Assembly (NCBI GenBank): GCA_947460345.1
Contig: CANHGM010000013.1
Span: 18,610-82,609, forward strand
Length of the DNA stretch: 64,000 bases
Source of the DNA: Bacteroidota bacterium
GTDB lineage: Bacteria; Bacteroidota; Bacteroidia; UKL13-3
Reading direction: 5' to 3'
Below are positions 1 through 64,000 of this stretch, piece by piece; positions within the stretch are counted from its first letter, which is position 1, and each line of letters starts with the position of its first letter. The translations under genes and the position numbers were made by a program. The notes beneath the pieces are model-generated. The model was not told the origin of the DNA. It ran no database searches and saw only the letters and a list, made by a program, of their open reading frames with translations.

Positions 1-58
1 ATTGAATCTTTCATATATGATATGCTTTTAAAAGCAATTTTAAATTATATATAGTGAC

Positions 59-1159
59 TTATAGTTTTACTTTTTCTCCTTCATTCAAATCTTGATACCC
101 AACAGTTATTAATTTATCTCCTGCTACTAAACCAGATTTAATTTCAATTTTCCCTCCATAGTTCATTCCTACTATTACTGCTTTTTTAACAGCTTTTCCA
201 TCTTTATATACGTATACAAATTGGCCACTTTCATCAGTTTGAATAGCATTAATAGGAATCACAATAGTAGATTTATTTTCATAATCTATTATCTTTAAAA
301 CGGCAACCATATTGGGTCTATAGTCATCTAAATTACCTGTTAATAATGCTTCAACATTAAAAGTTCTGGTAAGAGGGTTGATCACTTTACCTGAATAATT
401 TACTGTAGTTAACAACTCTATATTAATATCTGGCAAACTAACCAAAACTGGGTTTCCTGTTCTGATTTTACTTGCATAGGTTTCAGCTACATCAGCTTTA
501 ACTTTTAGTTTGTTGTTGTTTACAATTCTTATTGTTGTCATTCCCGGACTGGCCATTTGACCTACTTTTAATTGTACTTCATCTACTACACCATTTATTA
601 ACGATTTCACTTTATACATATCTAACTGCTCGTTCATAGTAGACATGCTTTTTTCTAATGCATCTTTGTTGTTTTTGGCTTGTAGAAATGCGATTTCAGA
701 ACCAATTTTTTGGTCCCATAAATTCTTTTGTCTTTCGAAAACTGTTTTAGCTAAATCATATCTATTTTTAAGTTCTTCCAAACCTTGTCTAGCGGCTTTG
801 TCATCAAGTGTTGCTAGTACCTGACCGGTTCTAACTACATCTCCTGCTTTTACCAACACCGAAGTAACAGTACCAGGCATTTTTGGTGAAACCAACACAT
901 TTTCATCCGCATCCACTTTACCTTGTATATCAATAAAGTGTTTAAAGGTTGACATTTGAATATCAGTTACAGCTACCATTTTAATTTTTGTTTCTTCATT
1001 GGTTGCCGTATCTAATTTTGCAATTTCTGCCTCTAAAGTAGAAACTTCTTTCTTAAGTTTATCTAACTGTTTTTTCTTATCAGCTAAACTACCTTTTTCT
1101 CCGCATGAAGTTATAACCAATGCAAGAGCAATTAATATTATATATATTGTATTTTTCAT
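59..1159 (-). CDS. Efflux transporter periplasmic adaptor subunit (membrane fusion protein, HlyD/RND-adaptor family), lipoprotein
   Basis: N-terminal signal with lipobox-like ITSCG. Long coiled-coil (KKKQLDKLKKEVSTLEAEIAKLD). Beta-barrel/lipoyl-like segments typical of MFP adaptors. Last gene of a TetR-TolC-MFP string; the cognate inner-membrane pump would lie beyond the window start. Confidence 0.75.
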   Translation of the reverse strand: MKNTIYIILIALALVITSCGEKGSLADKKKQLDKLKKEVSTLEAEIAKLDTATNEETKIKMVAVTDIQMSTFKHFIDIQGKVDADENVLVSPKMPGTVTSVLVKAGDVVRTGQVLATLDDKAARQGLEELKNRYDLAKTVFERQKNLWDQKIGSEIAFLQAKNNKDALEKSMSTMNEQLDMYKVKSLINGVVDEVQLKVGQMASPGMTTIRIVNNNKLKVKADVAETYASKIRTGNPVLVSLPDINIELLTTVNYSGKVINPLTRTFNVEALLTGNLDDYRPNMVAVLKIIDYENKSTIVIPINAIQTDESGQFVYVYKDGKAVKKAVIVGMNYGGKIEIKSGLVAGDKLITVGYQDLNEGEKVKL

Positions 1160-1176
1160 AAATTATTTTTTATACT

Positions 1177-2538
1177 TTATTGTTTTTTACCTATGGCTTT
1201 TTTCAAATCTGTTTTTGCAGTTAACAAATCGTATATGGCATTTAAATAACTAGTTTGTGATGATTTTAAATCTGTTTCAGCGGCTTGCAAATCAGTACTA
1301 TTAGACAACCCTTCTTTATATTTCTTTTGCGTTACATCCAATATTTTTTGTGCCAATTCCATATTTTTCTTTTGTTGAACTATCATTTGTGTAGCCATTT
1401 GGTATTTACTTCTAGCTGCTGAATACTCTAAAGAAAATGCATTGGTAACGTTAAAGATATCGTTTTTAAGCTTCATTTGACTGATATTTATTTGATCAAC
1501 CTTTGCTTTTTTCATAAATCCATCAAAAATGGGCACACTTGTTTTTAAACCAATAAGAGTAACAGGAACCCAAGGTAATTGAGGATAATGTTTAAACAAA
1601 TTATCATTATTTCTATTTAAAGAAAGATTATATCCGCCAAAAATCACAAGATTTGGAATCCATCCCATTTGGTATCTTTTTTTATCTAATACATTTAACG
1701 ATTCTTGTTGCTTTAATAGTTTATATTCATACCTATTTGAAACATTAAAATCAATACCCATCAAATCTTCAGCTTCCAGTTTATATAAGCTCTCTAAATT
1801 ATTAGTCAACTCAATTGGTGTTTTCACATCCATACCCATTTGAAGTTTTAAGGCTTGTAGTGATATATCATATAAATTTTCTAGATTTTTCTTTTGTATG
1901 TCTAAATTTGATAAGGCTAATTCAAGTTTATCTAAATCAATTGCTTCTACAAAACCTTGTGTATTCATAGCCTTCATTTCAATATATAGTTTTTGAATTC
2001 TCTCAGAATTTACTGATATTAAATTTATATTTTCATTTAAAGTTAATACTTGAAAATATGCTTTAGTCACATTTATTTCTGCGTCAAATTCAGACTTTAC
2101 ATATAGTTGGCTATATAAACTTGTGAGTTCTTTAGCGGCTTTTAATCCTATGATATACGAACCATCAAAAATTAATTGAGAAGCATTTATTCCCGCTTGT
2201 ATTTGCCACTGTGTTCCAAATTGCAATCTTTGATATTGGTCTTTAGGAGCTGCTGGATTAAATGCAGACAATGGAATGAAACTAGCAGGCAATTGTATAT
2301 AATCATTAACCGTAGCCGAACCACTGACTTGAGGCAAACCAATAGCTCTAACTTCATTCACTTGTGCTTTGGCTTTGTCTATATCAAGCTTTGCATTCTT
2401 GATACCTGGATTGTTTTTCTTAGCAAAATCTATTGCTTCAGCTAAAGAATATTTTTGCAATTGATTGGCATTATCTTGTGTCAAAGCTAACTTTGATAAA
2501 AACATAAAAACCAAGACTACATATATTTTATATTTCAT
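1177..2538 (-). CDS. TolC-family outer membrane efflux protein
   Basis: 453 aa with signal peptide and two-repeat alpha-helical/beta architecture rich in coiled-coil heptads. Sits between a TetR regulator and an MFP adaptor. Gap to the adaptor is 17 nt. Confidence 0.7.
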   Translation of the reverse strand: MKYKIYVVLVFMFLSKLALTQDNANQLQKYSLAEAIDFAKKNNPGIKNAKLDIDKAKAQVNEVRAIGLPQVSGSATVNDYIQLPASFIPLSAFNPAAPKDQYQRLQFGTQWQIQAGINASQLIFDGSYIIGLKAAKELTSLYSQLYVKSEFDAEINVTKAYFQVLTLNENINLISVNSERIQKLYIEMKAMNTQGFVEAIDLDKLELALSNLDIQKKNLENLYDISLQALKLQMGMDVKTPIELTNNLESLYKLEAEDLMGIDFNVSNRYEYKLLKQQESLNVLDKKRYQMGWIPNLVIFGGYNLSLNRNNDNLFKHYPQLPWVPVTLIGLKTSVPIFDGFMKKAKVDQINISQMKLKNDIFNVTNAFSLEYSAARSKYQMATQMIVQQKKNMELAQKILDVTQKKYKEGLSNSTDLQAAETDLKSSQTSYLNAIYDLLTAKTDLKKAIGKKQ

Positions 2539-2542
2539 AAAT

Positions 2543-3154
2543 TTATAATGATAATTCTTTTAATTTTATTTCTAAATATTCAAGTCCCTTATTGGTGCAA
2601 ATTCCTCTTAAATGATATTCTATAAACTGTGAATGAACCCTTGGAAATGCAAATTCATATGACGGAAAAATTTGTTCTGAGATTAACAATGATATAACTT
2701 CTACATAAATTTTTGCAATAACTTCTACATCTATCTTTTTTCTGTAAATTCCCTTTTTTATACCTTTCTCAAAATTGTTTTTTACTGAGTTAAAGATATA
2801 TTCGTTTTTAAAAGACTCAAATAAATTCCAACTTTCAGGATAATATTTTCTGATTTCATACATAGCAATTGGATTTATTTTTTTCATCGCAACTATCATA
2901 TGTTTCATTATTTCTAAAACTTCATCTATCGGGTTGTCAATTGAATTTAATTGCTGAATTTCTATGCAATTTTTATTTAATGATAAAGCAAAACATTGTT
3001 TGAGTAAATCGTTTTTGTCTTCAACAAATTGATATAGTGTTTTCTTACTAATACCTAACTCTCTACTTATATCATCCATAGTTACAGACTTAACACCTAT
3101 CTTCATAAATACCTGTACTGCTGAAATTAATATTTTATCTTTTGGCTCTTCCAA
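2543..3154 (-). CDS. TetR/AcrR family transcriptional regulator
   Basis: N-terminal HTH signature VKSVTMDDISRELGISKKTLYQFVEDKNDLL. 203 aa. 4-nt gap to the TolC gene, so probably the first gene of the efflux operon. Confidence 0.8.
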   Translation of the reverse strand: MEEPKDKILISAVQVFMKIGVKSVTMDDISRELGISKKTLYQFVEDKNDLLKQCFALSLNKNCIEIQQLNSIDNPIDEVLEIMKHMIVAMKKINPIAMYEIRKYYPESWNLFESFKNEYIFNSVKNNFEKGIKKGIYRKKIDVEVIAKIYVEVISLLISEQIFPSYEFAFPRVHSQFIEYHLRGICTNKGLEYLEIKLKELSL

Positions 3155-3244
3155 TGGTAATTAATATTTGTTTTTCTATATTATAAATAAAACAAAACAT
3201 TTAAGTTATAGTTTTTTTTAACGGCACAAAATTACACAATTAAT

Positions 3245-3282
3245 CCATTGGAAACAATTTTTTTTATAAATGTTTCCAATGG
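3245..3282. promoter_or_regulatory. Perfect 12-bp inverted repeat (ccattggaaaca N14 tgtttccaatgg): candidate operator or second terminator hairpin
   Basis: Read directly from the sequence. Arms are exact reverse complements separated by an AT-only 14-nt spacer. Lies ~90 nt upstream of the TetR start and ~60 nt downstream of the giant type-B gene stop. Confidence 0.3.
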
Positions 3283-3287
3283 GTTAT

Positions 3288-3323
3288 AAAAAAAAAACGG
3301 ACATCATTCCTGATGTCCGTTTC
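3288..3323 (-). terminator. Rho-independent terminator of the 2040-aa gene
   Basis: 10-bp stem acggacatca/tgatgtccgt with a 4-nt loop. Followed on the minus strand by a U10 run (A10 on plus at 3288-3297). Begins 18 nt after the stop at 3341. Confidence 0.6.
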
Positions 3324-3340
3324 TATAATACTTGTTTTAA

Positions 3341-6300
3341 TTATCTCATCAATTGTAAATTCCCATTCATATCGTATGGAAATCCATCTCTTCCTCTAGC
3401 TCTAACTGTAAATGCATAAACATCAGCTGGAGATGGTTTTCCTTTAAATGTTCCATCCCATCCTTTACTTGCATCATGAGTTTCAAATACCACCTCTCCC
3501 CATCTATTATATACTCTAAATACATAATCATTTATATCATCACCTTCAAATTTTGAATACAATGAAAGAGAAGTTGGTTTAAACACTTCGTTTTGGCCTG
3601 GACCTTTTCCGTCAGGCGAGAAGGCATTAGGAATAAAAATACGAGAAGGCACTACCGCACAATCAATATTTGAAATACTAGTATCAGGCAATACATCATT
3701 CTCAATGGCTACAACTCTGTAACAATAGTTTGTATATAAGTCTTCATAAACATTATTATCGGTATATGAAGTGTCTGTACTTGGAACAACAGCTACTTTT
3801 CTCCAATCATTACCGGGGTATAAAATCTGAATTAAATAATCTCTTACACCATAGTTCCAATATTGATAAGGTTTCCATTTTAGAACTACATAGTCATTAT
3901 CTATAGAAGCATCAAATAGTATAGATCTTCCTATCTCTGAACTTAATGGGCTCACATTCCCACAATAATCTTCTACATTTACTCTATATGTATAATCTCT
4001 GATATGCACATCTACATCATTTACATCTATGAAACTTGTCAAATTAGATTTGGTAAATGCATAATAATTCTGCCATCCTTTAGTATCATCATATTTGTCT
4101 ATTATATATCGTTTTATAGCTGGATGATTACTTGGAAGCCAGTTAGTAAGCACATATTTATCATCAATTACTGTAGTTCTAATCACCGTTACTATAGTAT
4201 CCGGGGAAATAAACGGAGCATGGTTCATAGCTGGATTGCTTAATGATTGCCAAGTCTGTGATTTATGGATTGCATATATTTGATAATGATAATCACTATC
4301 GCATAATAGCGAATCAATCATTGATGTATCATTTGGAGAAACTGTTCTATATAAATCAAATACAGGATTAGGTTGACCCGTGCCAAGTGCACCTTTCCAA
4401 ATTTGGTATTCTTTTAATTGGTTACCCCAACCCACATATGGTGTCCAAGTTACAATATTGGTCATTGGTGCAAGTGAGGCTGCAGTAAGAACCATATTTC
4501 TATGTTCGGTACCTGGTAATGAAACCCAACCACAAGAGTCAGCTGTAGTTAATGAATATGCATAAACAGTTGTTGTTGGATCTACTGCCGGTGGCGTTTC
4601 TTGGTAATATATATCAGTCGCAATATTTGATGAAAACACATTAATACCTGGAGGTGTAGTATTGTTTGGATCATCTCTATACAATTTATTTTGGAAGAAA
4701 GTAGTATCTAAATTTTGTTCCCAGAAAATATCAATATTGCCATTATTATATGAAACATATTGGATTTGTGTAGCAGCAGGTGGTATACTATCATCCATAT
4801 AAATATAATTTGATAATACTAATGTGTCTTTGCAACCATTACTATTATTTATTTTTAACGTAACAGTTTTACTTCCTGGTATTTGATAAATATGTGGTGC
4901 TGGTGCTGAAGAGATATCATTAGTAAAATCTCCAAAATCCCAGTCCCAGTCTGTAATAGCCACATCACTTAACGATAAATCTGTAAAATTAACAGGTTGC
5001 TTAAAACACAGCCATTGATTGTCAGCCATAAAATCTGCAGTTGGTTTTCTAAACACAGTTATATAGTTTGGCATGTTGATACTGTCTAAACAACCATATG
5101 AATTTGATGCTATAAGCTTCACTGTATATATACCTGGAGGATAACTTTCTTTAGGGTTTTTAACATTTTGAATATTTGTATTCCCAAGTATCCAATAGTA
5201 GCTATTTGCATAAAGAGTACTATCACCATATAGATCAGTCTCAAATGGTTCACAACCTTTAGTGTAAAAACTATATATTTTAGGTTTGGGTTTATTTACT
5301 ACCAACACTTTTGCATTTTTAGTAATACTATCAGCACAGTTGTTAATATTATTAGCCCATAACATGACGTTATATGATCCAACTCCATAGCCATGAGATG
5401 TATTGGTATTAATTGTATCAAATGTTGCATCTCCAAACTCCCATCTATATTTTGTGGCGAAGGAAGAAGTATTAGTAAAGGCTGAAAATATAGTATCACA
5501 ACCTAGAGTATCGTTCGAAGTAAATGAAGGTTTGGCTCTATTAAAAACCGTAATATAATTTGCTTTTAAAGAAGAATCTATACAGCCATTAATATTATTA
5601 GTGTAAAGTCTTACTGAATAAGTTCCAGGTGTCAAACTAAAGTTTGGATTCTTTTGATTGGACATAGATACGATAGTAGCGCCTTTAGTAACTACCCAAT
5701 AAAAAGAATCAGCATATAAAGATGAGTCTCCAAATACTTGGGTTGAAAATGGTTCACAACCTGAAGTTATATTACAATATATTTTAGGTACCGATTTTTC
5801 AAAGACCCTTATGAGGGTGTCTTTGGATATGCTGTCTTTACATCCATATGCATTGCTAGTAACTAATTTAATAGTATACTTACCTGGTGAGAAGGTATGG
5901 CTTGGATTTTTAGTTGTAGATGTAGTAGCATCGCCAAAATCCCAATTATATATACTTGCATTGGTTGACTTATCTGTAAAGTTAGAAGTGATTGAAGCAC
6001 ATTTAACTGAATCGTTTACTGCAAAAGCTGCTTTAGATCTGGCTCTGACTGTTATATAACTAGCTTTATACATAGAGTCTCCACAACCTGCTTGGTTGTT
6101 GACTTTTAGTTTTACATTATAAGTACCAGGAGCATAGCAATGTTGAGGATTTCGAACTGTATCTGTTGTTCCATCTCCAAAATCCCAATACCAAGTTTGT
6201 GCATATTTTGAAGTATCATGGAACTGAACACACCAAGGTTCACAAGCATCTAAAGTGTCAGAATAAAAATATGCTACTGATTTTTTAAATACTTTTATTG

Positions 6301-9300
6301 TATCAACCACATGACCAGCCGAGGGGTCTGGATATATTGCTGGATTTGGACATATATTAGAATATGCTGTGAGTTTTGTTACATATACATCATAGGTACT
6401 TCCTGGAGTACTTGAATAATAAGTGTGATTTGACAAATTGGTGTTGTTGGTACTACCATCTCCATAGTCAAACACTTTACTCACTATATTATAACTTTGA
6501 TCTGTAAAAGAAACAAGTAAAGGTTCACAACCAATAGTTTTATTTATTTTGTATTTAGGAACAGGGCCTACAAATTGTATATAACAGTTTTTAGTAAGCG
6601 TATCTTGGCAACCGTTTGCATTTATTGCTATTAGGCTTACATCAAAACAAGAGTCATTGGTTCTATATAAATTATCAGTAGAATCTGTAAAGACATTTTT
6701 GGTATTCCCGTCTCCAAAATTCCAAATATGATACGAGGCATTTTTTGAACTTGAAACAAATTTAACAAACTTTGGTGCACACTGATTTAATGTATCTGCT
6801 AATTTTACAACACTGAATTTAGGTATCACTCTTTCTATACATATATATTGGCTAATGGTATCCCAACATGCACCTTTCCAAGCTTTCATAGTAACCAAAT
6901 AACAACCTGAATCAGGGAAAGAAATGCCAGGAGATGAAGCTGAAAAGCCAGCTGATGTAGAATCAAAAATTACTTTTTTAGATGCAGTTGAAGGCACTGC
7001 AGACCAAGTATAATTGTTAGGGAAATTTTGTGAAGTATTAGTCACTTGCACTTTGGTTTTATAACATGCAGTAGTAGGAATGGAGAATCCGGCTGTTAGA
7101 CCAATAGATATCATGGAAGTTTTGGTAACTGTTTGCGAACAACCAGTTAACGTATCTGTAATTGTAAGTGATATATCATAAACCCCATTGACCCCAAATG
7201 TAATATTAGTACTAGCTGCTTTATAGTTTGCTATTGTAACACCTGTCGTAGGGCTTACTACCCATTCATATTTCATTGCTTTAACTGCAGTTGCTGGATG
7301 TATATTCTTCACAGACATACTATCAAACTTAATAGTTGACCCTTTACATCCTGAAGCTGAGGCAGATTTGAAACCAAAGTCCATGCTATTTACACATACA
7401 GAATCTACTTTCACCAAACTATCTTTACACAAAGCACTAGAGGAGCTTTTGGCTACATAAGCAATTGAATAACAACCTGGAACAGTAAAAGTGAACGACC
7501 CACTCGAACCTATAAAATAATTATTCGGATCCCATGTAGTACTATCATGATGCTTATAATAAAATTTATGCACTAGGGTTCCGATTTTAGGAGTGGTGGC
7601 TTCTGTGAATGTAACACTTGAGTTTACACATATACTTTTATTATCCATTAAAAAGTTTGCTTTAGGAGGTGCAATGGTAATAGTATCAAATGTGGTATCT
7701 AAACAACCTCCATCGGTCCACGAAATCATTCTACCTAAATACCTACCAGTATCACAATATCTGTATTGAGTAGTATCGAAAGAGAATTGTGCTTTAGTTG
7801 CATTTATGGTATCATGCTTTAATACCATTGTTGTATCTAATTTATTGTATAATGTTATCCAAATCCTTATTGAGTCACTTGAGTAATTGCCAGAATTATT
7901 TTTCCAAATTACTTTCTCACAAGTACAAAATCTTTTACTAGTATTGTTAGTATTTAATGAATCTCTAAAAACAAAAGCTAACTTAGGTCTTTTCAAATTA
8001 AAAAAAGAGGCATTTGTTACTGAATCTATACAACCAAATGTAGAACTAGAATCAATTAACCTTACAGTGTATTGACCAAACTTAGTAAGCATAATGCTCA
8101 AAGTATCCATATTCAGTTTTTGACTTGTTGCCGAAATTACCCCAGTGCTATCACTCACTATCCATCTAAAAAAGTTGTTAGTCCCTGGCGTTGTTTTTGT
8201 GTCATTATTAGCTTTAAACAGAGTAGGACTGCTACAGTTAGATTTAATTTTTGCAGAAAACTGTGTTACAGGGCCGACCATTCTAAATGGAATTTCTCTA
8301 GTACTACTGCATCCATTGTAACTAAACTTTGCAACCATTTTATAATTTGCTATAGTACTAAAATTAACTCTAAAAGAATCATTCCCATAAGAATATGCAT
8401 TTAAAGAACCAAGACATGCCCAACTCATAGTTCCTGAAGCTGGCAAACCTGATGTTACATTAGTAAATTTAGCATACTGTCTGTTGCAAAGAGTTGAATC
8501 ATCTATAGCTATATTTAATATAAATGTATCTCCAACATTTATATAATTTGTTTTAGTTAAATCATATGTACAACCAACAGAAGTTGTTATTTTAAGCGAA
8601 GCATCAAATGCTCCTGCATTAACATAAGATATTGTATCAGGTGCAGATGTTGTATCAGTTGATGGGCTGCCCCCATTAAATGTCCAATTATATTTTGTTA
8701 CTGTATTCCCATTTAAATTGATGCTAGGAGAAAATTTTGTCTTAAAAGCTTTACATCCTGAAGTAGGTGAAGCATTAAAATCAACAGTTGAAGCATTATA
8801 CACAAATACAGCAGTATCATATTTTTTATATAATTGACAACTATCTCCTTGACTAGTTAATAGTACTTCAACCTTTTTAGGGCCTGTAGAATTAAATTTA
8901 TGTCTAATAATAGGGCTATTATTGTTATAAGTTACTCCATCTATAATCCAAATTCTACTCACAATACCAGGGGTACTATCAATAATTGAAACTGAATCAG
9001 GTCCACTACATAAAATATTGGGAACAAAAGAAATTTTTGGTTGTTGCCCAACACCCGCTCTTACTATACTGTCTCTATTGATGGTACAAACAATTGCTCC
9101 TAAGTTATTGATTAACTCAACTTTCACATTGTAGTATCCTGAAGAAGTTAATACTGTTGAAAAGGTATCCGCCGAACTTGTAATACCCGTTGCATTTCCA
9201 ACGTAGTATTTAAAAACCATCCCTCCTGGATATCCGCCTACTTTGATTTTTAACTTGTAAGGCAAACATGAACTATCCTTATCTACAAAATAAGTATATT

Positions 9301-9463
9301 TTACATTTCCTGCTCCAATGCTATCTTTAGCTACTTGTAGCGTAACACTTCCGCATTGTGAATTTGCTCTATTAGAGGCAAACAAAGCCACTATTATTAT
9401 AACCAAAGCTTTAGTTAAAGTGTGTATATATCTCTTCATACTTTTATTGTAAATTTTTAACAT
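3341..9463 (-). CDS. Giant (2040 aa) secreted adhesin-like protein with a PKD-domain array and a T9SS type B C-terminal sorting domain (gliding-motility-associated CTD)
   Basis: The C-terminus carries the type-B CTD signature IFIPNAFSPDGKGPGQNEVFKP...FRVYNRWGEVVFET...WDGTFKGKPSPADVYAFTVRARGRDG. Many PKD-like repeats with W-D/N-FGDG cores (WDFGDGTTDTV, WDFGDATTST, WEFGDATFDT, WNFGDGNTKN). The N-terminal signal probably starts at the internal MKRYIH Met, about 9 codons into the ORF. Confidence 0.8.
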   Translation of the reverse strand: MLKIYNKSMKRYIHTLTKALVIIIVALFASNRANSQCGSVTLQVAKDSIGAGNVKYTYFVDKDSSCLPYKLKIKVGGYPGGMVFKYYVGNATGITSSADTFSTVLTSSGYYNVKVELINNLGAIVCTINRDSIVRAGVGQQPKISFVPNILCSGPDSVSIIDSTPGIVSRIWIIDGVTYNNNSPIIRHKFNSTGPKKVEVLLTSQGDSCQLYKKYDTAVFVYNASTVDFNASPTSGCKAFKTKFSPSINLNGNTVTKYNWTFNGGSPSTDTTSAPDTISYVNAGAFDASLKITTSVGCTYDLTKTNYINVGDTFILNIAIDDSTLCNRQYAKFTNVTSGLPASGTMSWACLGSLNAYSYGNDSFRVNFSTIANYKMVAKFSYNGCSSTREIPFRMVGPVTQFSAKIKSNCSSPTLFKANNDTKTTPGTNNFFRWIVSDSTGVISATSQKLNMDTLSIMLTKFGQYTVRLIDSSSTFGCIDSVTNASFFNLKRPKLAFVFRDSLNTNNTSKRFCTCEKVIWKNNSGNYSSDSIRIWITLYNKLDTTMVLKHDTINATKAQFSFDTTQYRYCDTGRYLGRMISWTDGGCLDTTFDTITIAPPKANFLMDNKSICVNSSVTFTEATTPKIGTLVHKFYYKHHDSTTWDPNNYFIGSSGSFTFTVPGCYSIAYVAKSSSSALCKDSLVKVDSVCVNSMDFGFKSASASGCKGSTIKFDSMSVKNIHPATAVKAMKYEWVVSPTTGVTIANYKAASTNITFGVNGVYDISLTITDTLTGCSQTVTKTSMISIGLTAGFSIPTTACYKTKVQVTNTSQNFPNNYTWSAVPSTASKKVIFDSTSAGFSASSPGISFPDSGCYLVTMKAWKGACWDTISQYICIERVIPKFSVVKLADTLNQCAPKFVKFVSSSKNASYHIWNFGDGNTKNVFTDSTDNLYRTNDSCFDVSLIAINANGCQDTLTKNCYIQFVGPVPKYKINKTIGCEPLLVSFTDQSYNIVSKVFDYGDGSTNNTNLSNHTYYSSTPGSTYDVYVTKLTAYSNICPNPAIYPDPSAGHVVDTIKVFKKSVAYFYSDTLDACEPWCVQFHDTSKYAQTWYWDFGDGTTDTVRNPQHCYAPGTYNVKLKVNNQAGCGDSMYKASYITVRARSKAAFAVNDSVKCASITSNFTDKSTNASIYNWDFGDATTSTTKNPSHTFSPGKYTIKLVTSNAYGCKDSISKDTLIRVFEKSVPKIYCNITSGCEPFSTQVFGDSSLYADSFYWVVTKGATIVSMSNQKNPNFSLTPGTYSVRLYTNNINGCIDSSLKANYITVFNRAKPSFTSNDTLGCDTIFSAFTNTSSFATKYRWEFGDATFDTINTNTSHGYGVGSYNVMLWANNINNCADSITKNAKVLVVNKPKPKIYSFYTKGCEPFETDLYGDSTLYANSYYWILGNTNIQNVKNPKESYPPGIYTVKLIASNSYGCLDSINMPNYITVFRKPTADFMADNQWLCFKQPVNFTDLSLSDVAITDWDWDFGDFTNDISSAPAPHIYQIPGSKTVTLKINNSNGCKDTLVLSNYIYMDDSIPPAATQIQYVSYNNGNIDIFWEQNLDTTFFQNKLYRDDPNNTTPPGINVFSSNIATDIYYQETPPAVDPTTTVYAYSLTTADSCGWVSLPGTEHRNMVLTAASLAPMTNIVTWTPYVGWGNQLKEYQIWKGALGTGQPNPVFDLYRTVSPNDTSMIDSLLCDSDYHYQIYAIHKSQTWQSLSNPAMNHAPFISPDTIVTVIRTTVIDDKYVLTNWLPSNHPAIKRYIIDKYDDTKGWQNYYAFTKSNLTSFIDVNDVDVHIRDYTYRVNVEDYCGNVSPLSSEIGRSILFDASIDNDYVVLKWKPYQYWNYGVRDYLIQILYPGNDWRKVAVVPSTDTSYTDNNVYEDLYTNYCYRVVAIENDVLPDTSISNIDCAVVPSRIFIPNAFSPDGKGPGQNEVFKPTSLSLYSKFEGDDINDYVFRVYNRWGEVVFETHDASKGWDGTFKGKPSPADVYAFTVRARGRDGFPYDMNGNLQLMR

Positions 9464-9475
9464 GCGAATATAATA

Positions 9476-10825
9476 TTAATTATTTAATTTAAAAACTTCT
9501 GTTTTTAGAGCCAAAACCGATTGCGTTTTGCTTGTAATTTTAACTTGATTGGATATAGTATATCCCAATATTCCAATGATTTTTTTGGTCGAATCTTCAA
9601 TTATTCCAATCTTAGATTTTTCAAATTGATTAATTTTCTTATCAACAAACCAATCACTCAACAATTTGGATCCTTTCAGTCCAATAGGGCTAAATCTATC
9701 TCCCTTTTTAAATGTCCGAATAGTTAATGGAAATTGTATTTGGGCAGTATCAAAAAATAATTGGCTTGTGTCTTTTAAATTCAATTTTTGAACGTCTTTG
9801 AAAGTGTCAATTTTATATAGTTGATTGTTCCAACTAAATGATTTTGATTTCTCTGCAATCACTTCCTCTTTGCTCTCTACATCACTTTCTTTAGGTTGAA
9901 TTAATAATTCTCCCCTGTTTATCAATAATTTATGTGTAGATGAAAAATACATATTCCCTGTTTTTTCAATACAAGACAAAAAGACTTCTTCAGCAGTTGC
10001 GTAATTAAAGTTAAATTCTTTTAAAACTTTATACAACAGAGATTTAGCGTATTTATGTTGAATGATCTCTTTAAGTTTAACAATTAAGTTTTCTCCTTCT
10101 TTTTCAATCTGTAAATTTTCTAATTGTTGAGTTAAATAATCACTTATAATCATTTCGTCTTGAAACAAATGTCTCGAAAAATCGTAAAATGTTTGTTCGA
10201 TTGATGGATTCAATTCCCTTAAAATAGGCAAAATTTCTTTTCTTATTTTGTTCCTCTTATATATCGTTTTCTCATTAGTAGCGTCTTCTCTGTATGCCAC
10301 ATTATTTTCTTTTGCATAAGATTCTATCATTGCCCTCGTAGCAAATAGCATCGGACGTGCAATATTATTCTTAAGTGGCAAAATCCCATGTAACCCTTTG
10401 ATACCAGTTCCTCTGATAAGATTTAACAAGATAGTCTCCACTTGGTCGGTTTGGTGGTGAGCCGTAAGCAATCTTTGATAATTATGATTAGTCATAATGT
10501 CTTCAAACCACTGATATCTTAACTCTCTTGCAGCTTGTTGAACAGACATTTTATGCTCTTTCTGAAATGTTTTTGTATCGAACAAAACAGTATGAAATGC
10601 TATTCCATGTGCTTTACAATTATCTCTCACAAATTCTTCATCAGCATTGCCATCCTCTCTCCTCAATCCAAAATTGCAATGTGCCACCCCAAAATTAAAA
10701 CCTGCTTCTACTGCTATTCTAAACATCACCATTGAATCAATTCCACCACTAACTGCTAATAGCAATTTGTCATTCTTTTCAAATAGATGATGCTTATTTA
10801 CAAATACTTCAAATGCTTTATTCAT
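9476..10825 (-). CDS. tilS: tRNA(Ile)-lysidine synthetase
   Basis: PP-loop motif LLLAVSGGIDSMVM near the N-terminus. Length (449 aa) and C-terminal extension fit TilS. Confidence 0.85.
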   Translation of the reverse strand: MNKAFEVFVNKHHLFEKNDKLLLAVSGGIDSMVMFRIAVEAGFNFGVAHCNFGLRREDGNADEEFVRDNCKAHGIAFHTVLFDTKTFQKEHKMSVQQAARELRYQWFEDIMTNHNYQRLLTAHHQTDQVETILLNLIRGTGIKGLHGILPLKNNIARPMLFATRAMIESYAKENNVAYREDATNEKTIYKRNKIRKEILPILRELNPSIEQTFYDFSRHLFQDEMIISDYLTQQLENLQIEKEGENLIVKLKEIIQHKYAKSLLYKVLKEFNFNYATAEEVFLSCIEKTGNMYFSSTHKLLINRGELLIQPKESDVESKEEVIAEKSKSFSWNNQLYKIDTFKDVQKLNLKDTSQLFFDTAQIQFPLTIRTFKKGDRFSPIGLKGSKLLSDWFVDKKINQFEKSKIGIIEDSTKKIIGILGYTISNQVKITSKTQSVLALKTEVFKLNN

Positions 10826-12457
10826 TATATTTCATTATTATTATTGATAATGATCTTTATAGATTTATTTTGTAGCGAAATTACTTTATTTCACGTATTA
10901 AAAATATTGAAAATTAAATCTATTTTTTACTTTTTAAAAAACTATATATACCCAACAAATAGCCGATTATTTGTTACCTTCTTATATATATTCTTTTATT
11001 TAAATTCTCATAGTCAAGTTAGACAAATTGAAATAATTAATAGCGACCAATTAGCAGTAGACCAAAACATGCCAGATGTGAAAAAACTTATTGGTAATGT
11101 TGCCTTAAAACATGAAAATGCAATTATGTATTGCGATAGTGCTTATTTATTTGATGCTGATAATAAGTTTGAAGCATTTAGTCATGTTAGAATAAATCAA
11201 GGTGACAGCATGAGCTTACAAAGCAAACATTTAATATATGAAGGTAATTCAAAAATTGCTCATACAGATGGAAATGTAGTGCTTAATCAAAAAAATATGA
11301 CATTGTATACTGATAGGCTTGATTATGATATGTCATCTAAAATAGCCAACTATTCTCAAAAAGCAAAAATTGTTACCAATGAAAATGTATTAACAAGTCA
11401 AAATGGAAACTATAATAGCAATACAAAAGAATTGTTCTTTAAACGAAATGTAGTCTTAGTGAATCCCAAATATACTATGACTACTGATACCATGAAGTTT
11501 AATACGATATCAGAAATTGCATACTTTTATGGCCCAACTTATATAGTTACTAAAACTCGCGATAGTATATATTGTGAAAATGGTTGGTATGATACAAAAA
11601 AAGATTTTGCTCAATTTAGCAAAAACGCCTCTATAGTTTCTGGCGCACAACATCTTAAATCTGATAGTATGACCTATAACCAAGTTTCAGGTATAGGCAA
11701 AGGTTTCAAAAATATATGGTTTAATGACACTACTGAAAAGCTCACCATCACCGGCATTTATGGAGAATATTACCAAAAAAGCAAATCCTCTTTTGTCACC
11801 GGAAAAGCAATAGCCATTCAAATTTCAGATAGCGATACTATATATACACATGCCGATACCTTAAGATATATAGGCGATACCAGTTATAATAATTCAAAAA
11901 TGATATTAGCATATAAGCATGTGAAAATTTTTAAAATTGATATTCAAAGTGCTGCCGATAGTATGTGCTATTCTTTTTCTGACTCCATTATAAGATTATA
12001 TCAAAACCCAATTCTTTGGAATAAACAAAACCAACTTACTGCTGACACTATATATATATATCAAAAAAACAACAAACCCAATTATATTGAACTCATCAAC
12101 AAAGCCTTTATTTGTTCGCAAGAAAAAGGAAGACACTACAATCAGATAAAAGGCAAGAAAATATATGGATATATTGAAGACAATGAACTGAATAGGGTGA
12201 AAGTAGAAATCAATGGTGAAAGTATATATTATGTAAAAGAAGATTCTTTACACTACACAGGTATCAATCAAATTTCTTGCAAACAAATGATGATATACTT
12301 TAAAGACAAACAAGTAAGTGGCATCAAATTTTATACTGAAAACAAGGGCACCATTTATCCTGTAAACGGTTCTAATCCTTCAAAATTAAGATTAAAAGGT
12401 TTTAATTGGCAAGACAACAGAAGACCAAAAAAACCTTCGGATATTTTAATTGATTAA
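10787..12457 (+). CDS. OstA-like (LptD/OstA N-terminal-like) repeat protein, putative periplasmic LPS-transport-related
   Basis: Repeated beta-jellyroll-like segments resembling OstA_N (…HTDGNVVLNQKNMTLYTDRLDYD…, …AKIVTNENVLTSQNGNYNSNTKELFFKRNVVL…). The ORF's 5' end overlaps the divergent tilS start by 39 nt. The first ~90 codons are low-complexity and lack a convincing signal peptide, so the true start is probably downstream or non-ATG. Confidence 0.45.
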   Translation: MMLIYKYFKCFIHYISLLLLIMIFIDLFCSEITLFHVLKILKIKSIFYFLKNYIYPTNSRLFVTFLYIFFYLNSHSQVRQIEIINSDQLAVDQNMPDVKKLIGNVALKHENAIMYCDSAYLFDADNKFEAFSHVRINQGDSMSLQSKHLIYEGNSKIAHTDGNVVLNQKNMTLYTDRLDYDMSSKIANYSQKAKIVTNENVLTSQNGNYNSNTKELFFKRNVVLVNPKYTMTTDTMKFNTISEIAYFYGPTYIVTKTRDSIYCENGWYDTKKDFAQFSKNASIVSGAQHLKSDSMTYNQVSGIGKGFKNIWFNDTTEKLTITGIYGEYYQKSKSSFVTGKAIAIQISDSDTIYTHADTLRYIGDTSYNNSKMILAYKHVKIFKIDIQSAADSMCYSFSDSIIRLYQNPILWNKQNQLTADTIYIYQKNNKPNYIELINKAFICSQEKGRHYNQIKGKKIYGYIEDNELNRVKVEINGESIYYVKEDSLHYTGINQISCKQMMIYFKDKQVSGIKFYTENKGTIYPVNGSNPSKLRLKGFNWQDNRRPKKPSDILID

Positions 12458-12461
12458 TTTA

Positions 12462-14363
12462 CTAATCTTCACCTCCGCCAGTTCTGTCATATAAGTCGTC
12501 TATCTCTTTTTTAAACTTTGACTCTACAACTTTTCTTTTCACACTTTGCTTTGGTGTCATCTCTCCATTCTCAATAGAAAATGAATTTCGTTTGATGATA
12601 TACCCTTTTATCCGTTCAAACTTAGCTAGTTCAAGACCTAGTTTTTGTATATCTGCTTTTAACCAATCCATCACTTCTGAGTCGTTTATCCAAATCTCAT
12701 CTTGGGTAAAATAACTCTCACTAAAATTAAAATATTCTTTCAATTCATCTTTTGAAGGAACAATGATGGCTGTTAGATATTCTCTTTTGTCACCTATAAT
12801 AAAAATCTGTTCTATTTTTCTGCTCTTTAAATATACGTTCTCTACTTGCGTTGGATATATATTTTTTCCAAACGAATTGACAATTATATTTTTTAACCTA
12901 TCCGTAATTTTTAGATTGCCCATATAAAACTTACCTATATCACCCGTGTGAAACCAGCCTTCGCTGTCAATTACTTTGGCTGTTTCATGTTCTTGTTTCC
13001 AATATCCCTTCATTAAATTAGGGCCTTTCATCAAAATTTCACCCTCGGCACTTTCAAAACTTGGTTTAAAGTTATCATACGTTTGTATTGTATATATTTC
13101 TAAAGTATCAGGGTTTTGTATAGCCACTTGCTGACCTGGCCCTACCCTGCCTACAGTTCCTACTAATTGTCTGTTAAACTCATTTACAGTTATAAATGGT
13201 GATGTTTCTGTAAGTCCGTATCCTTCTAAAACCTTAATCCCAATGGCTGCAAAAAAATTAGCCACATGTATAGGGCAAGCTGCTCCGCCACTTACTATAA
13301 AATGTATACGCCCGCCAAGTCTGTTTTTAATTTTTGTATATACTAATTTCTCTGCTAACGCTGATTGAATTTTCAACCATGGACTGATATAACCTCCATT
13401 CAAAAGCTTATGCTGTTTTATGGCTCCAACAGCTATGGCCCATTCAAATATCTTTAAACTTATTCCTCCTTTTATCTCCACATTCTTTCTCACTTTTTCT
13501 TCTATCTTCTCAAGCAATCTAGGAACAGTGGCTAATATTGTTGGTTTTATTTCACCCACATTGGTAGCTATTTTTTCTATGTTTTCAGCAAACGCAACTT
13601 GCGATCCTTTATATAACCCGATATAGTAAGATACGCATCTCTCATACACATGACTTAACGGCAAGAAAGATAAAAACATTTCTGTTTCAGTAAATTCATT
13701 CATCAACGTTAAACCTGATGCGGCATTATTCAAAAAATTGCCATGGGTAAGAATTGCTCCCTTAGGGTTACCTGTTGTACCTGAGGTATAGAGCAATGTA
13801 GCAGTATCATTAAAACCCACACCTTCATATATTCCCTCTATTTCTTCTTTCTTTTCAGGATATATATTCACCCCCTCCTGTATATAATGTTTCCAAGATT
13901 TAACTTTGGGATCATTCCATATTTTTTCAGGTTCGTCAAAAACCGTAATGATAAAATTAAGATTTGGTAAATTCTCTGATACTTTCTTTAATTTTTTTAA
14001 CAAAAACGGACTTCCTACCAATACCCCTTTTGCTTCTGAATCGTTGTATATAAATTCTATTTCTGACTCTGATAAAGTAGGATATATACTGGCATTCACA
14101 ATCCCAACTTGTTGCAATCCTTGGTCAAATAAAAAATACTCAGGACAATTCTCTGTTAAAAAAGCTACCTTTTCACCTTTTGAAACTCCCTGTGCTAACA
14201 TGTTTGCCGAAACGGCATTAATCATGGTCTCACCTTCTTTATAAGTGATTGGCTTATATACCCCATCAACTTTTCTAAACAACCAATCACGTTCAGGTTG
14301 GTGTATATGATATGCCGAATTTCTGAATAAGTGATGTAGGTTTTTAAATGGGATATTGCTCAT
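12462..14363 (-). CDS. Long-chain-fatty-acid--CoA ligase (AMP-dependent synthetase/ligase family)
   Basis: AMP-binding motif LYTSGTTGNPKGAILTHGN. 633 aa is typical of Bacteroidota ACSL-like enzymes. Confidence 0.8.
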   Translation of the reverse strand: MSNIPFKNLHHLFRNSAYHIHQPERDWLFRKVDGVYKPITYKEGETMINAVSANMLAQGVSKGEKVAFLTENCPEYFLFDQGLQQVGIVNASIYPTLSESEIEFIYNDSEAKGVLVGSPFLLKKLKKVSENLPNLNFIITVFDEPEKIWNDPKVKSWKHYIQEGVNIYPEKKEEIEGIYEGVGFNDTATLLYTSGTTGNPKGAILTHGNFLNNAASGLTLMNEFTETEMFLSFLPLSHVYERCVSYYIGLYKGSQVAFAENIEKIATNVGEIKPTILATVPRLLEKIEEKVRKNVEIKGGISLKIFEWAIAVGAIKQHKLLNGGYISPWLKIQSALAEKLVYTKIKNRLGGRIHFIVSGGAACPIHVANFFAAIGIKVLEGYGLTETSPFITVNEFNRQLVGTVGRVGPGQQVAIQNPDTLEIYTIQTYDNFKPSFESAEGEILMKGPNLMKGYWKQEHETAKVIDSEGWFHTGDIGKFYMGNLKITDRLKNIIVNSFGKNIYPTQVENVYLKSRKIEQIFIIGDKREYLTAIIVPSKDELKEYFNFSESYFTQDEIWINDSEVMDWLKADIQKLGLELAKFERIKGYIIKRNSFSIENGEMTPKQSVKRKVVESKFKKEIDDLYDRTGGGED

Positions 14364-14399
14364 GTGATTCGTATAAAAAGCAAAACATTATATATATAA

Positions 14400-15356
14400 T
14401 TACAGCAATGTATCAATGATTTTTTCTATCGAAATTCCTTCAGCTTCTGCTTTATAATTTCTGATGATACGATGACGCAATATTGGTTTGGCTATTGCTT
14501 GCACATCTTCAATATCTGGCGATAATTTGCCATTAAACAATGCATGGCATTTAGCTCCCAATATCAAAAACTGACCTGCTCTTGGGCCCGCACCATAACT
14601 CAAGTATTTTGTAGCATATTCATGTGCATACTCACTACTAGCTCTGGTTTTACTCACTAGTTTTACAGCATATTCAACTACATTGTCTGCCACAGGTACT
14701 TTTCTAATGAGTTGTTGATATTTCAAAATATCATTCCCAGTTAATATAGGTTTTAACTGTTGGGTGATAGAGCCTGTAGTTGCTTTCACTACCATCACTT
14801 CATCTGCAAATTTCGGGTAATCTATCACCACATTAAACATAAACCTGTCTAATTGTGCCTCAGGCAAAGCATATGTTCCTTCTTGCTCAATTGGATTTTG
14901 GGTTGCTAATACAAAAAATGGATTGGGTAACATATGTTTGTTTCCTCCTACTGTAACACTTTTTTCTTGCATAGCTTCAAGCAAAGCAGCCTGTGTTTTG
15001 GGTGGTGTTCTGTTTATCTCATCTGCTAATATGATGTTCGAAAAAATGGGTCCTCTGATAAACTTAAAATTTCTGTTTTCATCTAATATTTCAGAACCTG
15101 AAATATCGCTTGGCATTAAGTCTGGTGTAAATTGTATGCGATTAAAACTTAAATCTAATACCTGTGAAATGGTATTCACCAAAAGTGTTTTAGCAAGTCC
15201 GGGCACCCCAACTAACAATACATGTCCGTTGCAAAAAATACAAGTAAGTACATCATTTACCACTTGGTCTTGCCCTATTACTACTTTGCCAACCTCTGCC
15301 ATCATTTGCTTATAGCCATCTCTTAAGCTTTCTGCAGCTGCTACGTCTTCGTTCAT
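14400..15356 (-). CDS. MoxR-family AAA+ ATPase
   Basis: Walker A VLLVGVPGLAKT. MoxR-specific downstream helix LSFNRIQFTPDLMPSDI. 318 aa. Confidence 0.85.
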   Translation of the reverse strand: MNEDVAAAESLRDGYKQMMAEVGKVVIGQDQVVNDVLTCIFCNGHVLLVGVPGLAKTLLVNTISQVLDLSFNRIQFTPDLMPSDISGSEILDENRNFKFIRGPIFSNIILADEINRTPPKTQAALLEAMQEKSVTVGGNKHMLPNPFFVLATQNPIEQEGTYALPEAQLDRFMFNVVIDYPKFADEVMVVKATTGSITQQLKPILTGNDILKYQQLIRKVPVADNVVEYAVKLVSKTRASSEYAHEYATKYLSYGAGPRAGQFLILGAKCHALFNGKLSPDIEDVQAIAKPILRHRIIRNYKAEAEGISIEKIIDTLL

Positions 15357-15418
15357 ATATGTTTTTATGTTGTTTTTAGTTTGCGAATTTACAATTTTTA
15401 ACCTTTAGTTTTATATTT

Positions 15419-17017
15419 CTATCCTTTGGCTTTTTTAATTAAGGTTAAACTTAAAAAAACAAAAGCAATTAATACCCCCAATATTGATATATAATCACCA
15501 GCTATTGTATAAAAAGTAATTTTATTATTTATAGTGATGCTTCCTTTTAATATACAAGGTTTCCACCATTCGGTTTGGTCGTATATATCTCCTTTTTCAT
15601 CTATCAAGGCACTTATGCCTGTGTTGGCACATCTGGCTATACTCCTTCTGGTTTCAATAGCCCTTATGGTTCCATAATCTAAATGCTGCTTATACCCATC
15701 GGTGTTTCCCCACCAACCATCATTGGTTATTATCCCTATATAGTCTGCTCCTTTTTGTATATATTGTCTCACGTAGTCGCCATAAATACTCTCATAACAT
15801 ATAACAGGTGCGGCATTGGCAACTGTCCCTTTTAATATTGACGGCTCATCGTCTACACCCAAACTACCACTAATGCCTCCATTATCAATAGCATATTTTT
15901 CTAAAAACTTTAACAAAACCGGAAACGGCATTTTCTCTACACCCGGCACCAATTTGCTTTTATGATATATTTGTATGGGTTTATTATTGGTTATATATAT
16001 GGCCGTATTGTAATAATCTACATATACATTATTGGGCTGAAGTCTGGCTGTAGTTGATGGTTCTTCGTTGGGGTTATATATTTTATAGGTCGAAATACCT
16101 GTAAGCACTTCTAAATTCGGATACTTTTGCAAGAATTGTTGAAGCATTTTAACCTCCTCATTCATGTCTAGCAAAGCTTCATCAGCAAATGATGTAATAG
16201 CTGTTTCAGGAAACATCAACACCTTGGTATTTGAATCAATGCTTTTTTCAGCCAATGACAGCATTCTCGACAACTGCTCATCTGCTGGCAACCCGTTAAA
16301 CTTTTCAGTATATGGGTCAAGGTTGGGTTGAACTATAACTACTTCAATTTGTTTGTCTGATTGGTTATAGTTTTTATATATAATAAGTGAAACGATAATG
16401 GGTATCAGTATAACAATATCAATAGTAGCTGAGCGTTTAAAATAATTTTGTGTTTCTACTTTATCTGATTTTGTAACATCCAACACCAGTTTTGCTACCA
16501 ATATATTCACTACCCAAATCCAAACTGTTCCACCCATAACGCCAGTATACTCATACCATTGAATAACCGATGGCCATTTTGCAAACACATTCCCTAAGGT
16601 AAGCCAAGGCCAACTGATGTCCCAACGCAAATGTAAATGTTCGAATGCCAACCAATAACACACCAAAGATATATAGGCTATAGTTAAGCTAAATTTCTTT
16701 CTAGTTTTGTGGAACAACAGAACGGGAATGCACATAAACAAGCTATTGAGCGTTATGGCAAACACTGCTTCTTTAGCTGCATTAAACACCCACCAAGTAG
16801 TGAGTATATTCCAAATTAAAAAAAGTATATATAAATTGCCTAAGAGTTTTGCACTGCCATATTTTCGGGGTTGTTGGTAAAAACTATCTTCAATTAATAA
16901 CACCGGCACCAAGGCTATAAATATAAGAAACGGAAAAGACATAGGAGGCCAAGAAATATAGAGCAATAACGCCCCAATAAATGCCAATATATACTTATTC
17001 TGAATAATTTTTTGCAT
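15419..17017 (-). CDS. lnt: Apolipoprotein N-acyltransferase
   Basis: N-terminal polytopic membrane domain followed by a carbon-nitrogen hydrolase domain. 532 aa. Start abuts the rsmI stop with no gap. Confidence 0.8.
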   Translation of the reverse strand: MQKIIQNKYILAFIGALLLYISWPPMSFPFLIFIALVPVLLIEDSFYQQPRKYGSAKLLGNLYILFLIWNILTTWWVFNAAKEAVFAITLNSLFMCIPVLLFHKTRKKFSLTIAYISLVCYWLAFEHLHLRWDISWPWLTLGNVFAKWPSVIQWYEYTGVMGGTVWIWVVNILVAKLVLDVTKSDKVETQNYFKRSATIDIVILIPIIVSLIIYKNYNQSDKQIEVVIVQPNLDPYTEKFNGLPADEQLSRMLSLAEKSIDSNTKVLMFPETAITSFADEALLDMNEEVKMLQQFLQKYPNLEVLTGISTYKIYNPNEEPSTTARLQPNNVYVDYYNTAIYITNNKPIQIYHKSKLVPGVEKMPFPVLLKFLEKYAIDNGGISGSLGVDDEPSILKGTVANAAPVICYESIYGDYVRQYIQKGADYIGIITNDGWWGNTDGYKQHLDYGTIRAIETRRSIARCANTGISALIDEKGDIYDQTEWWKPCILKGSITINNKITFYTIAGDYISILGVLIAFVFLSLTLIKKAKG

Positions 17018-17698
17018 CTATTTTTCTTCTGATTTTATGACAACAACAAATTCTCCTTTAGGTGCATGTAACGTAAAATGGGTTAACAATTCTTCTGCCG
17101 TTCCATTCAACGTTTCTTCATATATTTTGGTTAACTCTCTAGATAATGATAACATTCTATTGGGTATATATTCTTTAAACTCTTCGAGCATTTTAAGTAT
17201 GCGATGCGGAGATTCATACAGTATATATGTTCGTGAGTCAGCTGCTATATTTTTGATAGCTGTTTGCCTGCCTTTTTTCTGAGGTAAGAATCCTATAAAA
17301 ACAAATTCATTCATCGGAAACCCTGACTTTACAAGTGCTGGTATCAACGCTACTGCACCCGGCAAACATTCTATTGCGATATTATTTTCGTTACAAGCTC
17401 TTGATAACATAAAACCTGGGTCTGAAATACCGGGCGTTCCTGCATCTGTTACTTGTGCTATATTTTTTCCTTTGATAAGTTCATCAATTACATATTGTGT
17501 TGAACTGTGCTCGTTGTTTTGATGGTAAGATTTCAAAGGCGTTGAAATCTGGTAGTGTTTCAACAAATGTGAAGTAACCCTGGTGTCTTCAGCCAATATA
17601 AAGTCAACACTTTTTAATACTTCAATAGCCCTAAATGTAATGTCTGACAAATTCCCAATAGGTGTGGGTACTATATATAATTTACCTGTTGGTTTCAT
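17018..17698 (-). CDS. rsmI: 16S rRNA (cytidine1402-2'-O)-methyltransferase
   Basis: Tetrapyrrole-methylase fold with the N-terminal motif KLYIVPTPIGNLSDITFRAIEVLKSVDFILAEDTR characteristic of RsmI. Confidence 0.85.
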   Translation of the reverse strand: MKPTGKLYIVPTPIGNLSDITFRAIEVLKSVDFILAEDTRVTSHLLKHYQISTPLKSYHQNNEHSSTQYVIDELIKGKNIAQVTDAGTPGISDPGFMLSRACNENNIAIECLPGAVALIPALVKSGFPMNEFVFIGFLPQKKGRQTAIKNIAADSRTYILYESPHRILKMLEEFKEYIPNRMLSLSRELTKIYEETLNGTAEELLTHFTLHAPKGEFVVVIKSEEK

Positions 17699-19313
17699 CT
17701 GTTTCTTTTGGTTTTGGTACTTTTATTTTTTGTCCTGTTTTTAATGAAGTGGTGTCTAAGTCGTTATTTAATTCTATCAAATCTTTGCGTTTAATTTTAT
17801 ATTTCTTTGCCACTTTATAAAATTTATCTTCTTTTTTCCAAACGTAATTTATCGTTTTTATATTGTTTTCTTTGGTATTGCTAGCAGATGCTTTTTTACT
17901 TGGAATCGTTAATTCTTGACCTATCTCTAATTCATTAGATTCTAGCTTGTTTAATGATTTTAATTCTTCAACATCCACTTCATATTGTTTCGAAATTTTA
18001 TATAAGGTTTCACCAGCAGCCACTATATGTTTTTTAAGCTTTGTTTTATCAGTAGTTTTAACTTCATCTGCACTCAACTTGGCTTTAACTTTTCTAAGCG
18101 AATCAGCTAGTTTTAATTTTTTATATTCTTCATATTGTTTCAAACTTATTGTTATCAAAGTATCTTTGTTTTCAATAGGTTTTATGGTGTTCACAGGCAC
18201 TTCAATCTTTTTGGGCGTTTGTTTTACAATAGTGGTTGTGTCAACTTTTTTGACAGGCAATTCCGCTTTAACTATTGGAGGCTGAACTTTAACTTCAGTG
18301 TTCTGTTTCATTGCTTCGTGGTTCACAAATCCAGTATCGTCTTTAAACAATTTATTATAGTCAAACGGTTCGTCAAACGAGCTTTTAAAATTGGTTTTAT
18401 ATACTTTGGGTTTTAATTCTCTGTTTTCGTTAAGGTTTATTACTTCGCCTGTTTCTGGCTCTTCACCGGGTTCTATCAAATTTCGGGTATATAATTTTCT
18501 AAGCTTAACCGCATACTTTTGAGAAATCATTTGCATGGTTTCTCCTTTTGCAACAGTATGTGTTTGGGTGATTGATTTGTTGCGTTTAGGTTTTAAAAAT
18601 ATAATATCACCTGCTTTACACTCTGCATCATCTGGCAAATCATTATATTTTTCTAATTGCCACATTCTCATGTCATATTCAACAGCAATTTTTTGATATG
18701 TATCACCTTGTTTGGCTATAATGCCGGGCGTTTCATTTATATTTACTTCTTTGCGTTGGTTTTCTTTAAACTCACTTACAATGTTCGATTTTATCTCTTC
18801 ATTAGGTAATATATAATCCAACTTATATAATTCATATTTTTCGATATAGGCTATCAATTGCTCGGCATATTGAGGGTTTGTGGCATATCCAGCTTTTTTC
18901 AACCCATAACTCCAACCTTTATAATCATTGGGTTCTAAGCTAAACAAAAAACCATACCTAGGCTGACTTAACAAAAAATCGCTATGGTCTTTATAACTGA
19001 GATGCACACTGTCATAAGCCCTGAAACACTCTTGCAGCGTATCATCGTCATGGTAAACCCTAGCACCATTCCACTTAGTTTTACATTTTATCCCAAAATG
19101 ATTGTTTGATTGTTTACACAATTCGCTATTACCACAACCACTTTCAAGTAAAGCCTGAGCCATGGTGATACTGGCAGGAATTTTAGCTCTATACATTTCT
19201 TGTACAGCCAGCATTTTATAGGTCTGCACATATTGCTCAATAGTTACTTTATTGGTTTGTGCAAAACAACTCAATTGAATAAAAACAAATAATATATATG
19301 GAATTTTTTTCAA
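17682..19313 (-). CDS. Peptidoglycan hydrolase: N-terminal glucosaminidase (FlgJ-like) domain plus three C-terminal LysM domains
   Basis: Glucosaminidase motif MAQALLESGCGNSELCKQSNNHFGIKC. LysM-like segments HTVAKGETMQMISQKYAV, HIVAAGETLYKISKQYEV, YVWKKEDKFYKVAKKYKI. Signal peptide present. Overlaps the rsmI start by 17 nt. Confidence 0.75.
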   Translation of the reverse strand: MKKIPYILFVFIQLSCFAQTNKVTIEQYVQTYKMLAVQEMYRAKIPASITMAQALLESGCGNSELCKQSNNHFGIKCKTKWNGARVYHDDDTLQECFRAYDSVHLSYKDHSDFLLSQPRYGFLFSLEPNDYKGWSYGLKKAGYATNPQYAEQLIAYIEKYELYKLDYILPNEEIKSNIVSEFKENQRKEVNINETPGIIAKQGDTYQKIAVEYDMRMWQLEKYNDLPDDAECKAGDIIFLKPKRNKSITQTHTVAKGETMQMISQKYAVKLRKLYTRNLIEPGEEPETGEVINLNENRELKPKVYKTNFKSSFDEPFDYNKLFKDDTGFVNHEAMKQNTEVKVQPPIVKAELPVKKVDTTTIVKQTPKKIEVPVNTIKPIENKDTLITISLKQYEEYKKLKLADSLRKVKAKLSADEVKTTDKTKLKKHIVAAGETLYKISKQYEVDVEELKSLNKLESNELEIGQELTIPSKKASASNTKENNIKTINYVWKKEDKFYKVAKKYKIKRKDLIELNNDLDTTSLKTGQKIKVPKPKETDETNR

Positions 19314-19351
19314 TATGGCAAAGTTAAATGATAATCAAAAACAAATACTCA

Positions 19352-19840
19352 CTAAATCAATCTTAACCCCAAAATACTCAACCCAATTTCAACCCCATCC
19401 ATTTCAGCTATACCGGGCAAGAATCCCCATTCACCAAAGCCCATCTTAGTAAAAAACGTAATACTAGGGGTATTATGTTTAAACACAAAAGCCAATATGG
19501 TTTTAATTTGGTTTTGAGAGGCATGAGATGCTGCTTGTTCAAACAGGTTTTTGGCTATATGTTGATGGTGAAAATTATAATCTATATATATGCTTATCTC
19601 AACCGTTTTTTCATACGCTTTTCTACCATAAAAATCTTGAAAGCTACACCACCCTATTACTTGCTGTTGTGTCTCATATACCCACAAAGGCCTATTGGGG
19701 TATATATGTTTCTGAAACCACTCCAGCCGATCTGCTACGGTTACAGGCTCCATATCTGCTGTAGCTAACCTACCCGGAACACTTTGGTTATAGATAGCTA
19801 CTATGGCTGGTAAATCATTAAGAGTGGCTAGTCTTATCAT
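19352..19840 (-). CDS. GNAT-family N-acetyltransferase (PAT/MnaT-like)
   Basis: 162 aa acetyltransferase fold. IRLATLNDLPAIVAIYNQSV N-terminus typical of the phosphinothricin-acetyltransferase-like subfamily. Confidence 0.7.
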   Translation of the reverse strand: MIRLATLNDLPAIVAIYNQSVPGRLATADMEPVTVADRLEWFQKHIYPNRPLWVYETQQQVIGWCSFQDFYGRKAYEKTVEISIYIDYNFHHQHIAKNLFEQAASHASQNQIKTILAFVFKHNTPSITFFTKMGFGEWGFLPGIAEMDGVEIGLSILGLRLI

Positions 19841-20096
19841 CTGAATCAGATTGGTTATTATTTGAAATATAGTTTTTACTGATATATACCGCTACCACAA
19901 CCGCCATTAACAATACCACCAACCTGAACCATGAAAATTGTATATATAATTGATACCCCAATACACCCAGCACCAACAGCAATATTGCCACCCTGGCATA
20001 AGGCAAAAAGGGCAAATCTTGCAACGTTTTTTTTCTAAGTATGATATATACAATGGCCACTACCATTGCTAAAATTAAATATATTTTTTCAGTCAT
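19818..20096 (-). CDS. Small hypothetical membrane protein (92 aa, two predicted TM helices)
   Basis: Hydrophobic ORF overlapping the GNAT gene start by 23 nt. No recognisable family. Its start codon overlaps the stop of the MFS-remnant frame. Confidence 0.3.
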   Translation of the reverse strand: MTEKIYLILAMVVAIVYIILRKKTLQDLPFLPYARVAILLLVLGVLGYQLYIQFSWFRLVVLLMAVVVAVYISKNYISNNNQSDSDDKTSHS

Positions 20097-20178
20097 TCGG
20101 GTTTTTTTGTTTGATAAGAATCATTGCAGACAACAGCAAAAATACAGCCATCACAGAAAAAGTTTATCTGATATTATT
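20097..20178 (-). pseudogene. Degenerate duplicated 3' end of the adjacent MFS transporter gene (27-codon remnant with an in-frame TAA)
   Basis: Minus-strand translation NNIR*TFSVMAVFLLLSAMILIKQKNPND* aligns with the MFS C-terminus NNIRWAYFVMAVFLILSAVVLVKKKNPKLL* (about 20/30 identical, ~70% nt identity). TAA replaces the Trp codon at 20164-20166. Confidence 0.5.
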
Positions 20179-20407
20179 TACTAGAAAGTTTATGAAAGAA
20201 AATAGCACTCGCGAGATTCCAGCCTCCCCTTTACTCAACGCTCTCTTTTTCAATTCTTATCTTCATTCAATTTGTTACATGTTGCTTACCTATGAAACAA
20301 ATATACGAATGCTTACTTATTTCGTAAAGTATATTTTGTAGTGATTGTGATTTAAAATGATAATATATACAAGATTGGAGACTGGTGTCTTACAAGGACA
20401 GTGAGAC

Positions 20408-21679
20408 CTACAAAAGCTTAGGATTCTTTTTTTTAACTAATACTACCGCAGAAAGTATTAAAAACACAGCCATCACAAAATAGGCCCATCTGATATTGTT
20501 TGCTTGATGAAAAACAGGTATCGAGAATAAAAATATAAACAGAAATCTAAACACCAAATTGGCCATATTAAATATACTGTTCACCCTACCCATTACTTCA
20601 TTAGGCACATGCTCAAATAACCACGTAAGCCTCAGTACTCTAATGCCTGCATTCGTAAACCCTAAAACCAATGACATAAGCATGGTTAGCATTACTGATA
20701 CCGTAAATGTATTGCATATAAAAAAGAATGCTGTGATGACCGTAAGCAATATCACCGCTGATTTAACGCCTGAGGCTCTAAACACTTTTCTGACCAATAA
20801 ACCTGCTGCCAACGCTCCCACGGCATATACCGCATCAGCCACAGCAAACACTGCCCCTCCCATGTGCAAGTGCCTTTCTATATAGCCGGGCAATACTGCA
20901 TGTATCTCCACTAACAACATAGCAAAAACACTATACGAAGCCAGACCAAATACCAATATATAGGGGTGCTCTTTTAAATAGTCGAACCCCAGTTTCAATC
21001 GTTCATGCAACGTTTCTTTTGCTTTGGGTTTTAATGAAAATGTATACTTTATTGGGTATATAAATAACACTGCCAGTATATGCGAAACAGCATTGATAAA
21101 TATTATAAAATCTATACTCCATGGCTTAATTTCAAATGGCAATATATAGGTGGCAAAATATACATCTATTTTTTGTCCATACGCCAATCCTTCTAACATG
21201 AATGCGGCTATCCCGCCAGACAATATAGAAACCGACTGGCCTACAATTTCTATTCTACTGTTAAACTTTCCATACGAACTCGCATCTGTTATCTCTTGCC
21301 CTAGTGCATACAAAGCAGGATAATGTATATTGTAGTTGAACATAGTAATGGCAAACACCGATACGATCAATAAATGATGAATGGCTTCACTTGTAATCCA
21401 TCCAGCCATTCCCACTATACTTATTATGCCAAACAACAATCCACAAATCAAATTCAAGTATAAAAACACTTTTTTTCGATTATACCTATCTACTAGTGTG
21501 CCTGCATATAAGCCCCAGAATATTATAACAATGGTGATGACACCATAACTCAAATTAAAGTAAGTAGACAGCTGCAAACTGTTGAAATACCATGGTATAG
21601 CAAGCATACTTATACCTTGTGCAAACCCCGAAATGGCATTGGCAGAAAATAAGTAATTCAACGATTTTTTATTGTCCAT
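20408..21679 (-). CDS. MFS transporter
   Basis: 423 aa with about 12 predicted TM helices. MFS-like motif GTLVDRYNRKKV after TM2. Confidence 0.8.
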   Translation of the reverse strand: MDNKKSLNYLFSANAISGFAQGISMLAIPWYFNSLQLSTYFNLSYGVITIVIIFWGLYAGTLVDRYNRKKVFLYLNLICGLLFGIISIVGMAGWITSEAIHHLLIVSVFAITMFNYNIHYPALYALGQEITDASSYGKFNSRIEIVGQSVSILSGGIAAFMLEGLAYGQKIDVYFATYILPFEIKPWSIDFIIFINAVSHILAVLFIYPIKYTFSLKPKAKETLHERLKLGFDYLKEHPYILVFGLASYSVFAMLLVEIHAVLPGYIERHLHMGGAVFAVADAVYAVGALAAGLLVRKVFRASGVKSAVILLTVITAFFFICNTFTVSVMLTMLMSLVLGFTNAGIRVLRLTWLFEHVPNEVMGRVNSIFNMANLVFRFLFIFLFSIPVFHQANNIRWAYFVMAVFLILSAVVLVKKKNPKLL

Positions 21680-21739
21680 ATATAGGTATAAAAAAGTCCG
21701 ACCAACATTGTTAGCCGGACTTTAAATATTTATAACAAA

Positions 21740-22900
21740 TTAGTTTAAACCAAGTTTTTTAAGAATGTCTTTTGGTACAGCATTTTTGTTCACCAATATG
21801 GCAGTTGTTTTATATAAATAATAATTTTTAGAACAATAGAACATACCGTCACAATCGTTATTGCTGGTGCCCCATGAGTTTTTAACTATATAATAGGTCT
21901 TGCCTGATTGGTCTTTCACAATTCCCACAAAGTGCATCCCATGGTCGTCTTGGGTGCTTAAATTATCAAATGCGTCTTGTCTCAATTGCGGAGTAATATT
22001 CATCTCTTCTATAGGATAATTGAATAAGCTGTCTTTCTCTTTGTCGTTCAACTCTGACCAAGGTTTATAAGGCACTAAAGCCAAACCATTTTTGAAAGAA
22101 AAACCTTTCTCGCTCACATCGCTAGCCCACTCTAATCCATATCCATTTTTCAATGAATTATCTGCAATGTTTCCTAGATCTTCCATTGATACATTATAGA
22201 TCAAATCTGTGCTCCAATTGTCAGCCACTTCCATCATAAACTGTTTGTAATAAGGGTGGTGATTAAACGACGTAATTTCTATATAATCTTCAGGGTTTAT
22301 GCCTAAATGTTTCAGAAAAGTTTGAGGAGTAAATGATTTGCCATCATAGTTAAACGATTCAGGTACTTTGCCTAAATATGCATCTAATATACCTTTATAT
22401 CCATCAAACCAATGTTTGCCTAATTTTCCGTTGCTATGTAGTTTGATCACTTCATCTAGATATGCTTTAAGCACGGCATCCAATTCGTTGTGGTTTATTT
22501 TTTCACCGTTTTCTGTGCCAGGGTAAGCCATCTCTGGCAGTATACCATAATCTCTGATAATATTGATTACATCATGCGGCTCACCACCGGGGCCAAACTG
22601 TGCTTTGCCTAGCATTCTCACATATCTCCAAGCTTTCAGTTCGTAAGCTTTTCGTACTATATACATCTCAGATAAATCAACAGGTTCCTTACCCATTCTG
22701 CTCAATTCAGATTCTAAAAAAGATTCAGTTGAAAACGACCAACACGTGCTGCTTTGACTTTGGTCTTTTACTGAGGTAGTTTTGATTTGATTGATGGTCG
22801 TAAATTCAATATGACTTCCTTTTTTATTGGTTTTGGTTTGTGCTTGAATGTTTGAACTTGCAGCTGCAACAAACAAACATATATAGGCTATTTTTTTCAT
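21740..22900 (-). CDS. C1-family cysteine peptidase (aminopeptidase C / bleomycin-hydrolase-like), secreted
   Basis: Catalytic Cys context KDQSQSSTCWSFSTESFLESE. Signal peptide present. Length 386 aa. Confidence 0.8.
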   Translation of the reverse strand: MKKIAYICLFVAAASSNIQAQTKTNKKGSHIEFTTINQIKTTSVKDQSQSSTCWSFSTESFLESELSRMGKEPVDLSEMYIVRKAYELKAWRYVRMLGKAQFGPGGEPHDVINIIRDYGILPEMAYPGTENGEKINHNELDAVLKAYLDEVIKLHSNGKLGKHWFDGYKGILDAYLGKVPESFNYDGKSFTPQTFLKHLGINPEDYIEITSFNHHPYYKQFMMEVADNWSTDLIYNVSMEDLGNIADNSLKNGYGLEWASDVSEKGFSFKNGLALVPYKPWSELNDKEKDSLFNYPIEEMNITPQLRQDAFDNLSTQDDHGMHFVGIVKDQSGKTYYIVKNSWGTSNNDCDGMFYCSKNYYLYKTTAILVNKNAVPKDILKKLGLN

Positions 22901-22924
22901 GATATATAAATATGTGGTAAAAGA

Positions 22925-22948
22925 AAAGCCCCGAATAAACGAGGCTTT
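22925..22948 (-). terminator. Terminator-like hairpin after the second skp/ompH gene
   Basis: 9-bp stem with one mismatch (aaagccccg / cgaggcttt) and loop aataaa. Followed on the minus strand by a U-rich tract. Sits between the skp stop (22966) and the peptidase gene start (22900). Confidence 0.4.
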
Positions 22949-22965
22949 AAATATTTTTAAATTAA

Positions 22966-23511
22966 TTATTTTTTAGGTGATATGGGTGTACCCATTGCTT
23001 TATCAGCAATTCCCATTTTCTTTTTTACAGGCCCCATCAAATCATCAGCTGAATTTGAAACTAAAAGTACATAACCTCCAGTAGAATTGATAACTGTAGA
23101 ATATCCTAATTCTTTAGCCACTTCATTTATCACTTTCTTAGCTTTTTCATAAACTGGCTCTTGTAAACTGGCTTGTTTTTCTTGTAAATCTTCTTGAGCT
23201 TTTTGGTTGGTTGCTTCTAACTTAGCTCTTGCATCTTCAAAATCCTTTTCTTTCATTTGTCTGATGTTAGCTGGCCAAGTTTTATTGGTTTGAATTTCGT
23301 TATATTTTCTTTCTAATTCAGATTGACCATCTTTTAATATAGTTTCCCATTGTCTTTCTATCATCGATAATGAATCTTGTACTTTTTTCAACTCAGGCAT
23401 TTCTTTTATTAAATCTTGCAAATTGATATGACCTATCTTTTGTGCATTTGAAATGTTTGATGAAATCATAATAATTGACATGATTATGATTGACTTAATA
23501 ATTTGTTTCAT
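22966..23511 (-). CDS. OmpH/Skp-family periplasmic chaperone (copy 2)
   Basis: Signal peptide plus a long coiled-coil rich in E/K/Q. 181 aa. Tandem with a second OmpH gene downstream of bamA, the canonical Bacteroidota layout. Confidence 0.75.
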   Translation of the reverse strand: MKQIIKSIIIMSIIMISSNISNAQKIGHINLQDLIKEMPELKKVQDSLSMIERQWETILKDGQSELERKYNEIQTNKTWPANIRQMKEKDFEDARAKLEATNQKAQEDLQEKQASLQEPVYEKAKKVINEVAKELGYSTVINSTGGYVLLVSNSADDLMGPVKKKMGIADKAMGTPISPKK

Positions 23512-23614
23512 ATTTATTTTATCTGTTTATTTTTTCGTTTGAATTAGAAAGCAAAAGTAAGACCGCAATTATATATTCTAATATTTTATTGCTAATTATT
23601 TGTATAGTTATCTT

Positions 23615-24208
23615 TTATTTTTTTGTTGGAGGAATTCCGCCTGGTTTCGTAGGTGTTTTATCATCTTTCTTTTCAGGTGCTTTATCTTTAACAGGCGTAA
23701 CACCCATTTCTTCTAATACTTCATCACTCTTATCAAACTTAGGGTTAGAAAACAACATAATCATATCTCCACCTTTATCAAATATAAAATCTAAACCACT
23801 TTTACGTGCTACTTTTTGTATCGATTCAAACACTTTATCTTGAATGGGTTTAATCAATTCTTGACGTTTTCTGTTTAAATCTCCTTCTGGATTAAACTTA
23901 AGCTTTTGATACTCACGCATCACTTTCTCTTTGTTTGCTATTTGGTCCTCTCTCTTCTTTTTTAATTCATCTGTCATCAACACTTTCTCATCTTGATACT
24001 CTCTATATAGCCTATCAATTTCATTTATTTTATCTTCCAATTCTTTTTGCCACAATGCAGCTAAATCATCTAATTGTTTTTGTGCAGATTTATATTCAGT
24101 TAACTGACCCAATATATATTCAGTATCAACAAATGCAAATTTTTGTGCTGAACTCATCTGGCAGTTGATACCAAAAACTAAAAGTATGAATACTACTATT
24201 TTTTTCAT
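23615..24208 (-). CDS. OmpH/Skp-family periplasmic chaperone (copy 1)
   Basis: 197 aa, signal peptide, coiled-coil (QKQLDDLAALWQKELEDKINEIDRLYREYQ). Starts 19 nt downstream of the bamA stop. Confidence 0.75.
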   Translation of the reverse strand: MKKIVVFILLVFGINCQMSSAQKFAFVDTEYILGQLTEYKSAQKQLDDLAALWQKELEDKINEIDRLYREYQDEKVLMTDELKKKREDQIANKEKVMREYQKLKFNPEGDLNRKRQELIKPIQDKVFESIQKVARKSGLDFIFDKGGDMIMLFSNPKFDKSDEVLEEMGVTPVKDKAPEKKDDKTPTKPGGIPPTKK

Positions 24209-24227
24209 TTAAATGTTACTTTTAATA

Positions 24228-26699
24228 TTAAAACTGTTGACCTAGGAAGAAATTATTGCCCCATTTAGGCGATTCATATAATGTTCCATCTGTTCTATAT
24301 ATATGGTCAAATCTATATCCTATATCAAAACCTAGCATACCAAACATTGGCATAAATACCCGCACACCTATTCCTGCCGATCTATATACTTTAAATGGAT
24401 TATAATTGCTAAAAGATGAAGAAGCATTTCCAGCCTCTATATATACCAATCCAAATATTGTAGCTGTAGGGTTTAATGTTACAGGATGTCTAAGTTCTAA
24501 GGTGTATCTATTATATATGGTTGCTAAGCTTGAATTATTAATAACTGTAGAGTAACCATCTGGCATAGCACGTTGAGATACAATCTCACGTCCATCTAAA
24601 CTATAACCTACCAATCCACTTCCTCCTACCACAAATCTGTTAAAGGCTGGAACATTTAAATTGTGATTATAGTTAGATATAAAACCAAAATTAAATCTTG
24701 TAGCAAGCACCAATTTTCCCACTATCGTATTAAACCATTGAGCATCAAACTTAATTTTATAATATTCCATCAATGAAGTAGGTAACGATGTATTTCTGTA
24801 TAAAGTATATGAATATGGCAAGGTAAACTGAGCAGACAATGAAATATTTGCTCCACTTCTTGGATAAATAGGATCGCTGATTGAGTTTCTTGAAATGATA
24901 AATTTAAAACTTAAATCATTAAAAACGCCATTGGGCAAACTTCCGCCAAAACTATAATTATCATTATTAAATCTTTGATAACTTATTTGTTTATTTACTA
25001 CAAAATAATCATCTGGTTTTTTAAGCCTTTTACCTAATCCTAAAACAATGCCGCTGGTTTTTAATTTACCAGATGAGGTGCTTAAAATATTTCCTTGAAT
25101 AGAATGATACATACTAAAAGTAAGAGATTTAGGTTTTTTGCCACCTAACCAAGGTTCAGTAAATGAAAAGTTATATGATTGCCAAGTTTGTCCGTTTGAC
25201 TGAGCTCTGATAGAGAGTCTTTGTCCATCGCCACCTGGAAGCGGTGTCCATTCTCTTTTCTTTAACATTTTTTGAGCAGAGAAATTATTAAGCGTTAATC
25301 CTAAAACACCAATAATACCACCATATCCTCCATATCCACCGCTAAGTTCAATTTGGTCAGATGGTTTTTCAACTACTTTAAACTCTATATCAACTGTACC
25401 GTTAACAGGGTTTGGTTGCGGATTTACACCAATTTGCTCTGGGTCAAAATATCCTAGTTGTGATAACTCTCTAATACTTCTGGTAATGTCGCTACGGCTA
25501 AACTTGTCGCCTGGTCTTACTCTAAGTTCTCTTAAAATAACTTTATCACTTGTTTTGGTATTGCCTTTTACTGTTACTTTATTAACTATTGCTTGAGGGC
25601 CTTCGTTCATTCTTATTTCTATATCTATTGAATCATTCAACACTGATACTTCAACTGGTTGAATATTAAAAAATAAATACCCATCATCCATATATAAAGA
25701 CGAAACGTCCACTCCTGTTTGATTCATATTCAATTTACTTTCGAGGAGCTGTTGGTTATATATATCACCTTTTTTGATAGCCAAAATACTATCAAGATAT
25801 GAATCTCTATATTTAGTGTTGCCAACCCATTTAATGTTTCTAAAATAATACCTATGGCCTTCGTCAACTGTGATTTCTATTTTCAATCTGTTAGGAGCAA
25901 TAAGATATATAGTATCTTTAACTAATTTAGCATCTCTATACCCTTCACTTAAATATTTACTTTCTATACTGGGTTTATCAGCTTCATAATCGCTCTCAAT
26001 AAACTTACTTGACTTGAATATGTTCCAACTAATCTGATGCGTTTCATGCATAGTTTTTCTGAGCTTTTTCTCAGTTATATTTTGATTACCATAAAACACA
26101 ATTTCTTGTACCCTAACCTTAGGACCCTTTTGAACTTCAACATTTAGAATAGCTAGATTTTTGGTTGAATCTAATTTTTGTGTTGTCACATCAACCTTGG
26201 TTGAATAAAAACCTTTTTTTCTAAAATAAGCTAAAGTAGTATTTTTAACTTTGAGAATTAGGTTATCATTTATAATATTATTAGGCTTTAAAAAACCTAG
26301 TTCATCTTCTCTTAATGATTTGGCTTGTCCTTTTCTTAATCCTTTTATTTTAATTAAGTAAAATTTAGGTTTTTCAAGCAATCTTATTTCAATCCAAACT
26401 TTATTGTTTTCAAATTTTGTAGCGTAAATATTTACATCATCAAATAAATTTTGTTTCCATAACGACTCAATTGCTTTTCTTACTTCATCACCTGGCAGTC
26501 TAATTTTTTGTCCTAAGTGCAATCCTGATAACAATATCAAAACAGAGCTATCTAAATATTTAACTCCTGTGATAGTTATATCTTCTATAACATATTCTTT
26601 AGGAGCATTAAAATCTATTAGCTCATCCATAGTTTGCGAATAAGAAGTATTGAAAAATATAACTAAAATAAAGCTATATATATATTTGTTGAATGTCAT
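24228..26699 (-). CDS. bamA: Outer membrane protein assembly factor BamA
   Basis: 823 aa with N-terminal POTRA repeats and a C-terminal Omp85 beta-barrel ending in an aromatic-rich terminus. Sits in the conserved uppS-bamA-skp-skp context. Confidence 0.9.
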   Translation of the reverse strand: MTFNKYIYSFILVIFFNTSYSQTMDELIDFNAPKEYVIEDITITGVKYLDSSVLILLSGLHLGQKIRLPGDEVRKAIESLWKQNLFDDVNIYATKFENNKVWIEIRLLEKPKFYLIKIKGLRKGQAKSLREDELGFLKPNNIINDNLILKVKNTTLAYFRKKGFYSTKVDVTTQKLDSTKNLAILNVEVQKGPKVRVQEIVFYGNQNITEKKLRKTMHETHQISWNIFKSSKFIESDYEADKPSIESKYLSEGYRDAKLVKDTIYLIAPNRLKIEITVDEGHRYYFRNIKWVGNTKYRDSYLDSILAIKKGDIYNQQLLESKLNMNQTGVDVSSLYMDDGYLFFNIQPVEVSVLNDSIDIEIRMNEGPQAIVNKVTVKGNTKTSDKVILRELRVRPGDKFSRSDITRSIRELSQLGYFDPEQIGVNPQPNPVNGTVDIEFKVVEKPSDQIELSGGYGGYGGIIGVLGLTLNNFSAQKMLKKREWTPLPGGDGQRLSIRAQSNGQTWQSYNFSFTEPWLGGKKPKSLTFSMYHSIQGNILSTSSGKLKTSGIVLGLGKRLKKPDDYFVVNKQISYQRFNNDNYSFGGSLPNGVFNDLSFKFIISRNSISDPIYPRSGANISLSAQFTLPYSYTLYRNTSLPTSLMEYYKIKFDAQWFNTIVGKLVLATRFNFGFISNYNHNLNVPAFNRFVVGGSGLVGYSLDGREIVSQRAMPDGYSTVINNSSLATIYNRYTLELRHPVTLNPTATIFGLVYIEAGNASSSFSNYNPFKVYRSAGIGVRVFMPMFGMLGFDIGYRFDHIYRTDGTLYESPKWGNNFFLGQQF

Positions 26700-26702
26700 A
26701 AA

Positions 26703-27458
26703 TTACTCTTCTGTTTTTTCTAAGATCTGTTCACTTATTTTCCCGAATCTTCTTTCTCTCTTTTGAAAACTTAAAATAGCTTCATATAAATCTTCTTTGG
26801 TATAATCGGGCCATAATGTATCTGTAAAATAAAATTCACAATAGGCTATTTCCCATAATAAAAAGTTGCTAACTCTATGTTCTCCACTTGTTCTTATTAA
26901 TAACTCAGGATGTGGCCATTCATAAGTACTAAGTGCATTATTGATTGTTGATTCGTTAATCTCTGACGCTTTCAGCTCACCTAAGGTTACTTTTTCTGCA
27001 ATTTTTTTTATGGCATTTACCATATCCCACTTGCTGCTATAGCTTAAGGCTAAAATTAACTCTAATCTGGTATTGTTCTTAGTTTGGTTTAAAGCATCTT
27101 GCAAACTTTCTCTACATGCTGTAGGCAAACTTTCTAGATTACCAATGGCTCTTAATCTGATATTATTTTTTTGTAGTGTTGGCAATTCACCTCTAATGGT
27201 TTTTACCAACAACTCCATTAAAGCATCAACTTCTTTCTGAGGTCTGCTCCAATTTTCAGTTGAAAAAGCATATAAAGTAACGCATTGTACACCTAGTTCA
27301 GCAGCAGCTTCTGAAACTTCTTTAACAGCATTAACTCCGCTCTTATGTCCAAATATCCTGAATTTTCCTTTAGTCTTAGCCCATCTACCATTGCCATCCA
27401 TTATTATAGCGATGTGCTTAGGTAATTTTTCTAAATTAATATTGCTTTTAAAACTCAC
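26703..27458 (-). CDS. uppS: Isoprenyl transferase / undecaprenyl-diphosphate synthase
   Basis: Motif HIAIIMDGNGRWAKTKG near the N-terminus, diagnostic of cis-prenyltransferases. 251 aa. 3-nt gap to bamA. Confidence 0.9.
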   Translation of the reverse strand: MSFKSNINLEKLPKHIAIIMDGNGRWAKTKGKFRIFGHKSGVNAVKEVSEAAAELGVQCVTLYAFSTENWSRPQKEVDALMELLVKTIRGELPTLQKNNIRLRAIGNLESLPTACRESLQDALNQTKNNTRLELILALSYSSKWDMVNAIKKIAEKVTLGELKASEINESTINNALSTYEWPHPELLIRTSGEHRVSNFLLWEIAYCEFYFTDTLWPDYTKEDLYEAILSFQKRERRFGKISEQILEKTEE

Positions 27459-27474
27459 TTTTCTTTAGCTAAAA

Positions 27475-28347
27475 TTAGAACCCGCCTTTGTTACATGTGT
27501 ATGTTATGATTTTATATGAAAGGGTTGCTCCAATTGTAAAATACCAATCTTTGTTATATGGATTTCCCCTTTGTTTACCTTTAAAACTCATATTACCTTC
27601 AGGTCTTACTTCCCCACTTCTATCTGATAAAGCAATTGATGTAGCTCTCATATCTTTATTTATATCATTAAACTTTGTCATATCCCAAGAATCAGGATAG
27701 CCAGTATATATATATTTACCATTAGCATCTTGCATATAATTCCCGTTACCAAGATCATCAAGATGATCAGTTGCTGTTTTTCTCCAAATAGTTTCTATGG
27801 CAAAAATGATGTTTTTACTCATATGTAACTTAAACCCTCCACCAAAAGGAACTGCATAATCAAATTTTGTATATGTACTGCTGTGTCTTAAAAATTGTCC
27901 TTCGGTACCATAATTTCTCAACTCATATGTTTGATTTTTATAAACTGTATATGGATTAAAATAAAAACCTGAAAGTCCTATAGCCACAAAAGGTGTAAAC
28001 TCATTCGAAAATCTATCAAAACCATGAGGTTGAAAATTAAACTCAGTCATATAACTCATTTCATATATGTTAGATGCAAAACTTAAATTTCTAATTTTAT
28101 TATAGCTTGTATATACATCTTTAGCTGCCACACTACCATAATTAAATGAAAATCTACTTAAAAAAAACTTGCTATGATTGTATTTATAAAAAGCTCCAAA
28201 AGTTGGATTAAACTCTTGAGTATTCACATATTGAGCAATGTCTCCAACATAATTCATCACACCACCATGAATTCCAAACTCGTGTGTTTGTGCACCAAGT
28301 AAAAAACTCAAAACAGAGAAATGAATGCATAATATATACTTTTTCAT
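27475..28347 (-). CDS. Outer-membrane beta-barrel protein of the family usually found upstream of uppS-bamA in Bacteroidota (DUF6089-like), paralogue 1
   Basis: Signal peptide. Conserved N-terminal EFGIHGGVMNYVGDIAQY motif and ...RNLSFASNIYE... motif shared with the two neighbouring paralogues. Aromatic C-terminus. Confidence 0.55.
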   Translation of the reverse strand: MKKYILCIHFSVLSFLLGAQTHEFGIHGGVMNYVGDIAQYVNTQEFNPTFGAFYKYNHSKFFLSRFSFNYGSVAAKDVYTSYNKIRNLSFASNIYEMSYMTEFNFQPHGFDRFSNEFTPFVAIGLSGFYFNPYTVYKNQTYELRNYGTEGQFLRHSSTYTKFDYAVPFGGGFKLHMSKNIIFAIETIWRKTATDHLDDLGNGNYMQDANGKYIYTGYPDSWDMTKFNDINKDMRATSIALSDRSGEVRPEGNMSFKGKQRGNPYNKDWYFTIGATLSYKIITYTCNKGGF

Positions 28348-28348
28348 T

Positions 28349-29209
28349 TTAATAACTTGTACAATTTACACCCGGCACAGGAAACCTATAACAAATAGAC
28401 ATGGTCATAAACATAAACCAATCAATTGGCGTATTTTTATTACCTCTCATTATACCTTTGCCTGAAGCGTCAGTCCCAATTTGAATCCCTCTGTTTACTT
28501 CATAAGACCTATCAGAAAGCTCCCAAGTTGGGTTATCATTAGCTGTTGCTCTTTTTAAGATTTCAGGATCTACATATGTATTGTTGCTAACGTCATCTAA
28601 ATGATCAGTAAATGTATTTCTAATACCATATTCTAGAACCATATTCCAATTGTCAGTAAATCTAAATTTAAGACCTGCTGCTAAAGCAATAGCAAATTGA
28701 GTTAAATTATATGTTTTCCTGTCTTGGAATTCAGTTGTCCCTTGGCCTTCAGTAGCTAATGGTTGTAATTCATACCATTTACCTCTATAATAAGCCTTTG
28801 GATTGAATTTAAACACATTTAATCCCGTTGATAGATATGGAGAAAACCCATATCTTTTGTTATAATCACCAAAACAAAAACCTCTCAAATTCCACTCAAT
28901 TTGTGTTGTAAAGTCATATATATTGGATTCAAAACTTAAGTTTCTAAGTTTATGATTAATATTATTACTCATCGAATCGTGACCTGAAATAGTACCAAAT
29001 ATAAAACTTCCTCTTAAAGAAATATATCGGTCTGGATTGTATCTAACCGAAATCCCTACAGCTGGATGCGATTGATTCACTCTAATCTTTAAATCACTTA
29101 AGTCACCCATATAATTACTTACTCCACCCATTAAACCAAACTCTAAACTTTGGCTATTTGCATTAATTGAAATGCTGACAAATAGTATATATATGAATAA
29201 TCTATTCAA
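28349..29209 (-). CDS. DUF6089-like outer-membrane beta-barrel protein, paralogue 2
   Basis: Shares LEFGLMGGVSNYMGDLSD and ...RNLSFESNIYD... with paralogue 1. 1-nt gap to paralogue 1. Confidence 0.55.
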   Translation of the reverse strand: MNRLFIYILFVSISINANSQSLEFGLMGGVSNYMGDLSDLKIRVNQSHPAVGISVRYNPDRYISLRGSFIFGTISGHDSMSNNINHKLRNLSFESNIYDFTTQIEWNLRGFCFGDYNKRYGFSPYLSTGLNVFKFNPKAYYRGKWYELQPLATEGQGTTEFQDRKTYNLTQFAIALAAGLKFRFTDNWNMVLEYGIRNTFTDHLDDVSNNTYVDPEILKRATANDNPTWELSDRSYEVNRGIQIGTDASGKGIMRGNKNTPIDWFMFMTMSICYRFPVPGVNCTSY

Positions 29210-29263
29210 TGCTTTATTAACTTATAATTACCAATTTTATTATGCGAAGGTAAACAAATTTAA

Positions 29264-29301
29264 ACAAAAAAAAGAGGGTTAATAAAATTAACCCTCTTTT
29301 G
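29264..29301 (-). terminator. Rho-independent (bidirectional) terminator after paralogue 3
   Basis: Perfect 12-bp stem aagagggttaat/attaaccctctt with loop aaaa. U8 follows on the minus strand. Confidence 0.6.
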
Positions 29302-29325
29302 TAAAAAATATTTTGTTATAAAATA

Positions 29326-30309
29326 CTAGAAGTTTGCACAACCATACTTACGCAAAGTTTTGCTGATAGTAAAACCTGTAAAAATATAAGTATCTTTATC
29401 TCTTGAATCTCCTCTATTTACTTCGCTTTCACCATTTGCTTTGCTTAATATTTTTTGAGAAGCATTAATACTTACAAATTTTTTACCTGTAATTGGATTA
29501 TCAGCCTCGCCTGATCTATCACTTAATGCTTGAGCTCTAGCTAAGTCACCATTTACTTTGTATTCAGCAGGTGTAGCAGCATTTTGTGGGCCAATCCAAT
29601 TGTAGTGAATATCATCAATCCAATCAGTGAAAGTTTTTCTACCACAAATCTCAAAAGAAACACTCCACAAACTTCCTAAATTGTATTTAACTCCAATTCC
29701 TACCGGAACGCATACGCTCCATAAAGAGTATCCTTTTTTGCCATCGTTAATTCTTTGAATTTTATCTGCTTCAGTATATTCTTTAGCTAAAGAAACTTTT
29801 TCACCATTAAAATCTGTTTTTGGATTAAAATGAAACATTCCAATACCTGTAGTTAAATATGGAGTCCATTTAAATTTTTGACTCCCTGGGATGAATTTTA
29901 AAATATTATACTCAACCGCAGCACTTACTTCAAAAATATTTGAAGTAAAATTCAAATTACGTTTAAGTCTGTAGTAATAATTAGATTGGTTTTCAATTTT
30001 ACCACCATTAACAACATCTCCAGATCCTGGTTTGAAAGTACTACCACCTGTAAATTTAGAACCCCAAGCTGCATCATTACCTGCAACACGTCCAAAAAAC
30101 AACTGTCCTTTGAATGAAATATTTGGGGTAAAATTATATCTTGCAATAACTCCTCCTTGAGGTCTTGTATATTTCCAAGTAACTTGTGATTTTGACAAAT
30201 CTCCTTGATATTGAGCTGGACCTAAGAACAATCCGAACTCCCAATCTTGAGCTTTAACCATAGTTACTACTAACAAGGCAATGATTAGTGTTGTGATTTT
30301 TAATTTCAT
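29326..30309 (-). CDS. DUF6089-like outer-membrane beta-barrel protein, paralogue 3 (more diverged)
   Basis: Signal peptide, WEFGLFLGPAQYQGDLS N-terminal motif and ...RNLNFTSNIFE..., terminal aromatic residue. Separated from paralogue 2 by a strong terminator. Confidence 0.5.
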   Translation of the reverse strand: MKLKITTLIIALLVVTMVKAQDWEFGLFLGPAQYQGDLSKSQVTWKYTRPQGGVIARYNFTPNISFKGQLFFGRVAGNDAAWGSKFTGGSTFKPGSGDVVNGGKIENQSNYYYRLKRNLNFTSNIFEVSAAVEYNILKFIPGSQKFKWTPYLTTGIGMFHFNPKTDFNGEKVSLAKEYTEADKIQRINDGKKGYSLWSVCVPVGIGVKYNLGSLWSVSFEICGRKTFTDWIDDIHYNWIGPQNAATPAEYKVNGDLARAQALSDRSGEADNPITGKKFVSINASQKILSKANGESEVNRGDSRDKDTYIFTGFTISKTLRKYGCANF

Positions 30310-30360
30310 ATGAGTAAAATTTAAATTCTATAATTTAAGCCACAAATTTAGTCAAAGAAT

Positions 30361-31233
30361 CTATTTAAACAAATTTTTTTTCTTATTTCTTAAATCTGAT
30401 CCCCAATTCATCTTTTTTTGCAACGTTTCAATATAGCTTTTATCGTTTATATTTAATAACTTAAAAGGATAGTCACATTTTCTAACTGCCATTTGAATAC
30501 TTGAATCTACTGTCATAGATCTTGAATCTAAAGATGCTAAAAAGTTAGAGCCTCTACTATCAACTTCAAATGATATGACAGAATTGTCAGGTACAATTAC
30601 AGGCCTAACATTTAAATGGTGAGGTGAAACAGGAGTGATTGAAAAACTATTAGATGATGGGAAAATAATGGGTCCACCACAACTTAAAGAATAACCCGTT
30701 GAACCTGTAGGGGTACTAATGATTATTCCATCTGCCCAATAACTATTCAGATAATCTCCATTTAAATAAGTATGAATTGTTATCATTGATGAAGTATCTT
30801 TTTTATGAACTACAAAATCATTTAACCCAATATTATATTGACCAAAAAGTTCGTTGTTAGTTTCTAAATACAACATGGATCTTTTTTCTATTTTGTAGCT
30901 TCCTTTGCTTATGTTTTTGATGATTAAATCCACTTCATTTTCATTCATAGTTGCTAGAAATCCCATTCGTCCTGTATTAATGCCTAATACAGGAATGTTT
31001 TTATCTTTTATATATAAAATCGTATCTAACAAAGTCCCGTCTCCTCCTATTGAAATTAAATAATCTGACTCTAGTTTTTCAATTGTATAAGCTGTAGATT
31101 TCAAATTAGAGTTTTGAGAGAGGCTTTCATTAATCTCAATCTCAATTGAATACTTTTCACAGGTATCAATAATTTGTTTAACAATCTTTAAAACTTCTTC
31201 ACTAAATTGTTTTGTATAAATAGCTATTTTCAT
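30361..31233 (-). CDS. nadK: NAD(+) kinase
   Basis: GGDGTLLDT motif and ATP-NAD kinase fold. 290 aa. Confidence 0.85.
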   Translation of the reverse strand: MKIAIYTKQFSEEVLKIVKQIIDTCEKYSIEIEINESLSQNSNLKSTAYTIEKLESDYLISIGGDGTLLDTILYIKDKNIPVLGINTGRMGFLATMNENEVDLIIKNISKGSYKIEKRSMLYLETNNELFGQYNIGLNDFVVHKKDTSSMITIHTYLNGDYLNSYWADGIIISTPTGSTGYSLSCGGPIIFPSSNSFSITPVSPHHLNVRPVIVPDNSVISFEVDSRGSNFLASLDSRSMTVDSSIQMAVRKCDYPFKLLNINDKSYIETLQKKMNWGSDLRNKKKNLFK

Positions 31234-31246
31234 CTTTTTAATTATT

Positions 31247-31966
31247 TTAATTCATTATAGAATGCAGAACTTCTATTGAGTTTATGCTTTTATTGTGTAA
31301 TGCGTGTGTTTTTAAATACAATATCAAATGATCTAACAATGCGGTTCGTTCTATATAACTCATATTGTTTTTTTCGACGAACCCATCTTGAAAATAAATA
31401 TTGTTTAAGCATTCACTCAGTCTTTTATCCATCACATGTTTTAATGTACTGCTTTGTGATTGAAAATGCCCATCATGAATATTGAAATAACAATACTCTT
31501 CGCTGTAATTTAATTTAGGCTTCACCCCTAATAAATTTAACAAATCTGTTAAGAATTTTATAGGGAAATTAGATATTTGTGATACCTCATCTAATTCTTT
31601 AATAACTTTGTCTAAATATACATAAAGTTTTTCATCTATATGGTGCTCGTGTACTGACTTAATGATTACTTCTGACATAAACATAACTATCCCCATTTTT
31701 TGAGGTAAAATGTATTTATCATTAGGCTGGTAATAAACTGCTACCTCTTTAATTTTTTGTAATTGTTCTGATTCCTTTTTATAGAATACAATTTCAACCA
31801 ATTGTAAGGGCATAAATAAAGAATGAGCGTTTTTAGAATTGCTTTTTTTTACTCCCATAGCTAAAAAAGACATTAGTCCTAATTGTTCTGTAAACATCTT
31901 TACTATTAACCCGCTATCACCGTAAGGATATGTTTTAAGAATAATTGCTTTGGACTTAATTAGCAT
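31247..31966 (-). CDS. recO: DNA repair protein RecO
   Basis: N-terminal OB-fold pattern KAIILKTYPYGDSGLIVKMFTEQLGLMSFLAMGVKKS, which aligns with the E. coli RecO N-terminus. 239 aa. Confidence 0.7.
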   Translation of the reverse strand: MLIKSKAIILKTYPYGDSGLIVKMFTEQLGLMSFLAMGVKKSNSKNAHSLFMPLQLVEIVFYKKESEQLQKIKEVAVYYQPNDKYILPQKMGIVMFMSEVIIKSVHEHHIDEKLYVYLDKVIKELDEVSQISNFPIKFLTDLLNLLGVKPKLNYSEEYCYFNIHDGHFQSQSSTLKHVMDKRLSECLNNIYFQDGFVEKNNMSYIERTALLDHLILYLKTHALHNKSINSIEVLHSIMN

Positions 31967-31990
31967 GATACAAAAGTAAATGTAATAATC

Positions 31991-32028
31991 AAAAAAAAAC
32001 CACCTACTTTAAGTAGATGGTTTTTTTT
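31991..32028 (-). terminator. Rho-independent (bidirectional) terminator after the 1561-aa gene
   Basis: About 11-bp stem (accacctactt/aagtagatggt, one G-U/mismatch) flanked by A9 and T8 runs. 20 nt after the stop at 32048. Confidence 0.55.
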
Positions 32029-32047
32029 ATAAAAATGTTATATCAAA

Positions 32048-35000
32048 TTATTTAATATCAACTATTCTTAATGAAAGTGTTTCTCCATTTGCTGTTAAGC
32101 GAATAGTATATACACCGCCAGATAACTGATTTCCAGTATTAATTGGTAACTGATAATTTCCTGCAGATTGTTTTGCGTTAAGCAAAGTAGCGATTTTTCT
32201 GCCTGTGATATCAAAGATTTCAATATTAATTAATGAAGATTCTGTTATCGTGTAATTCAATGTAGTATTTCCATTGTATGGATTTGGATATACTTCAATT
32301 CCATTTACTGAAGTTGAAATGCTTTGAATATTGCTATTGATTACAGTTGAAGTTGAACTGCTATCTTTACAAGAATTAGTATTTGTTACAATTAATTTTA
32401 CATTATATGTACCATTAGTTGCATAAATATGAATTGGGTTTTGTTGTGAGCTATTTGAAGCGTCTCCAAAGTCCCAATTATATGAATTCCCAGCAGCAAC
32501 ATCTGTTGCAGTAAATTGAACATTAGTACTTAAGCTTTGCAAACGTGATGAAGTGAATGCACCACTCGGAGCTGTTAATAATGATATTTTAATACTATCT
32601 CTTGAAACACAACCATTAGCATCTGTTACATCTACAAAATAAGTTCCAGCTGTATTTACTGAAATAGATTGAGTTGAAGCTCCAGTATTCCAAGCAAATT
32701 GTGAACCTTGACCTGCATCAATTGAAGCAGATGTACCAGGACAGTAACCTTTATCTGCACCTAAATTAACAGGCGTAACATTAAATATACTTACGTTAGC
32801 TGTATCAGAATTAACACAACCATTTGCATCTGTAACTTTTACCCAAACTGAACCAGCAGTTGAAGTAGAGAATGTAGAACTTGACGTTCCATCACTCCAT
32901 AAATATGAACTATAAGAACCGCCATTGAAATTTGCACTTGAATTTGGACAAATAGTTTGGTCACTTATAGAAGGTTTAGGTAAAGCGTTTACTTTAATAA
33001 AACGAGAAACAACTGTGTCACATCCTACTGCACTATCTTTTACTGATATCATTATAATATATATAGAGTCCGCTTCAGCATTTGTAGGAGAGAATGTTAA
33101 GGTTGCATTGGAAGCACCAGGTGCAGATACCGAATATGTTCCTAATGATGGTGTTGTTCCATTGATAGTTGCAATTGATAATGATTTAATAATCCATGTT
33201 GTACCAAAACCACCATTACCAAATTGCGTTGGTGGAGTTAATTCATATTTAACAGAACTACCAATACATACACCATCAGGATTTCCTGAGGTTCCATTAT
33301 TAAAATTACCATTATATGGATTGCCTTTAATAATACTTACACCCATTGGAGCAGGTGTGAATGCTACCGATATACTACCATTTCCTGAACAACCACCTGG
33401 AGTGATAACGTCAACTGAATAGTTACCTGCGTTCGTTACATTTATTTTTTGAGTTGTATCTCCAGTATTCCATAAATATTTATATCCAGCACCAAAGTTA
33501 CCTGCATCTAATGATACACTAGTTCCACCGCAAGCTGTAATATTTGAACCCAAATTAACTGTAGGGGCAGTATAAATATTTACTTGAATTGAATCTGTTG
33601 AGGTTAATCCAGTTATAAAATCAGTGATAGTTGCATAGTATAAACCAGTTGCATATGTATTTAATGTATCATATGTTGAACCTGTATTCCATTCTACTGA
33701 ATAATTAGCATTTGAAGTAGGATTTGCATTTAATAATACATCTGAACAACTAGAAGTATCAGGACCAAGATCAATAGTAGGTTTCTCAGCTATTAATACA
33801 TTGTCAATATCAACAAAATATGCAGTTGCTGAATTATCTATACTCAAGAATACTGCAGAAACATTACTACCTGCGTTATTTCCTAAATCATATACAAAAT
33901 CTTGGTATGAATTAAAATTAGTGTTATTAGAATTGATATTGAAAACTTGATTAAATGTTTTACCACAATCGAACGTCAAATAAACTGCTATCGAATCGTC
34001 TTGACCTAACTGAGAAGAAGCTCTGTAGCTAAATTTGAATACAGATTTCGAAGTTAATGGACCTACAATTGGAGTATTACCAAATGCAACTGGTCTTGCA
34101 GCTGTCATATTTGCTCTTAAGCATCTTGTTCCACCTACTCCTGTAATAGCAGAAGTTATCAAGTTGTTTGAAGTATAAGAAGCAGGAATATTAGCTGCTG
34201 TATTGAAATCTTCAATATAATCTTGTGTAATTGGTTGAACGGTATTGATGGTGAATTTAGAAGTATCGTTAAATGCATCGCTATCACCAGCAGTAACTGC
34301 ATAAATTAAGAAATCATATGAACTAGCTAAGCTGCTCAAATCTAATGTACCAGCAAAGTTTACTGTCATTGTATCATTAGGTGCCATAATTCCACTTGTG
34401 ATAATTGTATCTAAAGTTGCTGTAGTTCCTCCAGAAACATTTACTGTTACTTGTAAATTATGAACTGAGAAATCTAAAGTATCTGTACCAACATTTTCTA
34501 ATAAAACAGAAACTGGTTCTGCATTACTATAACAAGCATAGTCACCAGGTGCCGTAACACTTCTAATTCCAGCATCAATTGCGAAAGGATTAATCAATAT
34601 AATATCATAATCTTCAGTTTCACCAAAAGTAGCAGAAGCACAAGGATCAATATTAGTATTGTTAAATACTTCTCTTACTCTTAATATATTATATCCAGAA
34701 GTAACTCCTGTTGGAATTGTAAATGTGATACTTCCAGCGGTATTAGCTGCCATGTTATTTAGTTGTCCAAGTTTTTCACTAGCTTCAAATGTACCATTTA
34801 AGTTATAATCTATCCATGCAGCTATATTGTTTCCTGCACCATTATATGAACCAGGAGCCACATCTAATGAATATGTTTGACCAATTAACAAAGGAGAACC
34901 AGCACCTGAATAATAGTTATAATAAGGAGCCGCAGAAGCACCAGTTTGATTATTAATAGCATTAGCTAAAACTACACTAGAAATAAAATCGCCAGATCCA

Positions 35001-36733
35001 GAACCAGTAGTGTAAGTTGGCTTACAATAGCAATCAGCAATTTTCTTAGTGATAACTGTTACAGTACTTGAAGTATCAGTGTTTCCAGAACAAGTAATAT
35101 AACAACGGTATGATAAGTTTGAAGATTGAGTTGTAGCAAATGATGCTTTGGTTGCACCAGTTATATTAGTCCATGAAGTACCATTGCTAGAAGATTGCCA
35201 TTGATACGTTTGACCATTACCATAAGTATTTGAATTTAATGACAAATTGAAAACAGTAGCTGGACATACGCTATCTAATGAAGAAACTGCTGTACCTGCT
35301 GTAGGTGTTGCATTACATTGTGGTAGTCTGATGTAAACTAAATAATCTTCAGTTTCACCATATCCATAGTTTCCACAAGAATTTACTAAAGCTGGATTAG
35401 TTGTTTCCATTAACACTACACGTAATCTTGTAACACCATTTTCAGCACTTGATGGAATAAGAACAGAATCTCCAACTACATTACCGTAGGCAACAGTTGC
35501 TCGGCTATATGTTCTTTGTAACATTACTCTTTCAGAGCTTTCGTCAAATTGGCCATCTTGGTTATAATCTATATAAACTTTAGCATGGCAAGTATAGAAA
35601 GTAGCAGATGAATTGATTTGTGTAACTTGCATAAAATACTTTGAATTTGCATCAAAAGTATCAGGCGTCAAATTAGTGAAATCACTATATGTATTTACTG
35701 AAGTACTATTTGATAATGCAGGTAGAGAATCTAATCCATTTGAGAAATTTCCAAATATAAATCTTCCGATATCATCATCTAATGTACTGTTAGATGCTGA
35801 TTTGCAATAACAATTATAAAATGGATTTAAATATATTAGTTTAGATGATGCTGTATCAGCACTTCCGCTACATTCTGTATAAAATCTGTAGTAAGTATCT
35901 GCAGTTATTGAAACAGTTAACGTTTTTTTAGTTGCACCATTGATATTTGTCCAAGTAGTTCCATCGCTAGATGATTGCCATTGAAATGTTTGACCACTTC
36001 CAAAAGTACCACCTGAAACAGATAAATTTAAATTAATACCTGGGCAGATAGAATCTTTTTGACTAAAAACCGAACCAGCTGTAGGTGTACCTGAACACGG
36101 AGCCAATGTATCAATGGTAACTGTATAGTCATGTGCCATACCTGAACCCATAGCTAAACAAGCATCTCCTGAACCATTTTGATTTCCAGATAAACGAGTT
36201 CTAACTCTCATTCCTGTTTGACCTAACAAAGCATTAGCAGGAACTGTTATAGTATTTGTAGCTGCTTGATTTGCAGTACTAGAGGTAGTTATTTGAACCC
36301 ACTCAGAAGCATCAAAAGTACCACTTTGATCATAGTCAATCCAAACTGACATGATAGCTGAAGAACTTGAGGTTACACTAATTGTGTATGTGTTGAAATT
36401 AGTTGTTCTGTATAAGGTTGCGGTAGTATTACCGTTAGCACTATATGAATTTGTTCTACTCACACCATTACAGGTAGATACAGAATTATCCAAAGTTGTA
36501 CCTTGAATATTCACATTGGTAATCATGTCAGCTGTTGAACAGTTACCTCCATTGGTATGTGAGGCTGTACAATACTGAGCATTTGAAAAATTTGCAGTTA
36601 TTAAAACAAACATACATGCCATGAGCATTTTGTTGAGTGTTGTCCTAATTAACTTGCTTCTAAAAATAGAGTAATTAATTTTCATTTGTATTTTTATTAA
36701 ATTATAGGGTCTACAAAGGTAACTATAACTCAA
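32048..36733 (-). CDS. Large (1561 aa) secreted surface protein with GEVED motifs, a PKD domain and a T9SS type A C-terminal sorting domain
   Basis: C-terminal type-A CTD (EVYPNPYNGNTTLNYTI...GGVYTIRLTANGETLSLRIVDIK). GETEDY motifs at two sites (GYGETEDYLVYI, TFGETEDYDIIL). PKD core YNWDFGDASNSSQQNPIHIY. Duplicated module ...QWQSSSDGTTWTNINGATK... / ...QWQSSSNGTSWTNITGATK.... Probable true start at the internal MKINYS Met (about 36688), which gives a signal peptide. Confidence 0.8.
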   Translation of the reverse strand: MSYSYLCRPYNLIKIQMKINYSIFRSKLIRTTLNKMLMACMFVLITANFSNAQYCTASHTNGGNCSTADMITNVNIQGTTLDNSVSTCNGVSRTNSYSANGNTTATLYRTTNFNTYTISVTSSSSAIMSVWIDYDQSGTFDASEWVQITTSSTANQAATNTITVPANALLGQTGMRVRTRLSGNQNGSGDACLAMGSGMAHDYTVTIDTLAPCSGTPTAGSVFSQKDSICPGINLNLSVSGGTFGSGQTFQWQSSSDGTTWTNINGATKKTLTVSITADTYYRFYTECSGSADTASSKLIYLNPFYNCYCKSASNSTLDDDIGRFIFGNFSNGLDSLPALSNSTSVNTYSDFTNLTPDTFDANSKYFMQVTQINSSATFYTCHAKVYIDYNQDGQFDESSERVMLQRTYSRATVAYGNVVGDSVLIPSSAENGVTRLRVVLMETTNPALVNSCGNYGYGETEDYLVYIRLPQCNATPTAGTAVSSLDSVCPATVFNLSLNSNTYGNGQTYQWQSSSNGTSWTNITGATKASFATTQSSNLSYRCYITCSGNTDTSSTVTVITKKIADCYCKPTYTTGSGSGDFISSVVLANAINNQTGASAAPYYNYYSGAGSPLLIGQTYSLDVAPGSYNGAGNNIAAWIDYNLNGTFEASEKLGQLNNMAANTAGSITFTIPTGVTSGYNILRVREVFNNTNIDPCASATFGETEDYDIILINPFAIDAGIRSVTAPGDYACYSNAEPVSVLLENVGTDTLDFSVHNLQVTVNVSGGTTATLDTIITSGIMAPNDTMTVNFAGTLDLSSLASSYDFLIYAVTAGDSDAFNDTSKFTINTVQPITQDYIEDFNTAANIPASYTSNNLITSAITGVGGTRCLRANMTAARPVAFGNTPIVGPLTSKSVFKFSYRASSQLGQDDSIAVYLTFDCGKTFNQVFNINSNNTNFNSYQDFVYDLGNNAGSNVSAVFLSIDNSATAYFVDIDNVLIAEKPTIDLGPDTSSCSDVLLNANPTSNANYSVEWNTGSTYDTLNTYATGLYYATITDFITGLTSTDSIQVNIYTAPTVNLGSNITACGGTSVSLDAGNFGAGYKYLWNTGDTTQKINVTNAGNYSVDVITPGGCSGNGSISVAFTPAPMGVSIIKGNPYNGNFNNGTSGNPDGVCIGSSVKYELTPPTQFGNGGFGTTWIIKSLSIATINGTTPSLGTYSVSAPGASNATLTFSPTNAEADSIYIIMISVKDSAVGCDTVVSRFIKVNALPKPSISDQTICPNSSANFNGGSYSSYLWSDGTSSSTFSTSTAGSVWVKVTDANGCVNSDTANVSIFNVTPVNLGADKGYCPGTSASIDAGQGSQFAWNTGASTQSISVNTAGTYFVDVTDANGCVSRDSIKISLLTAPSGAFTSSRLQSLSTNVQFTATDVAAGNSYNWDFGDASNSSQQNPIHIYATNGTYNVKLIVTNTNSCKDSSSTSTVINSNIQSISTSVNGIEVYPNPYNGNTTLNYTITESSLINIEIFDITGRKIATLLNAKQSAGNYQLPINTGNQLSGGVYTIRLTANGETLSLRIVDIK

Positions 36734-36768
36734 TTAAACACAATAAAAATATTTTTTTAGTCCTAATA

Positions 36769-37212
36769 CTATTCGTCTGAATTTCGATTAATGTTTCTTT
36801 TAACTTCTCTCTCTTTAATCGCCTCTCGCTTGTCATAAGTCTTTTTACCTTTTGCTAAGCCTATGGTCATTTTTACAAATCCTGTTTCTGAAAAAAAAAT
36901 TTCTAAGGGTATAATGGTAATTCCTTTATCTTTTACTTTATTTAAAAGCTTTTTAATTTCGGTTTTTGTAAGTAATAATACTTTATCTCGCAATGGTGTA
37001 TGGTTGTTATAACTTCCTTGTTTCCATACTGAAATATGTAAATTTTTAACTATTAATTTGTTTTGAGAAAAGGTACAATAAGCATCTCCCATATTCACAT
37101 TTCCTAAACGTACTGATTTAACTTCAGTACCTGTCAACATGATTCCTGCATTATACTTATCCAATATTTCATATTCAAAATAAGCTCTTTTATTAACTAT
37201 TCTCTCATTCAT
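36769..37212 (-). CDS. smpB: SsrA-binding protein
   Basis: GIMLTGTEVKSVRLG motif and basic C-terminal tail. 147 aa. Confidence 0.85.
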   Translation of the reverse strand: MNERIVNKRAYFEYEILDKYNAGIMLTGTEVKSVRLGNVNMGDAYCTFSQNKLIVKNLHISVWKQGSYNNHTPLRDKVLLLTKTEIKKLLNKVKDKGITIIPLEIFFSETGFVKMTIGLAKGKKTYDKREAIKEREVKRNINRNSDE

Positions 37213-37217
37213 ATCTA

Positions 37218-38000
37218 TTAGTCAACTTGAATACTTTTTAGTCCAAAAACTTCAATTGCATTGGCTGAAGTTTGCATACAAATTTGCTTGACACTACAAC
37301 CATATATTTGTGACAGTGTCATCACTACTTCTTTTAAATAACTTGGCTCATTTCTTTTGCCTCTATACGGCACTGGCGATAAATATGGGGCATCGGTCTC
37401 TAGTACTATTCGTTCTAGTGGAATATTTTTAAGTGTTTCTCTGAGGTTGGTATTTTTATATGTAACAACTCCACCAATACCTATAGAAAATCCAAGCTTT
37501 ATAATTTCATTAGCTTCTTCAACTGATCCTGTAAAACAATGAAAAACCCCTCTTAATCCATCAAGTTTTTCTTTTTTAAGTAACTCTATTGCCCAAAAAG
37601 TAGCATCTCTTGTGTGCATAGATGTAGCAAGATTTAAAGTCTTAGCCCACTTGCATTGAGTAATAAAAGCATCTGCTTGTTGCTCTTTAAAACTCTTATC
37701 CCAAAATAAATCTAACCCTATCTCTCCTACAGCTATATATTTCCCTGAAAACAATTCTGCTTCAATTACCTTTAGGTCGTTCAAGTAATTATCATTTATC
37801 GAACAAGGGTGAATTCCCATCATTGGTAAGCAATTTTCAGGAAAAAGTAATTGATTTTGCTTTAACCTTTCAATACTTTCAACATCCACATTAGGCATCA
37901 ACATATACTTTACCTCATTGTTGATGGCTCTTGTTATCACTTCGACCCTATCTGTATCAAATTCTGGGTTGAAAGTATGTGTATGTGTATCTATAATCAA
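37218..38000 (-). CDS. TatD-family metal-dependent hydrolase (DNase)
   Basis: N-terminal IIDTHTHT motif. 260 aa TIM-barrel hydrolase pattern. Confidence 0.85.
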   Translation of the reverse strand: MIIDTHTHTFNPEFDTDRVEVITRAINNEVKYMLMPNVDVESIERLKQNQLLFPENCLPMMGIHPCSINDNYLNDLKVIEAELFSGKYIAVGEIGLDLFWDKSFKEQQADAFITQCKWAKTLNLATSMHTRDATFWAIELLKKEKLDGLRGVFHCFTGSVEEANEIIKLGFSIGIGGVVTYKNTNLRETLKNIPLERIVLETDAPYLSPVPYRGKRNEPSYLKEVVMTLSQIYGCSVKQICMQTSANAIEVFGLKSIQVD

Positions 38001-38014
38001 TGTATATATTTTCT

Positions 38015-39052
38015 TTAAACAGCCTTCCAGCCTTGTGCTTCTAATGGATACTCATTGTTATTTTTAGAAATCATTTTAACAGACCCATACTGATCAGTAC
38101 AATAACCAATGATATGAATATCTGAATTGAGTTTTAATTTCTCATAATCTACTTGTTTTATTGTAAACAATAATTCATAGTCTTCTCCTCCATTAGTTGC
38201 ACACATGGTTGCCTCAAGTCCAATATCTATACAAGGATTATACATCATAGGGTCAATTGGCAATTTATCTTCGTGTATCAACATACCACAACCAGATTGT
38301 TTGGCTAAATGATGTAATTCGCTTGACAGTCCATCGCTAATATCAATCATTGAAGTAGGAATAATATTACTTGAATTAAAAAACTCAATAATATCTTTTC
38401 TTGCTTCAGGTTTTAATTGTCTTTCTAATACATAATCTTTTCCTTCTAATTCAGGTTGAACTCCTGGGTTTTCCATATATATCTTTTTCTCTCTTATCAA
38501 ATATTGCAATCCAACAAATGCAGCCCCTAAATCACCTGAAACTGCAATCAAATCTCCTGCTTCCGCTCCTTTTCTATAGGTTATATCACTTTTTTTGGCT
38601 TTACCTATAGCAGTAATACTTATAGTTAATCCAGCCTGTGCACTTGAGGTATCACCTCCTACTAAATCTACATGATATATTTCACAAGCCAACCTAATAC
38701 CGCTATATAATTCTTCTAGTGCTTCTAAAGAAAAACGATTCGAAAACCCAATAGAAACTGTGACTTGTTGTGGTGTGCCGTTCATAGCATATATATCACT
38801 CAAATTTATAACAATGGCTTTATATCCCAAATGTTTAAGTGGCATATAGGCTAAATCAAAATGGATACCCTCTAACAACATATCTGTTGAAACCAACATC
38901 GCTTCTTCGGTGCCGGTATCTATAACAGCCGCGTCGTCACCTATCCCTGTAAGGGTATTTATTTGTGTATTGGTAAAATGTTGAGTTAAATGGTCTATTA
39001 ATCCAAACTCACCTAAGCTATTTATTTCTGTTCGTCCTGCATTTTCAAACAT
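38015..39052 (-). CDS. thiL: Thiamine-monophosphate kinase (AIR-synthase-related family)
   Basis: GEFGLIDHL...GIGDDAAVID...STDMLLEGIHF...GYKAIVINLSDIYAMNG, which matches the ThiL/PurM-like N-domain. 345 aa. Confidence 0.75.
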   Translation of the reverse strand: MFENAGRTEINSLGEFGLIDHLTQHFTNTQINTLTGIGDDAAVIDTGTEEAMLVSTDMLLEGIHFDLAYMPLKHLGYKAIVINLSDIYAMNGTPQQVTVSIGFSNRFSLEALEELYSGIRLACEIYHVDLVGGDTSSAQAGLTISITAIGKAKKSDITYRKGAEAGDLIAVSGDLGAAFVGLQYLIREKKIYMENPGVQPELEGKDYVLERQLKPEARKDIIEFFNSSNIIPTSMIDISDGLSSELHHLAKQSGCGMLIHEDKLPIDPMMYNPCIDIGLEATMCATNGGEDYELLFTIKQVDYEKLKLNSDIHIIGYCTDQYGSVKMISKNNNEYPLEAQGWKAV

Positions 39053-39102
39053 GATGCAAAGATAGTCAGAAAATAGAGTGTGGTCATTCTTAGGTTTAGT
39101 TT

Positions 39103-39137
39103 TAAAAAAAACGCCTTTTGTAATGTTAAAGGCGTTT
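39103..39137 (-). terminator. Rho-independent terminator closing the three-gene cluster 40943->39169
   Basis: 10-bp stem aaacgccttt/aaaggcgttt with a 9-nt loop. U8 follows on the minus strand. About 30 nt after the lipoprotein gene stop. Confidence 0.55.
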
Positions 39138-39168
39138 TAATTTAAAAGATTTGTAAAGTAATTCTTAC

Positions 39169-39558
39169 TTATGGCTTCACCCAAAAAGAGACTGATTGTG
39201 ATTGAATATTATCACTATGGTCTGATACTGTTACTGTTAATGTATATTTTTTTAAATAATCTATCGAAGCTATTTTAAAGTTCTTTTGAAATTTAAAGTT
39301 GTTTTGTTCATGTACATATGGGTTGTCAGTAAAGATATTATTACCCATACTATCAGTAACCACTACAGTACTTTCATGTAAATCTGTATTATCAGACATG
39401 TCAATATCTAATTTAATATCATTATATACAGAAAAGGTATCCGTTGAAATTGGTTTATTTATAGTGATAGATGGCTTTTCAGTATCTTTTTTAGAACAAG
39501 ATACAACATATATACTCAAGGTAATTATTGTTGTAAATATAATTTTTGAATTTTTCAT
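39169..39558 (-). CDS. Small lipoprotein of unknown function (129 aa, Ig-like/DUF4625-like by composition)
   Basis: Signal plus lipobox (LSIYVVSCSKK). Beta-rich, no catalytic motifs. Last gene of the terminator-bounded cluster. Confidence 0.45.
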   Translation of the reverse strand: MKNSKIIFTTIITLSIYVVSCSKKDTEKPSITINKPISTDTFSVYNDIKLDIDMSDNTDLHESTVVVTDSMGNNIFTDNPYVHEQNNFKFQKNFKIASIDYLKKYTLTVTVSDHSDNIQSQSVSFWVKP

Positions 39559-39576
39559 TTGTGTTTTTTTAATTTG

Positions 39577-40482
39577 TTAAAATAAATAATTTACTCCGAG
39601 CAATACTCGAGCATTACTATGGGTGTTTCCATTAGACAAATATTCATATATTGGTTTTTGAATATTTAAAGTTGCAGAAATGTTTTTATAATAAATATCA
39701 CACCCCAAAACAGCTTGAATTGAAGTTCCACCAGTATAATTTACAACACCTGTATTTCTTCTTTTATCGTCACTAGTGGCATTTAAAATAATAGAAGTGC
39801 TAGGTATTATTAATAGTTTATTTAATGAAAACCAGTATCCCAATTTTGCTAAACAACTCCAACGGTTGCCAAACTTATATCCATTTACATTATACGTATT
39901 TAATTTATAATTAGCCTCTGATTGAAAACTAATATTATTTTTTCTAATTGAATACAATGTACTTATAGGTAAATCAAAAGACCCGCTTCCAAGTTGTATA
40001 TTGGGGTTAAGAAGCAATTCGTTTTTTAGTACTTGAAATTTACCAGTAGGTATTTTTATTCCAGCGTTCAACATCCATAAATGTTTTAACCGCTTATTTT
40101 GAGTTGAGTTTACTAGTATATAATTAAACAACGCTGTAGCGTCTCCTATTCCCGAAACAGATGAAACAACTCCATTGTCCCAAACTTTATTTTGAATAAA
40201 AGGAATATTAATCAATACTTGAATTTTAATGTTTTTAGCATATCTACACCATATATCAGAAGATGTACTGGTGTTTATTGTTTTTGTAGAATGAATCACA
40301 GGCACAATTGATAGTTGTTCAGTTGTAAACTTTATGTGGCTATACCTTAAACCTATAAAACTTTTTTGTATTTGAGGCAAAGAACCCATAAAATTTGCAG
40401 CAGTTGAATAACCACACATATCGCATGCTTGTGCCATTCCACTTAAGCATAACAATGCCCATGTGAAATAATTTTTAAACAT
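39577..40482 (-). CDS. Putative outer-membrane beta-barrel transporter-like protein with an N-terminal CxxC motif
   Basis: Signal peptide cleaved at AQA-CDMCG. Alternating beta-strand pattern and aromatic C-terminal residue (…GVNYLF). Resembles the 'transporter'/MetA-pathway-like OM barrels of Bacteroidota. Family unverified. Confidence 0.4.
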   Translation of the reverse strand: MFKNYFTWALLCLSGMAQACDMCGYSTAANFMGSLPQIQKSFIGLRYSHIKFTTEQLSIVPVIHSTKTINTSTSSDIWCRYAKNIKIQVLINIPFIQNKVWDNGVVSSVSGIGDATALFNYILVNSTQNKRLKHLWMLNAGIKIPTGKFQVLKNELLLNPNIQLGSGSFDLPISTLYSIRKNNISFQSEANYKLNTYNVNGYKFGNRWSCLAKLGYWFSLNKLLIIPSTSIILNATSDDKRRNTGVVNYTGGTSIQAVLGCDIYYKNISATLNIQKPIYEYLSNGNTHSNARVLLGVNYLF

Positions 40483-40553
40483 AAATTTAATTAAATGATA
40501 TTGTGAAACTTATCTATAGTAATTTATAGATACTTTTTGTTTTCGTTTAATAT

Positions 40554-40943
40554 TTAAACTATCTCGGGTGGATGAAAAAACCCGCGGCTAGGCATATAAT
40601 CATATAAATTATCCTTAATTGACATAAAGGATAACAAGGGTATAAACATATAATTATCTAAGCCTTTTTTGGTACTCAAAATAAAACTTTCTAGTTCTGG
40701 TATTTTGGGCTTAGCCTGCTCTATAGGCTTTGTCACATCTTGCGATTCAACCTCTTCTGTTTTGTCGAGTTGTTTTTTTAAATGACAACAACCACCACAT
40801 TTAAGTTCTGGTTTGCTTTTGTTTACACAAAATTCAGCTATTATCTTATCTTGATTTACTTTCCAATAAATCATTAAACAAGTTTTAGTTATCAGTTGAA
40901 AACTAAATACCAATAGCAACAATATTGCAAAACCTTTTTTCAA
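40554..40943 (-). CDS. Small Cys-rich membrane-anchored protein (possibly the HYC_CC_PP-type family of Bacteroidota)
   Basis: N-terminal TM/signal, Cys cluster ...FCVNKSKPELKCGGCCHLKKQ... and a PP near the C-terminus (FFHPPEIV). 129 aa. Family name recalled from memory, not verified. Confidence 0.45.
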   Translation of the reverse strand: MKKGFAILLLLVFSFQLITKTCLMIYWKVNQDKIIAEFCVNKSKPELKCGGCCHLKKQLDKTEEVESQDVTKPIEQAKPKIPELESFILSTKKGLDNYMFIPLLSFMSIKDNLYDYMPSRGFFHPPEIV

Positions 40944-41013
40944 AGTTACAAACTTACAACATATTAAATGTTCTTTTATAATTACAATCTTATTTTGTAA
41001 TGATTAGTTATAA

Positions 41014-42348
41014 CTAATTTATATATTTCTGAATAATGCTTTTTACATGATCATTCCCTTTAATATTATCTATCAAATCTTTAGCTATTATTTCATCAAT
41101 TATTTTATCATTAACAGCTCCTCTGGCTTTAGCTTCAGCATATGGTACTGTGCTAAAAGTCACTAGTTCATATTGGCTTTTAAAAATATCAGAAAAATGC
41201 TCGCATAAATCGTGTTCTATATGTTTTCGAAGTAAGAAATCAACATCTCCTACTTTCTCAGCCATTTCAGTAAAATTTTGTATAGCTAAGTCGGCAATTG
41301 CATCAGCATTAGGTTTTCTTAGTTCTTGGTAATGGCTAAAAACTTCAGTCCAATTTGGATAATATTTTTCTATACATTCATCTAAAACTACGCAATCTTC
41401 AAAAGAGCAATTCATTCCTTGGCCAAAGAATGGCACCACGGCGTGAGCTGCATCTCCCATTAAAGCTAACTTATCTGCTTTTACCCATGGATAACATTTA
41501 ACTGTTACCAAAGCTCCAATTGGATTTTTAAAAAAGTCTTCTTGTAGAGTTGGCATTAATGGCAAAGCATCAGCAAATTCTGATTTAAAAAAATCTAAAA
41601 CAGCTTCTTTACTGTTTAATTGGTCAAACCCAGGTTTACCTTGATGAGCTAAAAACAATGTTAATGTAAAGTCACCTGCTGGATTTGGAAGTGCAATCAT
41701 CATATATGCACCACGTGGCCATATATGTAAGCAGTTTTTATCCATCATAAAATTACCCAAAGCATCAGGCGGAATTATTAATTCTTTATATCCTACATAT
41801 AAATAACTTTGAGAATAATCAAACCTATCTGTAATTTGAAGACGGCCTCTTGTCGCTGCAAACGCACCATCTGTTCCAATAATTCTGTCAGCTTTATGTG
41901 TGATACTTTCACCTTTTTCATTTTCGAAAACAGCAATTGCTTTATCAATATCTACATCTTTACATTTATGGTTAAAATGTAAATTAATATTGTCATATGC
42001 GTCCGCCAATTCCAATAATCTTAAATTTAACCTTCCTCTTGAAACAGAGTTTATGGCTTGATTGTTTGTTCCATATGGTTGGTAGTTAAGTTCACCCGTT
42101 CTGCTATGCATCATTCGCCCATACATAGGAATAGCATCACTTAAGACTTCATCGTCTAGACCTACTTTTTTTAGGGCTTCTATACCTCTAATAGACAGTG
42201 CTAAGTTTATACTTTTACCAGCAGAAATTCTATTGGTTCGCATATCTGGTCTTCTTTCGAAAACATCAACTGTAAATCCTCTTTTAGCTAAATATATGGC
42301 CATTAAAGAGCCTGAGAGTCCACCGCCAACAATAGTTATCTTTTCCAT
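41014..42348 (-). CDS. kmo: Kynurenine 3-monooxygenase (FAD-dependent)
   Basis: N-terminal FAD-binding motif KITIVGGGLSGSLMAIYLAKRGFTVDVFERRPDMR. 444 aa, class A flavoprotein monooxygenase length, C-terminal hydrophobic tail. Typical of flavobacterial KMO. Confidence 0.75.
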   Translation of the reverse strand: MEKITIVGGGLSGSLMAIYLAKRGFTVDVFERRPDMRTNRISAGKSINLALSIRGIEALKKVGLDDEVLSDAIPMYGRMMHSRTGELNYQPYGTNNQAINSVSRGRLNLRLLELADAYDNINLHFNHKCKDVDIDKAIAVFENEKGESITHKADRIIGTDGAFAATRGRLQITDRFDYSQSYLYVGYKELIIPPDALGNFMMDKNCLHIWPRGAYMMIALPNPAGDFTLTLFLAHQGKPGFDQLNSKEAVLDFFKSEFADALPLMPTLQEDFFKNPIGALVTVKCYPWVKADKLALMGDAAHAVVPFFGQGMNCSFEDCVVLDECIEKYYPNWTEVFSHYQELRKPNADAIADLAIQNFTEMAEKVGDVDFLLRKHIEHDLCEHFSDIFKSQYELVTFSTVPYAEAKARGAVNDKIIDEIIAKDLIDNIKGNDHVKSIIQKYIN

Positions 42349-42450
42349 AGGGCAAATATATGTGATGTAAAAAATCGAAAAGTAAAAAAACTTATATTTA
42401 GATTGAAGATAGATAGAGATAAAGAAAATCCTTATAATATAAACACAAAA

Positions 42451-42485
42451 AAATCCGCCCTAATTAGAGCGGATTTAATTTTTTT
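42451..42485 (-). terminator. Rho-independent (bidirectional) terminator after the 952-aa repeat protein gene
   Basis: Stem aaatccgc/gcggattt with a ~10-nt loop. T7/A7 runs on both sides. 16 nt after the stop at 42501. Confidence 0.5.
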
Positions 42486-42500
42486 ATTAAATTACTTTAT

Positions 42501-45359
42501 TTATTCAACAATGAATTTACTAGAAATAGTTCCTTCGTTGGTATTTAATTGTAATATATATATTCCTTTAGCAAAATTACTCACATCAATAGTTTCAACA
42601 TTATTCCCTAGAGATGCATTGTTGTTATTTTGATTGAACAACAATTTACCTTGCATATCATATATATGAATTTGCATAGGAGAGTATTTATTTAAGCTAT
42701 ATAATACTTGTAATTTTTCTCTAGTAGGGTTAGGATACAATTCAAATACTTTCACGATAGAAGATACTGAACCTATACCAACATAACTTGTACCATCTAC
42801 AGCAACTGTTTGTGTATTAGCTCCTTGGCTCGACACAATTACAGATCCGTTATGAGTACCAGCACTCGATGGGTTGTATCTCACATATATAATTTTAGTT
42901 GAAACTGAACCACCAGATGGTGATAATAACAACGAATTGTTAAACCCACTAGATGGACTTAATGACACTTCAAAATTAGTAGGTGATGAAACTGTAATAT
43001 CTCCTAACAAATTAGAACCATTCACTGCCATTGCTTGTGCTGCTGATGGAGTACCTAAAGTTGTAACAAAACTATTTGAAATATTAGTAGCTGTAACAAC
43101 AGGACCAGCTGGTAAAGTTGCAGTACCGCTTAAACTTACTGAAACAGTTGTAGCACCAGAAGAAACGTTGTCTATATCTCCAATATGATTACCTGCAGTA
43201 GTTGGGTTGTATCTAACATAGACAGTTCCATTGTTTACTTTTCCACCAACAGGATTAAAGTATACTGAACCACCAAAACCTGTAGTTGAACTTAATGACA
43301 CCTGAAAATCAGCTGGTGCTGAAACCAATAACAAACCAGTAAGGTCAGAACCAATAACTGTATATAATTGAGCAGTTGATGGTGTACCCACTTGAGTAGT
43401 GAATGGATTTAATAAAGAAACTGAAGTAGTAATTACAGGTGTTATAGTTCCTGAAGTTGTTCCATTTACCAATACGTTTTGAGTAGTTGCTCCCAAAGAA
43501 ACACAAGTGATATTTCCTGAATGAGGCCCTGAAACAAATGGATTATAACGAACATATACAGTAGTCGAATTTACTGTACCTTGATTCTCATTTAATACTA
43601 CAAAGCTAGAGAAACCAGAACCTGAACTTAATGAAACCTCAAATTCATTTGGTGCAGTTACTACAATATCAAAATTTAAATTCACACCTGAAACTTTAAA
43701 GCTTTGTTCTGAACTGGTTGTTCCAACACTTGTTGAAAAGGCAGTTAGTGATGAAACACTTGCAGTAATTGTTGGATTGGTATTAACTGTAGCAGAACCG
43801 CTGATATTTATACCTTTAGAATTAGCACCTGATGAAGAACAAATAAGATCTCCATTATGGTTACCAGCAACAGAAGGGTTATATCTAACATATATATTAG
43901 TACTTCCAACTGTACCTGATGATGGTGATAATGATACACTAGAACCGAAGCCACTAGTTGTATTTAATGACACTTCAAAATGTGTTGGTGCAGACACTAT
44001 TAAATTAGCGGTCAAATTTGTTCCAGACACACTAAAGTTTTGTGTAGAACTAGGTATACCTACATAAGTTGAAAAAGCATTTAAAGAATTTACACTTATA
44101 GTAATATTGGGTGTATTGTTAACCGATGCATTTCCAGTAACAGCTACATTTTTAGTAGTAGCTCCAGTTGAAGTACAAGCAATATTTCCATTATGAGAAC
44201 CTGAAGCTGAAGGATTGTATCTAACATATACTGTTCCATTAGATACCACGCCTGAATTAGGTGAAAAAGATACGCTACTTCCAAATCCAGAATTTGAATT
44301 TAATGAAACTTCAAACTGAGAAGGTGCTGTTACCACAAGATTAGAAGATAAATCACTGCCTGAAACTGTAAAGTTTTGAACAGAGCTAGCTGTTCCTACG
44401 GTGGTAGAAAATGCACTTAATGAAGACACACTTGTTACTATAGTAGGTATTGGGCTACCTGTTGAATTTCCACTCACTGCAACATTTTGGGTAGTTGCAC
44501 TAGTTGAAGTACAAGTAACATTGCCATTATGAGAACCGGCTGCTGAAGGATTGTATCTAACATATACTGTTTGATTGTTTACTTTCCCGTTTGATGGAGA
44601 AAATGATACAGAACTTCCAAAGCCAGAACCGCTGCTTAATGATACTTCAAATTGAGAAGGTGCTGATACAATTAAATTAGATACTAAATCATTACCCGAC
44701 ACAGTGAAACCAACCGAACTGCTTGGAGTTCCAACAGTTGTAGTAAATGCATTTAAAGCACTCACTGATGTAATAATCACGGGTGACGGATTTCCAGTTG
44801 TACCGCTTACTGCCACACTTTGTGAAGATGCCCCAGAAGATGTACAGCTAATATTTCCACTATGCTGACCAGAAGCTGATGGATTATATCTAACATAAAT
44901 AACAGTTGTGGCAACACTTCCTGAAATAGGAGTAAGATTTAAAGATGAACCATAACCACTTCCAGATGCTAAAGATATTTCAAAACTACTTGGAGCACTT
45001 AAAGATATATTTCCAGTTAAGTTAGTTCCTGAAATAGAAAAACTTTGATTAGAAGAGGGTGTTCCTACAGTTGTAGTAAAGGTTGACAAATTAGCGGTAA
45101 CATATATAGTTGGTTTGTTTCCTGAACCTCCAGTAGAGCCAACAGGATCAACTTGTTGAAAACCTTGAGTAAGAATAATCCCACCTGAGGTTGCAGTGGT
45201 TACACCACCTGCTTCTCCTACAGTAAAGGATACTTGCATTCCTCCAGCTTGAACATGCTCACCAGCTGAGCCAAGCACTGAAGGTGATAGACTTTGAGCC
45301 TGGCTACTAAAAGCAAGACTAAAGCCTAGTATGAATAATAAAAGAAATCTTTTCATCAC
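42501..45359 (-). CDS. Secreted surface protein built from seven tandem ~111-aa repeats, with a T9SS type A C-terminal sorting domain
   Basis: Signal peptide. Seven repeats of the pattern PxIxTSVSSLxAFSTxVGTxSSxQxFxVSGxxLxxNLxVSAPxxFEVSLxxxSGFGSSVSxSP..G.V....VYVRYNPSxxGxHNGNxxCxSxGATTxNVAVSG. C-terminal CTD ...FELYPNPTREKLQVL...GIYILQLNTNEGTISSKFIVE. Confidence 0.8.
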   Translation of the reverse strand: MMKRFLLLFILGFSLAFSSQAQSLSPSVLGSAGEHVQAGGMQVSFTVGEAGGVTTATSGGIILTQGFQQVDPVGSTGGSGNKPTIYVTANLSTFTTTVGTPSSNQSFSISGTNLTGNISLSAPSSFEISLASGSGYGSSLNLTPISGSVATTVIYVRYNPSASGQHSGNISCTSSGASSQSVAVSGTTGNPSPVIITSVSALNAFTTTVGTPSSSVGFTVSGNDLVSNLIVSAPSQFEVSLSSGSGFGSSVSFSPSNGKVNNQTVYVRYNPSAAGSHNGNVTCTSTSATTQNVAVSGNSTGSPIPTIVTSVSSLSAFSTTVGTASSVQNFTVSGSDLSSNLVVTAPSQFEVSLNSNSGFGSSVSFSPNSGVVSNGTVYVRYNPSASGSHNGNIACTSTGATTKNVAVTGNASVNNTPNITISVNSLNAFSTYVGIPSSTQNFSVSGTNLTANLIVSAPTHFEVSLNTTSGFGSSVSLSPSSGTVGSTNIYVRYNPSVAGNHNGDLICSSSGANSKGINISGSATVNTNPTITASVSSLTAFSTSVGTTSSEQSFKVSGVNLNFDIVVTAPNEFEVSLSSGSGFSSFVVLNENQGTVNSTTVYVRYNPFVSGPHSGNITCVSLGATTQNVLVNGTTSGTITPVITTSVSLLNPFTTQVGTPSTAQLYTVIGSDLTGLLLVSAPADFQVSLSSTTGFGGSVYFNPVGGKVNNGTVYVRYNPTTAGNHIGDIDNVSSGATTVSVSLSGTATLPAGPVVTATNISNSFVTTLGTPSAAQAMAVNGSNLLGDITVSSPTNFEVSLSPSSGFNNSLLLSPSGGSVSTKIIYVRYNPSSAGTHNGSVIVSSQGANTQTVAVDGTSYVGIGSVSSIVKVFELYPNPTREKLQVLYSLNKYSPMQIHIYDMQGKLLFNQNNNNASLGNNVETIDVSNFAKGIYILQLNTNEGTISSKFIVE
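42800..45100. repeat. Seven tandem ~333-bp DNA repeats inside the 952-aa gene
   Basis: The anchor ggRttRtatctaacatatac recurs at 42879, 43203, 43540, 43878, 44219, 44550 and 44881 with a period of 324-341 nt. The protein-level VYVRYNP repeats match. Confidence 0.7.
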
Positions 45360-45385
45360 ATTATATAATTTTAATGACGATTAAA

Positions 45386-47218
45386 CTATTTCAATATTGA
45401 TTTAGAAGCATCAAGTTTTGATAAATCTATAATATCATTTTTAGTATCTGGTTTAGTATTTTCAGATACTGGTACTCTTGTTAATTTAGAAATGCTAAGA
45501 GATTTAGGTTTACCAAATAATTCAGGGTGTATATATTTACCTTTTTCAATTCCTTTTTTCTCAACTTCTGCAACAATTCTATTTGAATTAGCCCAAGCAT
45601 CTTGTCTAATACCAGTAACTTGCCAACTAACTTTTACATTGGGTTGGTTTGTTTTAATTACAAATTGATTGTCTTTAACTTCTTCACCAACCATTGCTTG
45701 AGCAAAAGAACCTATTACGGTTAATTGGTATCTAAAATCTTTGTTTTCTGCCATAAAATAATCAGGTAGTTTTACAGTTACTGTTCCATTTGCATCAGTA
45801 GTAGTATTACCATTATATATGTTCATCATATCTGGGCTTTCAACAAAACTATGAATTAAATATTTATTTTCTGGATCTGTTGGGTGATCAATTTTAAAAG
45901 AACCACCTGCTTTTGCTAAGTTACCAGTAACTTCAACATTACCATCAAAATACCCAGCATAAGTTCCAACACTTCCAGTTCCATTAACATTTGCATTCAC
46001 ACCTATTACATAGCTTGGATTGTTAGAACCTTTTTCAGCATATACTTCTATACCAGTTGCTACTACACTTCCAGCTAAGCTATAAAATGTTCCACCAATA
46101 TTAAATGCACCATTAGGATCATTAGAAAAACTAGTAATACCAGTACATGCTTTAGTATTTCCAATATTATAAGAACCAACCGAAACTGCATATACACCTT
46201 GACCATCTGTTGATGAAAAGTATCCTCCAGCATTACTTCTATAATATACATTAGATAAACTTCTATGAGTTGTTGGAGTTGCAAAACCAACAACACCAAT
46301 GGCATTGGTATCGCCTGAACTGGCAAAATAACCACCATAATTTAATCCATAAGCACCAGTTACACCACCTCTAACACCAATGTTTATCCCTTTTGCACCT
46401 GAAACTGCAGTTACTCTGCCGTAAGTACCATAATAAGAAGAATCTTGTGCGTTCAATACTTGATTAAAAGAACCAATCCATCCGCCTTCAAAATTACCAC
46501 CAATACCATAAGAATCTTGTGGTTTTGATTTTCCATATACTCCAGAAGCATCATATTGTCCAGTTCCTGTATACAAACCTTGAACACCTATAGCATTGTT
46601 GCCATTATAATTAGTTTCGAATGAACCTGAAACAGGCAATGAACCTGTAGTTTGTAATCTATAATTGCTATTTGGATTTACAGTACCTAAACCAACATTT
46701 GTCCCATTATCATAAAGTAGAGAAACTGTGATAGCATTAGCACCTGTAAATTTAGCAACATAATTTGCAGTTCCACTAGAAGCAGTGACACCTCCACTTC
46801 CTCCACTACCTGACTTTTCTGCATATAATGCATAAGGCACGCTCATCATTTGAGTACTGCTCATAGTGGTAAAATTGTTGCCATTATTAGAATCCAATTC
46901 TAATTTTAGATATTTATTTCCAGCACTCCAATTTATTGAAGAAAAAGTTCCAGATTGTGCAGAACCACCTCCAATAATTAAGTTAAATAGACCATAAGCG
47001 TTTGTAGAAACAGAATGTTTCTCCACATAATCAGCAGTTCCAGATGCAGAGCCCGCTAGTATGCTTATTCTTACACCCAATGTTTTGTTTGCCATTAAAG
47101 TTCCAGAAGAACTTCTAGCAACTGCTTGATAATTAATTCCAGTAGGTGCTTGTGCAGCAAGATTAAAAGTTCCTGCTACTAGTGTTAATAAAAGCAATAG
47201 TAAATTGATTTTTTTCAT
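45386..47218 (-). CDS. Secreted glycine-rich, beta-helix/tail-fibre-like protein with a conserved C-terminal domain of unknown function (no T9SS CTD)
   Basis: Signal peptide (MKKINLLLLLLTLVAGTFNLAAQ). Conserved N-terminal block PTGINYQAVARSSSGTLMANKTLGVRISI...SVPYALYAEKSG. Long Gly/Ser/Asn/Tyr-rich middle region. C-terminal block KIDHPTDPENKYLIHSFVESPDMMNIYNG...FRYQLTVIG. 26-nt gap to the repeat-protein gene downstream. Confidence 0.6.
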   Translation of the reverse strand: MKKINLLLLLLTLVAGTFNLAAQAPTGINYQAVARSSSGTLMANKTLGVRISILAGSASGTADYVEKHSVSTNAYGLFNLIIGGGSAQSGTFSSINWSAGNKYLKLELDSNNGNNFTTMSSTQMMSVPYALYAEKSGSGGSGGVTASSGTANYVAKFTGANAITVSLLYDNGTNVGLGTVNPNSNYRLQTTGSLPVSGSFETNYNGNNAIGVQGLYTGTGQYDASGVYGKSKPQDSYGIGGNFEGGWIGSFNQVLNAQDSSYYGTYGRVTAVSGAKGINIGVRGGVTGAYGLNYGGYFASSGDTNAIGVVGFATPTTHRSLSNVYYRSNAGGYFSSTDGQGVYAVSVGSYNIGNTKACTGITSFSNDPNGAFNIGGTFYSLAGSVVATGIEVYAEKGSNNPSYVIGVNANVNGTGSVGTYAGYFDGNVEVTGNLAKAGGSFKIDHPTDPENKYLIHSFVESPDMMNIYNGNTTTDANGTVTVKLPDYFMAENKDFRYQLTVIGSFAQAMVGEEVKDNQFVIKTNQPNVKVSWQVTGIRQDAWANSNRIVAEVEKKGIEKGKYIHPELFGKPKSLSISKLTRVPVSENTKPDTKNDIIDLSKLDASKSILK

Positions 47219-47244
47219 GTTATTTAAATATTTTTTTTGACACG

Positions 47245-47252
47245 CAAATATA
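47245..47252 (-). promoter_or_regulatory. Bacteroidota-type -7 promoter box (TATATTTG) for the 45386..47218 / 42501..45359 transcription unit
   Basis: The reverse complement of caaatata matches the TAnnTTTG consensus, 26 nt upstream of the ATG at 47218. A TTG lies about 20 nt further upstream. Confidence 0.3.
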
Positions 47253-47429
47253 AATCAAAATTTAAGTTAACACTATTATCATTTCTTTAAAATTCACACA
47301 ATTTAATAATAGAATTTATAAAGAACTTGCAACTGTTGGCTTCATTATAAAAGTTAAAAACAATATTTCTTTTGACTTTTGATACTAAAGTAGTGATATT
47401 CGCGTTTAATGATTCTTTAAAATGACTAT

Positions 47430-50210
47430 ATGATATTAAACCTTAACAAAACTATTCTTTTCATATGTGTACTAATGTTTGAGTTATATAATATCCAAGC
47501 ACAAAAAATATCAGGTTATTTGTTAGATAGCTCTATTTCTAAACAGCTTGACCATGCATCTGTATCTATTTTAAACTCAAAAGATTCAACTTTTATATAT
47601 TCTACAAGAACAAATATTAACGGATTATTTGTTATACCCAAAGTGGATTCTGGAAGATATATATTATTTATTAGTCATCCTCAATATGCCGATTTCATTG
47701 ATTATATTACCACTTCAGGGAAAGATAATCAAGCATTGGGCACTATTCAAATGTTTAGAAAAGAATTGATGTTACAAAATGTAGTAGTGGTTGGTAAACG
47801 AAAAGCCATTGTAATAAAGGGAGATACAGTTGAGTTTGCAGCAGATAGTTTTATTAACAGAGAAGGAGCCACAGTTGAAGATCTCTTAAAAAAACTTCCT
47901 GGAATGACCGTAGACAAAAATGGGAAAGTTACCGCATTTGGAAAAGAAGTTGAGAAGGTATTGGTTGATGGGGAAGAATTTTTTGGCGATGACCCAACAA
48001 TGGCCACAAAAAACTTGCAAGCCCAATCTGTAGATAAAGTGCAGGTGTTTGACCAACAAAGTGAACAAGCACAACAAACTGGAATTGATGATGGTCAAAA
48101 GACTAAAACTATTAACATTCAGTTGAAAGAAGAAGCTAAAACAGGATATTTGGGGAAAGTTTCAGCCTCGGGTGGTTCCACTGATAATCTAAATATATAT
48201 GACACCCAAGGCATGCTCAATTATTTTAAGAAAAAACGGAAAATTTCAGTTTTTGCACTAAGTGATAATTACAACTATGGAGGACTTTCATGGGATGATG
48301 AGCAAAAATATGGTGGAATGGAATATGAATATAGTGATGATGGCAATTATAGTGTTTACAAGATAATGGATGAAGATGACAACATTGGAACCAAAGGGTT
48401 TCCAGTTAACAAATCAGCTGGTCTTCATTATTCTGATAATTTAAAAAACGGTAAACATAAAATCACTGTAAATTACAGATACGCTGAAATGCAAGTAAAT
48501 TACACAGAAAACAACTTTGCTAAATATATTTATGCCGATTCGTTATATAACGAAAACAAGAGTACCAACCACAGAATAGATAGGAACAAAAACACTTTTA
48601 ATTTAAAATATGAGTATAAAATAGATTCGTTGTCTTATATAAGACTTAACATTGCAAGTACACTTATCAATAAAAAATCACACAAGGATATATTGAGTCA
48701 AAGTTTTGCAAACCTTATTGACACTGTTAATGATAGCAAAAGAAATACGACAAGTGATGGGCAAAATCAAAGTTTCAACATCGGAGTTTTATATAATAAA
48801 AAATTTAAGCTGAAAGGTCGATCAATGAATATCAAAATGAATCAGTCAGCTAATCAAAATGAAAACGATGGCTTGTTATTTTCTGAAAACAACTACTATA
48901 ACTCTGCGTCAACCCCTTACCAATTGATTAATCAAAACAAGCTAAACAAAGCTAAATCCACCAGCTATTCTTTACAAATAAACTATACTGAACCTTTGGG
49001 TAAAAAACAGTGGTATACTGAAGCAACTTATTCTATAAACAATTCTATTCAAAATAATTCTTTACTATCATACAATCTTCCAACAAACACTTTAGATAGT
49101 GTATTTAGCAATAATATTTCATATAACATAATTAACCAAAAAGGTGGTTTATATATTAAGGCTAATAAAAAGAAATTTGACATAAGATTTGGAACAAGTT
49201 ATAACCTTACTAACCTCAATCAATTTAATGCATTCACAAAAAAAACTATTAACTATCCTTTTGTCAATATTATTCCTGAAATGTCATTTACATGGAAATT
49301 GAACAAACAAAAAGACTTAACATTTAGATATAATGGAAGAACGAACCAGCCAACCATAAACCAAATACAACCGCTAAAAGATAACTCAGACCCATTTAAT
49401 ATCATTCAAGGGAATCCCAATCTGAAACAAGAATTTAAGCAAAACTTTTCACTAAGATATAATTTTTACAAAGTACTAAATGGAACAAGTCTATGGAGTG
49501 GCTTAGATTATAGCACCACTGCAAACGAAATTATATATACCAACAATATAAATGAACAAGGAATTAGAAGTAGCCAATACACTAATTTAGATGGCAACTA
49601 CAATATCAGATTATATGGCTATTTTGGAAAGAAATTGAAAAAACTAAATAGCTATTTGGGTTATAATATCAATGGTAGTTACTATCACAACAATAACTTT
49701 GTAAATACTTTAGCTAATTTAAGCGAGACCTATTCTTTTTCTAATACTTTTAGTTTTTCGTTCGATAAAGAAAAATGGCCAGAGATATCTCTAAATTATA
49801 GACCTTCTTATAATTACAATGTATCCTCCATAAATAAAGATATTCAAACAAAATACTGGCAACAATTTGTTGATTTTTCATTTTATTGGAAGCTAAAAAA
49901 AGACTATGAAATTGGAACAGACATAGAAGTTACCTCACGTCAAAAACTAAACTTAAGTGACAAAAACAATAATTTTATTATATGGAATGCCTATATCGGT
50001 AAAAAAGTATTTAAAGACAAATCAGGCACTCTACAAATAAGCTGTGACGATATTCTTAAACAAAGGATTGGTTTTAATAGATATATAAACTTGACTACTA
50101 TTAATGAAAACTATTATACTCTTATCACAAGATACTGGATGGTAAAATTTATATGGACATTTGCTGATAAATCAACCAAAGCTAAACAAAAAAAAGAAGA
50201 TGAGGAATAA
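47430..50210 (+). CDS. Outer-membrane beta-barrel family protein (OMP_b-brl_3-like) with an N-terminal carboxypeptidase-regulatory-like domain and plug-like region
   Basis: Signal peptide. CarbopepD_reg-like start (KISGYLLDSSISKQLDHASVSILNSKDSTFIYSTRTNINGLFVIP). Plug-like DTVEFAADSF...VEDLLKKLPGMTV. About 600-aa Asn/Tyr-rich barrel with a terminal aromatic stretch. 926 aa. Confidence 0.75.
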   Translation: MILNLNKTILFICVLMFELYNIQAQKISGYLLDSSISKQLDHASVSILNSKDSTFIYSTRTNINGLFVIPKVDSGRYILFISHPQYADFIDYITTSGKDNQALGTIQMFRKELMLQNVVVVGKRKAIVIKGDTVEFAADSFINREGATVEDLLKKLPGMTVDKNGKVTAFGKEVEKVLVDGEEFFGDDPTMATKNLQAQSVDKVQVFDQQSEQAQQTGIDDGQKTKTINIQLKEEAKTGYLGKVSASGGSTDNLNIYDTQGMLNYFKKKRKISVFALSDNYNYGGLSWDDEQKYGGMEYEYSDDGNYSVYKIMDEDDNIGTKGFPVNKSAGLHYSDNLKNGKHKITVNYRYAEMQVNYTENNFAKYIYADSLYNENKSTNHRIDRNKNTFNLKYEYKIDSLSYIRLNIASTLINKKSHKDILSQSFANLIDTVNDSKRNTTSDGQNQSFNIGVLYNKKFKLKGRSMNIKMNQSANQNENDGLLFSENNYYNSASTPYQLINQNKLNKAKSTSYSLQINYTEPLGKKQWYTEATYSINNSIQNNSLLSYNLPTNTLDSVFSNNISYNIINQKGGLYIKANKKKFDIRFGTSYNLTNLNQFNAFTKKTINYPFVNIIPEMSFTWKLNKQKDLTFRYNGRTNQPTINQIQPLKDNSDPFNIIQGNPNLKQEFKQNFSLRYNFYKVLNGTSLWSGLDYSTTANEIIYTNNINEQGIRSSQYTNLDGNYNIRLYGYFGKKLKKLNSYLGYNINGSYYHNNNFVNTLANLSETYSFSNTFSFSFDKEKWPEISLNYRPSYNYNVSSINKDIQTKYWQQFVDFSFYWKLKKDYEIGTDIEVTSRQKLNLSDKNNNFIIWNAYIGKKVFKDKSGTLQISCDDILKQRIGFNRYINLTTINENYYTLITRYWMVKFIWTFADKSTKAKQKKEDEE

Positions 50211-50928
50211 TATATATATATTCATTTTAAGTATGATGAGCTATTTAACTTCTGCTCAAACATTTATTTATAATGGTTTGATAGAATATGAATGCCGGAC
50301 AAACAATCATAAACTTATGAAAGAAGAAAGCCCTGAATGGTTTGAATCTAGTAAAGATAGAATTCCAAAATATTCGATTGTATTCAATAATTTAATCTTT
50401 GATACATGCCGAACTTTGTATTATCCCGGCAAAGAGCCAGAACAAAAACCACCTTTTTGGGGAGATGAGGGTATTCCAGATGATTATATATTCTCTGATT
50501 TAAGTAAACATATATACGTTGGACAAAAAGAAGTTTTTGATCAAACATTCCTTATACAAGATTCTACCAAAAACATAAAATGGAAACTGACTCAAGAGAC
50601 TCGTGACATAGCAGGTTTTGAATGCAAAAAGGCCACAACCATCATTATGGATTCAGTATTCATCATTGCATATTATACCGATAAGATAATTTGTAACGGG
50701 GGGCCTTTGAGTGTAAACGGATTACCAGGGATGATTTTAGGCATGGTTGTTCCCAGAATTCATTCCACATGGTTTGCTATTAAGGTAACTCCTCAAATAA
50801 TAGCCGAAGACAAAAAATTAATCGCACCTAAAAAAGGAAAGAAAGCTACCAATCTTGAACTTTCAGTTAAGCTCAGAGAAACCTTTAAAGAATGGGGAAA
50901 AAGTTACATTATTAGTTTTATGCTTTAG
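50200..50928 (+). CDS. GLPGLI-family protein
   Basis: Contains the family-defining motif (here NGLPGMILG). About 243 aa with a signal peptide when started at the internal ATG 50200 (MRNNIYIFILSMMSYLTSAQ). The listed ORF start at 50161 is a TTG extension. Overlaps the upstream OMP gene by 11 nt. Confidence 0.75.
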   Translation: MRNNIYIFILSMMSYLTSAQTFIYNGLIEYECRTNNHKLMKEESPEWFESSKDRIPKYSIVFNNLIFDTCRTLYYPGKEPEQKPPFWGDEGIPDDYIFSDLSKHIYVGQKEVFDQTFLIQDSTKNIKWKLTQETRDIAGFECKKATTIIMDSVFIIAYYTDKIICNGGPLSVNGLPGMILGMVVPRIHSTWFAIKVTPQIIAEDKKLIAPKKGKKATNLELSVKLRETFKEWGKSYIISFML

Positions 50929-51799
50929 AAGTAGCTGCTTCAGGTGCAATTTTTTTGCACAAACCTTGCAAAACATTTCCTGGACCACATTCTATAAATT
51001 CAGTAGCACCATCAGCATACATTTTGGCTATACTCTGAGTCCATCTGACAGGAGCCGTAAGTTGGGCTACTAAATTTGATTTAATTTCTATAGGATTTGT
51101 TACCGGATTTGCAGTAAAATTTTGATAAATTGGACAAATAGGAGTATTAAAATTAGTTGCTTCAATAGCTTTAGCTAAATCAATTTTAGCTGGCTCCATT
51201 AATGGTGAATGAAAAGCACCGCCAACTTGAAGTAACAAAGCTCTTTTTGCACCAGCGGCTTTCAATTTTTCACAAGCTTGCGTTACACCTGCTAAACTTC
51301 CTGAAATTACTAATTGGCCAGGACAATTATAATTAGCTGGTACAACTATTTCATTAGTTATATTTAAACAAATTTCTTCCACTTTCGAATCTTCCAAACC
51401 TAAAACAGCAGCCATAGTTGATGGCTCAATTTCACATGCTCTTTGCATGGCCATCGCTCTTTGATAAACAAGCCTTAAACCATCTTCAAAACTTAAGCTA
51501 CCACTTGCTACTAATGCAGAAAACTCTCCTAAACTATGCCCGGCTACCATTTCAGGCTTGAAACCTTCGCCTAAAACCAATGCTGAAATAACTGAATGCA
51601 AAAACACAGCAGGCTGGGTAACCTTGGTCTGGCGTAAATCTTCTTCAGTTCCGTTAAACATGATATCTGTAATAGAATATCCTAAAATCTCATTTGCTTT
51701 TAAAAATAGTTCTTTTGCGAAGGAATTTGATTCATATAAATCTTTTCCCATCCCAACAAATTGAGCACCTTGCCCAGGAAATACATATGCTTTTTTCAT
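50918..51799 (-). CDS. fabD: Malonyl CoA-acyl carrier protein transacylase
   Basis: FPGQGAQFVGMGKDLY N-terminus and active-site GHSLGEFSALVASG. 293 aa. 3' end overlaps the 3' end of the convergent GLPGLI gene by 11 nt. Confidence 0.9.
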   Translation of the reverse strand: MKKAYVFPGQGAQFVGMGKDLYESNSFAKELFLKANEILGYSITDIMFNGTEEDLRQTKVTQPAVFLHSVISALVLGEGFKPEMVAGHSLGEFSALVASGSLSFEDGLRLVYQRAMAMQRACEIEPSTMAAVLGLEDSKVEEICLNITNEIVVPANYNCPGQLVISGSLAGVTQACEKLKAAGAKRALLLQVGGAFHSPLMEPAKIDLAKAIEATNFNTPICPIYQNFTANPVTNPIEIKSNLVAQLTAPVRWTQSIAKMYADGATEFIECGPGNVLQGLCKKIAPEAATSKA

Positions 51800-51868
51800 G
51801 TTTTCTGAATGTTAAACTTTGTGCGAAATAGCATCAGAAAAACATGATAATATAATTATTTTATAAAT

Positions 51869-53098
51869 TTATTCTAACTTCTTGCAATGGAAGCACTTCA
51901 AATTTTTGTAATGGTCTTCTACAAAAAACAAATAATCATCCCCTCCTTCTTTTAGTTTAAGTTTATTATATAATTCAATCGGATTTAATTTAAAATTTCT
52001 TCTGGAAATATTAGCTTTACTAATTCCATTAGTTTTAAAATAGTTCATCAATTCTTTCGGTTTAAAATCTAATATATTTTCAATCTTAAATTTTCTTCCG
52101 AAGAATCCATATAATGGTTCTTCAAAAACCATATAAGGTATTTGTTCATGAACAAAATTCCCTTTTAACTCGTGAAAGTAATTTTTCCATAAACCACAAT
52201 GGATAAGGGAATGATTTGCCTCATAGAAATATTTTTCATTTTGACTATACACTTGAATGGAAGACCCTTCAACGTTTTCAGAAGTATATATATGCTCATA
52301 ATTCGAACTCAAATCTACAGCTAATATTTGCTTAGTTAATGATTTTGAATCAATAATTGCTAAGACTTCCTTCATTTCGTTTTTAACTGCTAAGCACCAA
52401 ACTTTAGTTACTGATGGAATCTGTCTAAAAACTTCCTTCACATCAAACAACGGACTTAATTTAATTATCATTGTATCAAATTTTCCCTCTAAAGTTGAAA
52501 TGATTTTAAAAATATCAGGTTGCATATGAAACAATGAATGAACTCTACTTTCAGAAATGGGTCTTCGGTCAGGATCTATATATATTACATCACAATAGTC
52601 AATAATATCTATTGCCTCTTCAGCACTTTTGTCAAATCTAGTAATATTTTTAATATTCAGTTTTATGTAATTTTCACGAACTAATTTATTTAACTCAAAG
52701 TCGATATCAAAAGAATATATATGTTCAAAATGTTTTGAAAAAGCCCAATCATCAATTCCAAGACCACCTGTTAAATCAAAAAGTGTTTTACCAGAAAAAT
52801 GATTACATTTCCAGACTGCTAACAATTCGGAAGTTGCTTGTTGATATGATTTTTCAGTAAAAAAACACCTGTGGTTAAAAAATGTTGGAAATTTATTTTC
52901 ACTTTTTTTAAGTAGCCCTAATTGAGTAATAAAAAACTGAAAATCAATGTCATTATGCTTATTTTTCAGTAAAGCTACTTTCCTTAAATCATCATTTAAA
53001 TATAAATTTGTAAGATAATTATATTTTTCTTTATTAATGATTTGCATATTTGGCCTAATTTTGTAGTCATATATTTGAAAGTTCACTATGAGGCTCAT
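51869..53098 (-). CDS. Hypothetical protein with a probable class I SAM-dependent methyltransferase core
   Basis: Motif-I-like LFDLTGGLGIDDWAFSKHF followed by an acidic-strand pattern (IYSFDID...). 409 aa. The true start may be the internal Met at MQIINKEKY (about 53047), which would remove the overlap with the divergent small ORF. Confidence 0.45.
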   Translation of the reverse strand: MSLIVNFQIYDYKIRPNMQIINKEKYNYLTNLYLNDDLRKVALLKNKHNDIDFQFFITQLGLLKKSENKFPTFFNHRCFFTEKSYQQATSELLAVWKCNHFSGKTLFDLTGGLGIDDWAFSKHFEHIYSFDIDFELNKLVRENYIKLNIKNITRFDKSAEEAIDIIDYCDVIYIDPDRRPISESRVHSLFHMQPDIFKIISTLEGKFDTMIIKLSPLFDVKEVFRQIPSVTKVWCLAVKNEMKEVLAIIDSKSLTKQILAVDLSSNYEHIYTSENVEGSSIQVYSQNEKYFYEANHSLIHCGLWKNYFHELKGNFVHEQIPYMVFEEPLYGFFGRKFKIENILDFKPKELMNYFKTNGISKANISRRNFKLNPIELYNKLKLKEGGDDYLFFVEDHYKNLKCFHCKKLE

Positions 53099-53267
53099 AT
53101 TTATATTTTTATGTTATATAGTTTTGATAGGTTTTGAAACTTCATGTGCACCACGCAAAGCTTCAAAATGTCCTGACTATAGTAACAGTCCTTCTAGGGT
53201 AAGATATAATAGAGATGGAACTGTAAAAAGCAAATATAAACCTCGTTTAATTAGAAAATCTTTATAA
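53088..53267 (+). CDS. Small ORF (59 aa): hydrophobic N-terminus then a Cys pair (…ETSCAPRKASKCPDY…) and a basic tail
   Basis: Not in the ORF track (below its size cutoff). ATG at 53088, TAA at 53265. Only 1 nt separates its stop from the next small ORF's ATG. Start overlaps the annotated start of the divergent 51869..53098 gene by 11 nt, so the reality of this ORF is uncertain. Confidence 0.3.
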   Translation: MRLIFIFLCYIVLIGFETSCAPRKASKCPDYSNSPSRVRYNRDGTVKSKYKPRLIRKSL

Positions 53268-53268
53268 A

Positions 53269-53388
53269 ATGAAAAAAAATAAACTTATAATCGCTATCGC
53301 TTTAGTAGCAGTTGTTTTAGGTACATCTTCTTGCCAAAAGAAAATTTGTCCTCATTTCAAATTGCAATCTATTGTCTCTGTTAAATAA
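53269..53388 (+). CDS. Small lipopeptide ORF (39 aa): textbook signal peptide plus Cys-pair MKKNKLIIAIALVAVVLGTSSC|QKKICPHFKLQSIVSVK
   Basis: Not in the ORF track. The lipoprotein-type signal ends in LGTSSC. The mature part is 18 aa with C-x5-CP. Its TAA stop is immediately followed by the ATG of the YtxJ-like gene (TAAATG at 53386-53391), which indicates translational coupling. Confidence 0.4.
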   Translation: MKKNKLIIAIALVAVVLGTSSCQKKICPHFKLQSIVSVK

Positions 53389-53754
53389 ATGAAATTTCAG
53401 CTACTTGAAAATCAAGACCAGCTGAACAATGCCATTAAACTGTCATTCGAAACACCTGTGCTTTTAATTAAGCATAGCGAGAGATGTAGCATTAGTAGAA
53501 TGGCCATATCTAGGCTTGAAAGAGATTGGGACTCCCAGTCTTTAATTTCGCCTTATTTGATAGAAGTTAGAGAACAAAGAGGCATTTCAGATGCAATTAC
53601 TCAAAACTTTTCTATCATACATCAATCACCTCAAATTTTATTAATAGAGAAAGGTAAGTGCGTTTATACTGAATCGCATAATGGAATTAATTTTCAAGAT
53701 ATTAAGTGTTCATCTTTAGCACAATATTCACAACTTCATGCTTTAAAAATTTAG
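53389..53754 (+). CDS. YtxJ-family thioredoxin-like protein (monothiol bacilliredoxin BrxC-like, DUF2847)
   Basis: 121 aa thioredoxin fold with the single-Cys motif ...LLIKHSERCSISRMA... (compare the TCPIS motif of YtxJ). No CxxC. Confidence 0.65.
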   Translation: MKFQLLENQDQLNNAIKLSFETPVLLIKHSERCSISRMAISRLERDWDSQSLISPYLIEVREQRGISDAITQNFSIIHQSPQILLIEKGKCVYTESHNGINFQDIKCSSLAQYSQLHALKI

Positions 53755-53801
53755 TTCTATTTGTATAAAAAATATCTCAAGATTTATACAATAAAAACCC
53801 A

Positions 53802-54212
53802 CTAATTAATAAAATTGAATCTAATATCTTGTTCAATTTCAGGGTGAAGACTTTTTGCAACAGGGCAAGTTTTTGCAGCATTTTCAAGAATAGCTTTTTC
53901 TTTATCAGTAAATTTAGATACAAAAGTAATTTCAGCTATAATTTTTATAATTCTTCTAGGGTCAGGAGCCATGATTTTTGTAATTTCAACAATTGTTCCA
54001 TCAAAACCAGAAATTTTATGCGTATTGCAAGCTATACCCATAATAGTAAACATGCAACTTCCAAGAGCTGCAGCAACTAAATCAGTAGGTGAAAACATTT
54101 CCCCTTTACCCTGATTGTCTTTCGGAGCATCAGTATAAATTACATTATCCGACTGAATATGAGTCGCTTCGGTTCTTAGCTCACCTAAATACTTAATTTT
54201 TGATGTTATCAT
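53802..54212 (-). CDS. OsmC/Ohr-family peroxiredoxin-like protein
   Basis: 136 aa with two conserved Cys (…AALGSCMFTIMG… and …AKTCPVAKS…) typical of OsmC. Confidence 0.8.
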   Translation of the reverse strand: MITSKIKYLGELRTEATHIQSDNVIYTDAPKDNQGKGEMFSPTDLVAAALGSCMFTIMGIACNTHKISGFDGTIVEITKIMAPDPRRIIKIIAEITFVSKFTDKEKAILENAAKTCPVAKSLHPEIEQDIRFNFIN

Positions 54213-54306
54213 TTATTTTTTTGGTGCAAATAAAACGTTTATTAATCACAAACAAAAAACTTTAAAATTGATTCATTTGTTATTTGGTTTGAAAGAGACT
54301 ATAAAA

Positions 54307-54314
54307 TATATTTG
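54307..54314 (+). promoter_or_regulatory. Bacteroidota-type -7 promoter box (TATATTTG) upstream of lipA
   Basis: Exact TAnnTTTG match 13 nt upstream of the lipA ATG (54328). Implies a very short leader or a start slightly downstream. Confidence 0.25.
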
Positions 54315-54327
54315 CCTTTAAATACTG

Positions 54328-55215
54328 ATGATAGAGTTAACTGTTAATAATGAAACTGCTGGTAGGCCTAAAAAACCTGATTGGTTAAAAGTAAAATTGC
54401 CAACAGGTGAGAATTACAGGCATGTAAGAAAACTTGTTGACGAATATAAACTACATACCATTTGTGAAAGTGGAAATTGTCCGAATATGGGCGAATGCTG
54501 GGGAGCTGGTACGGCAACCTTTATGATTTTGGGGAATGTTTGTACTCGTTCATGTTCTTTTTGTGCAGTAGCCACAGGAAGACCAACTGAATATGATATA
54601 GATGAGCCAAGAAGAGTAGCAGAGGCAATAAAGTTAATGGAAGTAAAACATGCAGTTATCACGTCAGTTAACAGAGATGAATTGAAAGATAAAGGTGCAA
54701 CAGTTTGGGCTGATACTATTAGAATGGTAAAAGAAACAAGTCCTTCTACTACAATTGAAACATTAATACCTGATTTTAAATCAGAATGGGATTTACTTTA
54801 CAAAGTAATAGACGAGCAACCTGAAGTTGTATCTCACAATATGGAAACGGTGAAAAGACTTTATAAAAAAGTTCGTCCGCAAGCAAAATACGAAAGAAGC
54901 TTAGAACAAATTAGACTTACTAAAGAAAGAGGGTTAAGAACCAAATCTGGAATTATGTTAGGTCTTGGTGAAACTGACGAAGAAGTATTTGAAATCATGG
55001 ACGATTTAGCAGCAAATGGTTGTGATGTTTTAACAATAGGTCAGTATTTACAACCTACAAAAATGCATATAGCAGTTGAAGAGTTTATCCATCCTGATAA
55101 ATTTTTATATTACAAGCAAGTAGGATTATCAAAAGGTATAGAATATGTTGAATCAGGAGCATTAGTAAGGTCAAGCTATCATTCAGAAAAACATTTAAAA
55201 AAAGCAACTATTTAA
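54328..55215 (+). CDS. lipA: Lipoyl synthase
   Basis: Both cysteine clusters present: [13 protein letters not shown] (auxiliary 4Fe-4S) and [10 protein letters not shown] (radical-SAM CxxxCxxC). 295 aa. Confidence 0.9.
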
Positions 55216-55254
55216 TCACTTAAGTCATTATATAATTATTACAACTAATAACAC

Positions 55255-58050
55255 ATGAAAAAGATAAGTATCATTTTAGCATCGGCAATGTTTGTTGTTG
55301 CTGGACTGGGTTTTGGTTATTTTCAAAAAAAGGAAATAAAAAACTATCAACCTAGAATCAGCAAATTAGCTATTGTAGAAGAAGAAGCGGAAGAAGAAGA
55401 AGCAAAAGGAATGTTCGAATTCTTCAAAATGTTTAGAAACAACCCAACAACAGGCACTGTTTCTTTAGAAGACATTAAACTTGCACAACAAGGGTTGAGA
55501 AATATGTCAAACCTTCGTGGAAGTTTACCACTTAATTGGAGTGAGTTAGGCCCAGACAACGTTGGAGGTAGAACTAGATGCATTCTAATTGACAATCAAG
55601 ATGCTACTGGAAATACAGTATATGCTGGTGGCGTTAGTGGTGGTTTATGGAAATCAACCAATGGAGGAGCTTATTGGAATAAGATAAGTGATATACAAGA
55701 AAATTTAATAGTATCAAGCATATGCCAAACTCCTGATGGGACTTTATTTTATGGTACAGGAGAAGATGGTTTTTATTTTTCGAGTGGACAAGGCCAAGGA
55801 GGAGGTTTTTTTGGAGGGGGAGCATTTAAGTCATCAGATGGTGGTAAAACATTTAAATTATTATCAAACACTAATCCATCTGCATCAGGTGGAACTAAGT
55901 GGTTATCAGTTCAATCTATGGCTGCTCATCCAACAAAAAACAGAGCATATGCATGTTTAGCTAATGGTTTTTATTTAACAGATGATGGTGGGACAACTTG
56001 GACAAAACCAAGCACTTCAGGTGCACCAGGAAACGCTACTATACAAGAGGTTAAGGTAGATAAAAATGGCGTAGTTTATGTAACCAATTCGACCAATGTT
56101 TGGAGATCTGATGATGGTGGCGATAACTATGTAAATATTACTCCTAAAAACACAAACACTACTGGTGGTGCATTTAGCAATTCTAGAAGAATTTCAATAG
56201 CTGTTGGATATTCAAATACTAATTATGTTTATATAATGGTTGCTGACAATGCTAGTAAATTAGCTGGAATTTTTCAAAGTACAGATAAGGGTAGCAATTG
56301 GAGTAGAATAGCTAGTAGGTCTCAGAACGGAGTAGACTTTGACCCATTAGCCAGTACTGCTAGTGCTCAAGGAGTATATGACAACGTAATTGGTGTAGAC
56401 CCAACTAATGAAAACAGAGTATTTGCTGCGGGTGTAGATTGGTGGGAATGGTTAAATCCAGCAGTTTACCCTAACAACCCAAAAAGTGGGTGGACAAATC
56501 CTACATCACAATTTGGAAGCAAATTCAATAATTTGTATATTCACTCTGATGTTCATTTTATTGCATTTGATTCGAAACATGGTTCGCCATTTATTACTTA
56601 TATAGGTACTGATGGAGGTATAACTAAATCAGTAGATGGTTGTAACACTTTTGCAACTCTGAATAGAGGATACAATGTAACTCAATTTTATGGAATGGCA
56701 GTTAATCCATTGTCGAGCAGTAGAGGATGGGAAAAGAAATATTTTGGTGGAACACAAGATAATAGTTGTGTATTAATAACCGGAAAAGGAAATACAGCAC
56801 AAACAAGTGTTACAATTTCTGGAGGTGATGGTTTTCAGTGTGAAGGTTCTCAAATATATCCTGAAATTATGTTCTATGGTTCTCAAAATGGTGGTTATAT
56901 GCGTTCAGGCAATGGAGGTGTTGATGCACAAAGAATGTATGATTGTAGAACAATTTGGCAAATGGATAATGCTTATGGATATGGTTCTGCAAATAAGTGT
57001 GAAGACAAAACAAGTGGATTTATAGATTATTTCAATGTTCCAATGAGACTTAAAGAAAAATGGAGCGATACTACTTCATTAATGGCTATTTGTGCTAATC
57101 GTCAAAATAAAACAGGAGGTGCTATATATATAACAAGAGATGCGATAGATTTGAAAAAACAAACAGGAGCTTTATGGTTTAATTTGTATGAAAATAACGG
57201 GTATTTTCATAAAATTGAAATATCAAATGATTTAAAATCAATATATGCAGCTACTGGTTCTTCATTAATTCGTATTCAAGGATTTGATACTATTACCTTC
57301 CCTACAGATACTAAAGATTCATCATGGAAAGTAGATCAAAACAGTATTCAAGTTAAGACTTTAAACAATTTTGGTGGTAGATTTATTACAGGTATAGCTG
57401 AAGATAAAAATGATCCAGCCCATCTTGTTGTTTCTTTAGGTAACTATGGTTCAACTGACCATGTGTATGAATCAAAAGACAGTGGAACTACTTGGGTAAA
57501 TATATCTGGAAATAATATGTTAAACTTCCCTGTTTATGATGTAATTATCTCTAATGAAAACTCAAAAGTAATTGTTGTTGCTACTGAATTTGGAATATTT
57601 GCAACTAAAGATGGAGGATTAACTTGGACTGAACAAAACAATGGCATGGCAAGAGTACCAGTATTACAAATTCGTCAATACCAAGATAAACCTTGGGAAG
57701 GTCCTACATTATACATAGCTACTCATGGTAGAGGCTTATTTAAATCAAATTCGCTCACTACAGGAATAGAAGTAAATAATACATCAAGTATCAAAACAAG
57801 ACTTTCTGTTTTTCCTAATCCGACAAGTGATGTAGTAAATATTGAATACTCAGCAAAACAAACAGGTACTGCTTATATTACCGTTGTTGATATAAAAGGG
57901 AATTTAATATACAATGCTGATTATAGAATTGCATTGCCAGGAAATCAAAGAATTAGTTTAAATACAGCAAATTGGTCTAGTGGTAATTATGTGATTTATT
58001 TAAAAACTAATGATGGAGAGCAATATCAAAAGTTGAGCGTTATTAAATAA
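55255..58050 (+). CDS. BNR/Asp-box repeat (sortilin/VPS10-like beta-propeller) protein with a T9SS type A C-terminal sorting domain
   Basis: At least 8 Asp-box repeats S/T-x-D/N-G-G-x-T/N-W/F (STNGGAYW, SSDGGKTF, TDDGGTTW, SDDGGDNY, STDKGSNW, SKDSGTTW, TKDGGLTW …). C-terminal CTD LSVFPNPTSDVVNIEY...GNYVIYLKTNDGEQYQKLSVIK. N-terminal TM/signal. Confidence 0.8.
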   Translation: MKKISIILASAMFVVAGLGFGYFQKKEIKNYQPRISKLAIVEEEAEEEEAKGMFEFFKMFRNNPTTGTVSLEDIKLAQQGLRNMSNLRGSLPLNWSELGPDNVGGRTRCILIDNQDATGNTVYAGGVSGGLWKSTNGGAYWNKISDIQENLIVSSICQTPDGTLFYGTGEDGFYFSSGQGQGGGFFGGGAFKSSDGGKTFKLLSNTNPSASGGTKWLSVQSMAAHPTKNRAYACLANGFYLTDDGGTTWTKPSTSGAPGNATIQEVKVDKNGVVYVTNSTNVWRSDDGGDNYVNITPKNTNTTGGAFSNSRRISIAVGYSNTNYVYIMVADNASKLAGIFQSTDKGSNWSRIASRSQNGVDFDPLASTASAQGVYDNVIGVDPTNENRVFAAGVDWWEWLNPAVYPNNPKSGWTNPTSQFGSKFNNLYIHSDVHFIAFDSKHGSPFITYIGTDGGITKSVDGCNTFATLNRGYNVTQFYGMAVNPLSSSRGWEKKYFGGTQDNSCVLITGKGNTAQTSVTISGGDGFQCEGSQIYPEIMFYGSQNGGYMRSGNGGVDAQRMYDCRTIWQMDNAYGYGSANKCEDKTSGFIDYFNVPMRLKEKWSDTTSLMAICANRQNKTGGAIYITRDAIDLKKQTGALWFNLYENNGYFHKIEISNDLKSIYAATGSSLIRIQGFDTITFPTDTKDSSWKVDQNSIQVKTLNNFGGRFITGIAEDKNDPAHLVVSLGNYGSTDHVYESKDSGTTWVNISGNNMLNFPVYDVIISNENSKVIVVATEFGIFATKDGGLTWTEQNNGMARVPVLQIRQYQDKPWEGPTLYIATHGRGLFKSNSLTTGIEVNNTSSIKTRLSVFPNPTSDVVNIEYSAKQTGTAYITVVDIKGNLIYNADYRIALPGNQRISLNTANWSSGNYVIYLKTNDGEQYQKLSVIK

Positions 58051-58063
58051 GAAATTTAAAAGA

Positions 58064-58106
58064 AAAAGCCCATTAAGTAAAAATCTTAATGGGCTTTTTC
58101 TTTTTT
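58064..58106 (+). terminator. Rho-independent terminator after the BNR-repeat gene
   Basis: 12-bp stem aagcccattaag/cttaatgggctt with a 7-nt loop, followed by TTTTTCTTTTTT. Starts 14 nt after the stop. Confidence 0.65.
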
Positions 58107-58614
58107 GGAACGTATATTGTTTATATTTGTAAAAAAAATCACTTTAATGAAAAAAATACTTTTTGCATTTGCCATGTCAGGACTGTTAATTTTTAGCGGT
58201 TCATTTACAAAACCTTTAGAAGAATTAAAATGGTATGACTTTAATGAAGGATACCAAAAAGCTAAGAAAAACAAAAAAATTGCTTTAATAGATACATATA
58301 CTGATTGGTGTGGATGGTGCAAGAAAATGGATAGAGACACATACACCAAAAGTCAAATCATTGAAAAAATCAATAAAAATTTTGTACCTATTAAATTCAA
58401 TCCAGAAATAAAAGATATCAGATATACACTTGATGGAAAAGAATACAGTGGGATGGAACTTTTATCTGTTATTTCAAACAAACAACAATCAGGCTATCCT
58501 ACAACATTTTTTATAATAACTAAAAAGAATAGAGTAATGATAGAAGTTGGTTACCAAGATGCAACTCAGTTTTCAGCTACTTTAGATAAAATTTTGGCTG
58601 AATCTCAAAATTAA
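58105..58614 (+). CDS. Thioredoxin-fold protein with a WCGWC active site (DUF255/thioredoxin-7-like), secreted
   Basis: CxxC motif in YTDWCGWCKKMD. Probable true start at the ATG at 58147 (MKKILFAFAMSGLLIFSGSF signal peptide). The first 14 codons of the listed ORF overlap the upstream terminator. Confidence 0.75.
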   Translation: MERILFIFVKKITLMKKILFAFAMSGLLIFSGSFTKPLEELKWYDFNEGYQKAKKNKKIALIDTYTDWCGWCKKMDRDTYTKSQIIEKINKNFVPIKFNPEIKDIRYTLDGKEYSGMELLSVISNKQQSGYPTTFFIITKKNRVMIEVGYQDATQFSATLDKILAESQN

Positions 58615-58630
58615 AAAAATACAAAAATTT

Positions 58631-58667
58631 AAAAAGCCATATAATGAAAATTTATATGGTTTTTTTT
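58631..58667 (+). terminator. Rho-independent (bidirectional) terminator between the convergent thioredoxin and porP/sprF genes
   Basis: Stem gccatataa/ttatatgg(u) with loop tgaaaat, followed by T8. An A5 run precedes the stem, so it can also serve the minus strand. Confidence 0.6.
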
Positions 58668-58673
58668 ATGTGC

Positions 58674-59756
58674 CTAAAACATTCTGAAAACACCCCGTTG
58701 AGGGAAATCAAAACAATTTAATGGTTTTCTAGAACCTCTATTTCTACCAAATTTAAACTCATCATAAGTAAAAATTAGGGAAATTTCGTGGCTCCCCCAA
58801 GTCTGCGTTCTAATTCCACCTAGATTTACATCTAAACTATAAGTAATCTGATAACTTCCAGCATTTCCTATTCCACTATGTATACCCATATTAATAATTA
58901 ATGCATCAGTATTTCTGAAAGTGGTATATGGACTATTTCTGTAATCTATTCCAACAAAGTACCAATCTTTATATAAAAAACAACCCGCTTGAAAAGCCTG
59001 AAATACAACTTCATCAAAAGCTTTTTGACCTTGTTGAGAATAATAAATATGTGGAAAAAACTGTGTAGGTGTTTTACTTCTAAAATTCTTAATTGGAATC
59101 ATAGCACCTATATATATGCTTGATTTTAAAGGCAATCTTCTATGAACACCAATAAATGATTCATCAGGTCTAGTTAAGTGATGGAATGCACCACCCCAGC
59201 CAATATATGATTCTCTTATAAACCTTCTGATTCTGTGGTTAAAACTAAAACCAAAATCGAAATCAGAATAAAAAATAGAAGTATTAGCTGGCTGTTGAGC
59301 AGATGATTTATAGACTTTACCTAAAACTGGATCAAACTCGTCACTAAATTCTAGTTTAGTCCAATCAATACTTTTATTAACCATATTAATACCAGTAGCT
59401 AAACTAAACTCAGTGTTCCCACTTCTGCCCATTAAATTTCTATATGCGTATATAATTCCAAGTTGAGTTGTATTCAAAAAACCCTCTCCCCTATTATCGC
59501 TCATAGCTGTTAAACCTAAACCTCCAGAAATAGCAGGCGCTGAAATATCAACGCCAATACCTGTAGTATTTAAAGGACCTGGTACATTTGGCCATAATTG
59601 TCTATGAATGGTGGCTAACCTCATGCCTTTGTTCGCTCCTACTAATGCAGGATTTAGGTAAATCCTATTAGAGAATAATTGAGAATAAAACGGATCTTGA
59701 GCATGTAGTATTTCAACACAACTATATATAAGAAGATATAAAATTAATTTTTTCAA
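58674..59756 (-). CDS. Type IX secretion system membrane protein, PorP/SprF family
   Basis: Family-typical N-terminus after the signal: AQDPFYSQLFSNRIYLNPALVGANKGMRLATIHRQLWP. About 360 aa beta-rich OM protein. Confidence 0.75.
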   Translation of the reverse strand: MKKLILYLLIYSCVEILHAQDPFYSQLFSNRIYLNPALVGANKGMRLATIHRQLWPNVPGPLNTTGIGVDISAPAISGGLGLTAMSDNRGEGFLNTTQLGIIYAYRNLMGRSGNTEFSLATGINMVNKSIDWTKLEFSDEFDPVLGKVYKSSAQQPANTSIFYSDFDFGFSFNHRIRRFIRESYIGWGGAFHHLTRPDESFIGVHRRLPLKSSIYIGAMIPIKNFRSKTPTQFFPHIYYSQQGQKAFDEVVFQAFQAGCFLYKDWYFVGIDYRNSPYTTFRNTDALIINMGIHSGIGNAGSYQITYSLDVNLGGIRTQTWGSHEISLIFTYDEFKFGRNRGSRKPLNCFDFPQRGVFRMF

Positions 59757-59823
59757 AAAAGTTTGTGTGCAAAATTGAGCATAAAACTTGAATTAAAAAT
59801 ATCTTTTTTTTATTTTAAAAAGT

Positions 59824-59852
59824 TGACAATTATAGTGTTATTTTGTATAATC
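59824..59852 (+). promoter_or_regulatory. Strong promoter-like element (TTGACA-N17-TATAAT) upstream of the unlisted PKD-repeat gene
   Basis: ttgacaattatagtgttattttgtataat is an exact sigma70-type -35/-10 pair with 17-nt spacing. It also contains TAttTTG. Lies 88 nt upstream of the ATG at 59940. Could be chance in AT-rich DNA. Confidence 0.35.
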
Positions 59853-59939
59853 AAAAAAAAGATTAAAAATACATTTTATCAGAAATACATTAATACATAT
59901 AAGTTCTTATTTAAAAGCTTCAATAACTTACCTAAAAAT

Positions 59940-62900
59940 ATGCATTTTTTGGGGAGTATTTTGCTTTTCAGAGTTAATGTTTATAAGCAAAGCTAATGCT
60001 TGTAATGGCACGCCACAGTTAAGCTTTAGTACTAGTCCTTATTGTGTTGGCAGTAAAATATCTTTTCATTTTTCAACAACAGGTGTAGCCACAGTCAACA
60101 GTTATACAATAGACTTTGGAGATGGAAATGATAGTACTGCAAATTCAGCTGGCACTATAGACCATATATATAATTCATCTGGTATATTTTATATAAAGTT
60201 AATACGATCACTTACTGCTTGTAAAGATACATTGATAGATAGTATTACCATTAGTCCAAAACCATCAGCTGCATTTAGTTTAAAATTAGATTCAATATGT
60301 AGTGGACAAATAGATTCATTTTTCGCCAACAACAATTCTTTAACCTATCTGTGGAGTTACAGTTCAGGTGGAAGTGCTTCCACACAAAACACAGGTAAAA
60401 TATTTACAAACAGTGGTAGTTCGCCCATTTCTGTTACAACTAAACTAATGGTTACAAATGGAAATGGATGTAAGGATTCACTTTCTAAGAACTTTGTAGT
60501 GATGCCTTTGCCTAATCCTTCGTTTAGCTTTAATAATGACAGCAGTTGTTCTGGTTCGACAATAACATTTACTAATGCATCTTCTGGAGCAACAAAATAT
60601 ATATGGTTATTAGGCAATGGAGGAACTAGTAACTCTGTTTCACCAAGTCAAGTTTATCCAATCTCTATTGGAAGTGGTTTTTCAACCTATCTGCCAAAAC
60701 TATATGCCCAAAGTGCTTTTGGATGTATTGATTCAATACAAAAAACTATCAGACTAAAGCAAAAACCTGATGGAAGTATTCAAGATCCTTTTAGTTCGAT
60801 ACCTTATGCGATATGTGATACAAATTTAAGTTTAATTAGTTTCCTAGACTCATCTGTTACATCATCTTCAGATTCTATAAGGATATTTAATTGGGGTGAC
60901 GGAGTTCTTGATACCATTACTAATTTCTCCGCAGGTTTTAGCCACACATATAATTCAAATGGTTATTTTAGTTTAAAAATTACAACCACAGGAAAAAACA
61001 ATTGCTCAACCATAAGAAATTATAAAATCTTCAGAGGAAGTAACCCTTATGTTGGTATTGTAAGCATGGGCAGTACTACAGGTTTATGCGGACCTACTTC
61101 GATGAAGTATTTAATCAAGTATGACTCCACTCTTGTAGGCACAACATATTCGATATTCAGCAATAGTTCAAATGACACAATTGTTTATAATCACCCTCCT
61201 CCTGATACTGCTTCTTGGTTTTTTCAGAAATCAAGCTGTGGGTTTACAGATATATTTGGTGGTACTAATTCTTTTCATATTAGGGCTCTTGCTCAAAATG
61301 CATGTGGATTCACCCCAGCAAGTTTTGGCAATATTACTGTTAATCTTAGACCTTTTGTTGGGTTTAAATTTTCACCAGATACTATTTGCAAAAACGATGT
61401 AATCTCATTCACAGATACTTCAACCGCAGGGAAAGTTGTTCCTTCATGTACAGGATTAAAGTATTTGAAATGGTTAATTAGTCCTACTAGTTTTGATACA
61501 ATCGGTGGGACAAAACTTGGTTCACCAACTACATGGTTCAATGCTAACTCTGGATCTTCAACTCTACAAATAAGAGTTAAAGATACGGGTTATTATGCCA
61601 TTAAACTAATAGTTGCAAACTTAAATAGAGTCTGTAATAACGGAAATAGTAGCGACACTGCTATAAAATATTTAAGGGTGTTAGAACCTCCTATCCCTAA
61701 ATTCAAGTTCTCTGCTGATTCAGGGTGCATCAATTTAATTGATACTTTTATTAATCAAACAAGAGGTGTTGTATCAAAATACAAATGGACTATAATTTCT
61801 CCTGCATCCGGATATACTTATAATTCTGGAAGTGGAGATACATCTATCAATCCAAGGTTAACATTTAATACTCCTGGAATATATATAGTAAAACTAGAGG
61901 CAACAAATGCTTGTACAACCGCTGTATATATAGATACAGTTATAGTTAAGAAAAAGCCACAAATTAATTTAACATCTATTAATAATAACTGTGTGCCATA
62001 CATAGTTAAACCTTCAGTTTCATATAATTCCAATTACTCAACTATTTCATCATATAGTTGGTCTTTTGTTGGAGGTAGCCCTTCTGCATCTGTATTAGCA
62101 TATCCAGATAGCATTATTTATAATACATCTGGCAATTACACAGTTGTTCTAAAGGCTATAAATGAATGTGGGCAGGATTCTGTCACAAAGAGCTTTATTG
62201 TATTCCCAAAACCAACACTGAATTTGGGAAAATCAATTGATAGTATTTGTATAAATGGAGGTAACTTTAATTTATCAGGATATAATCCTACAGGTGGAAA
62301 TTGGACAGGAACTGCTGTCTCATCAAGTGGCATTTTTAATCCAATTACTTCAGGGTTAGGGACGTTTACTTTAACCTATACATATACTGACACAAATGGT
62401 TGTACAAATACTGCAACAAAAAAAATTACTGTCTTCAATAAACCAACTGTTGCCTTTGTATGTATTCAACATTGCGTAGATAGTGCAATTAGTTTTACTG
62501 ATAGTTCTGCAACAGCCGGTTCAAATATACAATCTAGATTATGGTATTTTGGAGATGGATCAACCTCTACAGCCACAAACCCAAGTCATACTTACGCAAG
62601 CGCTAATAATTATAATGTTAAACTGGTGATAACTAATTCAATTGGATGTAAAGATAGTTTAACCAAAAGTATAACAGTTTATCCGAAACCTTCTCCATCA
62701 TTCTCTGCCAGTGATACCATCCTATGTTTCAAAGGTAACAATTTCACATTTACTAATTCATCAACTATTGCCACCGGAAGTATTAATAGTTATTCATGGA
62801 AATTTGGAGATACTGCCACATCAAGCGCTACCAGTCCTTCTCATTCTTATGCAGATTCAGGTTCATTTAAGGTAAGAATGTTAGCTATAAGTGACCACGG

Positions 62901-64000
62901 TTGTCAAGATAGTATAATCAAAACCATCACGGTATTAAATAGTCCCAAGGTTAACTTTACTATTAATGATACTGACCAATGCCTAACCGGAAATTCATTT
63001 GCGTATAATAGTACTTCAACTGCCAATGGAGGCACTATTACCAATTATAATTGGAATTTCGGTAATGGGAATATCTCCACTTCAAATTCTCCAACCGCAC
63101 AAACATATATAAGTTCAGGAACTTTTCCTGTTAAATTGATTATCACAAATAGCAAAGGCTGTAAAGATAGTCTGACTAAAAACATCAAAGTATATCCACA
63201 ACCCATTCCCGGTTTTAATTTTGGAGGTACATCCTTTTGTTCGCCTTATTCTTCAAGTTTAACAAACACCACTTCAGGAATTGCCACTTGGAAATGGAGT
63301 ATCAGCAATGCAAGCGGAGGAACAATATCTAACGATACTGCCAAGCAACCCACATTCAATTTTCCCGATAATCAAACCGGTACCGATTCAAACTATATAG
63401 TTAAACTGATTGCAACAAACTCAGATGGATGCAAAGATTCGTTCTCTGTATCATTAACTATTAAGAGTAGACCAAAATCATTATATACATTAGCAAATGA
63501 TAGCTGTGGGCCAATAGTTTTTAATATTAACAATTCAAGTTTATATGCAACGGGATATAATTGGAGCATCAATCCAACTGCAACCTTTAGCAATGCGACT
63601 GTGGCATCTCCAACGCTCACACTGCCTGTAAATCAAAGTGGCTCCACCATCAATTATGCAGTTAAATTAATTACTTCACTGAATAGTTGCTATGATACTT
63701 TGATAAAAAATATACAAGTATTTAGTAATCCGTTTGCTACATTCAATATGAGTAATACGGATAGTTGCGGACCTATACATATCTATTTTACCAATAATTC
63801 TACACCGGCTGCAGGTAATTCATATTTATGGGATTTTGGTAACGGAATTTCAAGTACAGCCAAAGACAGTAATTTGATTTTTACAAATCCAGGGGTAAAA
63901 GATTCATTATATAATATTAAACTTATAGCTATAACAAATAAAGGATGTATTGATGATTCTATAAGAACGTTAAAGGTTAAAACGAATGCAAAGGCATCTT
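59940..64000 (+). CDS. Large PKD-repeat surface protein, 3'-partial (over 1340 codons open to the window edge), with a frame break at its 5' end
   Basis: The frame with codon starts at positions ≡1 (mod 3) is open from 59851 to 64000. It encodes repeated PKD-like units (IDFGDGNDSTANS..., WYFGDGSTSTATNPSHTY..., WKFGDTATSSATSPSHSY..., WNFGNGNISTSNSPTAQTY...). The only signal-peptide-bearing start (ATG 59940, MHF...) is in the ≡0 (mod 3) frame and reaches a stop at 59994. Removing one nt from the T6G4 tract at 59945-59954 would fuse the two into MHFWGVFCFSELMFISKANA|CNGT.... The first in-frame ATG in the long frame is 59977. Absent from the ORF track because it has no stop in the window. Confidence 0.6.

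Follow-up and report, generated by a model that had tools for sequence, protein, structure and literature searches.

The three genes analysed here form a self-contained operon that is widely conserved in Bacteroidota. On balance, we favor the interpretation that this operon encodes a copper-acquisition module of the cell envelope under leader-peptide control, comprising a leader, a barrel conduit and a lipoprotein partner.

Organization and conservation of the operon

The operon and its control regions occupy the following positions of the window, that is, the whole 64-kb stretch of DNA that was analysed.

40944-41013, minus strand: intergenic region upstream of the putative leader gene, sequence read directly
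40943-40554, minus strand: putative leader gene (gene 1), open reading frame of 129 aa with a TTG start
40785-40829, minus strand: Cys cluster C39-x9-C49-G-G-C-C53, invariant in the family alignment
40566-40577, minus strand: F-H-P-P (TTT CAT CCA CCC), followed by E-I-V and the stop, identified by family conservation
40483-40553, minus strand: leader-barrel intergenic region, 71 nt
40482-39577, minus strand: barrel gene (gene 2), open reading frame of 301 aa
39558-39169, minus strand: lipoprotein gene (gene 3), open reading frame of 129 aa
39103-39137, minus strand: Rho-independent terminator, supported by folding and shuffles

As the earlier note had described, the genes are co-directional, are separated by short gaps (71 nt between leader and barrel, 18 nt between barrel and lipoprotein) and end in a terminator. 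The terminator hairpin starts 31 nt 3′ of the gene 3 stop and consists of AAACGCCTTT, a 9-nt loop and AAAGGCGTTT followed by T8, with a G+C-containing stem of 10-11 bp. Its folding energy is -16.6 kcal/mol (z = -4.55), and none of 200 shuffled sequences was as stable. The consensus terminator scan missed the hairpin at 39137-39103 because the loop limit of the scan is 8 nt and the hairpin loop is 9 nt long. The sigma-70 promoter scan returned 21 sites for 23.3 expected, which is no better than shuffles. Upstream of the leader gene, TAAGTTTG at 40956-40949 and TAAGATTG at 40992-40985 are candidate Bacteroidota -7-type boxes, for which the consensus is TAnnTTTG. No terminator was found between the leader gene and the upstream gene, which encodes a KMO/VioC-like monooxygenase and is not kept beside the operon in homologous loci.

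Related loci were retrieved with an alignment of five barrel sequences. The leader-barrel-lipoprotein trio was found again in unrelated genomic contexts (L001, L011, L012, L018, L030, L053, L091 and others); the arrangement is thus not due to chance, and the co-occurrence in other genomes for which a synteny survey had been suggested is present. The location of the trio in the envelope, also put forward in the earlier note, is conserved as well, with an N-terminal anchor in gene 1, a signal peptide in gene 2 and a lipobox in gene 3.

The gene 1 family

Gene 1 starts with TTG, and its homologues start with MK at the equivalent position. The N-terminus of the protein consists of MKK and a hydrophobic segment at residues 5 to 23 (mean hydropathy 2.06) that is kept in the family alignment. 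The protein matches its first description as a 129-residue, N-terminally anchored protein with CGGCC and PP motifs: CGGCC is found at residues 49-53 and PP at residues 125-126, three residues before the stop. It belongs to a family of exported or anchored Bacteroidota proteins of about 125 residues, which public records label 'hypothetical protein' and for which counts are given here over 178 unique sequences. The family motif is C-x9-C-x-G-x-C, and C39, N41, C49, G51, C53, P125 and P126 are invariant. The first cysteine lies exactly 10 residues ahead of CxGxC in 172 of the 178 sequences, and the Cys cluster is located 12-26 residues past the membrane anchor. The PP pair is conserved at 98-99%, most often as FHPP (69/170). 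Both CxGxC and a PP located 1-9 residues from the stop are present in 170 of the 178 members, and the spacing from Cys to PP ranges from 61 to 75 residues with a median of 67. Residues 60-115 in between are very poorly conserved, yet their length is constrained.

A second leader subfamily is homologous to the first (hhalign 99.9%, E 5e-31) and retains only the anchor, one cysteine and the FHPP end. A leader of this superfamily comes first in 63 of the 71 related clusters with intact upstream sequence. Two loci, L005 and L009, each carry two leader copies, one before a lipoprotein and a TonB-copper-like receptor and the other before MbnP/MbnH. Searches at E<=1 with the window protein and 46 relatives gave no match in NCBIfam and none in Pfam, PF11162 included. 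Four leaders of the second subfamily and two further type-1 copies from L005 and L009 had no NCBIfam match either, and PF11162 was not matched at E<=10 by 10 further members from both subfamilies. The assignment of gene 1 to HYC_CC_PP, as suggested in the earlier note, is therefore not supported; a literature search found no publication on HYC_CC_PP.

We read gene 1 as a regulatory leader because of its first place in the operon, the PP close to the stop, the constrained spacing from Cys to PP and the poorly conserved middle. The earlier note took it for a structural Cys-rich membrane protein, but the anatomy points to a regulatory leader of the CruR/CutF type. By analogy with these proteins, gene 1 may encode a copper-sensing leader peptide that acts by ribosome stalling, with C-x9-C-x-G-x-C as the proposed Cu(I)-sensing site and FHPP as the proposed ribosome-arrest motif.

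The spacer between leader and barrel genes contains an AT-rich hairpin formed by TATCTATA (40532-40525) and TATAGATA (40518-40511), whose minimum free energy of -7.1 kcal/mol (z = -1.29) is weak by itself. Across 43 homologous spacers the median z is -1.39, and 23% are below -2. The median length of the spacer downstream of leaders is 71 nt where a barrel gene comes next and 137 nt where MbnP does. The regions 3′ of leaders are long and structured on average, and the hairpin in the 71-nt spacer is possibly a regulatory element.

The gene 2 barrel and the gene 3 lipoprotein

The signal peptide of gene 2 ends in AQA and is followed by the mature sequence CDMCGY (codons 40425-40408). The AlphaFold2 model has high confidence (pLDDT 88.8, pTM 0.83) and is a 12-stranded β-barrel of the COG4313/FapF type, in agreement with the β-barrel with a CDMCG mature N-terminus that had been expected. 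A Cys-rich mature N-terminus, which follows an AxA cleavage site and not a lipobox, is kept in 217 of 234 sequences; no other feature of the family's sequence is conserved as strongly. The family consensus is CDxCGC, of which the window barrel (CDMCGY) has two of the three cysteines. This family comprises at least 885 clusters at E<1e-30 and has no Pfam or NCBIfam model of its own. Its proposed likeness to Phenol_MetA_deg was not recovered at the level of Pfam: the window protein has no Pfam match, and PF13557 is matched by only 4 of 59 relatives (best E 1.3e-7). No catabolic genes are conserved beside the barrel in homologous loci. PcoB was not among the top structural matches of the gene 2 model, and a literature search for COG4313 together with copper found nothing relevant.

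Gene 3 has a VVS-C21 lipobox (Cys codon 39498-39496), and its single-sequence model is all-β with low confidence (pLDDT 55), which fits its earlier description as a small β-rich lipoprotein. The suggested likeness to DUF4625 (PF15418) is carried weakly by the family, with matches for 8 of 17 relatives (best E 2.6e-7), but the window protein itself scores 22.6 bits (E 1.3e-4), under the cut-off of 27. When the gene 3 family profile was compared with solved structures, the matches were marginal and Ig/FnIII-like only. Gene 3 encodes a lipoprotein whose DUF4625-like Ig fold is weakly indicated. His61 (LH) and His114 (DH) are conserved in the family, and many members have a His-rich HxH near residue 83. 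A lipoprotein gene of this type lies directly 3′ of the barrel gene in at least 13 loci. We also considered gene 3 as a mini-MbnP, since an iterated HMM drew in MbnP proteins; hhalign showed that the shared part is the lipoprotein signal peptide only, the idea was therefore rejected, and clean profiles were rebuilt after the gene 3 HMM had begun to collect these proteins.

Copper genes in sister loci

Most sister clusters contain MbnP (E 1e-52), which binds copper and is matured by MbnH (PMC11951088), together with a CCP_MauG di-haem peroxidase (E 1e-51 to 1e-58). Among 83 loci, the order leader-MbnP-MbnH-barrel was observed in 21, MbnP-MbnH-barrel in 15, leader-barrel-MbnP-MbnH in 7 and leader-barrel-DUF4625-like in 13. 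Further neighbors include a YHS domain protein, PepSY_TM and DUF4198, and leader and barrel also occur beside TonB-copper-like receptors, CopD-like genes and nos genes. In L091, a cytochrome c gene and a nos_propeller (NosZ-type) gene follow about 3 kb downstream of the identical trio, and in L090 a leader-YtkA-TBDT cluster is joined to nos accessory genes of the NosD/ABC type. The clusters contained no genes related to zinc, mercury or thiol oxidoreduction (Zur, mer, DsbA/TlpA types). Of the metal handling (Cu/Zn) that the earlier note had suggested, a role for a thiophilic metal, specifically copper, is supported by these neighborhoods, and the zinc part finds no counterpart among the neighbors. 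The 64-kb window holds no MbnP (PF20243), no CCP_MauG/MbnH and no other copper gene, and copper is most likely the metal of the window trio as well, an assignment made by association in other genomes. A functional tie between the upstream monooxygenase and the kynurenine-containing MbnP was considered and rejected, since the adjacency is not conserved and the window is without MbnP.

Comparison with known systems

The statement of the earlier note that no function is characterised for this arrangement holds for the barrel and the lipoprotein but not for the leader, the logic of which has proteobacterial counterparts (PMC9426467; 10.1101/2022.11.11.516240). In Bordetella pertussis, CruR (Bp2923, DUF2946) heads the bp2923-bfrG-bp2921 operon and represses this uptake system when copper is present (PMC9426467). 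The gene 1 family resembles CruR in its small size (<150 aa, here 129), N-terminal anchor, Cys motif, PP near the C-terminus and conserved motif spacing, in the sizeable intergenic region before an outer-membrane transporter gene, and in heading operons with TonB receptors and MbnPH. It differs in its motifs (C-x9-C-x-G-x-C and FHPP, where CruR has CXXC and RAPP), in its Cys-to-PP spacing of about 67 residues (61-75) versus 45 in DUF2946 (PMC9426467), in its occurrence in Bacteroidota, and in being followed by a 12-stranded barrel, not a TonB-dependent transporter. Since the window leader family does not match PF11162, the parallel with CruR and CutF may be one of analogy and not of homology.

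CutF, encoded in the cutFOG operon of Rhodobacter capsulatus, senses periplasmic copper as a nascent chain during its co-translational export; a Shine-Dalgarno site is then unmasked, which induces a detoxifying multicopper oxidase, and many 'CutF-like' Bacteroidota proteins were catalogued in the CutF study (10.1101/2022.11.11.516240; 10.1101/2025.02.05.636593). Gene 1 shares with CutF a CxxxC motif (here C49-GGC-C53), a C-terminal proline motif and a short intergenic stem-loop before the next gene. The downstream genes are different, since a lipoprotein and a channel are encoded here, and the hairpin is a weak one. Shine-Dalgarno sequences are seldom used in Bacteroidota; such use is therefore unlikely here, and the stem-loop mechanism of CutF is not simply transferable.

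The modelled 12-stranded fold of gene 2 resembles those of Pput2725 (COG4313, PDB 4rl8; Phenol_MetA_deg) and FapF (PDB 5o65), with a sequence identity of 10-13%, and gene 2 falls below the Pfam model. Only the window barrel family has CDxCGC at its mature N-terminus and copper genes as neighbors; the known channels of this type transport hydrophobic molecules or amyloid subunits, and the cargo described for COG4313 channels is hydrophobic molecules and not ions. OprC/NosA are TonB-dependent copper importers and PcoB/CopB is an outer-membrane copper barrel; these proteins move or bind copper via Cys/Met-containing sites or metal-rich N-terminal tails, have other folds and sizes, and are not known to be related to gene 2 in sequence.

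For gene 3, the closest parallel in genetic setting is BT1419, a DUF4625 lipoprotein of Bacteroides thetaiotaomicron proposed to be the lid of the TonB-dependent transporter BT1420 (10.1101/2023.03.17.533168). In both cases the gene of a small Ig-like lipoprotein adjoins that of an outer-membrane transporter, and relatives of gene 3 match DUF4625; unlike BT1419, gene 3 is paired with a small TonB-independent barrel and stays below the Pfam cut-off. In sister clusters, MbnP/MbnH (PDB 7L6G; PMC11951088) stand beside this leader and barrel, and MbnP is also a lipoprotein there; their position suggests that they may play the part of gene 3, although they are absent from the window and share no domain homology with gene 3.

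Proposed mechanism and alternatives

Gene 1 would not be a structural part of the envelope but a regulatory leader, in analogy with CruR and CutF. The signal-anchor at its N-terminus would direct the nascent chain through the Sec translocon, so that with the ribosome at FHPP, three codons before the stop, the Cys cluster about 70 residues upstream would have just emerged on the periplasmic side. Whether or not copper is bound there would alter the length of the ribosome pause and thereby, across the 71-nt spacer, how far the genes that follow are transcribed or translated. Gene 2 would be the outer-membrane conduit, and its CDMCG tail, freed by signal-peptidase I, would bind Cu(I) as an arm or plug on the periplasmic side or in the lumen. 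Gene 3 might be a partner that captures metal for the barrel, or its lid, filling the place held by MbnP/MbnH in sister clusters. The sign of the regulation, and uptake versus export, are not readable from the sequence, because CruR represses uptake and CutF induces detoxification.

The module might thus work in the opposite direction and protect against excess copper or silver, the leader turning the genes on as periplasmic copper rises, like CutF for CutO, and the barrel and lipoprotein sequestering or releasing copper across the outer membrane. CutF-type leaders do induce detoxification genes, CutF-like proteins are mostly found upstream of efflux components, the Cys-rich barrel tail could be a metal sink, and the L001 trio adjoins YceI, an ArsR-type regulator and arsenic-resistance-like genes. 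We nevertheless find protection unlikely, given that the commonest partners, MbnP/MbnH and TonB-copper-type receptors, are acquisition systems (PMC9426467), that the proximity of nos genes suggests cuproenzyme supply, and that genes for RND, P-type ATPase or multicopper oxidase proteins did not turn up in any of the clusters examined. Another thiophilic metal (Zn, Cd, Hg or Ag) or an envelope thiol-disulfide redox relay could also be served by the all-Cys motifs CxGxC and CDxCGC, which are not copper-specific; the conserved residues of the lipoprotein are histidines, and sensing of Ni or Co has been proposed for some CutF-like clusters. The repeated linkage to MbnP/MbnH, YHS domain, TonB-copper-like, CopD-like and nos genes, and the lack of Zur, mer and DsbA/TlpA types in the clusters, make this quite improbable.

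Gene 1 could instead be a stable metallochaperone or assembly factor anchored in the inner membrane, passing metal to or from the barrel tail, with PP as a structural or interaction motif. The membrane anchor is genuine, three invariant cysteines lie near the membrane, first place in an operon is no proof of regulation, and the CutF proline motif alone was no strong arrest signal in reporter fusions. Set against this are the weak conservation but constrained length of residues 60-115, the PP that in about 95% of members stands 1-9 residues short of the stop, the subfamily that has lost two of the three cysteines and retains FHPP, and the duplicate leaders that head separate sub-operons. A nascent-chain sensor fits these four features better than a folded chaperone, for which we see only a small chance. 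It is very improbable that the barrel is simply a channel of the COG4313 type that passes hydrophobic or aromatic compounds, with incidental cysteines (forming a disulfide staple, for example) and a cluster unrelated to metals: the Cys motif is the top conserved feature of its sequence, catabolic genes are not conserved alongside, the upstream monooxygenase is not retained in homologous loci, and the MbnPH linkage is strong.

Beyond the preferred reading of a copper-acquisition module lies a broader and more tentative proposal, which we think could hold but would not yet expect to. Bacteroidota might possess phylum-wide TonB-independent copper-uptake barrels in which CDxCGC captures Cu(I), and the expression of these barrels might be set by the leader superfamily, acting as nascent-chain copper sensors with a ribosome pause at FHPP; since it would also gate MbnP/MbnH and TonB-copper receptors, this superfamily might be the phylum's main post-transcriptional copper switch.

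Significance

To our knowledge, outer-membrane copper import is poorly understood outside Proteobacteria, and essentially nothing is characterised in Bacteroidota. If correct, our interpretation would give a testable function to three unannotated families, namely the barrel, the leader superfamily and the lipoprotein partner. It would also extend copper sensing by a nascent exported arrest peptide, as in CruR and CutF, to a second phylum, with different motifs (FHPP, C-x9-C-x-G-x-C) and spacing; the longer distance from Cys to PP predicts that sensing would take place once the motif is out of the translocon. Finally, the linkage with nos genes and MbnPH bears on how copper may be supplied to nitrous-oxide reductase in environmental Bacteroidota.

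Organization of the three-gene cluster

The arrangement described in the earlier note, three co-directional genes closed by a Rho-independent terminator (window 39103-40943), was confirmed and comprises the following minus-strand ORFs:

40943-40554, minus: gene 1, Cys-rich small protein (putative leader), 129 aa, TTG start
40482-39577, minus: gene 2, outer-membrane protein (barrel), 301 aa
39558-39169, minus: gene 3, lipoprotein, 129 aa

Gaps of 71 nt (genes 1 and 2) and 18 nt (genes 2 and 3) separate the ORFs, and the G+C content of the trio is 28.5% versus 32% for the window. The terminator, 31 nt past the gene 3 stop, consists of hairpin arms AAACGCCTTT and AAAGGCGTTT around a 9-nt loop and a run of eight T. 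Its folding energy of -16.6 kcal/mol (z = -4.55) was equalled by 0 of 200 shuffles, and a consensus scan overlooked it solely because the loop limit of the scan is 8 nt. The protein descriptions also proved accurate. Gene 1 starts with MKK and a hydrophobic stretch, and its residues 49-53 are CGGCC and 125-126 are PP; in gene 2, AQA closes the signal peptide and CDMCG comes next; the lipobox of gene 3 is VVS-C21.

Two candidate -7 boxes, matches or near-matches to the Bacteroidota promoter box TAnnTTTG, are located upstream of the leader (40956-40949 and 40992-40985, minus). The proximal one stops just 5 nt short of the TTG codon, so near that the transcript would have to be leaderless or the start codon lie further downstream; one public gene call for a 97%-identical homologue of gene 1 is 10 residues shorter.

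The flanking genes in the window are housekeeping or unrelated, with ThiL, TatD and SmpB downstream and an FAD monooxygenase and a type-9-secreted repeat protein upstream. The FAD-dependent aromatic monooxygenase (41014-42348, minus, 444 aa), which looks kynurenine-3-monooxygenase-like, has a VioC-like model as its best NCBIfam match (219 bits, far under cut-off), and its adjacency to the trio is not kept in homologous loci. A clean terminator-like hairpin (42451-42476, minus) ends the 952-aa gene upstream (42501-45359, minus), whose product carries a type-9 secretion C-terminal sorting domain, as does a 1561-aa GEVED/PKD protein (32048-36733, minus). These two sorting domains confirm that the DNA comes from Bacteroidota.

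Two of the three families in the trio lack curated models, and the third protein is a marginal DUF4625 relative. Genes 1 and 2 had no match in Pfam or NCBIfam. The proposed HYC_CC_PP label for gene 1 was not borne out, with no match in the window protein, 46 relatives or a second leader subfamily (see below), the latter matching no curated model. A Phenol_MetA_deg-like assignment of gene 2 holds weakly for 4 of 59 barrel relatives and not for the window protein; no NCBIfam model matched the barrel relatives. The DUF4625-like assignment of gene 3 stands for 8 of 17 relatives, the window protein scoring 22.6 bits, under the Pfam cut-off of 27.

Predicted structure of the barrel

The barrel belongs to a large family that no curated model covers: when 1.84 billion cluster representatives were searched with a profile, 3529 relatives reached E<1e-3, and 885 reached E<1e-30. 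The AlphaFold2 model (pLDDT 88.8, pTM 0.83) is uncertain only in its first ~40 residues. Its closest solved structures, found using Foldseek, are Pput2725 (4rl8) and FapF (5o65), then autotransporter barrels, and gene 2 is thus predicted to be a 12-stranded barrel. The best-conserved sequence feature is the extreme N-terminus of the mature protein, with C[DE]xCG present in the N-terminal region of 217 of 234 unique relatives, directly followed by another Cys in 177 of the 217; the window barrel has the variant CDMCGY. Position -1 is Ala in 196/217, and K, R, Q, Y or F frequently occupies position -2. Judged from these residues, the cleavage site is a signal-peptidase I AxA site and not a lipobox, so that the processed barrel would begin with a free Cys-x-x-Cys-Gly-Cys tail.

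Conserved synteny with copper proteins

We surveyed 80 barrel loci, all from Bacteroidota genomes of GTDB species, jointly with the window and a set of previously retrieved loci; genes were called with custom profiles. MbnP, a copper-binding protein, and its maturation partner MbnH were identified with Pfam (PF20243, E 1e-52; CCP_MauG, E 1e-51 to 1e-58).

Gene arrangements in the barrel loci.
leader-MbnP-MbnH-barrel: 21 loci
MbnP-MbnH-barrel: 15 loci
leader-barrel-DUF4625-like (window arrangement): 13 loci
leader-barrel-MbnP-MbnH: 7 loci
mixed forms with both DUF4625-like and MbnP/MbnH: 6 loci

The trio arrangement therefore recurs, and in Bacteroidota the barrel constantly accompanies copper-binding MbnP/MbnH. 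Independent look-ups seeded on leader homologues agreed, with leader-MbnP-MbnH in Sphingobacterium, Bergeyella, Flavobacterium and one MAG, and leader-MbnP-MbnH-barrel in Emticicia. The outer flanks of window-type loci are unrelated between genomes, which indicates that the trio is a self-contained unit. These results support the metal handling suggested earlier and narrow it to copper.

Two loci harbor two leader copies each (L005, 2364-2753 and 6001-6366; L009, 2513-2881 and 6001-6369), one before a YtkA-like lipoprotein and a receptor similar to TonB-copper receptors, the other before MbnP/MbnH. In L090 (1-8414), leader-YtkA-TBDT immediately follows NosD/ABC-type nos accessory genes, and a CopD-like gene is also present. 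In L091 (4992-10372), a complete window-type trio lies ~3 kb upstream of cytochrome c and nos_propeller (NosZ-type) genes. These positions hint at copper supply for N2O reductase.

Extra cluster members (L049 7822-8127; L084 10656-10943; L024 8743-9024; L057 4503-6944) include His-rich lipoproteins of ~100 aa encoded after MbnH and a YHS-domain protein whose gene separates MbnP from MbnH; PepSY_TM, DUF4198 and DinB genes are inserted between MbnH and barrel. The MbnP homologues of L024 (7919-8725), L026 (5026-5820), L037 (7913-8728) and L067 (4982-5806) have lipoprotein signal peptides with acidic residues after the Cys (e.g. SCDKEE, SCSDDENP). Such acidic residues resemble the surface-export signal of Bacteroidota. 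These MbnP homologues may thus be surface-exposed, whereas MbnP of methanotrophs is periplasmic.

The putative leader family

A profile search revealed 160 relatives of gene 1, every one named 'hypothetical'; with homologues from the fetched loci, the set contains 178 unique sequences. C39, N41, C49, G51, C53, P125 and P126 are invariant. A Cys precedes CxGxC by exactly 10 residues in 172/178, and 170/178 have both CxGxC and a PP located 1-9 residues from the stop. FH is the commonest pair before PP (FHPP in 69/170). The last Cys and PP are 61-75 residues apart (median 67), and residues 60-115 are otherwise hardly conserved.

Loci first judged leaderless contain a second leader type, a 125-135-aa ORF just upstream of MbnP (L016, L019, L023, L026-L029, L031, L032, L038, L039, L041, L046, L054, L056, L058). 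Proteins of this type carry LHC in the anchor and one Cys that corresponds in position to C49, and they end in FHPP. Homology between the two types spans their full length (hhalign 99.9%, E 5e-31). A leader heads the cluster in 63 of the 71 loci for which 650 nt or more of upstream sequence was available (50 type 1, 13 type 2).

The features of gene 1 are the defining ones of two proteobacterial copper-sensing leaders. CruR (Bp2923, DUF2946), an exported protein of 145 aa, is encoded at the head of a TonB-transporter operon that copper represses; copper sensing via CXXC lifts the arrest at RAPP, three residues ahead of the C-terminus, which permits Rho-dependent termination, and operons headed by CruR homologues encode OprC-type receptors, PCuAC, CopC and MbnPH (PMC9426467). 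CutF, which combines a Sec signal with CxxxC and a proline motif at the C-terminus, senses periplasmic copper during co-translational export, a longer pause melting the stem-loop before cutO (10.1101/2022.11.11.516240; 10.1101/2025.02.05.636593). Many 'CutF-like' proteins of Bacteroidota, collected with jackhmmer, are listed in the CutF study. The Bacteroidota leaders share this logic but differ in motifs and in Cys-PP spacing (~67 residues versus 45 in CruR; PMC9426467). We reinterpret gene 1 as a putative CruR/CutF-type leader; since membership of its family in DUF2946 fails by sequence, it is termed a functional analogue, possibly a remote relative. Given the ~67-residue spacing, a ribosome on FHPP would place the Cys cluster just past the translocon on the periplasmic side, if the ribosomal tunnel holds ~30 residues and the membrane crossing takes ~17 (figures from the CutF study).

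The region between leader and next gene is in many cases long (medians of 71 nt ahead of barrels and 137 nt ahead of MbnP, maximum >400 nt) and on average folds better than shuffles (median z -1.39; 23% below -2). The hairpin of the window (40532-40511) is weak (z -1.29). The leader-barrel intergenic regions of L049 (4377-4492) and L074 fold strongly (z -3.1 and -2.1) and contain several palindromic TTAGCTAAT / ATTAGCTAA copies, which may be a lineage-specific protein-binding or RNA element.

Possible role of the barrel and lipoprotein

MbnP coordinates copper with His and Met residues and with a kynurenine that MbnH generates (PMC11951088). The simplest reading of a barrel with a thiolate-rich free N-terminus is an outer-membrane copper conduit, in which Cu(I) would be taken up by the tail. 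Less probable alternatives are a role in protection instead of uptake, and another soft metal instead of copper. DUF4625 lipoproteins have been proposed as lids of Bacteroides outer-membrane transporters (10.1101/2023.03.17.533168). The gene 3 family has conserved LH and DH histidines, often with an HxH stretch, and largely alternates with MbnP/MbnH in cluster architecture, which suggests that gene 3 is an equivalent metal-handling partner. This model of the trio is directly testable in cultured Bacteroidota.

Follow-up and report, generated by a model that had tools for sequence, protein, structure and literature searches.

In a 64,000-nucleotide stretch of Bacteroidota DNA (the window), we found two adjacent genes, encoding a fibre-like protein and a partner with a T9SS type-A C-terminal sorting domain (CTD), that stay together in related loci, in association with a short N-terminal element of the partner, which we call the handle. 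The conserved pairing bears out the original prediction that the two genes form one module, a prediction in which the handle had been overlooked. With about even confidence, we propose that they encode a two-gene surface-fibre module, in which a stalk exported by the T9SS and anchored to the cell would dock the N-terminal domain of the fibre through its distal handle.

The two ORFs are encoded on the minus strand (Table 1). The partner ORF of 952 aa begins with GTG; translation probably starts at the ATG at 45356, which gives 951 aa, the length of its database twin (P0121), and an intergenic gap of 29 nt. Inspection of the 26-nt gap predicted at first, which is present as described, revealed neither a terminator nor a TAnnTTTG box, and orthologous pairs are separated by 18 to 26 nt; judging from this layout, co-transcription of the two genes is likely. 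The -7 box and the terminator that had been said to bracket the pair were also found. Homology with the relative L001 begins at 47261, which places the -7 box, a candidate promoter box of the fibre gene, within the conserved module. Since the window and L001 also carry other T9SS cargo (proteins with CTDs) and a PorP/SprF gene, the source organism possesses a T9SS.

Table 1. Position of the genes, domains and signals of the fibre-partner module in the window
Feature	Position	Strand	Basis or remark
-7 promoter box, Bacteroidota type, TATATTTG (TAnnTTTG)	47245..47252	-	From sequence; 26 nt 5' of fibre ATG
Fibre gene, 610 aa, MAT-like mosaic fibre family	45386..47218	-	ORF and homologues
Fibre Sec signal peptide, aa 1-24	47147..47218	-	Sequence; predicted cleavage between AA and QAP, Gln at +1
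fibN, N-terminal beta-sandwich domain, aa 25-135	46814..47146	-	Remote homologue of MAT N-domain; proposed docking domain
Neck, aa 143-190, motif NYVAKFT…DNGTNVGLGT	46649..46792	-	Conserved block; neck HMM found in most fibres
Variable shaft, aa 191-420	45959..46648	-	Composition and low conservation
fibC, highly conserved C-terminal beta-sandwich tip domain, aa 421-575	45494..45958	-	Phage tail-fibre/tailspike C-terminal type
Variable fibre C-terminal tail, aa 576-610	45389..45493	-	Low conservation; not a CTD (no CTD HMM match)
Intergenic gap, 26 nt	45360..45385		Minus-strand gap between fibre gene and partner gene
Partner gene (handle, 7 Ig-like repeats, T9SS type-A CTD)	42501..45359	-	ORF of 952 aa from GTG
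Handle, aa 22-70, QSLSPSVLGSAGEHVQAGGMQVSFTVGEAGGVTTATSGGIILTQGFQQ	45150..45296	-	Signature of small T9SS partner family
Seven diverged Ig-like repeats, ~111 aa each	42771..45113	-	Y[VI]RYNP core
Repeat units	44781-45113, 44448-44780, 44112-44444, 43776-44108, 43440-43772, 43104-43436, 42771-43103	-	
T9SS type-A C-terminal sorting domain, aa 871-952	42504..42749	-	PF18962 and TIGR04183
Terminator-like hairpin (intrinsic type; 11 pairs, 5 G-C), then T-run TTTTGTGTTT	42451..42476	-	25 nt past partner stop codon

The fibre protein has more than 7,400 homologues (a lower bound, the search being saturated), while Pfam, PHROG and the PDB sequences gave no match to it, the PDB among others being searched both with the single sequence and with a profile. 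As predicted, it carries a signal peptide, which reads as Sec-type, and lacks a CTD according to Pfam, TIGR04183 and a custom CTD HMM. In an alignment of 121 sequences, Q23 was invariant and P25 almost invariant. The N-terminal domain, fibN, matched the NCBIfam model NF053851 (Bdello_MAT_N) between aa 18 and 89 (profile positions 8-79 of 162; E 1.9e-6, 27.8 bits), and 79 of 80 members of the family matched it too (best E 2.9e-13). As the score is below the cutoff of 60, the protein is a remote relative of the Bdellovibrio MAT fibres, outside that subfamily. In the predicted model, fibN reached a pLDDT above 90, and it is 100% identical to its counterpart in L001.

The blocks anticipated at both ends of the fibre (aa 25-135 and 421-575) proved to be conserved across 120 homologues, and the middle is indeed rich in Gly, Ser, Asn and Tyr, which together make up 50% of residues 191-420. 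This shaft showed the lowest occupancy and identity in the homologue alignment and is the part most diverged from L001 (90%). The pectate-lyase-type beta-helix that had been suggested for it could not be shown, given that Pfam returned no match and that the monomer was modelled with a pLDDT below 50 in the shaft. Collagen repeats occupy the position of the shaft in 14 of 80 relatives, which argues for trimers, and the fibre is probably homotrimeric; Pfam found no Gly-X-Y repeats (PF01391) in the 610-aa protein itself.

At the other end lies fibC (~155 aa), which keeps 60 to 70% identity across phyla and, in a set clustered at 50% identity, matches 13,330 representatives. The full-length model of the fibre gave no Foldseek match in the PDB at E 1e-3 or better, only weak matches to tailspikes (E 1.6e-3 or worse), a result of the shaft, whose low confidence dilutes the signal. 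Modelled alone, fibC was found to resemble in structure the C-terminal ends of phage tailspikes and tail fibres as well as those of R-type pyocin fibres (PDB 7eea, 6cu2/6cl6, 4mtm, 9rpt), and it shares 24 to 31% identity with proteins predicted to be phage tail fibres or minor tail proteins, some of which contain collagen repeats. Together with the homology of fibN to the Bdellovibrio MAT N-domain, this gives substance to the earlier description of the protein as tail-fibre-like. There are nevertheless differences from the phage and pyocin fibres, since the gene studied here is chromosomal, its product has a Sec signal peptide and lacks a PHROG or PDB sequence match, and fibC is unusually conserved. 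We propose that fibC is a lectin-like, ligand-binding tip, but as it is more conserved than a usual receptor-binding tip, it may instead be a folding or trimerisation nucleus.

We then considered the partner. Its signal peptide reads as Sec-type (MKRFLLLFILGFSLAFSSQA, with a predicted cleavage site before QS), and its C-terminus (aa 874-951) matched PF18962 (59.4 bits, E 4.5e-16, cutoff 27) and TIGR04183 (57.7 bits, E 8.7e-16, cutoff 23), in both cases above the curated cutoffs, as expected from the type-A CTD first assigned to it. The handle, which no Pfam model covers, was detected by phmmer as a two-ended match to ORFs of ~170 aa beside fibre genes, and was then followed by alignments and HMM architecture. 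Such small proteins, the form that the partner takes in most Bacteroidota, consist of a signal peptide, a handle of ~50 aa (…ILTQGFQQ), a short linker and a type-A CTD. They belong to a family of at least 1,131 members and directly adjoin fibre genes in about 30 independent loci, and the pairing recurs across many Bacteroidota genomes. By HMM, the partner in the window has the same architecture, with the handle at aa 22-70 and the CTD at aa 871-951, and the fibre gene lies 26 nt upstream. It is thus an expanded member of this small T9SS partner family tied to fibres, departing from the family norm in that seven Ig-like repeats are inserted and that its gene is downstream, not upstream, of the fibre gene.

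The strength of the pairing was assessed with custom HMMs for fibN, handle, CTD and other domains, run over 82 loci. In the T9SS phyla, 37 of 56 fibre genes bearing fibN had a handle-CTD gene in their cluster of same-strand genes, as against none of the 7 genuinely fibN-less ones (Fisher p = 0.0012), most of these handle-CTD genes being directly upstream of the fibre gene with gaps of 1 to 40 nt. For the remaining 19 fibres with fibN, no handle neighbour was detectable; some of these fibres are at contig ends or next to divergent partners. Conversely, when four handle-CTD proteins were taken from the partner search, three were directly followed by a gene running from fibN to fibC, and the fourth (L088) by a porin-like gene. 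Handle genes also precede proteins that have fibN without fibC, and two or even three fibre genes can follow one handle gene (L041). In several loci (L001, L003, L083/L084 and L085), the pair is kept as a unit while the flanking genes differ.

The two elements also vary together. Distances between handles correlated with those between fibN domains (r = 0.58) more than with those of the handle's own CTD (0.44) or of fibC (0.25), the partial Mantel correlation of handle and fibN given CTD and fibC being 0.47 (p = 2e-4), and in 25 of 26 cases the handle subtype followed a residue of fibN ('NYQG' versus 'NYQA/S'). Part of this mirror-tree signal could arise because handle and fibN are physically linked on the DNA while the fibre gene recombines internally. 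By these comparisons of sequences, partner linkage follows fibN and not fibC. Beside Acidobacteriota fibres, no conserved small partner was evident except for recurrent winged-helix regulator-like ORFs, the ORF lists of this high-GC DNA being noisy; the existence of such fibN fibres without a partner of this kind indicates that fibN can function without one.

In the model that we propose, the fibre gene would encode a Sec-exported fibre composed of a MAT-type docking domain, followed by a neck, by a Gly-rich shaft that evolves fast and by a highly conserved lectin-like tip, and the partner would be its T9SS-dependent tether, with seven Ig-like domains inserted between handle and CTD as a proposed stalk or spacer. 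The T9SS would export the partner, whose CTD would be cut off and whose new C-terminus would be fixed to the cell surface, as established for type-A cargo, which is covalently anchored to anionic LPS (PMC9143113). Since the partner would be held by its C-terminus, the handle would sit at the outer end of the stalk, an estimated 25 to 30 nm long, and since it would bind fibN there, the tip of the fibre would point outward. Were the CTD part of the fibre, it would anchor the tip end instead, a problem of topology that a separate adaptor would solve.

No known signal for export of the fibre across the outer membrane was found, and the fibre possibly crosses as a passenger of the partner, folded proteins being moved by the T9SS (PMC9251779). 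A stronger form of this idea, which we consider possible but doubtful, is that the handle-CTD protein acts in trans as both T9SS signal and anchor, so that the folded, CTD-less trimeric fibre would cross the membrane bound to the handle and stay tethered. If so, this would be the first case of T9SS passenger export; it would tell what kind of surface element holds N-domains of the MAT type, a question open in the Bdellovibrio work, and the insertions of 4 to 7 Ig-like repeats would tune the distance of the fibre from the cell. Alternatively, the partner could be an export adaptor or chaperone only, lending its CTD in trans to a fibre that is then released or held by other means. We regard this as unlikely. 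It would account equally well for the adjacency and for the covariation of handle and fibN, it suits a fibre that has a signal peptide and no CTD, and both the passage of folded proteins through the T9SS and the loci where one handle gene precedes several fibre genes agree with it. On the other hand, seven Ig-like spacers fit a stalk and make little sense in a transient adaptor, a trimer together with its partner would be a bulky passenger, and we found no precedent in the literature for CTDs acting in trans, for T9SS passenger export or for adaptors of CTD-less cargo.

It is more improbable that the genes encode two independent surface proteins, for instance adhesins used together, which share an operon and do not bind each other. 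Each protein does have a signal peptide of its own, adhesins with Ig-like repeats and a CTD are common among T9SS cargo, and operons are often grouped by function alone. However, the usual partner of 170 aa, being only a 50-aa handle and a CTD, is hard to imagine as an adhesin itself, and the adjacency persists across families specifically with fibN. Moreover, among 120 homologues with Ig-like repeats, the handle was present only in the 6 orthologues linked to fibres. Tethering of the fibre by the partner thus remains our preferred reading.

The Ig-like repeats themselves were then examined. Seven repeats of ~111 aa with a VYVRYNP core had been announced, and a Y[VI]RYNP core does recur every 111 to 112 aa; the units match the Pfam CFAP65/HYDIN/Filamin/Cep192 Ig-like families, and score 38.3 bits against NCBIfam choice-of-anchor D (NF012200), below its cutoff of 45. 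The original prediction further described the units as near-identical 333-bp DNA repeats sharing a conserved anchor of ~20 nt, and saw in the locus a size-variable adhesin whose repeats recombine often and vary in number between strains. We consider this model very unlikely, and the near identity of the DNA repeats is wrong. In pairwise comparisons, the seven units share only 54 to 71% identity in DNA and 42 to 71% in protein, the longest exact word shared by a pair measures 30 nt for units 2 and 3 and 8 to 18 nt for the other pairs, and Tandem Repeats Finder reported merely 1.9 copies at 74%. The presumed anchor corresponds to the VYVRYNP codons only, several positions of which differ between units. 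In addition, the units are positionally orthologous between species (80 to 86% for r1-r1, 86% for r6-r5), indicating that they are old units and not a recombining array. Variation in repeat number does exist between orthologues, which have 4, 5, 6 or 7 repeats, but all five full-length variants of the species-level cluster (90% identity), on at least 12 contigs, have 7 repeats and 951 aa, and so many repeats are also present in L001, which is 94 to 98% identical. At the level of strains, the recombining-adhesin model is largely refuted. A protein of 733 aa (P0368) that could have passed for a 5-repeat strain variant was rejected, being truncated N-terminally at a contig end. Ig-like repeats between handle and CTD were found only in this small clade, and the locus studied here has the longest stalk among those examined.

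That the fibre gene should be what remains of a tail-fibre gene from a prophage or tailocin, devoid of a cellular role, as the similarity of fibC to phage tail-fibre C-termini might suggest, is hardly credible in view of the Sec signal peptide, the missing PHROG match, the flanks free of phage genes in the window and in related loci, the linkage to a T9SS cargo gene and the thousands of chromosomal family members. The neighbouring genes, together with the strict association with fibres, led us to reject a prophage origin and also the idea that the small CTD protein signals in the manner of PorA.

Both halves of the proposed module have known counterparts, as MAT-like or phage-like fibres and T9SS cargo have each been described before. 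The fibre and the MAT proteins of Bdellovibrio bacteriovorus have homologous N-domains, and both are phage-like fibres of mosaic build that carry a signal peptide. The fibre differs from the MAT proteins, besides its low score, in that their C-terminal tip is variable whereas its own variation lies in the shaft and no part is as conserved as the tip, in its T9SS-bearing Bacteroidota host, in its dedicated CTD partner gene and in the lack of an S74 domain; Peptidase_S74 was found neither in the 610-aa fibre (Pfam, NCBIfam) nor in 80 relatives. The partner resembles type-A cargo on anionic LPS, such as RgpB of Porphyromonas gingivalis (PMC9143113, PMC11285876), in its CTD and signal peptide, but known cargo has functional domains of its own, whereas the usual partner is a 50-aa handle with a CTD that apparently serves a CTD-less protein. 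With the choice-of-anchor D or HYDIN-CFAP65-type Ig-like surface proteins, it shares the seven repeats, arrays of which occur on many T9SS proteins, yet the handle is joined to such repeats in fibre-linked orthologues only. Another fibre with an attachment region at its N-terminus is BclA of the Bacillus exosporium, which has a collagen-like middle, a trimerising C-terminal beta-sandwich and a separate anchor in the basal layer. A variable-length middle, a conserved C-terminal domain and a separate anchor protein make it similar in working, by analogy and with no sequence relation expected; unlike the fibre studied here, it belongs to the spore surface of a Gram-positive organism and has no secretion-system signal.

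For the MAT fibres, the N-domain was placed beside the cell, attached to an element of its surface that the authors left unidentified (Caulton et al. 2024, PMC10769870). If our model is true, the handle protein represents a candidate for what this domain may bind. The model would also explain how N-terminally attached fibres are displayed in Bacteroidota by a secretion system that anchors C-termini, and partners with 0, 4, 5, 6 or 7 Ig-like domains would represent a natural tuning of stalk length. In the literature, we found no description of fibres paired with the T9SS through a protein made of a ~50-aa handle and a CTD. Where fibre and partner proteins are publicly named, nearly all are called 'hypothetical' or bear generic domain names, and the Pfam families PF27613 and PF27624 occur on a few relatives.

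The fibre protein carries a Sec-type signal peptide and, according to Pfam, NCBIfam and a custom CTD HMM, no T9SS C-terminal sorting domain (CTD); residues 191-420 are 50% G/S/N/Y and lie between conserved N- and C-terminal blocks, all in agreement with the original prediction, as are the 26-nt gap between the fibre and partner genes, the -7 box and the terminator. The homology search was saturated, with at least 7,432 matches among 8,000 scored candidates. The conserved N-domain, fibN, matched NCBIfam Bdello_MAT_N at E 1.9e-6 with 27.8 bits, below the cutoff of 60, but 79 of 80 relatives match this model (best E 2.9e-13), and the two domains are therefore homologous. Despite this, the fibre falls outside the Bdellovibrio mosaic adhesive trimer (MAT) subfamily. 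Collagen triple-helix repeats at the shaft position of 14/80 relatives argue for a trimeric fibre, and in the AlphaFold2 model both end domains reach pLDDT >90 while the shaft stays <50, the pattern anticipated when a single chain of an intertwined trimer is modelled. Identity to L001, a related database locus, is 100% in fibN and the neck, 98.4% in the partner, 96% in the conserved C-domain (fibC) and 90% in the shaft, which is the fast-evolving part.

Features of the fibre-partner locus, its surroundings and related database loci (fibre regions from an alignment of 120 homologues)
Feature	Location	Strand	Remark
Fibre ORF	45386..47218	minus	610 aa; ORF call
Fibre signal peptide	aa 1-24		
fibN	aa 25-135		conserved
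Fibre neck	aa ~143-190		NYxxKFT…DNGxxVGIGT
Fibre shaft	aa 191-420		length and sequence variable
fibC	aa 421-575		very conserved, 31 invariant columns
Fibre tail	C-terminal to aa 575		variable
Partner ORF	42501..45359	minus	952 aa; ORF call
-7 box, TATATTTG	47252..47245		26 nt 5' of fibre ATG
Terminator	42476..42451		hairpin + T-run
Gln, fibre aa 23	47150-47152		after predicted signal-peptidase site
Gln, partner aa 22	45294-45296		after predicted signal-peptidase site
T9SS type-A CTD protein	32048-36733	minus	1561 aa
T9SS type-A CTD protein	55255-58050	plus	931 aa, Sortilin/Vps10-like
PorP/SprF-family gene	58674-59756	minus	
301-aa and 129-aa proteins	39577-40943	minus	
Segment missing from L001	47262-50918		3.66 kb
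CarboxypepD_reg + OMP_b-brl_3 outer-membrane protein	47430..50210	plus	926 aa; within segment
255-aa ORF	50161..50928	plus	within segment
~175-aa CTD proteins, Ignavibacteria-like	L016:5397-5921; L038:8583-9107; L022:9901-10431; L061:2449-3003		
fibN-only proteins	L006:6665-7975; L020:1758-5777; L034:6778-7920		
One handle-CTD gene, then three fibre genes in a row	L041:2513-10383		
Two tandem handle+fibre pairs, then a third fibre gene	L089:960-10516		

The partner CTD is of type A, as predicted (PF18962, 59.4 bits, cutoff 27; TIGR04183, 57.7 bits, cutoff 23), which places the protein among ordinary T9SS type-A cargo; its database twin P0121 (951 aa, 100% identical) starts at an ATG one codon downstream. 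When the 952-aa partner was used as a query against the ORFs of 82 fetched loci, it matched ORFs of ~170 aa adjoining fibre genes, with query aa ~2-70 and the CTD aligned and the middle unmatched. In these small partners, the signal peptide is followed by a handle of ~50 aa with the motif S[IL]xP…GG…W[ST][VI]GE…[IV]LTQGFQQP, which a linker of ~15 aa joins to a type-A CTD. The family counts at least 1,131 members in a profile search, with lengths almost always of 157-209 aa; PF18962 is their sole Pfam label, and they are named "hypothetical" or "T9SS type A sorting domain-containing protein". Since handle and CTD match at both ends, the 951-aa protein is an expanded small partner, in which the handle (aa 22-70) is separated from the CTD (aa 871-951) by an insertion of seven Ig-like domains. 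Among 120 Ig-repeat homologues, the handle occurred only in the six fibre-linked orthologues. A literature search found no description of the fibre-plus-handle-CTD module, and the window locus represents a rare form of it with a long stalk. At Ignavibacteria-like loci, a CTD protein with a divergent N-terminal element (…GG.…INGTVGQP…GFWNT) adjoins the fibre gene, probably a second handle type missed by the handle HMM. Gln follows the predicted cleavage site invariantly in 121 fibres and nearly invariantly in partners, a pattern that would be consistent with N-terminal pyroglutamate formation under the 'Q-rule' of Bacteroidota.

The T9SS exports type-A CTD cargo, which is covalently anchored to anionic LPS (PMC9143113), and moves folded proteins (PMC9251779); the MAT N-domain was placed beside the cell by its authors, bound to a surface element of unidentified nature (PMC10769870). 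We propose, with moderate confidence, that the partner is a C-terminally fixed tether. Held at the cell by its C-terminus, the mature protein would present its handle outward, here atop a seven-domain stalk estimated at 25-30 nm, and the handle would dock fibN, directing the conserved lectin-like fibre tip off the cell. A separate adaptor is topologically sensible: if the fibre carried its own CTD, the wrong end would be fixed. Export of the CTD-less fibre across the outer membrane as a passenger of the partner is an option, and a literature search found no precedent for T9SS passenger export. That the partner serves as an export adaptor only seems unlikely to us, and we doubt still more that fibre and partner are independent adhesins sharing an operon.

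Of 56 fibN-bearing fibre genes at loci of T9SS phyla, 37 share their same-strand cluster with a handle-CTD gene, which mostly sits immediately upstream, 1-40 nt away; none of seven genuine fibN-less fibres does so (Fisher p = 0.0012). Conversely, three of four handle-CTD proteins from the partner search had a fibN…fibC gene directly downstream; the fourth had none. Proteins of 380-1339 aa with fibN and no fibC sit between handle-CTD gene and complete fibre gene at L006, L020 and L034, and fibN therefore serves other C-terminal ends too. Across 22 non-redundant handle/fibre pairs, distance matrices correlated best for handle and fibN (r = 0.58), followed by handle and its own CTD (0.44), CTD and fibN (0.42) and any of these with fibC (~0.23-0.25); the partial Mantel r(handle, fibN | CTD, fibC) was 0.47 (p = 2e-4), and handle subtype tracked one fibN residue in 25/26 cases. 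We read this signal as covariation, short of proof of contact, to which DNA linkage and recombination within fibre genes could contribute. The arrangements at L041 and L089 suggest fibre 'cassettes' with one common handle type. Acidobacteriota loci, from phyla without T9SS, carry fibN+fibC fibres with no handle-CTD neighbour (L035, L036, L040, L045, L050, L052, L055, L066), and a divergent winged-helix (CadC/OmpR-like) regulator ORF lies upstream at several such loci (L027, L035, L045 and L070).

The seven predicted repeats were confirmed: a Y[VI]RYNP core recurs every 111-112 aa, and the units match Pfam Ig-like families (CFAP65/HYDIN/Filamin/Cep192 type). Their proposed near-identity did not hold: identity between units is only 54-71% at the DNA level and 42-71% at the protein level, units 2 and 3 share the longest exact word (30 nt) against 8-18 nt for all other pairs, and Tandem Repeats Finder reports just 1.9 copies at 74%. 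The expected variation in repeat number was found between orthologues, which have seven (window and L001; fibre 610 aa, partner 951 aa), six (L003; 612 and 843 aa), five (L085; 596 and 727 aa) or four (L083/L084; 520 and 610 aa), but not within the 90%-identity cluster, where each of the five full-length variants is 951 aa long; a 733-aa member proved to be truncated by a contig end. Orthologous pairs keep the order fibre to partner with gaps of 18-26 nt in unrelated flanking contexts. The units are positionally orthologous: window r1 pairs with r1 in the orthologues of five and six repeats (80-86% identity) and with r2 in the 4-repeat P0127 (78%), window r6 with r5 in 6-repeat proteins (86%), and last unit with last unit, and r4 has no close counterpart (best match 59%). 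The array is therefore old, with rare gains and losses in its middle; a recombining array is very improbable.

The fibC domain shares its fold with phage and pyocin fibre tips and matches 22 proteins of a viral structure library at E <=1e-3 (modelled alone, pLDDT 88.8; top matches 24-31% identical, including collagen-repeat phage proteins, a Prochlorococcus phage tail-fibre-like protein and a minor tail protein of an Arthrobacter phage). The fibre sequence had no match in PHROG, Pfam or PDB sequences. fibC occurs, nearly always C-terminally, in 13,330 representatives of 50% identity clusters, and its range extends far outside Bacteroidota, with 60-70% identity in Acidobacteriota, Ignavibacteria, Planctomycetota, Gammaproteobacteria and Anaerolineae. 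That the fibre gene is a phage remnant deserves hardly any credence. The nearest known systems are these phage and pyocin tips, ordinary T9SS type-A cargo and Bdellovibrio MAT fibres, of which the last share the homologous N-domain, but show the reverse pattern of tip variability and have no T9SS partner.

The source bacterium is uncultured, of low GC (32%) and clearly T9SS-bearing, given two further CTD proteins and a PorP/SprF gene in the window. The 301-aa protein (signal peptide, then CDMCG) and the 129-aa Cys-rich protein (CGGCCH), both without a Pfam match, may be a small metal-related outer-membrane pair; nearby in L001, 301-aa and 129-aa genes, also without a Pfam match, lie in the opposite relative order. 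L001, 94-98% identical, has 168 nt in place of the 3.66-kb segment, whose breakpoint lies just 9 nt upstream of the fibre -7 box.

What the first reader, a model, noticed from the sequence alone, without database searches (positions are those of the whole stretch)
53088..53754. Two tiny Cys-pair lipopeptide ORFs translationally coupled to a YtxJ-type monothiol thioredoxin-like gene
Immediately upstream of the YtxJ-like gene lie two ORFs below the ORF-track cutoff. The 39-aa ORF has a textbook lipoprotein signal and an 18-aa mature part with C-x5-CP. Its TAA is directly abutted by the ytxJ ATG (TAAATG). A 59-aa ORF ends 1 nt before it and carries a similar SC…K…CP arrangement after a hydrophobic N-terminus. 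Stop-start coupling of three ORFs is unlikely by chance. Small secreted di-Cys peptides coupled to a thiol-redox protein could be substrates or partners in a redox relay. I do not recognise this arrangement as a described system.
Basis: partly seen in the sequence, partly recalled or inferred. Interest (0 to 1): 0.6.

Follow-up and report, generated by a model that had tools for sequence, protein, structure and literature searches.

The report
Mini-lipoprotein genes coupled to bacilliredoxin BrxC
Two tiny genes in front of the thiol-repair gene ytxJ/brxC are real, and belong to a large, unannotated family of 20-40-residue membrane-anchored peptides with one conserved free cysteine that many Bacteroidota keep glued to that gene, which points to an undescribed partner of the bacillithiol redox system.

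Summary
ORF1 (53088-53267, 59 aa), ORF2 (53269-53388, 39 aa) and ytxJ/brxC (53389-53754) follow each other with gaps of 1 and 0 nt. A Markov model of the window gives about 7e-6 for this by chance.

Both small ORFs are genes:
- A 96%-identical strain differs in ORF1 by 13 synonymous and 1 conservative codon.
- HMMs built without window sequences rank ORF1 and ORF2 first and second among 1571 six-frame segments.

They belong to a large family with no Pfam or NCBIfam model (326 clusters at 50% identity). Its plan is a lipoprotein signal [LFVIM][ST]S-C, a basic linker (S-R-K-x), then G-C-P and a short tail.

Linkage to ytxJ is very tight. In 80 GTDB ytxJ loci, 15 of 16 motif ORFs lie directly upstream of ytxJ. 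Of 80 metagenome loci chosen only by the small ORF, 78 carry ytxJ 5-35 nt downstream, and the other 2 contigs end too early.

The "Cys pair" reading needs correction. The first Cys is the lipid-attachment site, so the mature peptide has one free thiol. ORF1's lipobox is atypical (Glu at -3).

Function is inferred: an exported lipid-anchored monothiol peptide co-produced with cytoplasmic BrxC for thiol/oxidative stress. I found no published description.

The parts
53056..53077 (+). Two Bacteroidota-type -7 promoter boxes (TAATTTTG 53056-53063, TATATTTG 53070-53077), 10-24 nt before the ORF1 ATG. Putative promoter of an ORF1-ORF2-ytxJ transcript.
   Evidence: Pattern TAnnTTTG. No further + strand match lies between 53127 and the ytxJ ATG. 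lipA has the same box 13 nt before its ATG (54307-54314). This is weak evidence: the motif is not enriched window-wide (122 found, 113 expected).
53088..53267 (+). ORF1, 59 aa: MRLIFIFLCYIVLIGFETSC-APRKASK-CP-DYSNSPSRVRYNRDGTVKSKYKPRLIRKSL. A long-type member of the family: hydrophobic signal, Cys20, basic 7-residue linker, Cys28-Pro, basic tail.
   Evidence: Against strain L088 it shows 13 synonymous and 1 nonsynonymous (T18S) codon differences, with 12 of 14 substitutions at third positions (P = 8e-5). It ranks first of 1571 window segments with a long-type HMM built without it (E = 5e-7), and second with the short-type HMM (E = 2e-3). It fails the canonical lipobox rule because of Glu at -3. 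Gene callers did not call it.
53269..53388 (+). ORF2, 39 aa: MKKNKLIIAIALVAVVLGTSSC-QKKI-CP-HFKLQSIVSVK. A short-type mini-lipoprotein with an 18-residue mature part and one free Cys.
   Evidence: It meets the PROSITE-type lipoprotein rule. It ranks first of 1571 segments with a family HMM built without it (E = 7.9e-5). The identical protein is called in 5 JGI contigs (P0107). Its stop abuts the ytxJ ATG.
53389..53754 (+). ytxJ/brxC, 121 aa: a cytoplasmic monothiol bacilliredoxin-type thioredoxin-fold protein with active-site Cys33 in HSERCSIS.
   Evidence: PF11009 1.9e-32 and TIGR04019 4.7e-32, both above curated cut-offs. Cys33 is invariant in a 30-sequence alignment. There is no signal peptide (sequence).
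53802..54212 (-). OsmC/Ohr-family peroxiredoxin gene, convergent with ytxJ. A conserved neighbour, given as context and not part of the operon.
   Evidence: PF02566 2.7e-12. The same ytxJ-OsmC(-) arrangement is found in 10 Cytophagales loci.
54328..55215 (+). lipA (lipoyl synthase), a conserved neighbour downstream. Given as context.
   Evidence: 70-76% identical lipA lies downstream of ytxJ in 15 Cytophagales loci, and the same holds in the Ekhidna loci.

Best explanation
ORF1 and ORF2 are two real, tandem genes for divergent members (a long type and a short type) of a large Bacteroidota family of mini-lipoproteins that no database annotates. They are transcribed and translated together with ytxJ/brxC.

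Each precursor has four parts:
- an N-terminal signal peptide ending in a lipobox;
- a short Ser/Thr- and Lys/Arg-rich linker;
- one further, nearly invariant Cys, usually in G-C-P;
- a short tail.

The lipobox Cys is the lipid-attachment site. The exported product would therefore be a membrane-anchored peptide of about 18 residues (ORF2) or 40 residues (ORF1) that displays a single reactive thiol next to basic residues.

**Shown:** coding status, family membership, near-obligate linkage to ytxJ, and amino-acid-level selection on the mature part.

**Inferred:**
- The peptides are lipidated and face the periplasm. They lack the acidic surface-export signal known for Bacteroidota lipoproteins (my own knowledge).
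- Their conserved Cys is the functional group: a site for S-thiolation, disulfide formation or metal binding in the envelope.
- BrxC is co-produced because the same thiol/oxidative stress hits both compartments, or because BrxC keeps the two cysteines of the precursor reduced. The precursor is too short for anything but post-translational export, so it dwells in the cytoplasm before Lgt can lipidate it.
For: **Coding**
- ORF1 shows 13 synonymous and 1 nonsynonymous change between strains.
- The mature parts of family members are under amino-acid-level selection. L043 against L070 shows 12 synonymous and 0 nonsynonymous changes in 19 codons. L037 against L068 shows 10 and 3.

**Family**
- 55 hits in the word-indexed search.
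- 326 clusters at E <= 1e-3 in the full HMMER scan.
- Of 189 parsed members: Ser at -1 in 173; Cys-Cys gap mode 7; Pro after Cys2 in 160; Gly before Cys2 in 173; K/R in the linker in 185; exactly two Cys in the mature part in 180.
- 182 of 190 meet the lipoprotein rule.
- NCBIfam gives only weak matches, and only to the signal-peptide part of lipoprotein models.
- Non-circular HMMs put ORF1 and ORF2 at ranks 1 and 2 of 1571.

**Linkage to ytxJ**
- 15 of 16 motif ORFs among 2682 ORFs in 80 GTDB ytxJ loci lie directly upstream of ytxJ.
- 78 of 78 evaluable metagenome loci picked by the small ORF alone have ytxJ 5-35 nt downstream.
- Independent look-ups of P0101, P0088 and P0100 show the same pair, while the divergent neighbour changes (Mur ligase or RNase T there, THUMP methyltransferase here).
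- In Cytophagales, long-type members precede a basic secreted protein gene and ytxJ in L008, L031 and L051.

**Redox context**
- ytxJ-OsmC-lipA synteny.
- BrxC is a de-bacillithiolating monothiol redoxin (PMC8113031).
Against: - Nothing here shows lipidation, export, or any redox chemistry of the peptides.
- YtxJ is cytoplasmic and the mature peptides would be extracytoplasmic, so a direct partnership needs the precursor-stage model.
- ORF1 has Glu at -3 of the lipobox, not seen in 189 family members.
- The window ORFs are divergent. ORF2 has a 4-residue Cys-Cys gap; all but one of the 189 parsed members have 5-12. Both ORFs lack the Gly before Cys2.
- Most Flavobacteriales ytxJ loci, several Cytophagales loci and the Ekhidna loci have no such ORF.
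- Weak or long family members (P0113, P0115, P0122, P0126) are not next to ytxJ.
- Mature ORF1 shows no BLASTP alignment to mature P0122.
Confidence: 0.55

Rival explanations
1. The peptides are envelope mini-lipoproteins whose job is not redox. They could be a small accessory or stabilising subunit of an outer-membrane machine (as LptM is for LptDE), or a membrane-active pair like entericidin A/B. The link to ytxJ would then reflect only shared regulation, for example a stress regulon.
For: - Small lipoproteins with short conserved N-terminal mature motifs are known to act as machine subunits (LptM, PMC10567701).
- The tails are strongly conserved within subfamilies (EGIIH, TTNPRYFRG, GYVGYGxR, NPQSNYRFRG), which suggests a protein partner.
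- The window has two tandem small lipoprotein genes, as in ecnAB (my own knowledge).
Against: - No HMM membership. Entericidin B gives E = 0.012 for one member, on the signal region only. LptM gives E >= 0.2. PF13627 and PF08085 are not hit.
- The most conserved mature feature is the second Cys, present in essentially every parsed member.
- The 78/78 adjacency at 5-35 nt to a thiol redoxin is hard to explain by regulation alone.
Confidence: 0.2
2. The small ORFs are cis-acting leader peptides (upstream ORFs). What matters is their translation, not their product, and it sets the level of ytxJ expression.
For: - The ORFs always lie immediately upstream on the same strand.
- Stop and start abut or nearly abut in the window (0 nt) and in Chitinophaga (2-4 nt).
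- C-terminal residues up to the stop codon are conserved within subfamilies.
Against: - The whole mature part, and a canonical lipobox, are under strong amino-acid-level selection across hundreds of clusters.
- Members occur away from ytxJ.
- At 37-39 aa the chain is still largely inside the ribosome tunnel at termination, so export-sensing arrest of the SecM/MifM type cannot work (inference from established knowledge).
- The spacer to ytxJ is 5-35 nt and unconserved in most genomes.
- No structured RNA: fold z-score -0.13 and no Rfam match.
Confidence: 0.1
3. One reading: secreted (not lipidated) di-Cys peptides whose two cysteines form a redox-active pair, serving as substrate or relay partner of YtxJ.
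For: - Two Cys at a conserved spacing (mode 7).
- ORF1 and the L008 long type fail the canonical lipobox rule, so at least some members might keep both thiols.
- Tight genetic coupling to a thiol redoxin.
Against: - 182 of 190 members have a canonical lipobox with Cys1 at +1, which predicts thioether lipidation of Cys1.
- YtxJ lacks an export signal.
- BrxC is described as acting on S-bacillithiolated cytosolic proteins (PMC8113031).
Confidence: 0.1
4. Chance ORFs in an AT-rich 5' untranslated region of ytxJ.
For: - Gene callers skipped ORF1.
- ORF1 found no homologue in the word-indexed search.
Against: - 13:1 synonymous bias in ORF1.
- Markov-model probability of 7e-6.
- HMM ranks 1 and 2 of 1571.
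- Conserved synteny.
Confidence: 0.01

Closest known systems
BrxC/YtxJ monothiol bacilliredoxin (Pfam PF11009, TIGR04019; B. subtilis BrxC, PMC8113031)
   Same: The third gene is a full-length member: both HMMs score above their cut-offs, it has a single active-site Cys in x-C-S-I-S, and it has no signal peptide.
   Different: In B. subtilis ytxJ sits in the ytxGHJ stress operon (my own knowledge). No mini-lipoprotein partner turned up in the term searches of that paper or in the literature searches. Here, and in many Bacteroidota, ytxJ is preceded by mini-lipoprotein genes.
LptM (YifL) of Enterobacteriaceae, a ~6 kDa lipoprotein that promotes oxidative maturation of LptD (PMC10567701)
   Same: A very small lipoprotein whose conserved part is the lipobox plus a short N-terminal stretch of the mature chain containing Lys-Gly-Pro-like residues. 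Its function is connected to disulfide and thiol status in the envelope.
   Different: No sequence membership: NF047847 gives E >= 0.2 on the signal region only, and PF13627 is not hit. The family here has a near-invariant second Cys. LptM is conserved in Enterobacteriaceae, not Bacteroidota, and no link to ytxJ came up for it.
Entericidin A/B (tandem small lipoprotein genes; PF08085, NF007487)
   Same: Tandem genes for lipoproteins of roughly 40-50 aa. JGI labels some family members 'predicted small secreted protein', the name I recall for the COG that holds entericidins.
   Different: Only one family member gives a weak match (E = 0.012), confined to the signal region. As far as I recall, mature entericidins have no Cys beyond the lipobox. 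Most genomes here carry a single copy next to ytxJ.
PG1828 family lipoprotein (NCBIfam NF050142, 59-position model)
   Same: The best-scoring curated model for the family (10 of 17 members). It also describes a small Bacteroidota lipoprotein.
   Different: Scores are 17-19 bits against a cut-off of 50. The alignment covers profile positions 1-25 only, which is the signal peptide. Not a member.
Export-monitoring arrest peptides (SecM, MifM, VemP)
   Same: A small ORF with an N-terminal export signal, immediately upstream of and coupled to a downstream gene, with a conserved C-terminal end.
   Different: The downstream gene is not an export factor. The peptides are 37-59 aa, too short for force-sensing arrest. 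The family also occurs away from ytxJ.

Membership tests
BrxC/YtxJ (PF11009, TIGR04019) | HMM score above the curated cut-off over the full domain | tested here: met
   PF11009: 111.6 bits against 24.2, profile positions 2-102 of 102. TIGR04019: 110.1 bits against 77.25.
BrxC/YtxJ (PF11009, TIGR04019) | Single conserved active-site Cys in the K-H-S-x-x-C-S-I-S motif | tested here: met
   HSERCSIS in the window. K28, H29, S30, C33 and S36 are invariant in the 30-sequence alignment A2.
BrxC/YtxJ (PF11009, TIGR04019) | Co-occurrence with bacillithiol biosynthesis genes (bshA/B/C), and de-bacillithiolation activity | not testable with these tools
   Only 64 kb of the genome is available, and no bsh gene was seen among the ORFs scanned. 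Activity needs biochemistry.
Bacterial lipoprotein signal (PROSITE PS51257-type rule: K/R in the first 7 residues, uncharged h-region, [LIVMFWSTAG]2-[LIVMFYSTAGCQ]-[AGS]-C, Cys at position 15-35) | ORF2 satisfies the rule | tested here: met
   MKKNKLIIAIALVAVVLGTSS-C22. Only 3 of 192 window ORFs satisfy the rule, and 182 of 190 family members do. The rule was written from my own knowledge of PROSITE.
Bacterial lipoprotein signal (PROSITE PS51257-type rule: K/R in the first 7 residues, uncharged h-region, [LIVMFWSTAG]2-[LIVMFYSTAGCQ]-[AGS]-C, Cys at position 15-35) | ORF1 satisfies the rule | tested here: not met
   The sequence is ...IGFETS-C20, with Glu at -3. The strain variant has FESSC. 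The long-type relative in L008 also fails; those in L031 and L051 pass.
Bacterial lipoprotein signal (PROSITE PS51257-type rule: K/R in the first 7 residues, uncharged h-region, [LIVMFWSTAG]2-[LIVMFYSTAGCQ]-[AGS]-C, Cys at position 15-35) | Actual Lgt/Lsp processing and lipidation | not testable with these tools
   No SignalP or LipoP is available here. It needs globomycin, lipid labelling or mass spectrometry.
   Short-type HMM (40 sequences): ORF2 E = 7.9e-5 (rank 1), ORF1 E = 2.1e-3 (rank 2), next segment 0.036. Long-type HMM (7 sequences): ORF1 5.2e-7, ORF2 4.7e-5, next 0.28. The database was 1571 six-frame segments of the window.
   ORF1 has a gap of 7 (the family mode), K/R present, Pro present, but Lys instead of Gly. 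ORF2 has a gap of 4 (all but one of 189 parsed members have 5-12), K/R present, Pro present, but Ile instead of Gly. In the family, Gly is found in 173 of 189 and Pro in 160 of 189.
   Window gaps are 0 nt (ORF2) and 121 nt (ORF1, with ORF2 between). In the family: 15 of 16 motif ORFs in GTDB loci, and 78 of 78 evaluable metagenome loci.
Entericidin (PF08085 / NF007487) | HMM match beyond the signal peptide, above the cut-off | tested here: not met
   No Pfam hit at E <= 10. NF007487 gives 15.3 bits against a cut-off of 94 for one member, residues 5-28 only.
LptM (PF13627 / NF047847) | HMM match to the lipobox plus the conserved mature N-terminus | tested here: not met
   NF047847 gives E 0.2-0.48, residues 1-21 only. 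PF13627 is not among the hits.
SecM/MifM/VemP-type monitoring leader peptides | Downstream gene encodes an export or insertion factor, and the chain is long enough for the signal to emerge while the arrest motif sits in the tunnel | tested here: not met
   The downstream gene is brxC. The peptides are 37-59 aa. The tunnel-length argument comes from established knowledge and was not computed.

The most novel reading that the evidence does not exclude
BrxC in Bacteroidota has a dedicated, genetically coupled peptide client. The mini-prolipoprotein is S-bacillithiolated, or otherwise oxidised, on its two basic-flanked cysteines while it waits in the cytoplasm. BrxC resets it so that Lgt can lipidate Cys1. 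The exported lipopeptide then displays a single reactive thiol in the envelope, acting as a lipid-anchored low-molecular-weight thiol, redox sentinel or metal ligand. This would be the first bacilliredoxin-client module and a new way of placing a thiol buffer outside the cytoplasm.
Probability: 0.15. Interest if true: 0.8.

Novelty: new variant of a known kind. Interest (0 to 1): 0.62.

Why it matters
Bacilliredoxins are known mainly from Firmicutes, and almost nothing is known of the bacillithiol system in Bacteroidota. A small gene that sits 0-35 nt in front of brxC in essentially every genome carrying its EGIIH-type form (78 of 78 evaluable loci) is a strong functional lead.

It gives three concrete things:
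- a candidate partner or client to test by deletion, Cys-to-Ser mutants and thiol trapping;
- several hundred sequence clusters of 30-90-aa proteins that have no Pfam or NCBIfam model, many of which gene callers miss (ORF1 is not called in any of the strain contigs);
- a possible route by which cells place a defined thiol on the envelope side of the membrane.

It also shows that, in the loci examined, ytxJ in Chitinophagales and in some Cytophagales is not transcribed alone.

Tried and rejected
- **ORF1 in the word-indexed protein search:** no candidate. ORF2 was too short for that tool.
- **Window YtxJ alone against GTDB genomes and metagenomes:** no close relative. The lineage is poorly sampled. 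P0002 (76% identity) sits on an 888-bp contig with only 36 nt upstream and no DNA available.
- **L001:** identical to the window, so uninformative.
- **Ekhidna, the closest named YtxJ at 56%:** has a 400-nt gap upstream but no family ORF.
- **Pfam and NCBIfam on both ORFs and on 17 family members:** only sub-threshold matches, to signal-peptide regions.
- **BLASTP of mature ORF1 against mature P0122:** no alignment. Membership of ORF1 rests on HMMs, not on pairwise similarity.
- **Rfam, at gathering threshold for the whole window and at E <= 1 for 52950-53450:** nothing. RNA folding z-score was -0.13. The riboregulator idea is rejected.
- **Sigma-70 promoter and terminator scan:** fewer promoter-like sites than in shuffles, and no terminator between the ORFs.
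- **Bacteroidota -7 motif:** present before ORF1 but not enriched window-wide, so kept only as a weak hint.
- **Two long repeat proteins hit by the family profile (P0158, P0250):** these are summed matches to G-C-P-containing repeats of large surface proteins, not relatives.
- **P0118:** a weak hit (E = 0.16) inside a phage-like gene string. Judged unrelated.
- **First simulation script:** timed out. It was rerun in vectorised form.
- **Structure prediction:** not used. The mature peptides are 18-40 residues, and complexes cannot be submitted.
Full report
**1. Observation**

- ORF1: 53088-53267, 59 aa.
- One spacer base at 53268.
- ORF2: 53269-53388, 39 aa.
- ytxJ: starts at 53389, directly after ORF2's TAA (TAAATG), and ends at 53754.

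ytxJ is a clear BrxC/YtxJ protein. PF11009 gives 1.9e-32 and TIGR04019 gives 4.7e-32, both far above their curated cut-offs. Its active-site Cys33 in HSERCSIS is invariant in a 30-sequence alignment.

One detail is wrong: ORF2 is C-x4-CP, not C-x5-CP.

Chance was estimated with a first-order Markov model of the window (GC 32%). One abutting ORF of at least 39 codons has probability 1.1e-3. The two-ORF chain has probability 7e-6.

**2. Both small ORFs are coding**

Five JGI contigs (L088-L092) carry a strain about 96% identical to the window.
- ORF1 shows 14 substitutions, 12 of them at third codon positions (binomial P = 8e-5). That is 13 synonymous codon changes and one conservative change, T18S.
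- ORF2 has one synonymous change.
- ytxJ itself has 4 synonymous and 4 non-synonymous changes.

ORF1 is therefore under stronger purifying selection than its annotated neighbour, although no gene caller reported it. ORF2 is called by JGI and stored as P0107.

The region matches no Rfam family, even at E <= 1, and folds no better than shuffled sequence (z = -0.13).

**3. A family emerges from synteny**

I fetched 80 ytxJ loci from GTDB species representatives and listed the small ORFs upstream of ytxJ.

Fifteen Chitinophagales loci carry a 37-52-aa ORF just before ytxJ. The genera include Ginsengibacter, Hanamia, Sediminibacterium, Segetibacter, Chitinophaga and Flavihumibacter. A typical sequence is MKKLLVMLLVATLLVFTVSSCSSSRKTGCPMAEGIIH.

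As a control, a regular expression (signal peptide, Cys, 2-9 residues, C[PK]) was run over all 2682 ATG-ORFs of at least 20 aa in those loci, on both strands. It hit 16 ORFs.
- 15 are these ORFs directly upstream of ytxJ.
- The 16th (L051) lies 1 kb upstream on the same strand.

A profile of these sequences found 55 proteins in the word-indexed database. None has a Pfam domain. They are named "hypothetical" or "predicted small secreted protein".

A full HMMER scan of 1.84 billion cluster representatives found 326 clusters at E <= 1e-3, almost all 31-90 aa long.

**4. Anatomy of the family**

Statistics come from 189 parsed members.

| Feature | Result |
|---|---|
| Position -3 | L/F/V/I/M in 171 |
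| Position -2 | S/T/A in 165 |
| Position -1 | Ser in 173 |
| Meets a PROSITE-type lipoprotein rule | 182 of 190 |
| Residues between the two Cys | mode 7 (range 5-12, apart from one member parsed with 1) |
| K/R between the two Cys | 185 |
| Consensus before Cys2 | S-R-K-[TS]-G |
| Gly before Cys2 | 173 |
| After Cys2 | Pro in 160, Lys in 21 |
| Exactly two Cys from the lipobox Cys onward | 180 |
| Mature length | median 20 residues |

Tails fall into subfamilies...CPM[TS]EGIIH...CPTTNPRYFRG...C[KA]xTxGYVGYGxR...CPxNPQSNYRFRG...KPFRA. There is also a longer type of 56-107 aa with a basic tail (for example P0122, P0191, P0269).

Curated NCBIfam models match only weakly, and only over the signal peptide: PG1828 family, BamK, entericidin B, LptM.

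Conservation is at the protein level. In the mature part, L043 against L070 shows 12 synonymous and 0 non-synonymous codon differences. L037 against L068 shows 10 and 3.

**5. The window ORFs are members, tested without circularity**

- An HMM of 40 short-type members, without the window sequences, was searched against all 1571 stop-to-stop segments of at least 20 aa in the window. It ranks ORF2 first (E = 7.9e-5) and ORF1 second (2.1e-3). The next segment scores 0.036.
- An HMM of seven long-type members ranks ORF1 first (5.2e-7) and ORF2 second (4.7e-5). The next scores 0.28.

So ORF1 is a long-type member and ORF2 a short-type member. Both are divergent:
- ORF2 has only 4 residues between the cysteines, and Ile instead of Gly before Cys2.
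- ORF1 has Lys instead of Gly before Cys2, and Glu at -3 of the lipobox. It therefore fails the lipoprotein rule that ORF2 passes.
- Pairwise BLASTP of mature ORF1 against a long-type member finds nothing.

**6. Linkage to ytxJ, tested in reverse**

I scanned metagenome contigs with a pattern taken only from the small ORF ([GT]CP[MG]x[EQ][GKR]II[HR]). This returned 80 loci.
- 73 have a ytxJ ORF starting 5-35 nt downstream (median 19).
- tblastn adds five more, three of which are cut by the contig end.
- The last two contigs end 95-220 nt after the small ORF.
- In total, 78 of 78 evaluable loci carry ytxJ.

Independent look-ups of P0101, P0088 and P0100 show the same pair. The divergent upstream gene varies: Mur ligase or RNase T there, a THUMP-like methyltransferase in the window.

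The unit that is conserved is therefore small ORF plus ytxJ.

The link is not universal.
- Weak or long members P0113, P0115, P0122 and P0126 lie elsewhere. P0122 and P0126 sit between an ABC substrate-binding protein gene and a radical-SAM gene.
- None of the Flavobacteriales ytxJ loci, nor the Ekhidna loci, has such an ORF upstream of ytxJ.

**7. Where the window fits**

The window is Bacteroidota: it carries T9SS sorting domains and a PorP/SprF protein.

Its ytxJ-OsmC(-)-lipA(+) arrangement is shared with Cytophagales loci, 10 with OsmC and 15 with lipA.

In those Cytophagales the gene directly upstream of ytxJ is a very basic secreted repeat protein. It has 19-29% K+R, a C-terminus of the form ...KPRYDKxExEIW, and no Pfam match. 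In L008, L031 and L051 a long-type mini-lipoprotein precedes it, with motifs ACKNTGAVCPG..., ACNQKARCPAY... and SCRSRAIPCPSF....

The window has a long-type ORF1 followed by a short-type ORF2 in place of the basic protein. I saw this combination nowhere else.

**8. Mechanism**

Shown:
- Three same-strand genes with 1-nt and 0-nt spacers.
- No + strand Bacteroidota -7 box between 53127 and ytxJ, but two just before ORF1 (weak evidence).
- No terminator between the genes.

Inferred: one transcript and coupled translation.

The lipobox makes Cys1 the diacylglyceryl attachment site. The mature ORF2 peptide (CQKKICPHFKLQSIVSVK) then has one free thiol. The same holds for ORF1 if it is processed in the same way.

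Basic residues next to a Cys generally lower its pKa (established chemistry). The conserved S-R-K-x-G-C-P would therefore be a reactive thiolate.

BrxC removes bacillithiol from S-bacillithiolated cytosolic proteins (PMC8113031).

Two ways to connect the peptides with BrxC fit the data:
- Parallel defence: a lipid-anchored sacrificial or sensing thiol in the envelope, and BrxC in the cytoplasm.
- A client relationship at the precursor stage: a 37-59-aa precursor can only be exported post-translationally, and Lgt needs a free Cys1 thiol.

Neither was tested. I put about 0.9 on "real genes, family members, operon with brxC" and about 0.4 on "thiol-based function connected to BrxC".

**9. Rivals**

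- Leader-peptide regulation is disfavoured by the protein-level selection, the canonical lipobox, the members found away from ytxJ, and the short length.
- A non-redox role, LptM-like or entericidin-like, cannot be excluded. However, it ignores the near-invariant second Cys and the 78/78 linkage.
- The dithiol reading conflicts with the lipobox, but stays open for ORF1-like members with a poor lipobox.
- Chance is excluded.

**10. Novelty**

The family has no Pfam (2025) or NCBIfam (June 2026) model.

Full-text searches for YtxJ with lipoprotein, for DUF2847, for YtxJ/bacillithiol/Bacteroidetes, and for small lipoproteins in Bacteroidetes found no description.

Small lipoproteins are a known kind. 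A family defined by a second conserved Cys and tied to a bacilliredoxin gene is a new variant of that kind.

Noticed in passing
L008:1102-2484, L051:1483-2496, L024:1234-2499, L031:1661-2440 and 9 further Cytophagales loci: In Cytophagales the gene directly upstream of ytxJ (gap -35 to +60 nt) is a secreted, extremely basic repeat protein of 259-824 aa. It has 19-29% K+R, Y-x-G-[DN]-I repeats and a conserved C-terminus ...KPRYDKxExEIW. It has no Pfam match. This looks like another uncharacterised ytxJ-linked family.
   Followed up: partly
window 53088-53267 compared with 53269-53754: Between the window and strain L088, ORF1 carries 14 substitutions in 180 nt (7.8%), almost all synonymous. ORF2 has 1 in 120 and ytxJ has 8 in 366. 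This is a local excess of silent divergence, possibly a recombination patch, and it is unexplained.
   Followed up: partly
window 53731: In strains L088-L090 a C-to-T change turns codon 115 of ytxJ into a stop, giving 114 aa instead of 121. The C-terminal tail beyond the BrxC domain therefore seems dispensable. L091 carries a much more divergent ytxJ from about 53450 onward, while ORF1 and ORF2 are the same as in L088.
   Followed up: partly
window 53047-53098 (- strand): The longest ORF of the THUMP-like methyltransferase (51869-53098) overlaps the ORF1 start by 11 nt. JGI calls the gene from the internal Met (392 aa, start about 53047). That leaves about 40 nt between the divergent genes, and a - strand -7 box lies inside ORF1 at 53231-53238. 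The divergent promoters probably overlap the ORF1 coding region.
   Followed up: partly
L093:1842-2027 and L094:3001-3186: The long-type members P0122 and P0126 (61 aa, CQRKSGCPATENAQVKTNRKG...LFPK) sit between an ABC-type substrate-binding protein gene and a 432-aa radical-SAM gene. This second context recurs, in two different contigs.
   Followed up: no
L098:2501-2632: P0118, a 43-aa lipoprotein-like ORF (…LTSCATSKFNNCPSVQKRF…), lies in a string of short same-strand genes that includes a phage P22-like domain. It is found on 16 contigs. It may be a phage small lipoprotein, and is probably unrelated.
   Followed up: no
window 58105-58614 (+): A 169-aa thioredoxin-like protein with DsbD/DsbH-type matches (E 1e-7 to 2e-11, below cut-offs) lies 4.3 kb downstream of ytxJ. 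Together with OsmC and lipA it makes the neighbourhood rich in thiol and peroxide genes.
   Followed up: no
window 1-64000: No Rfam family, not even a tRNA, reaches gathering score anywhere in the 64 kb. Nearly all long ORFs from 59 to 47218 are on the - strand, including a 2040-aa ORF (3341-9463) and a 1561-aa ORF (32048-36733).
   Followed up: no
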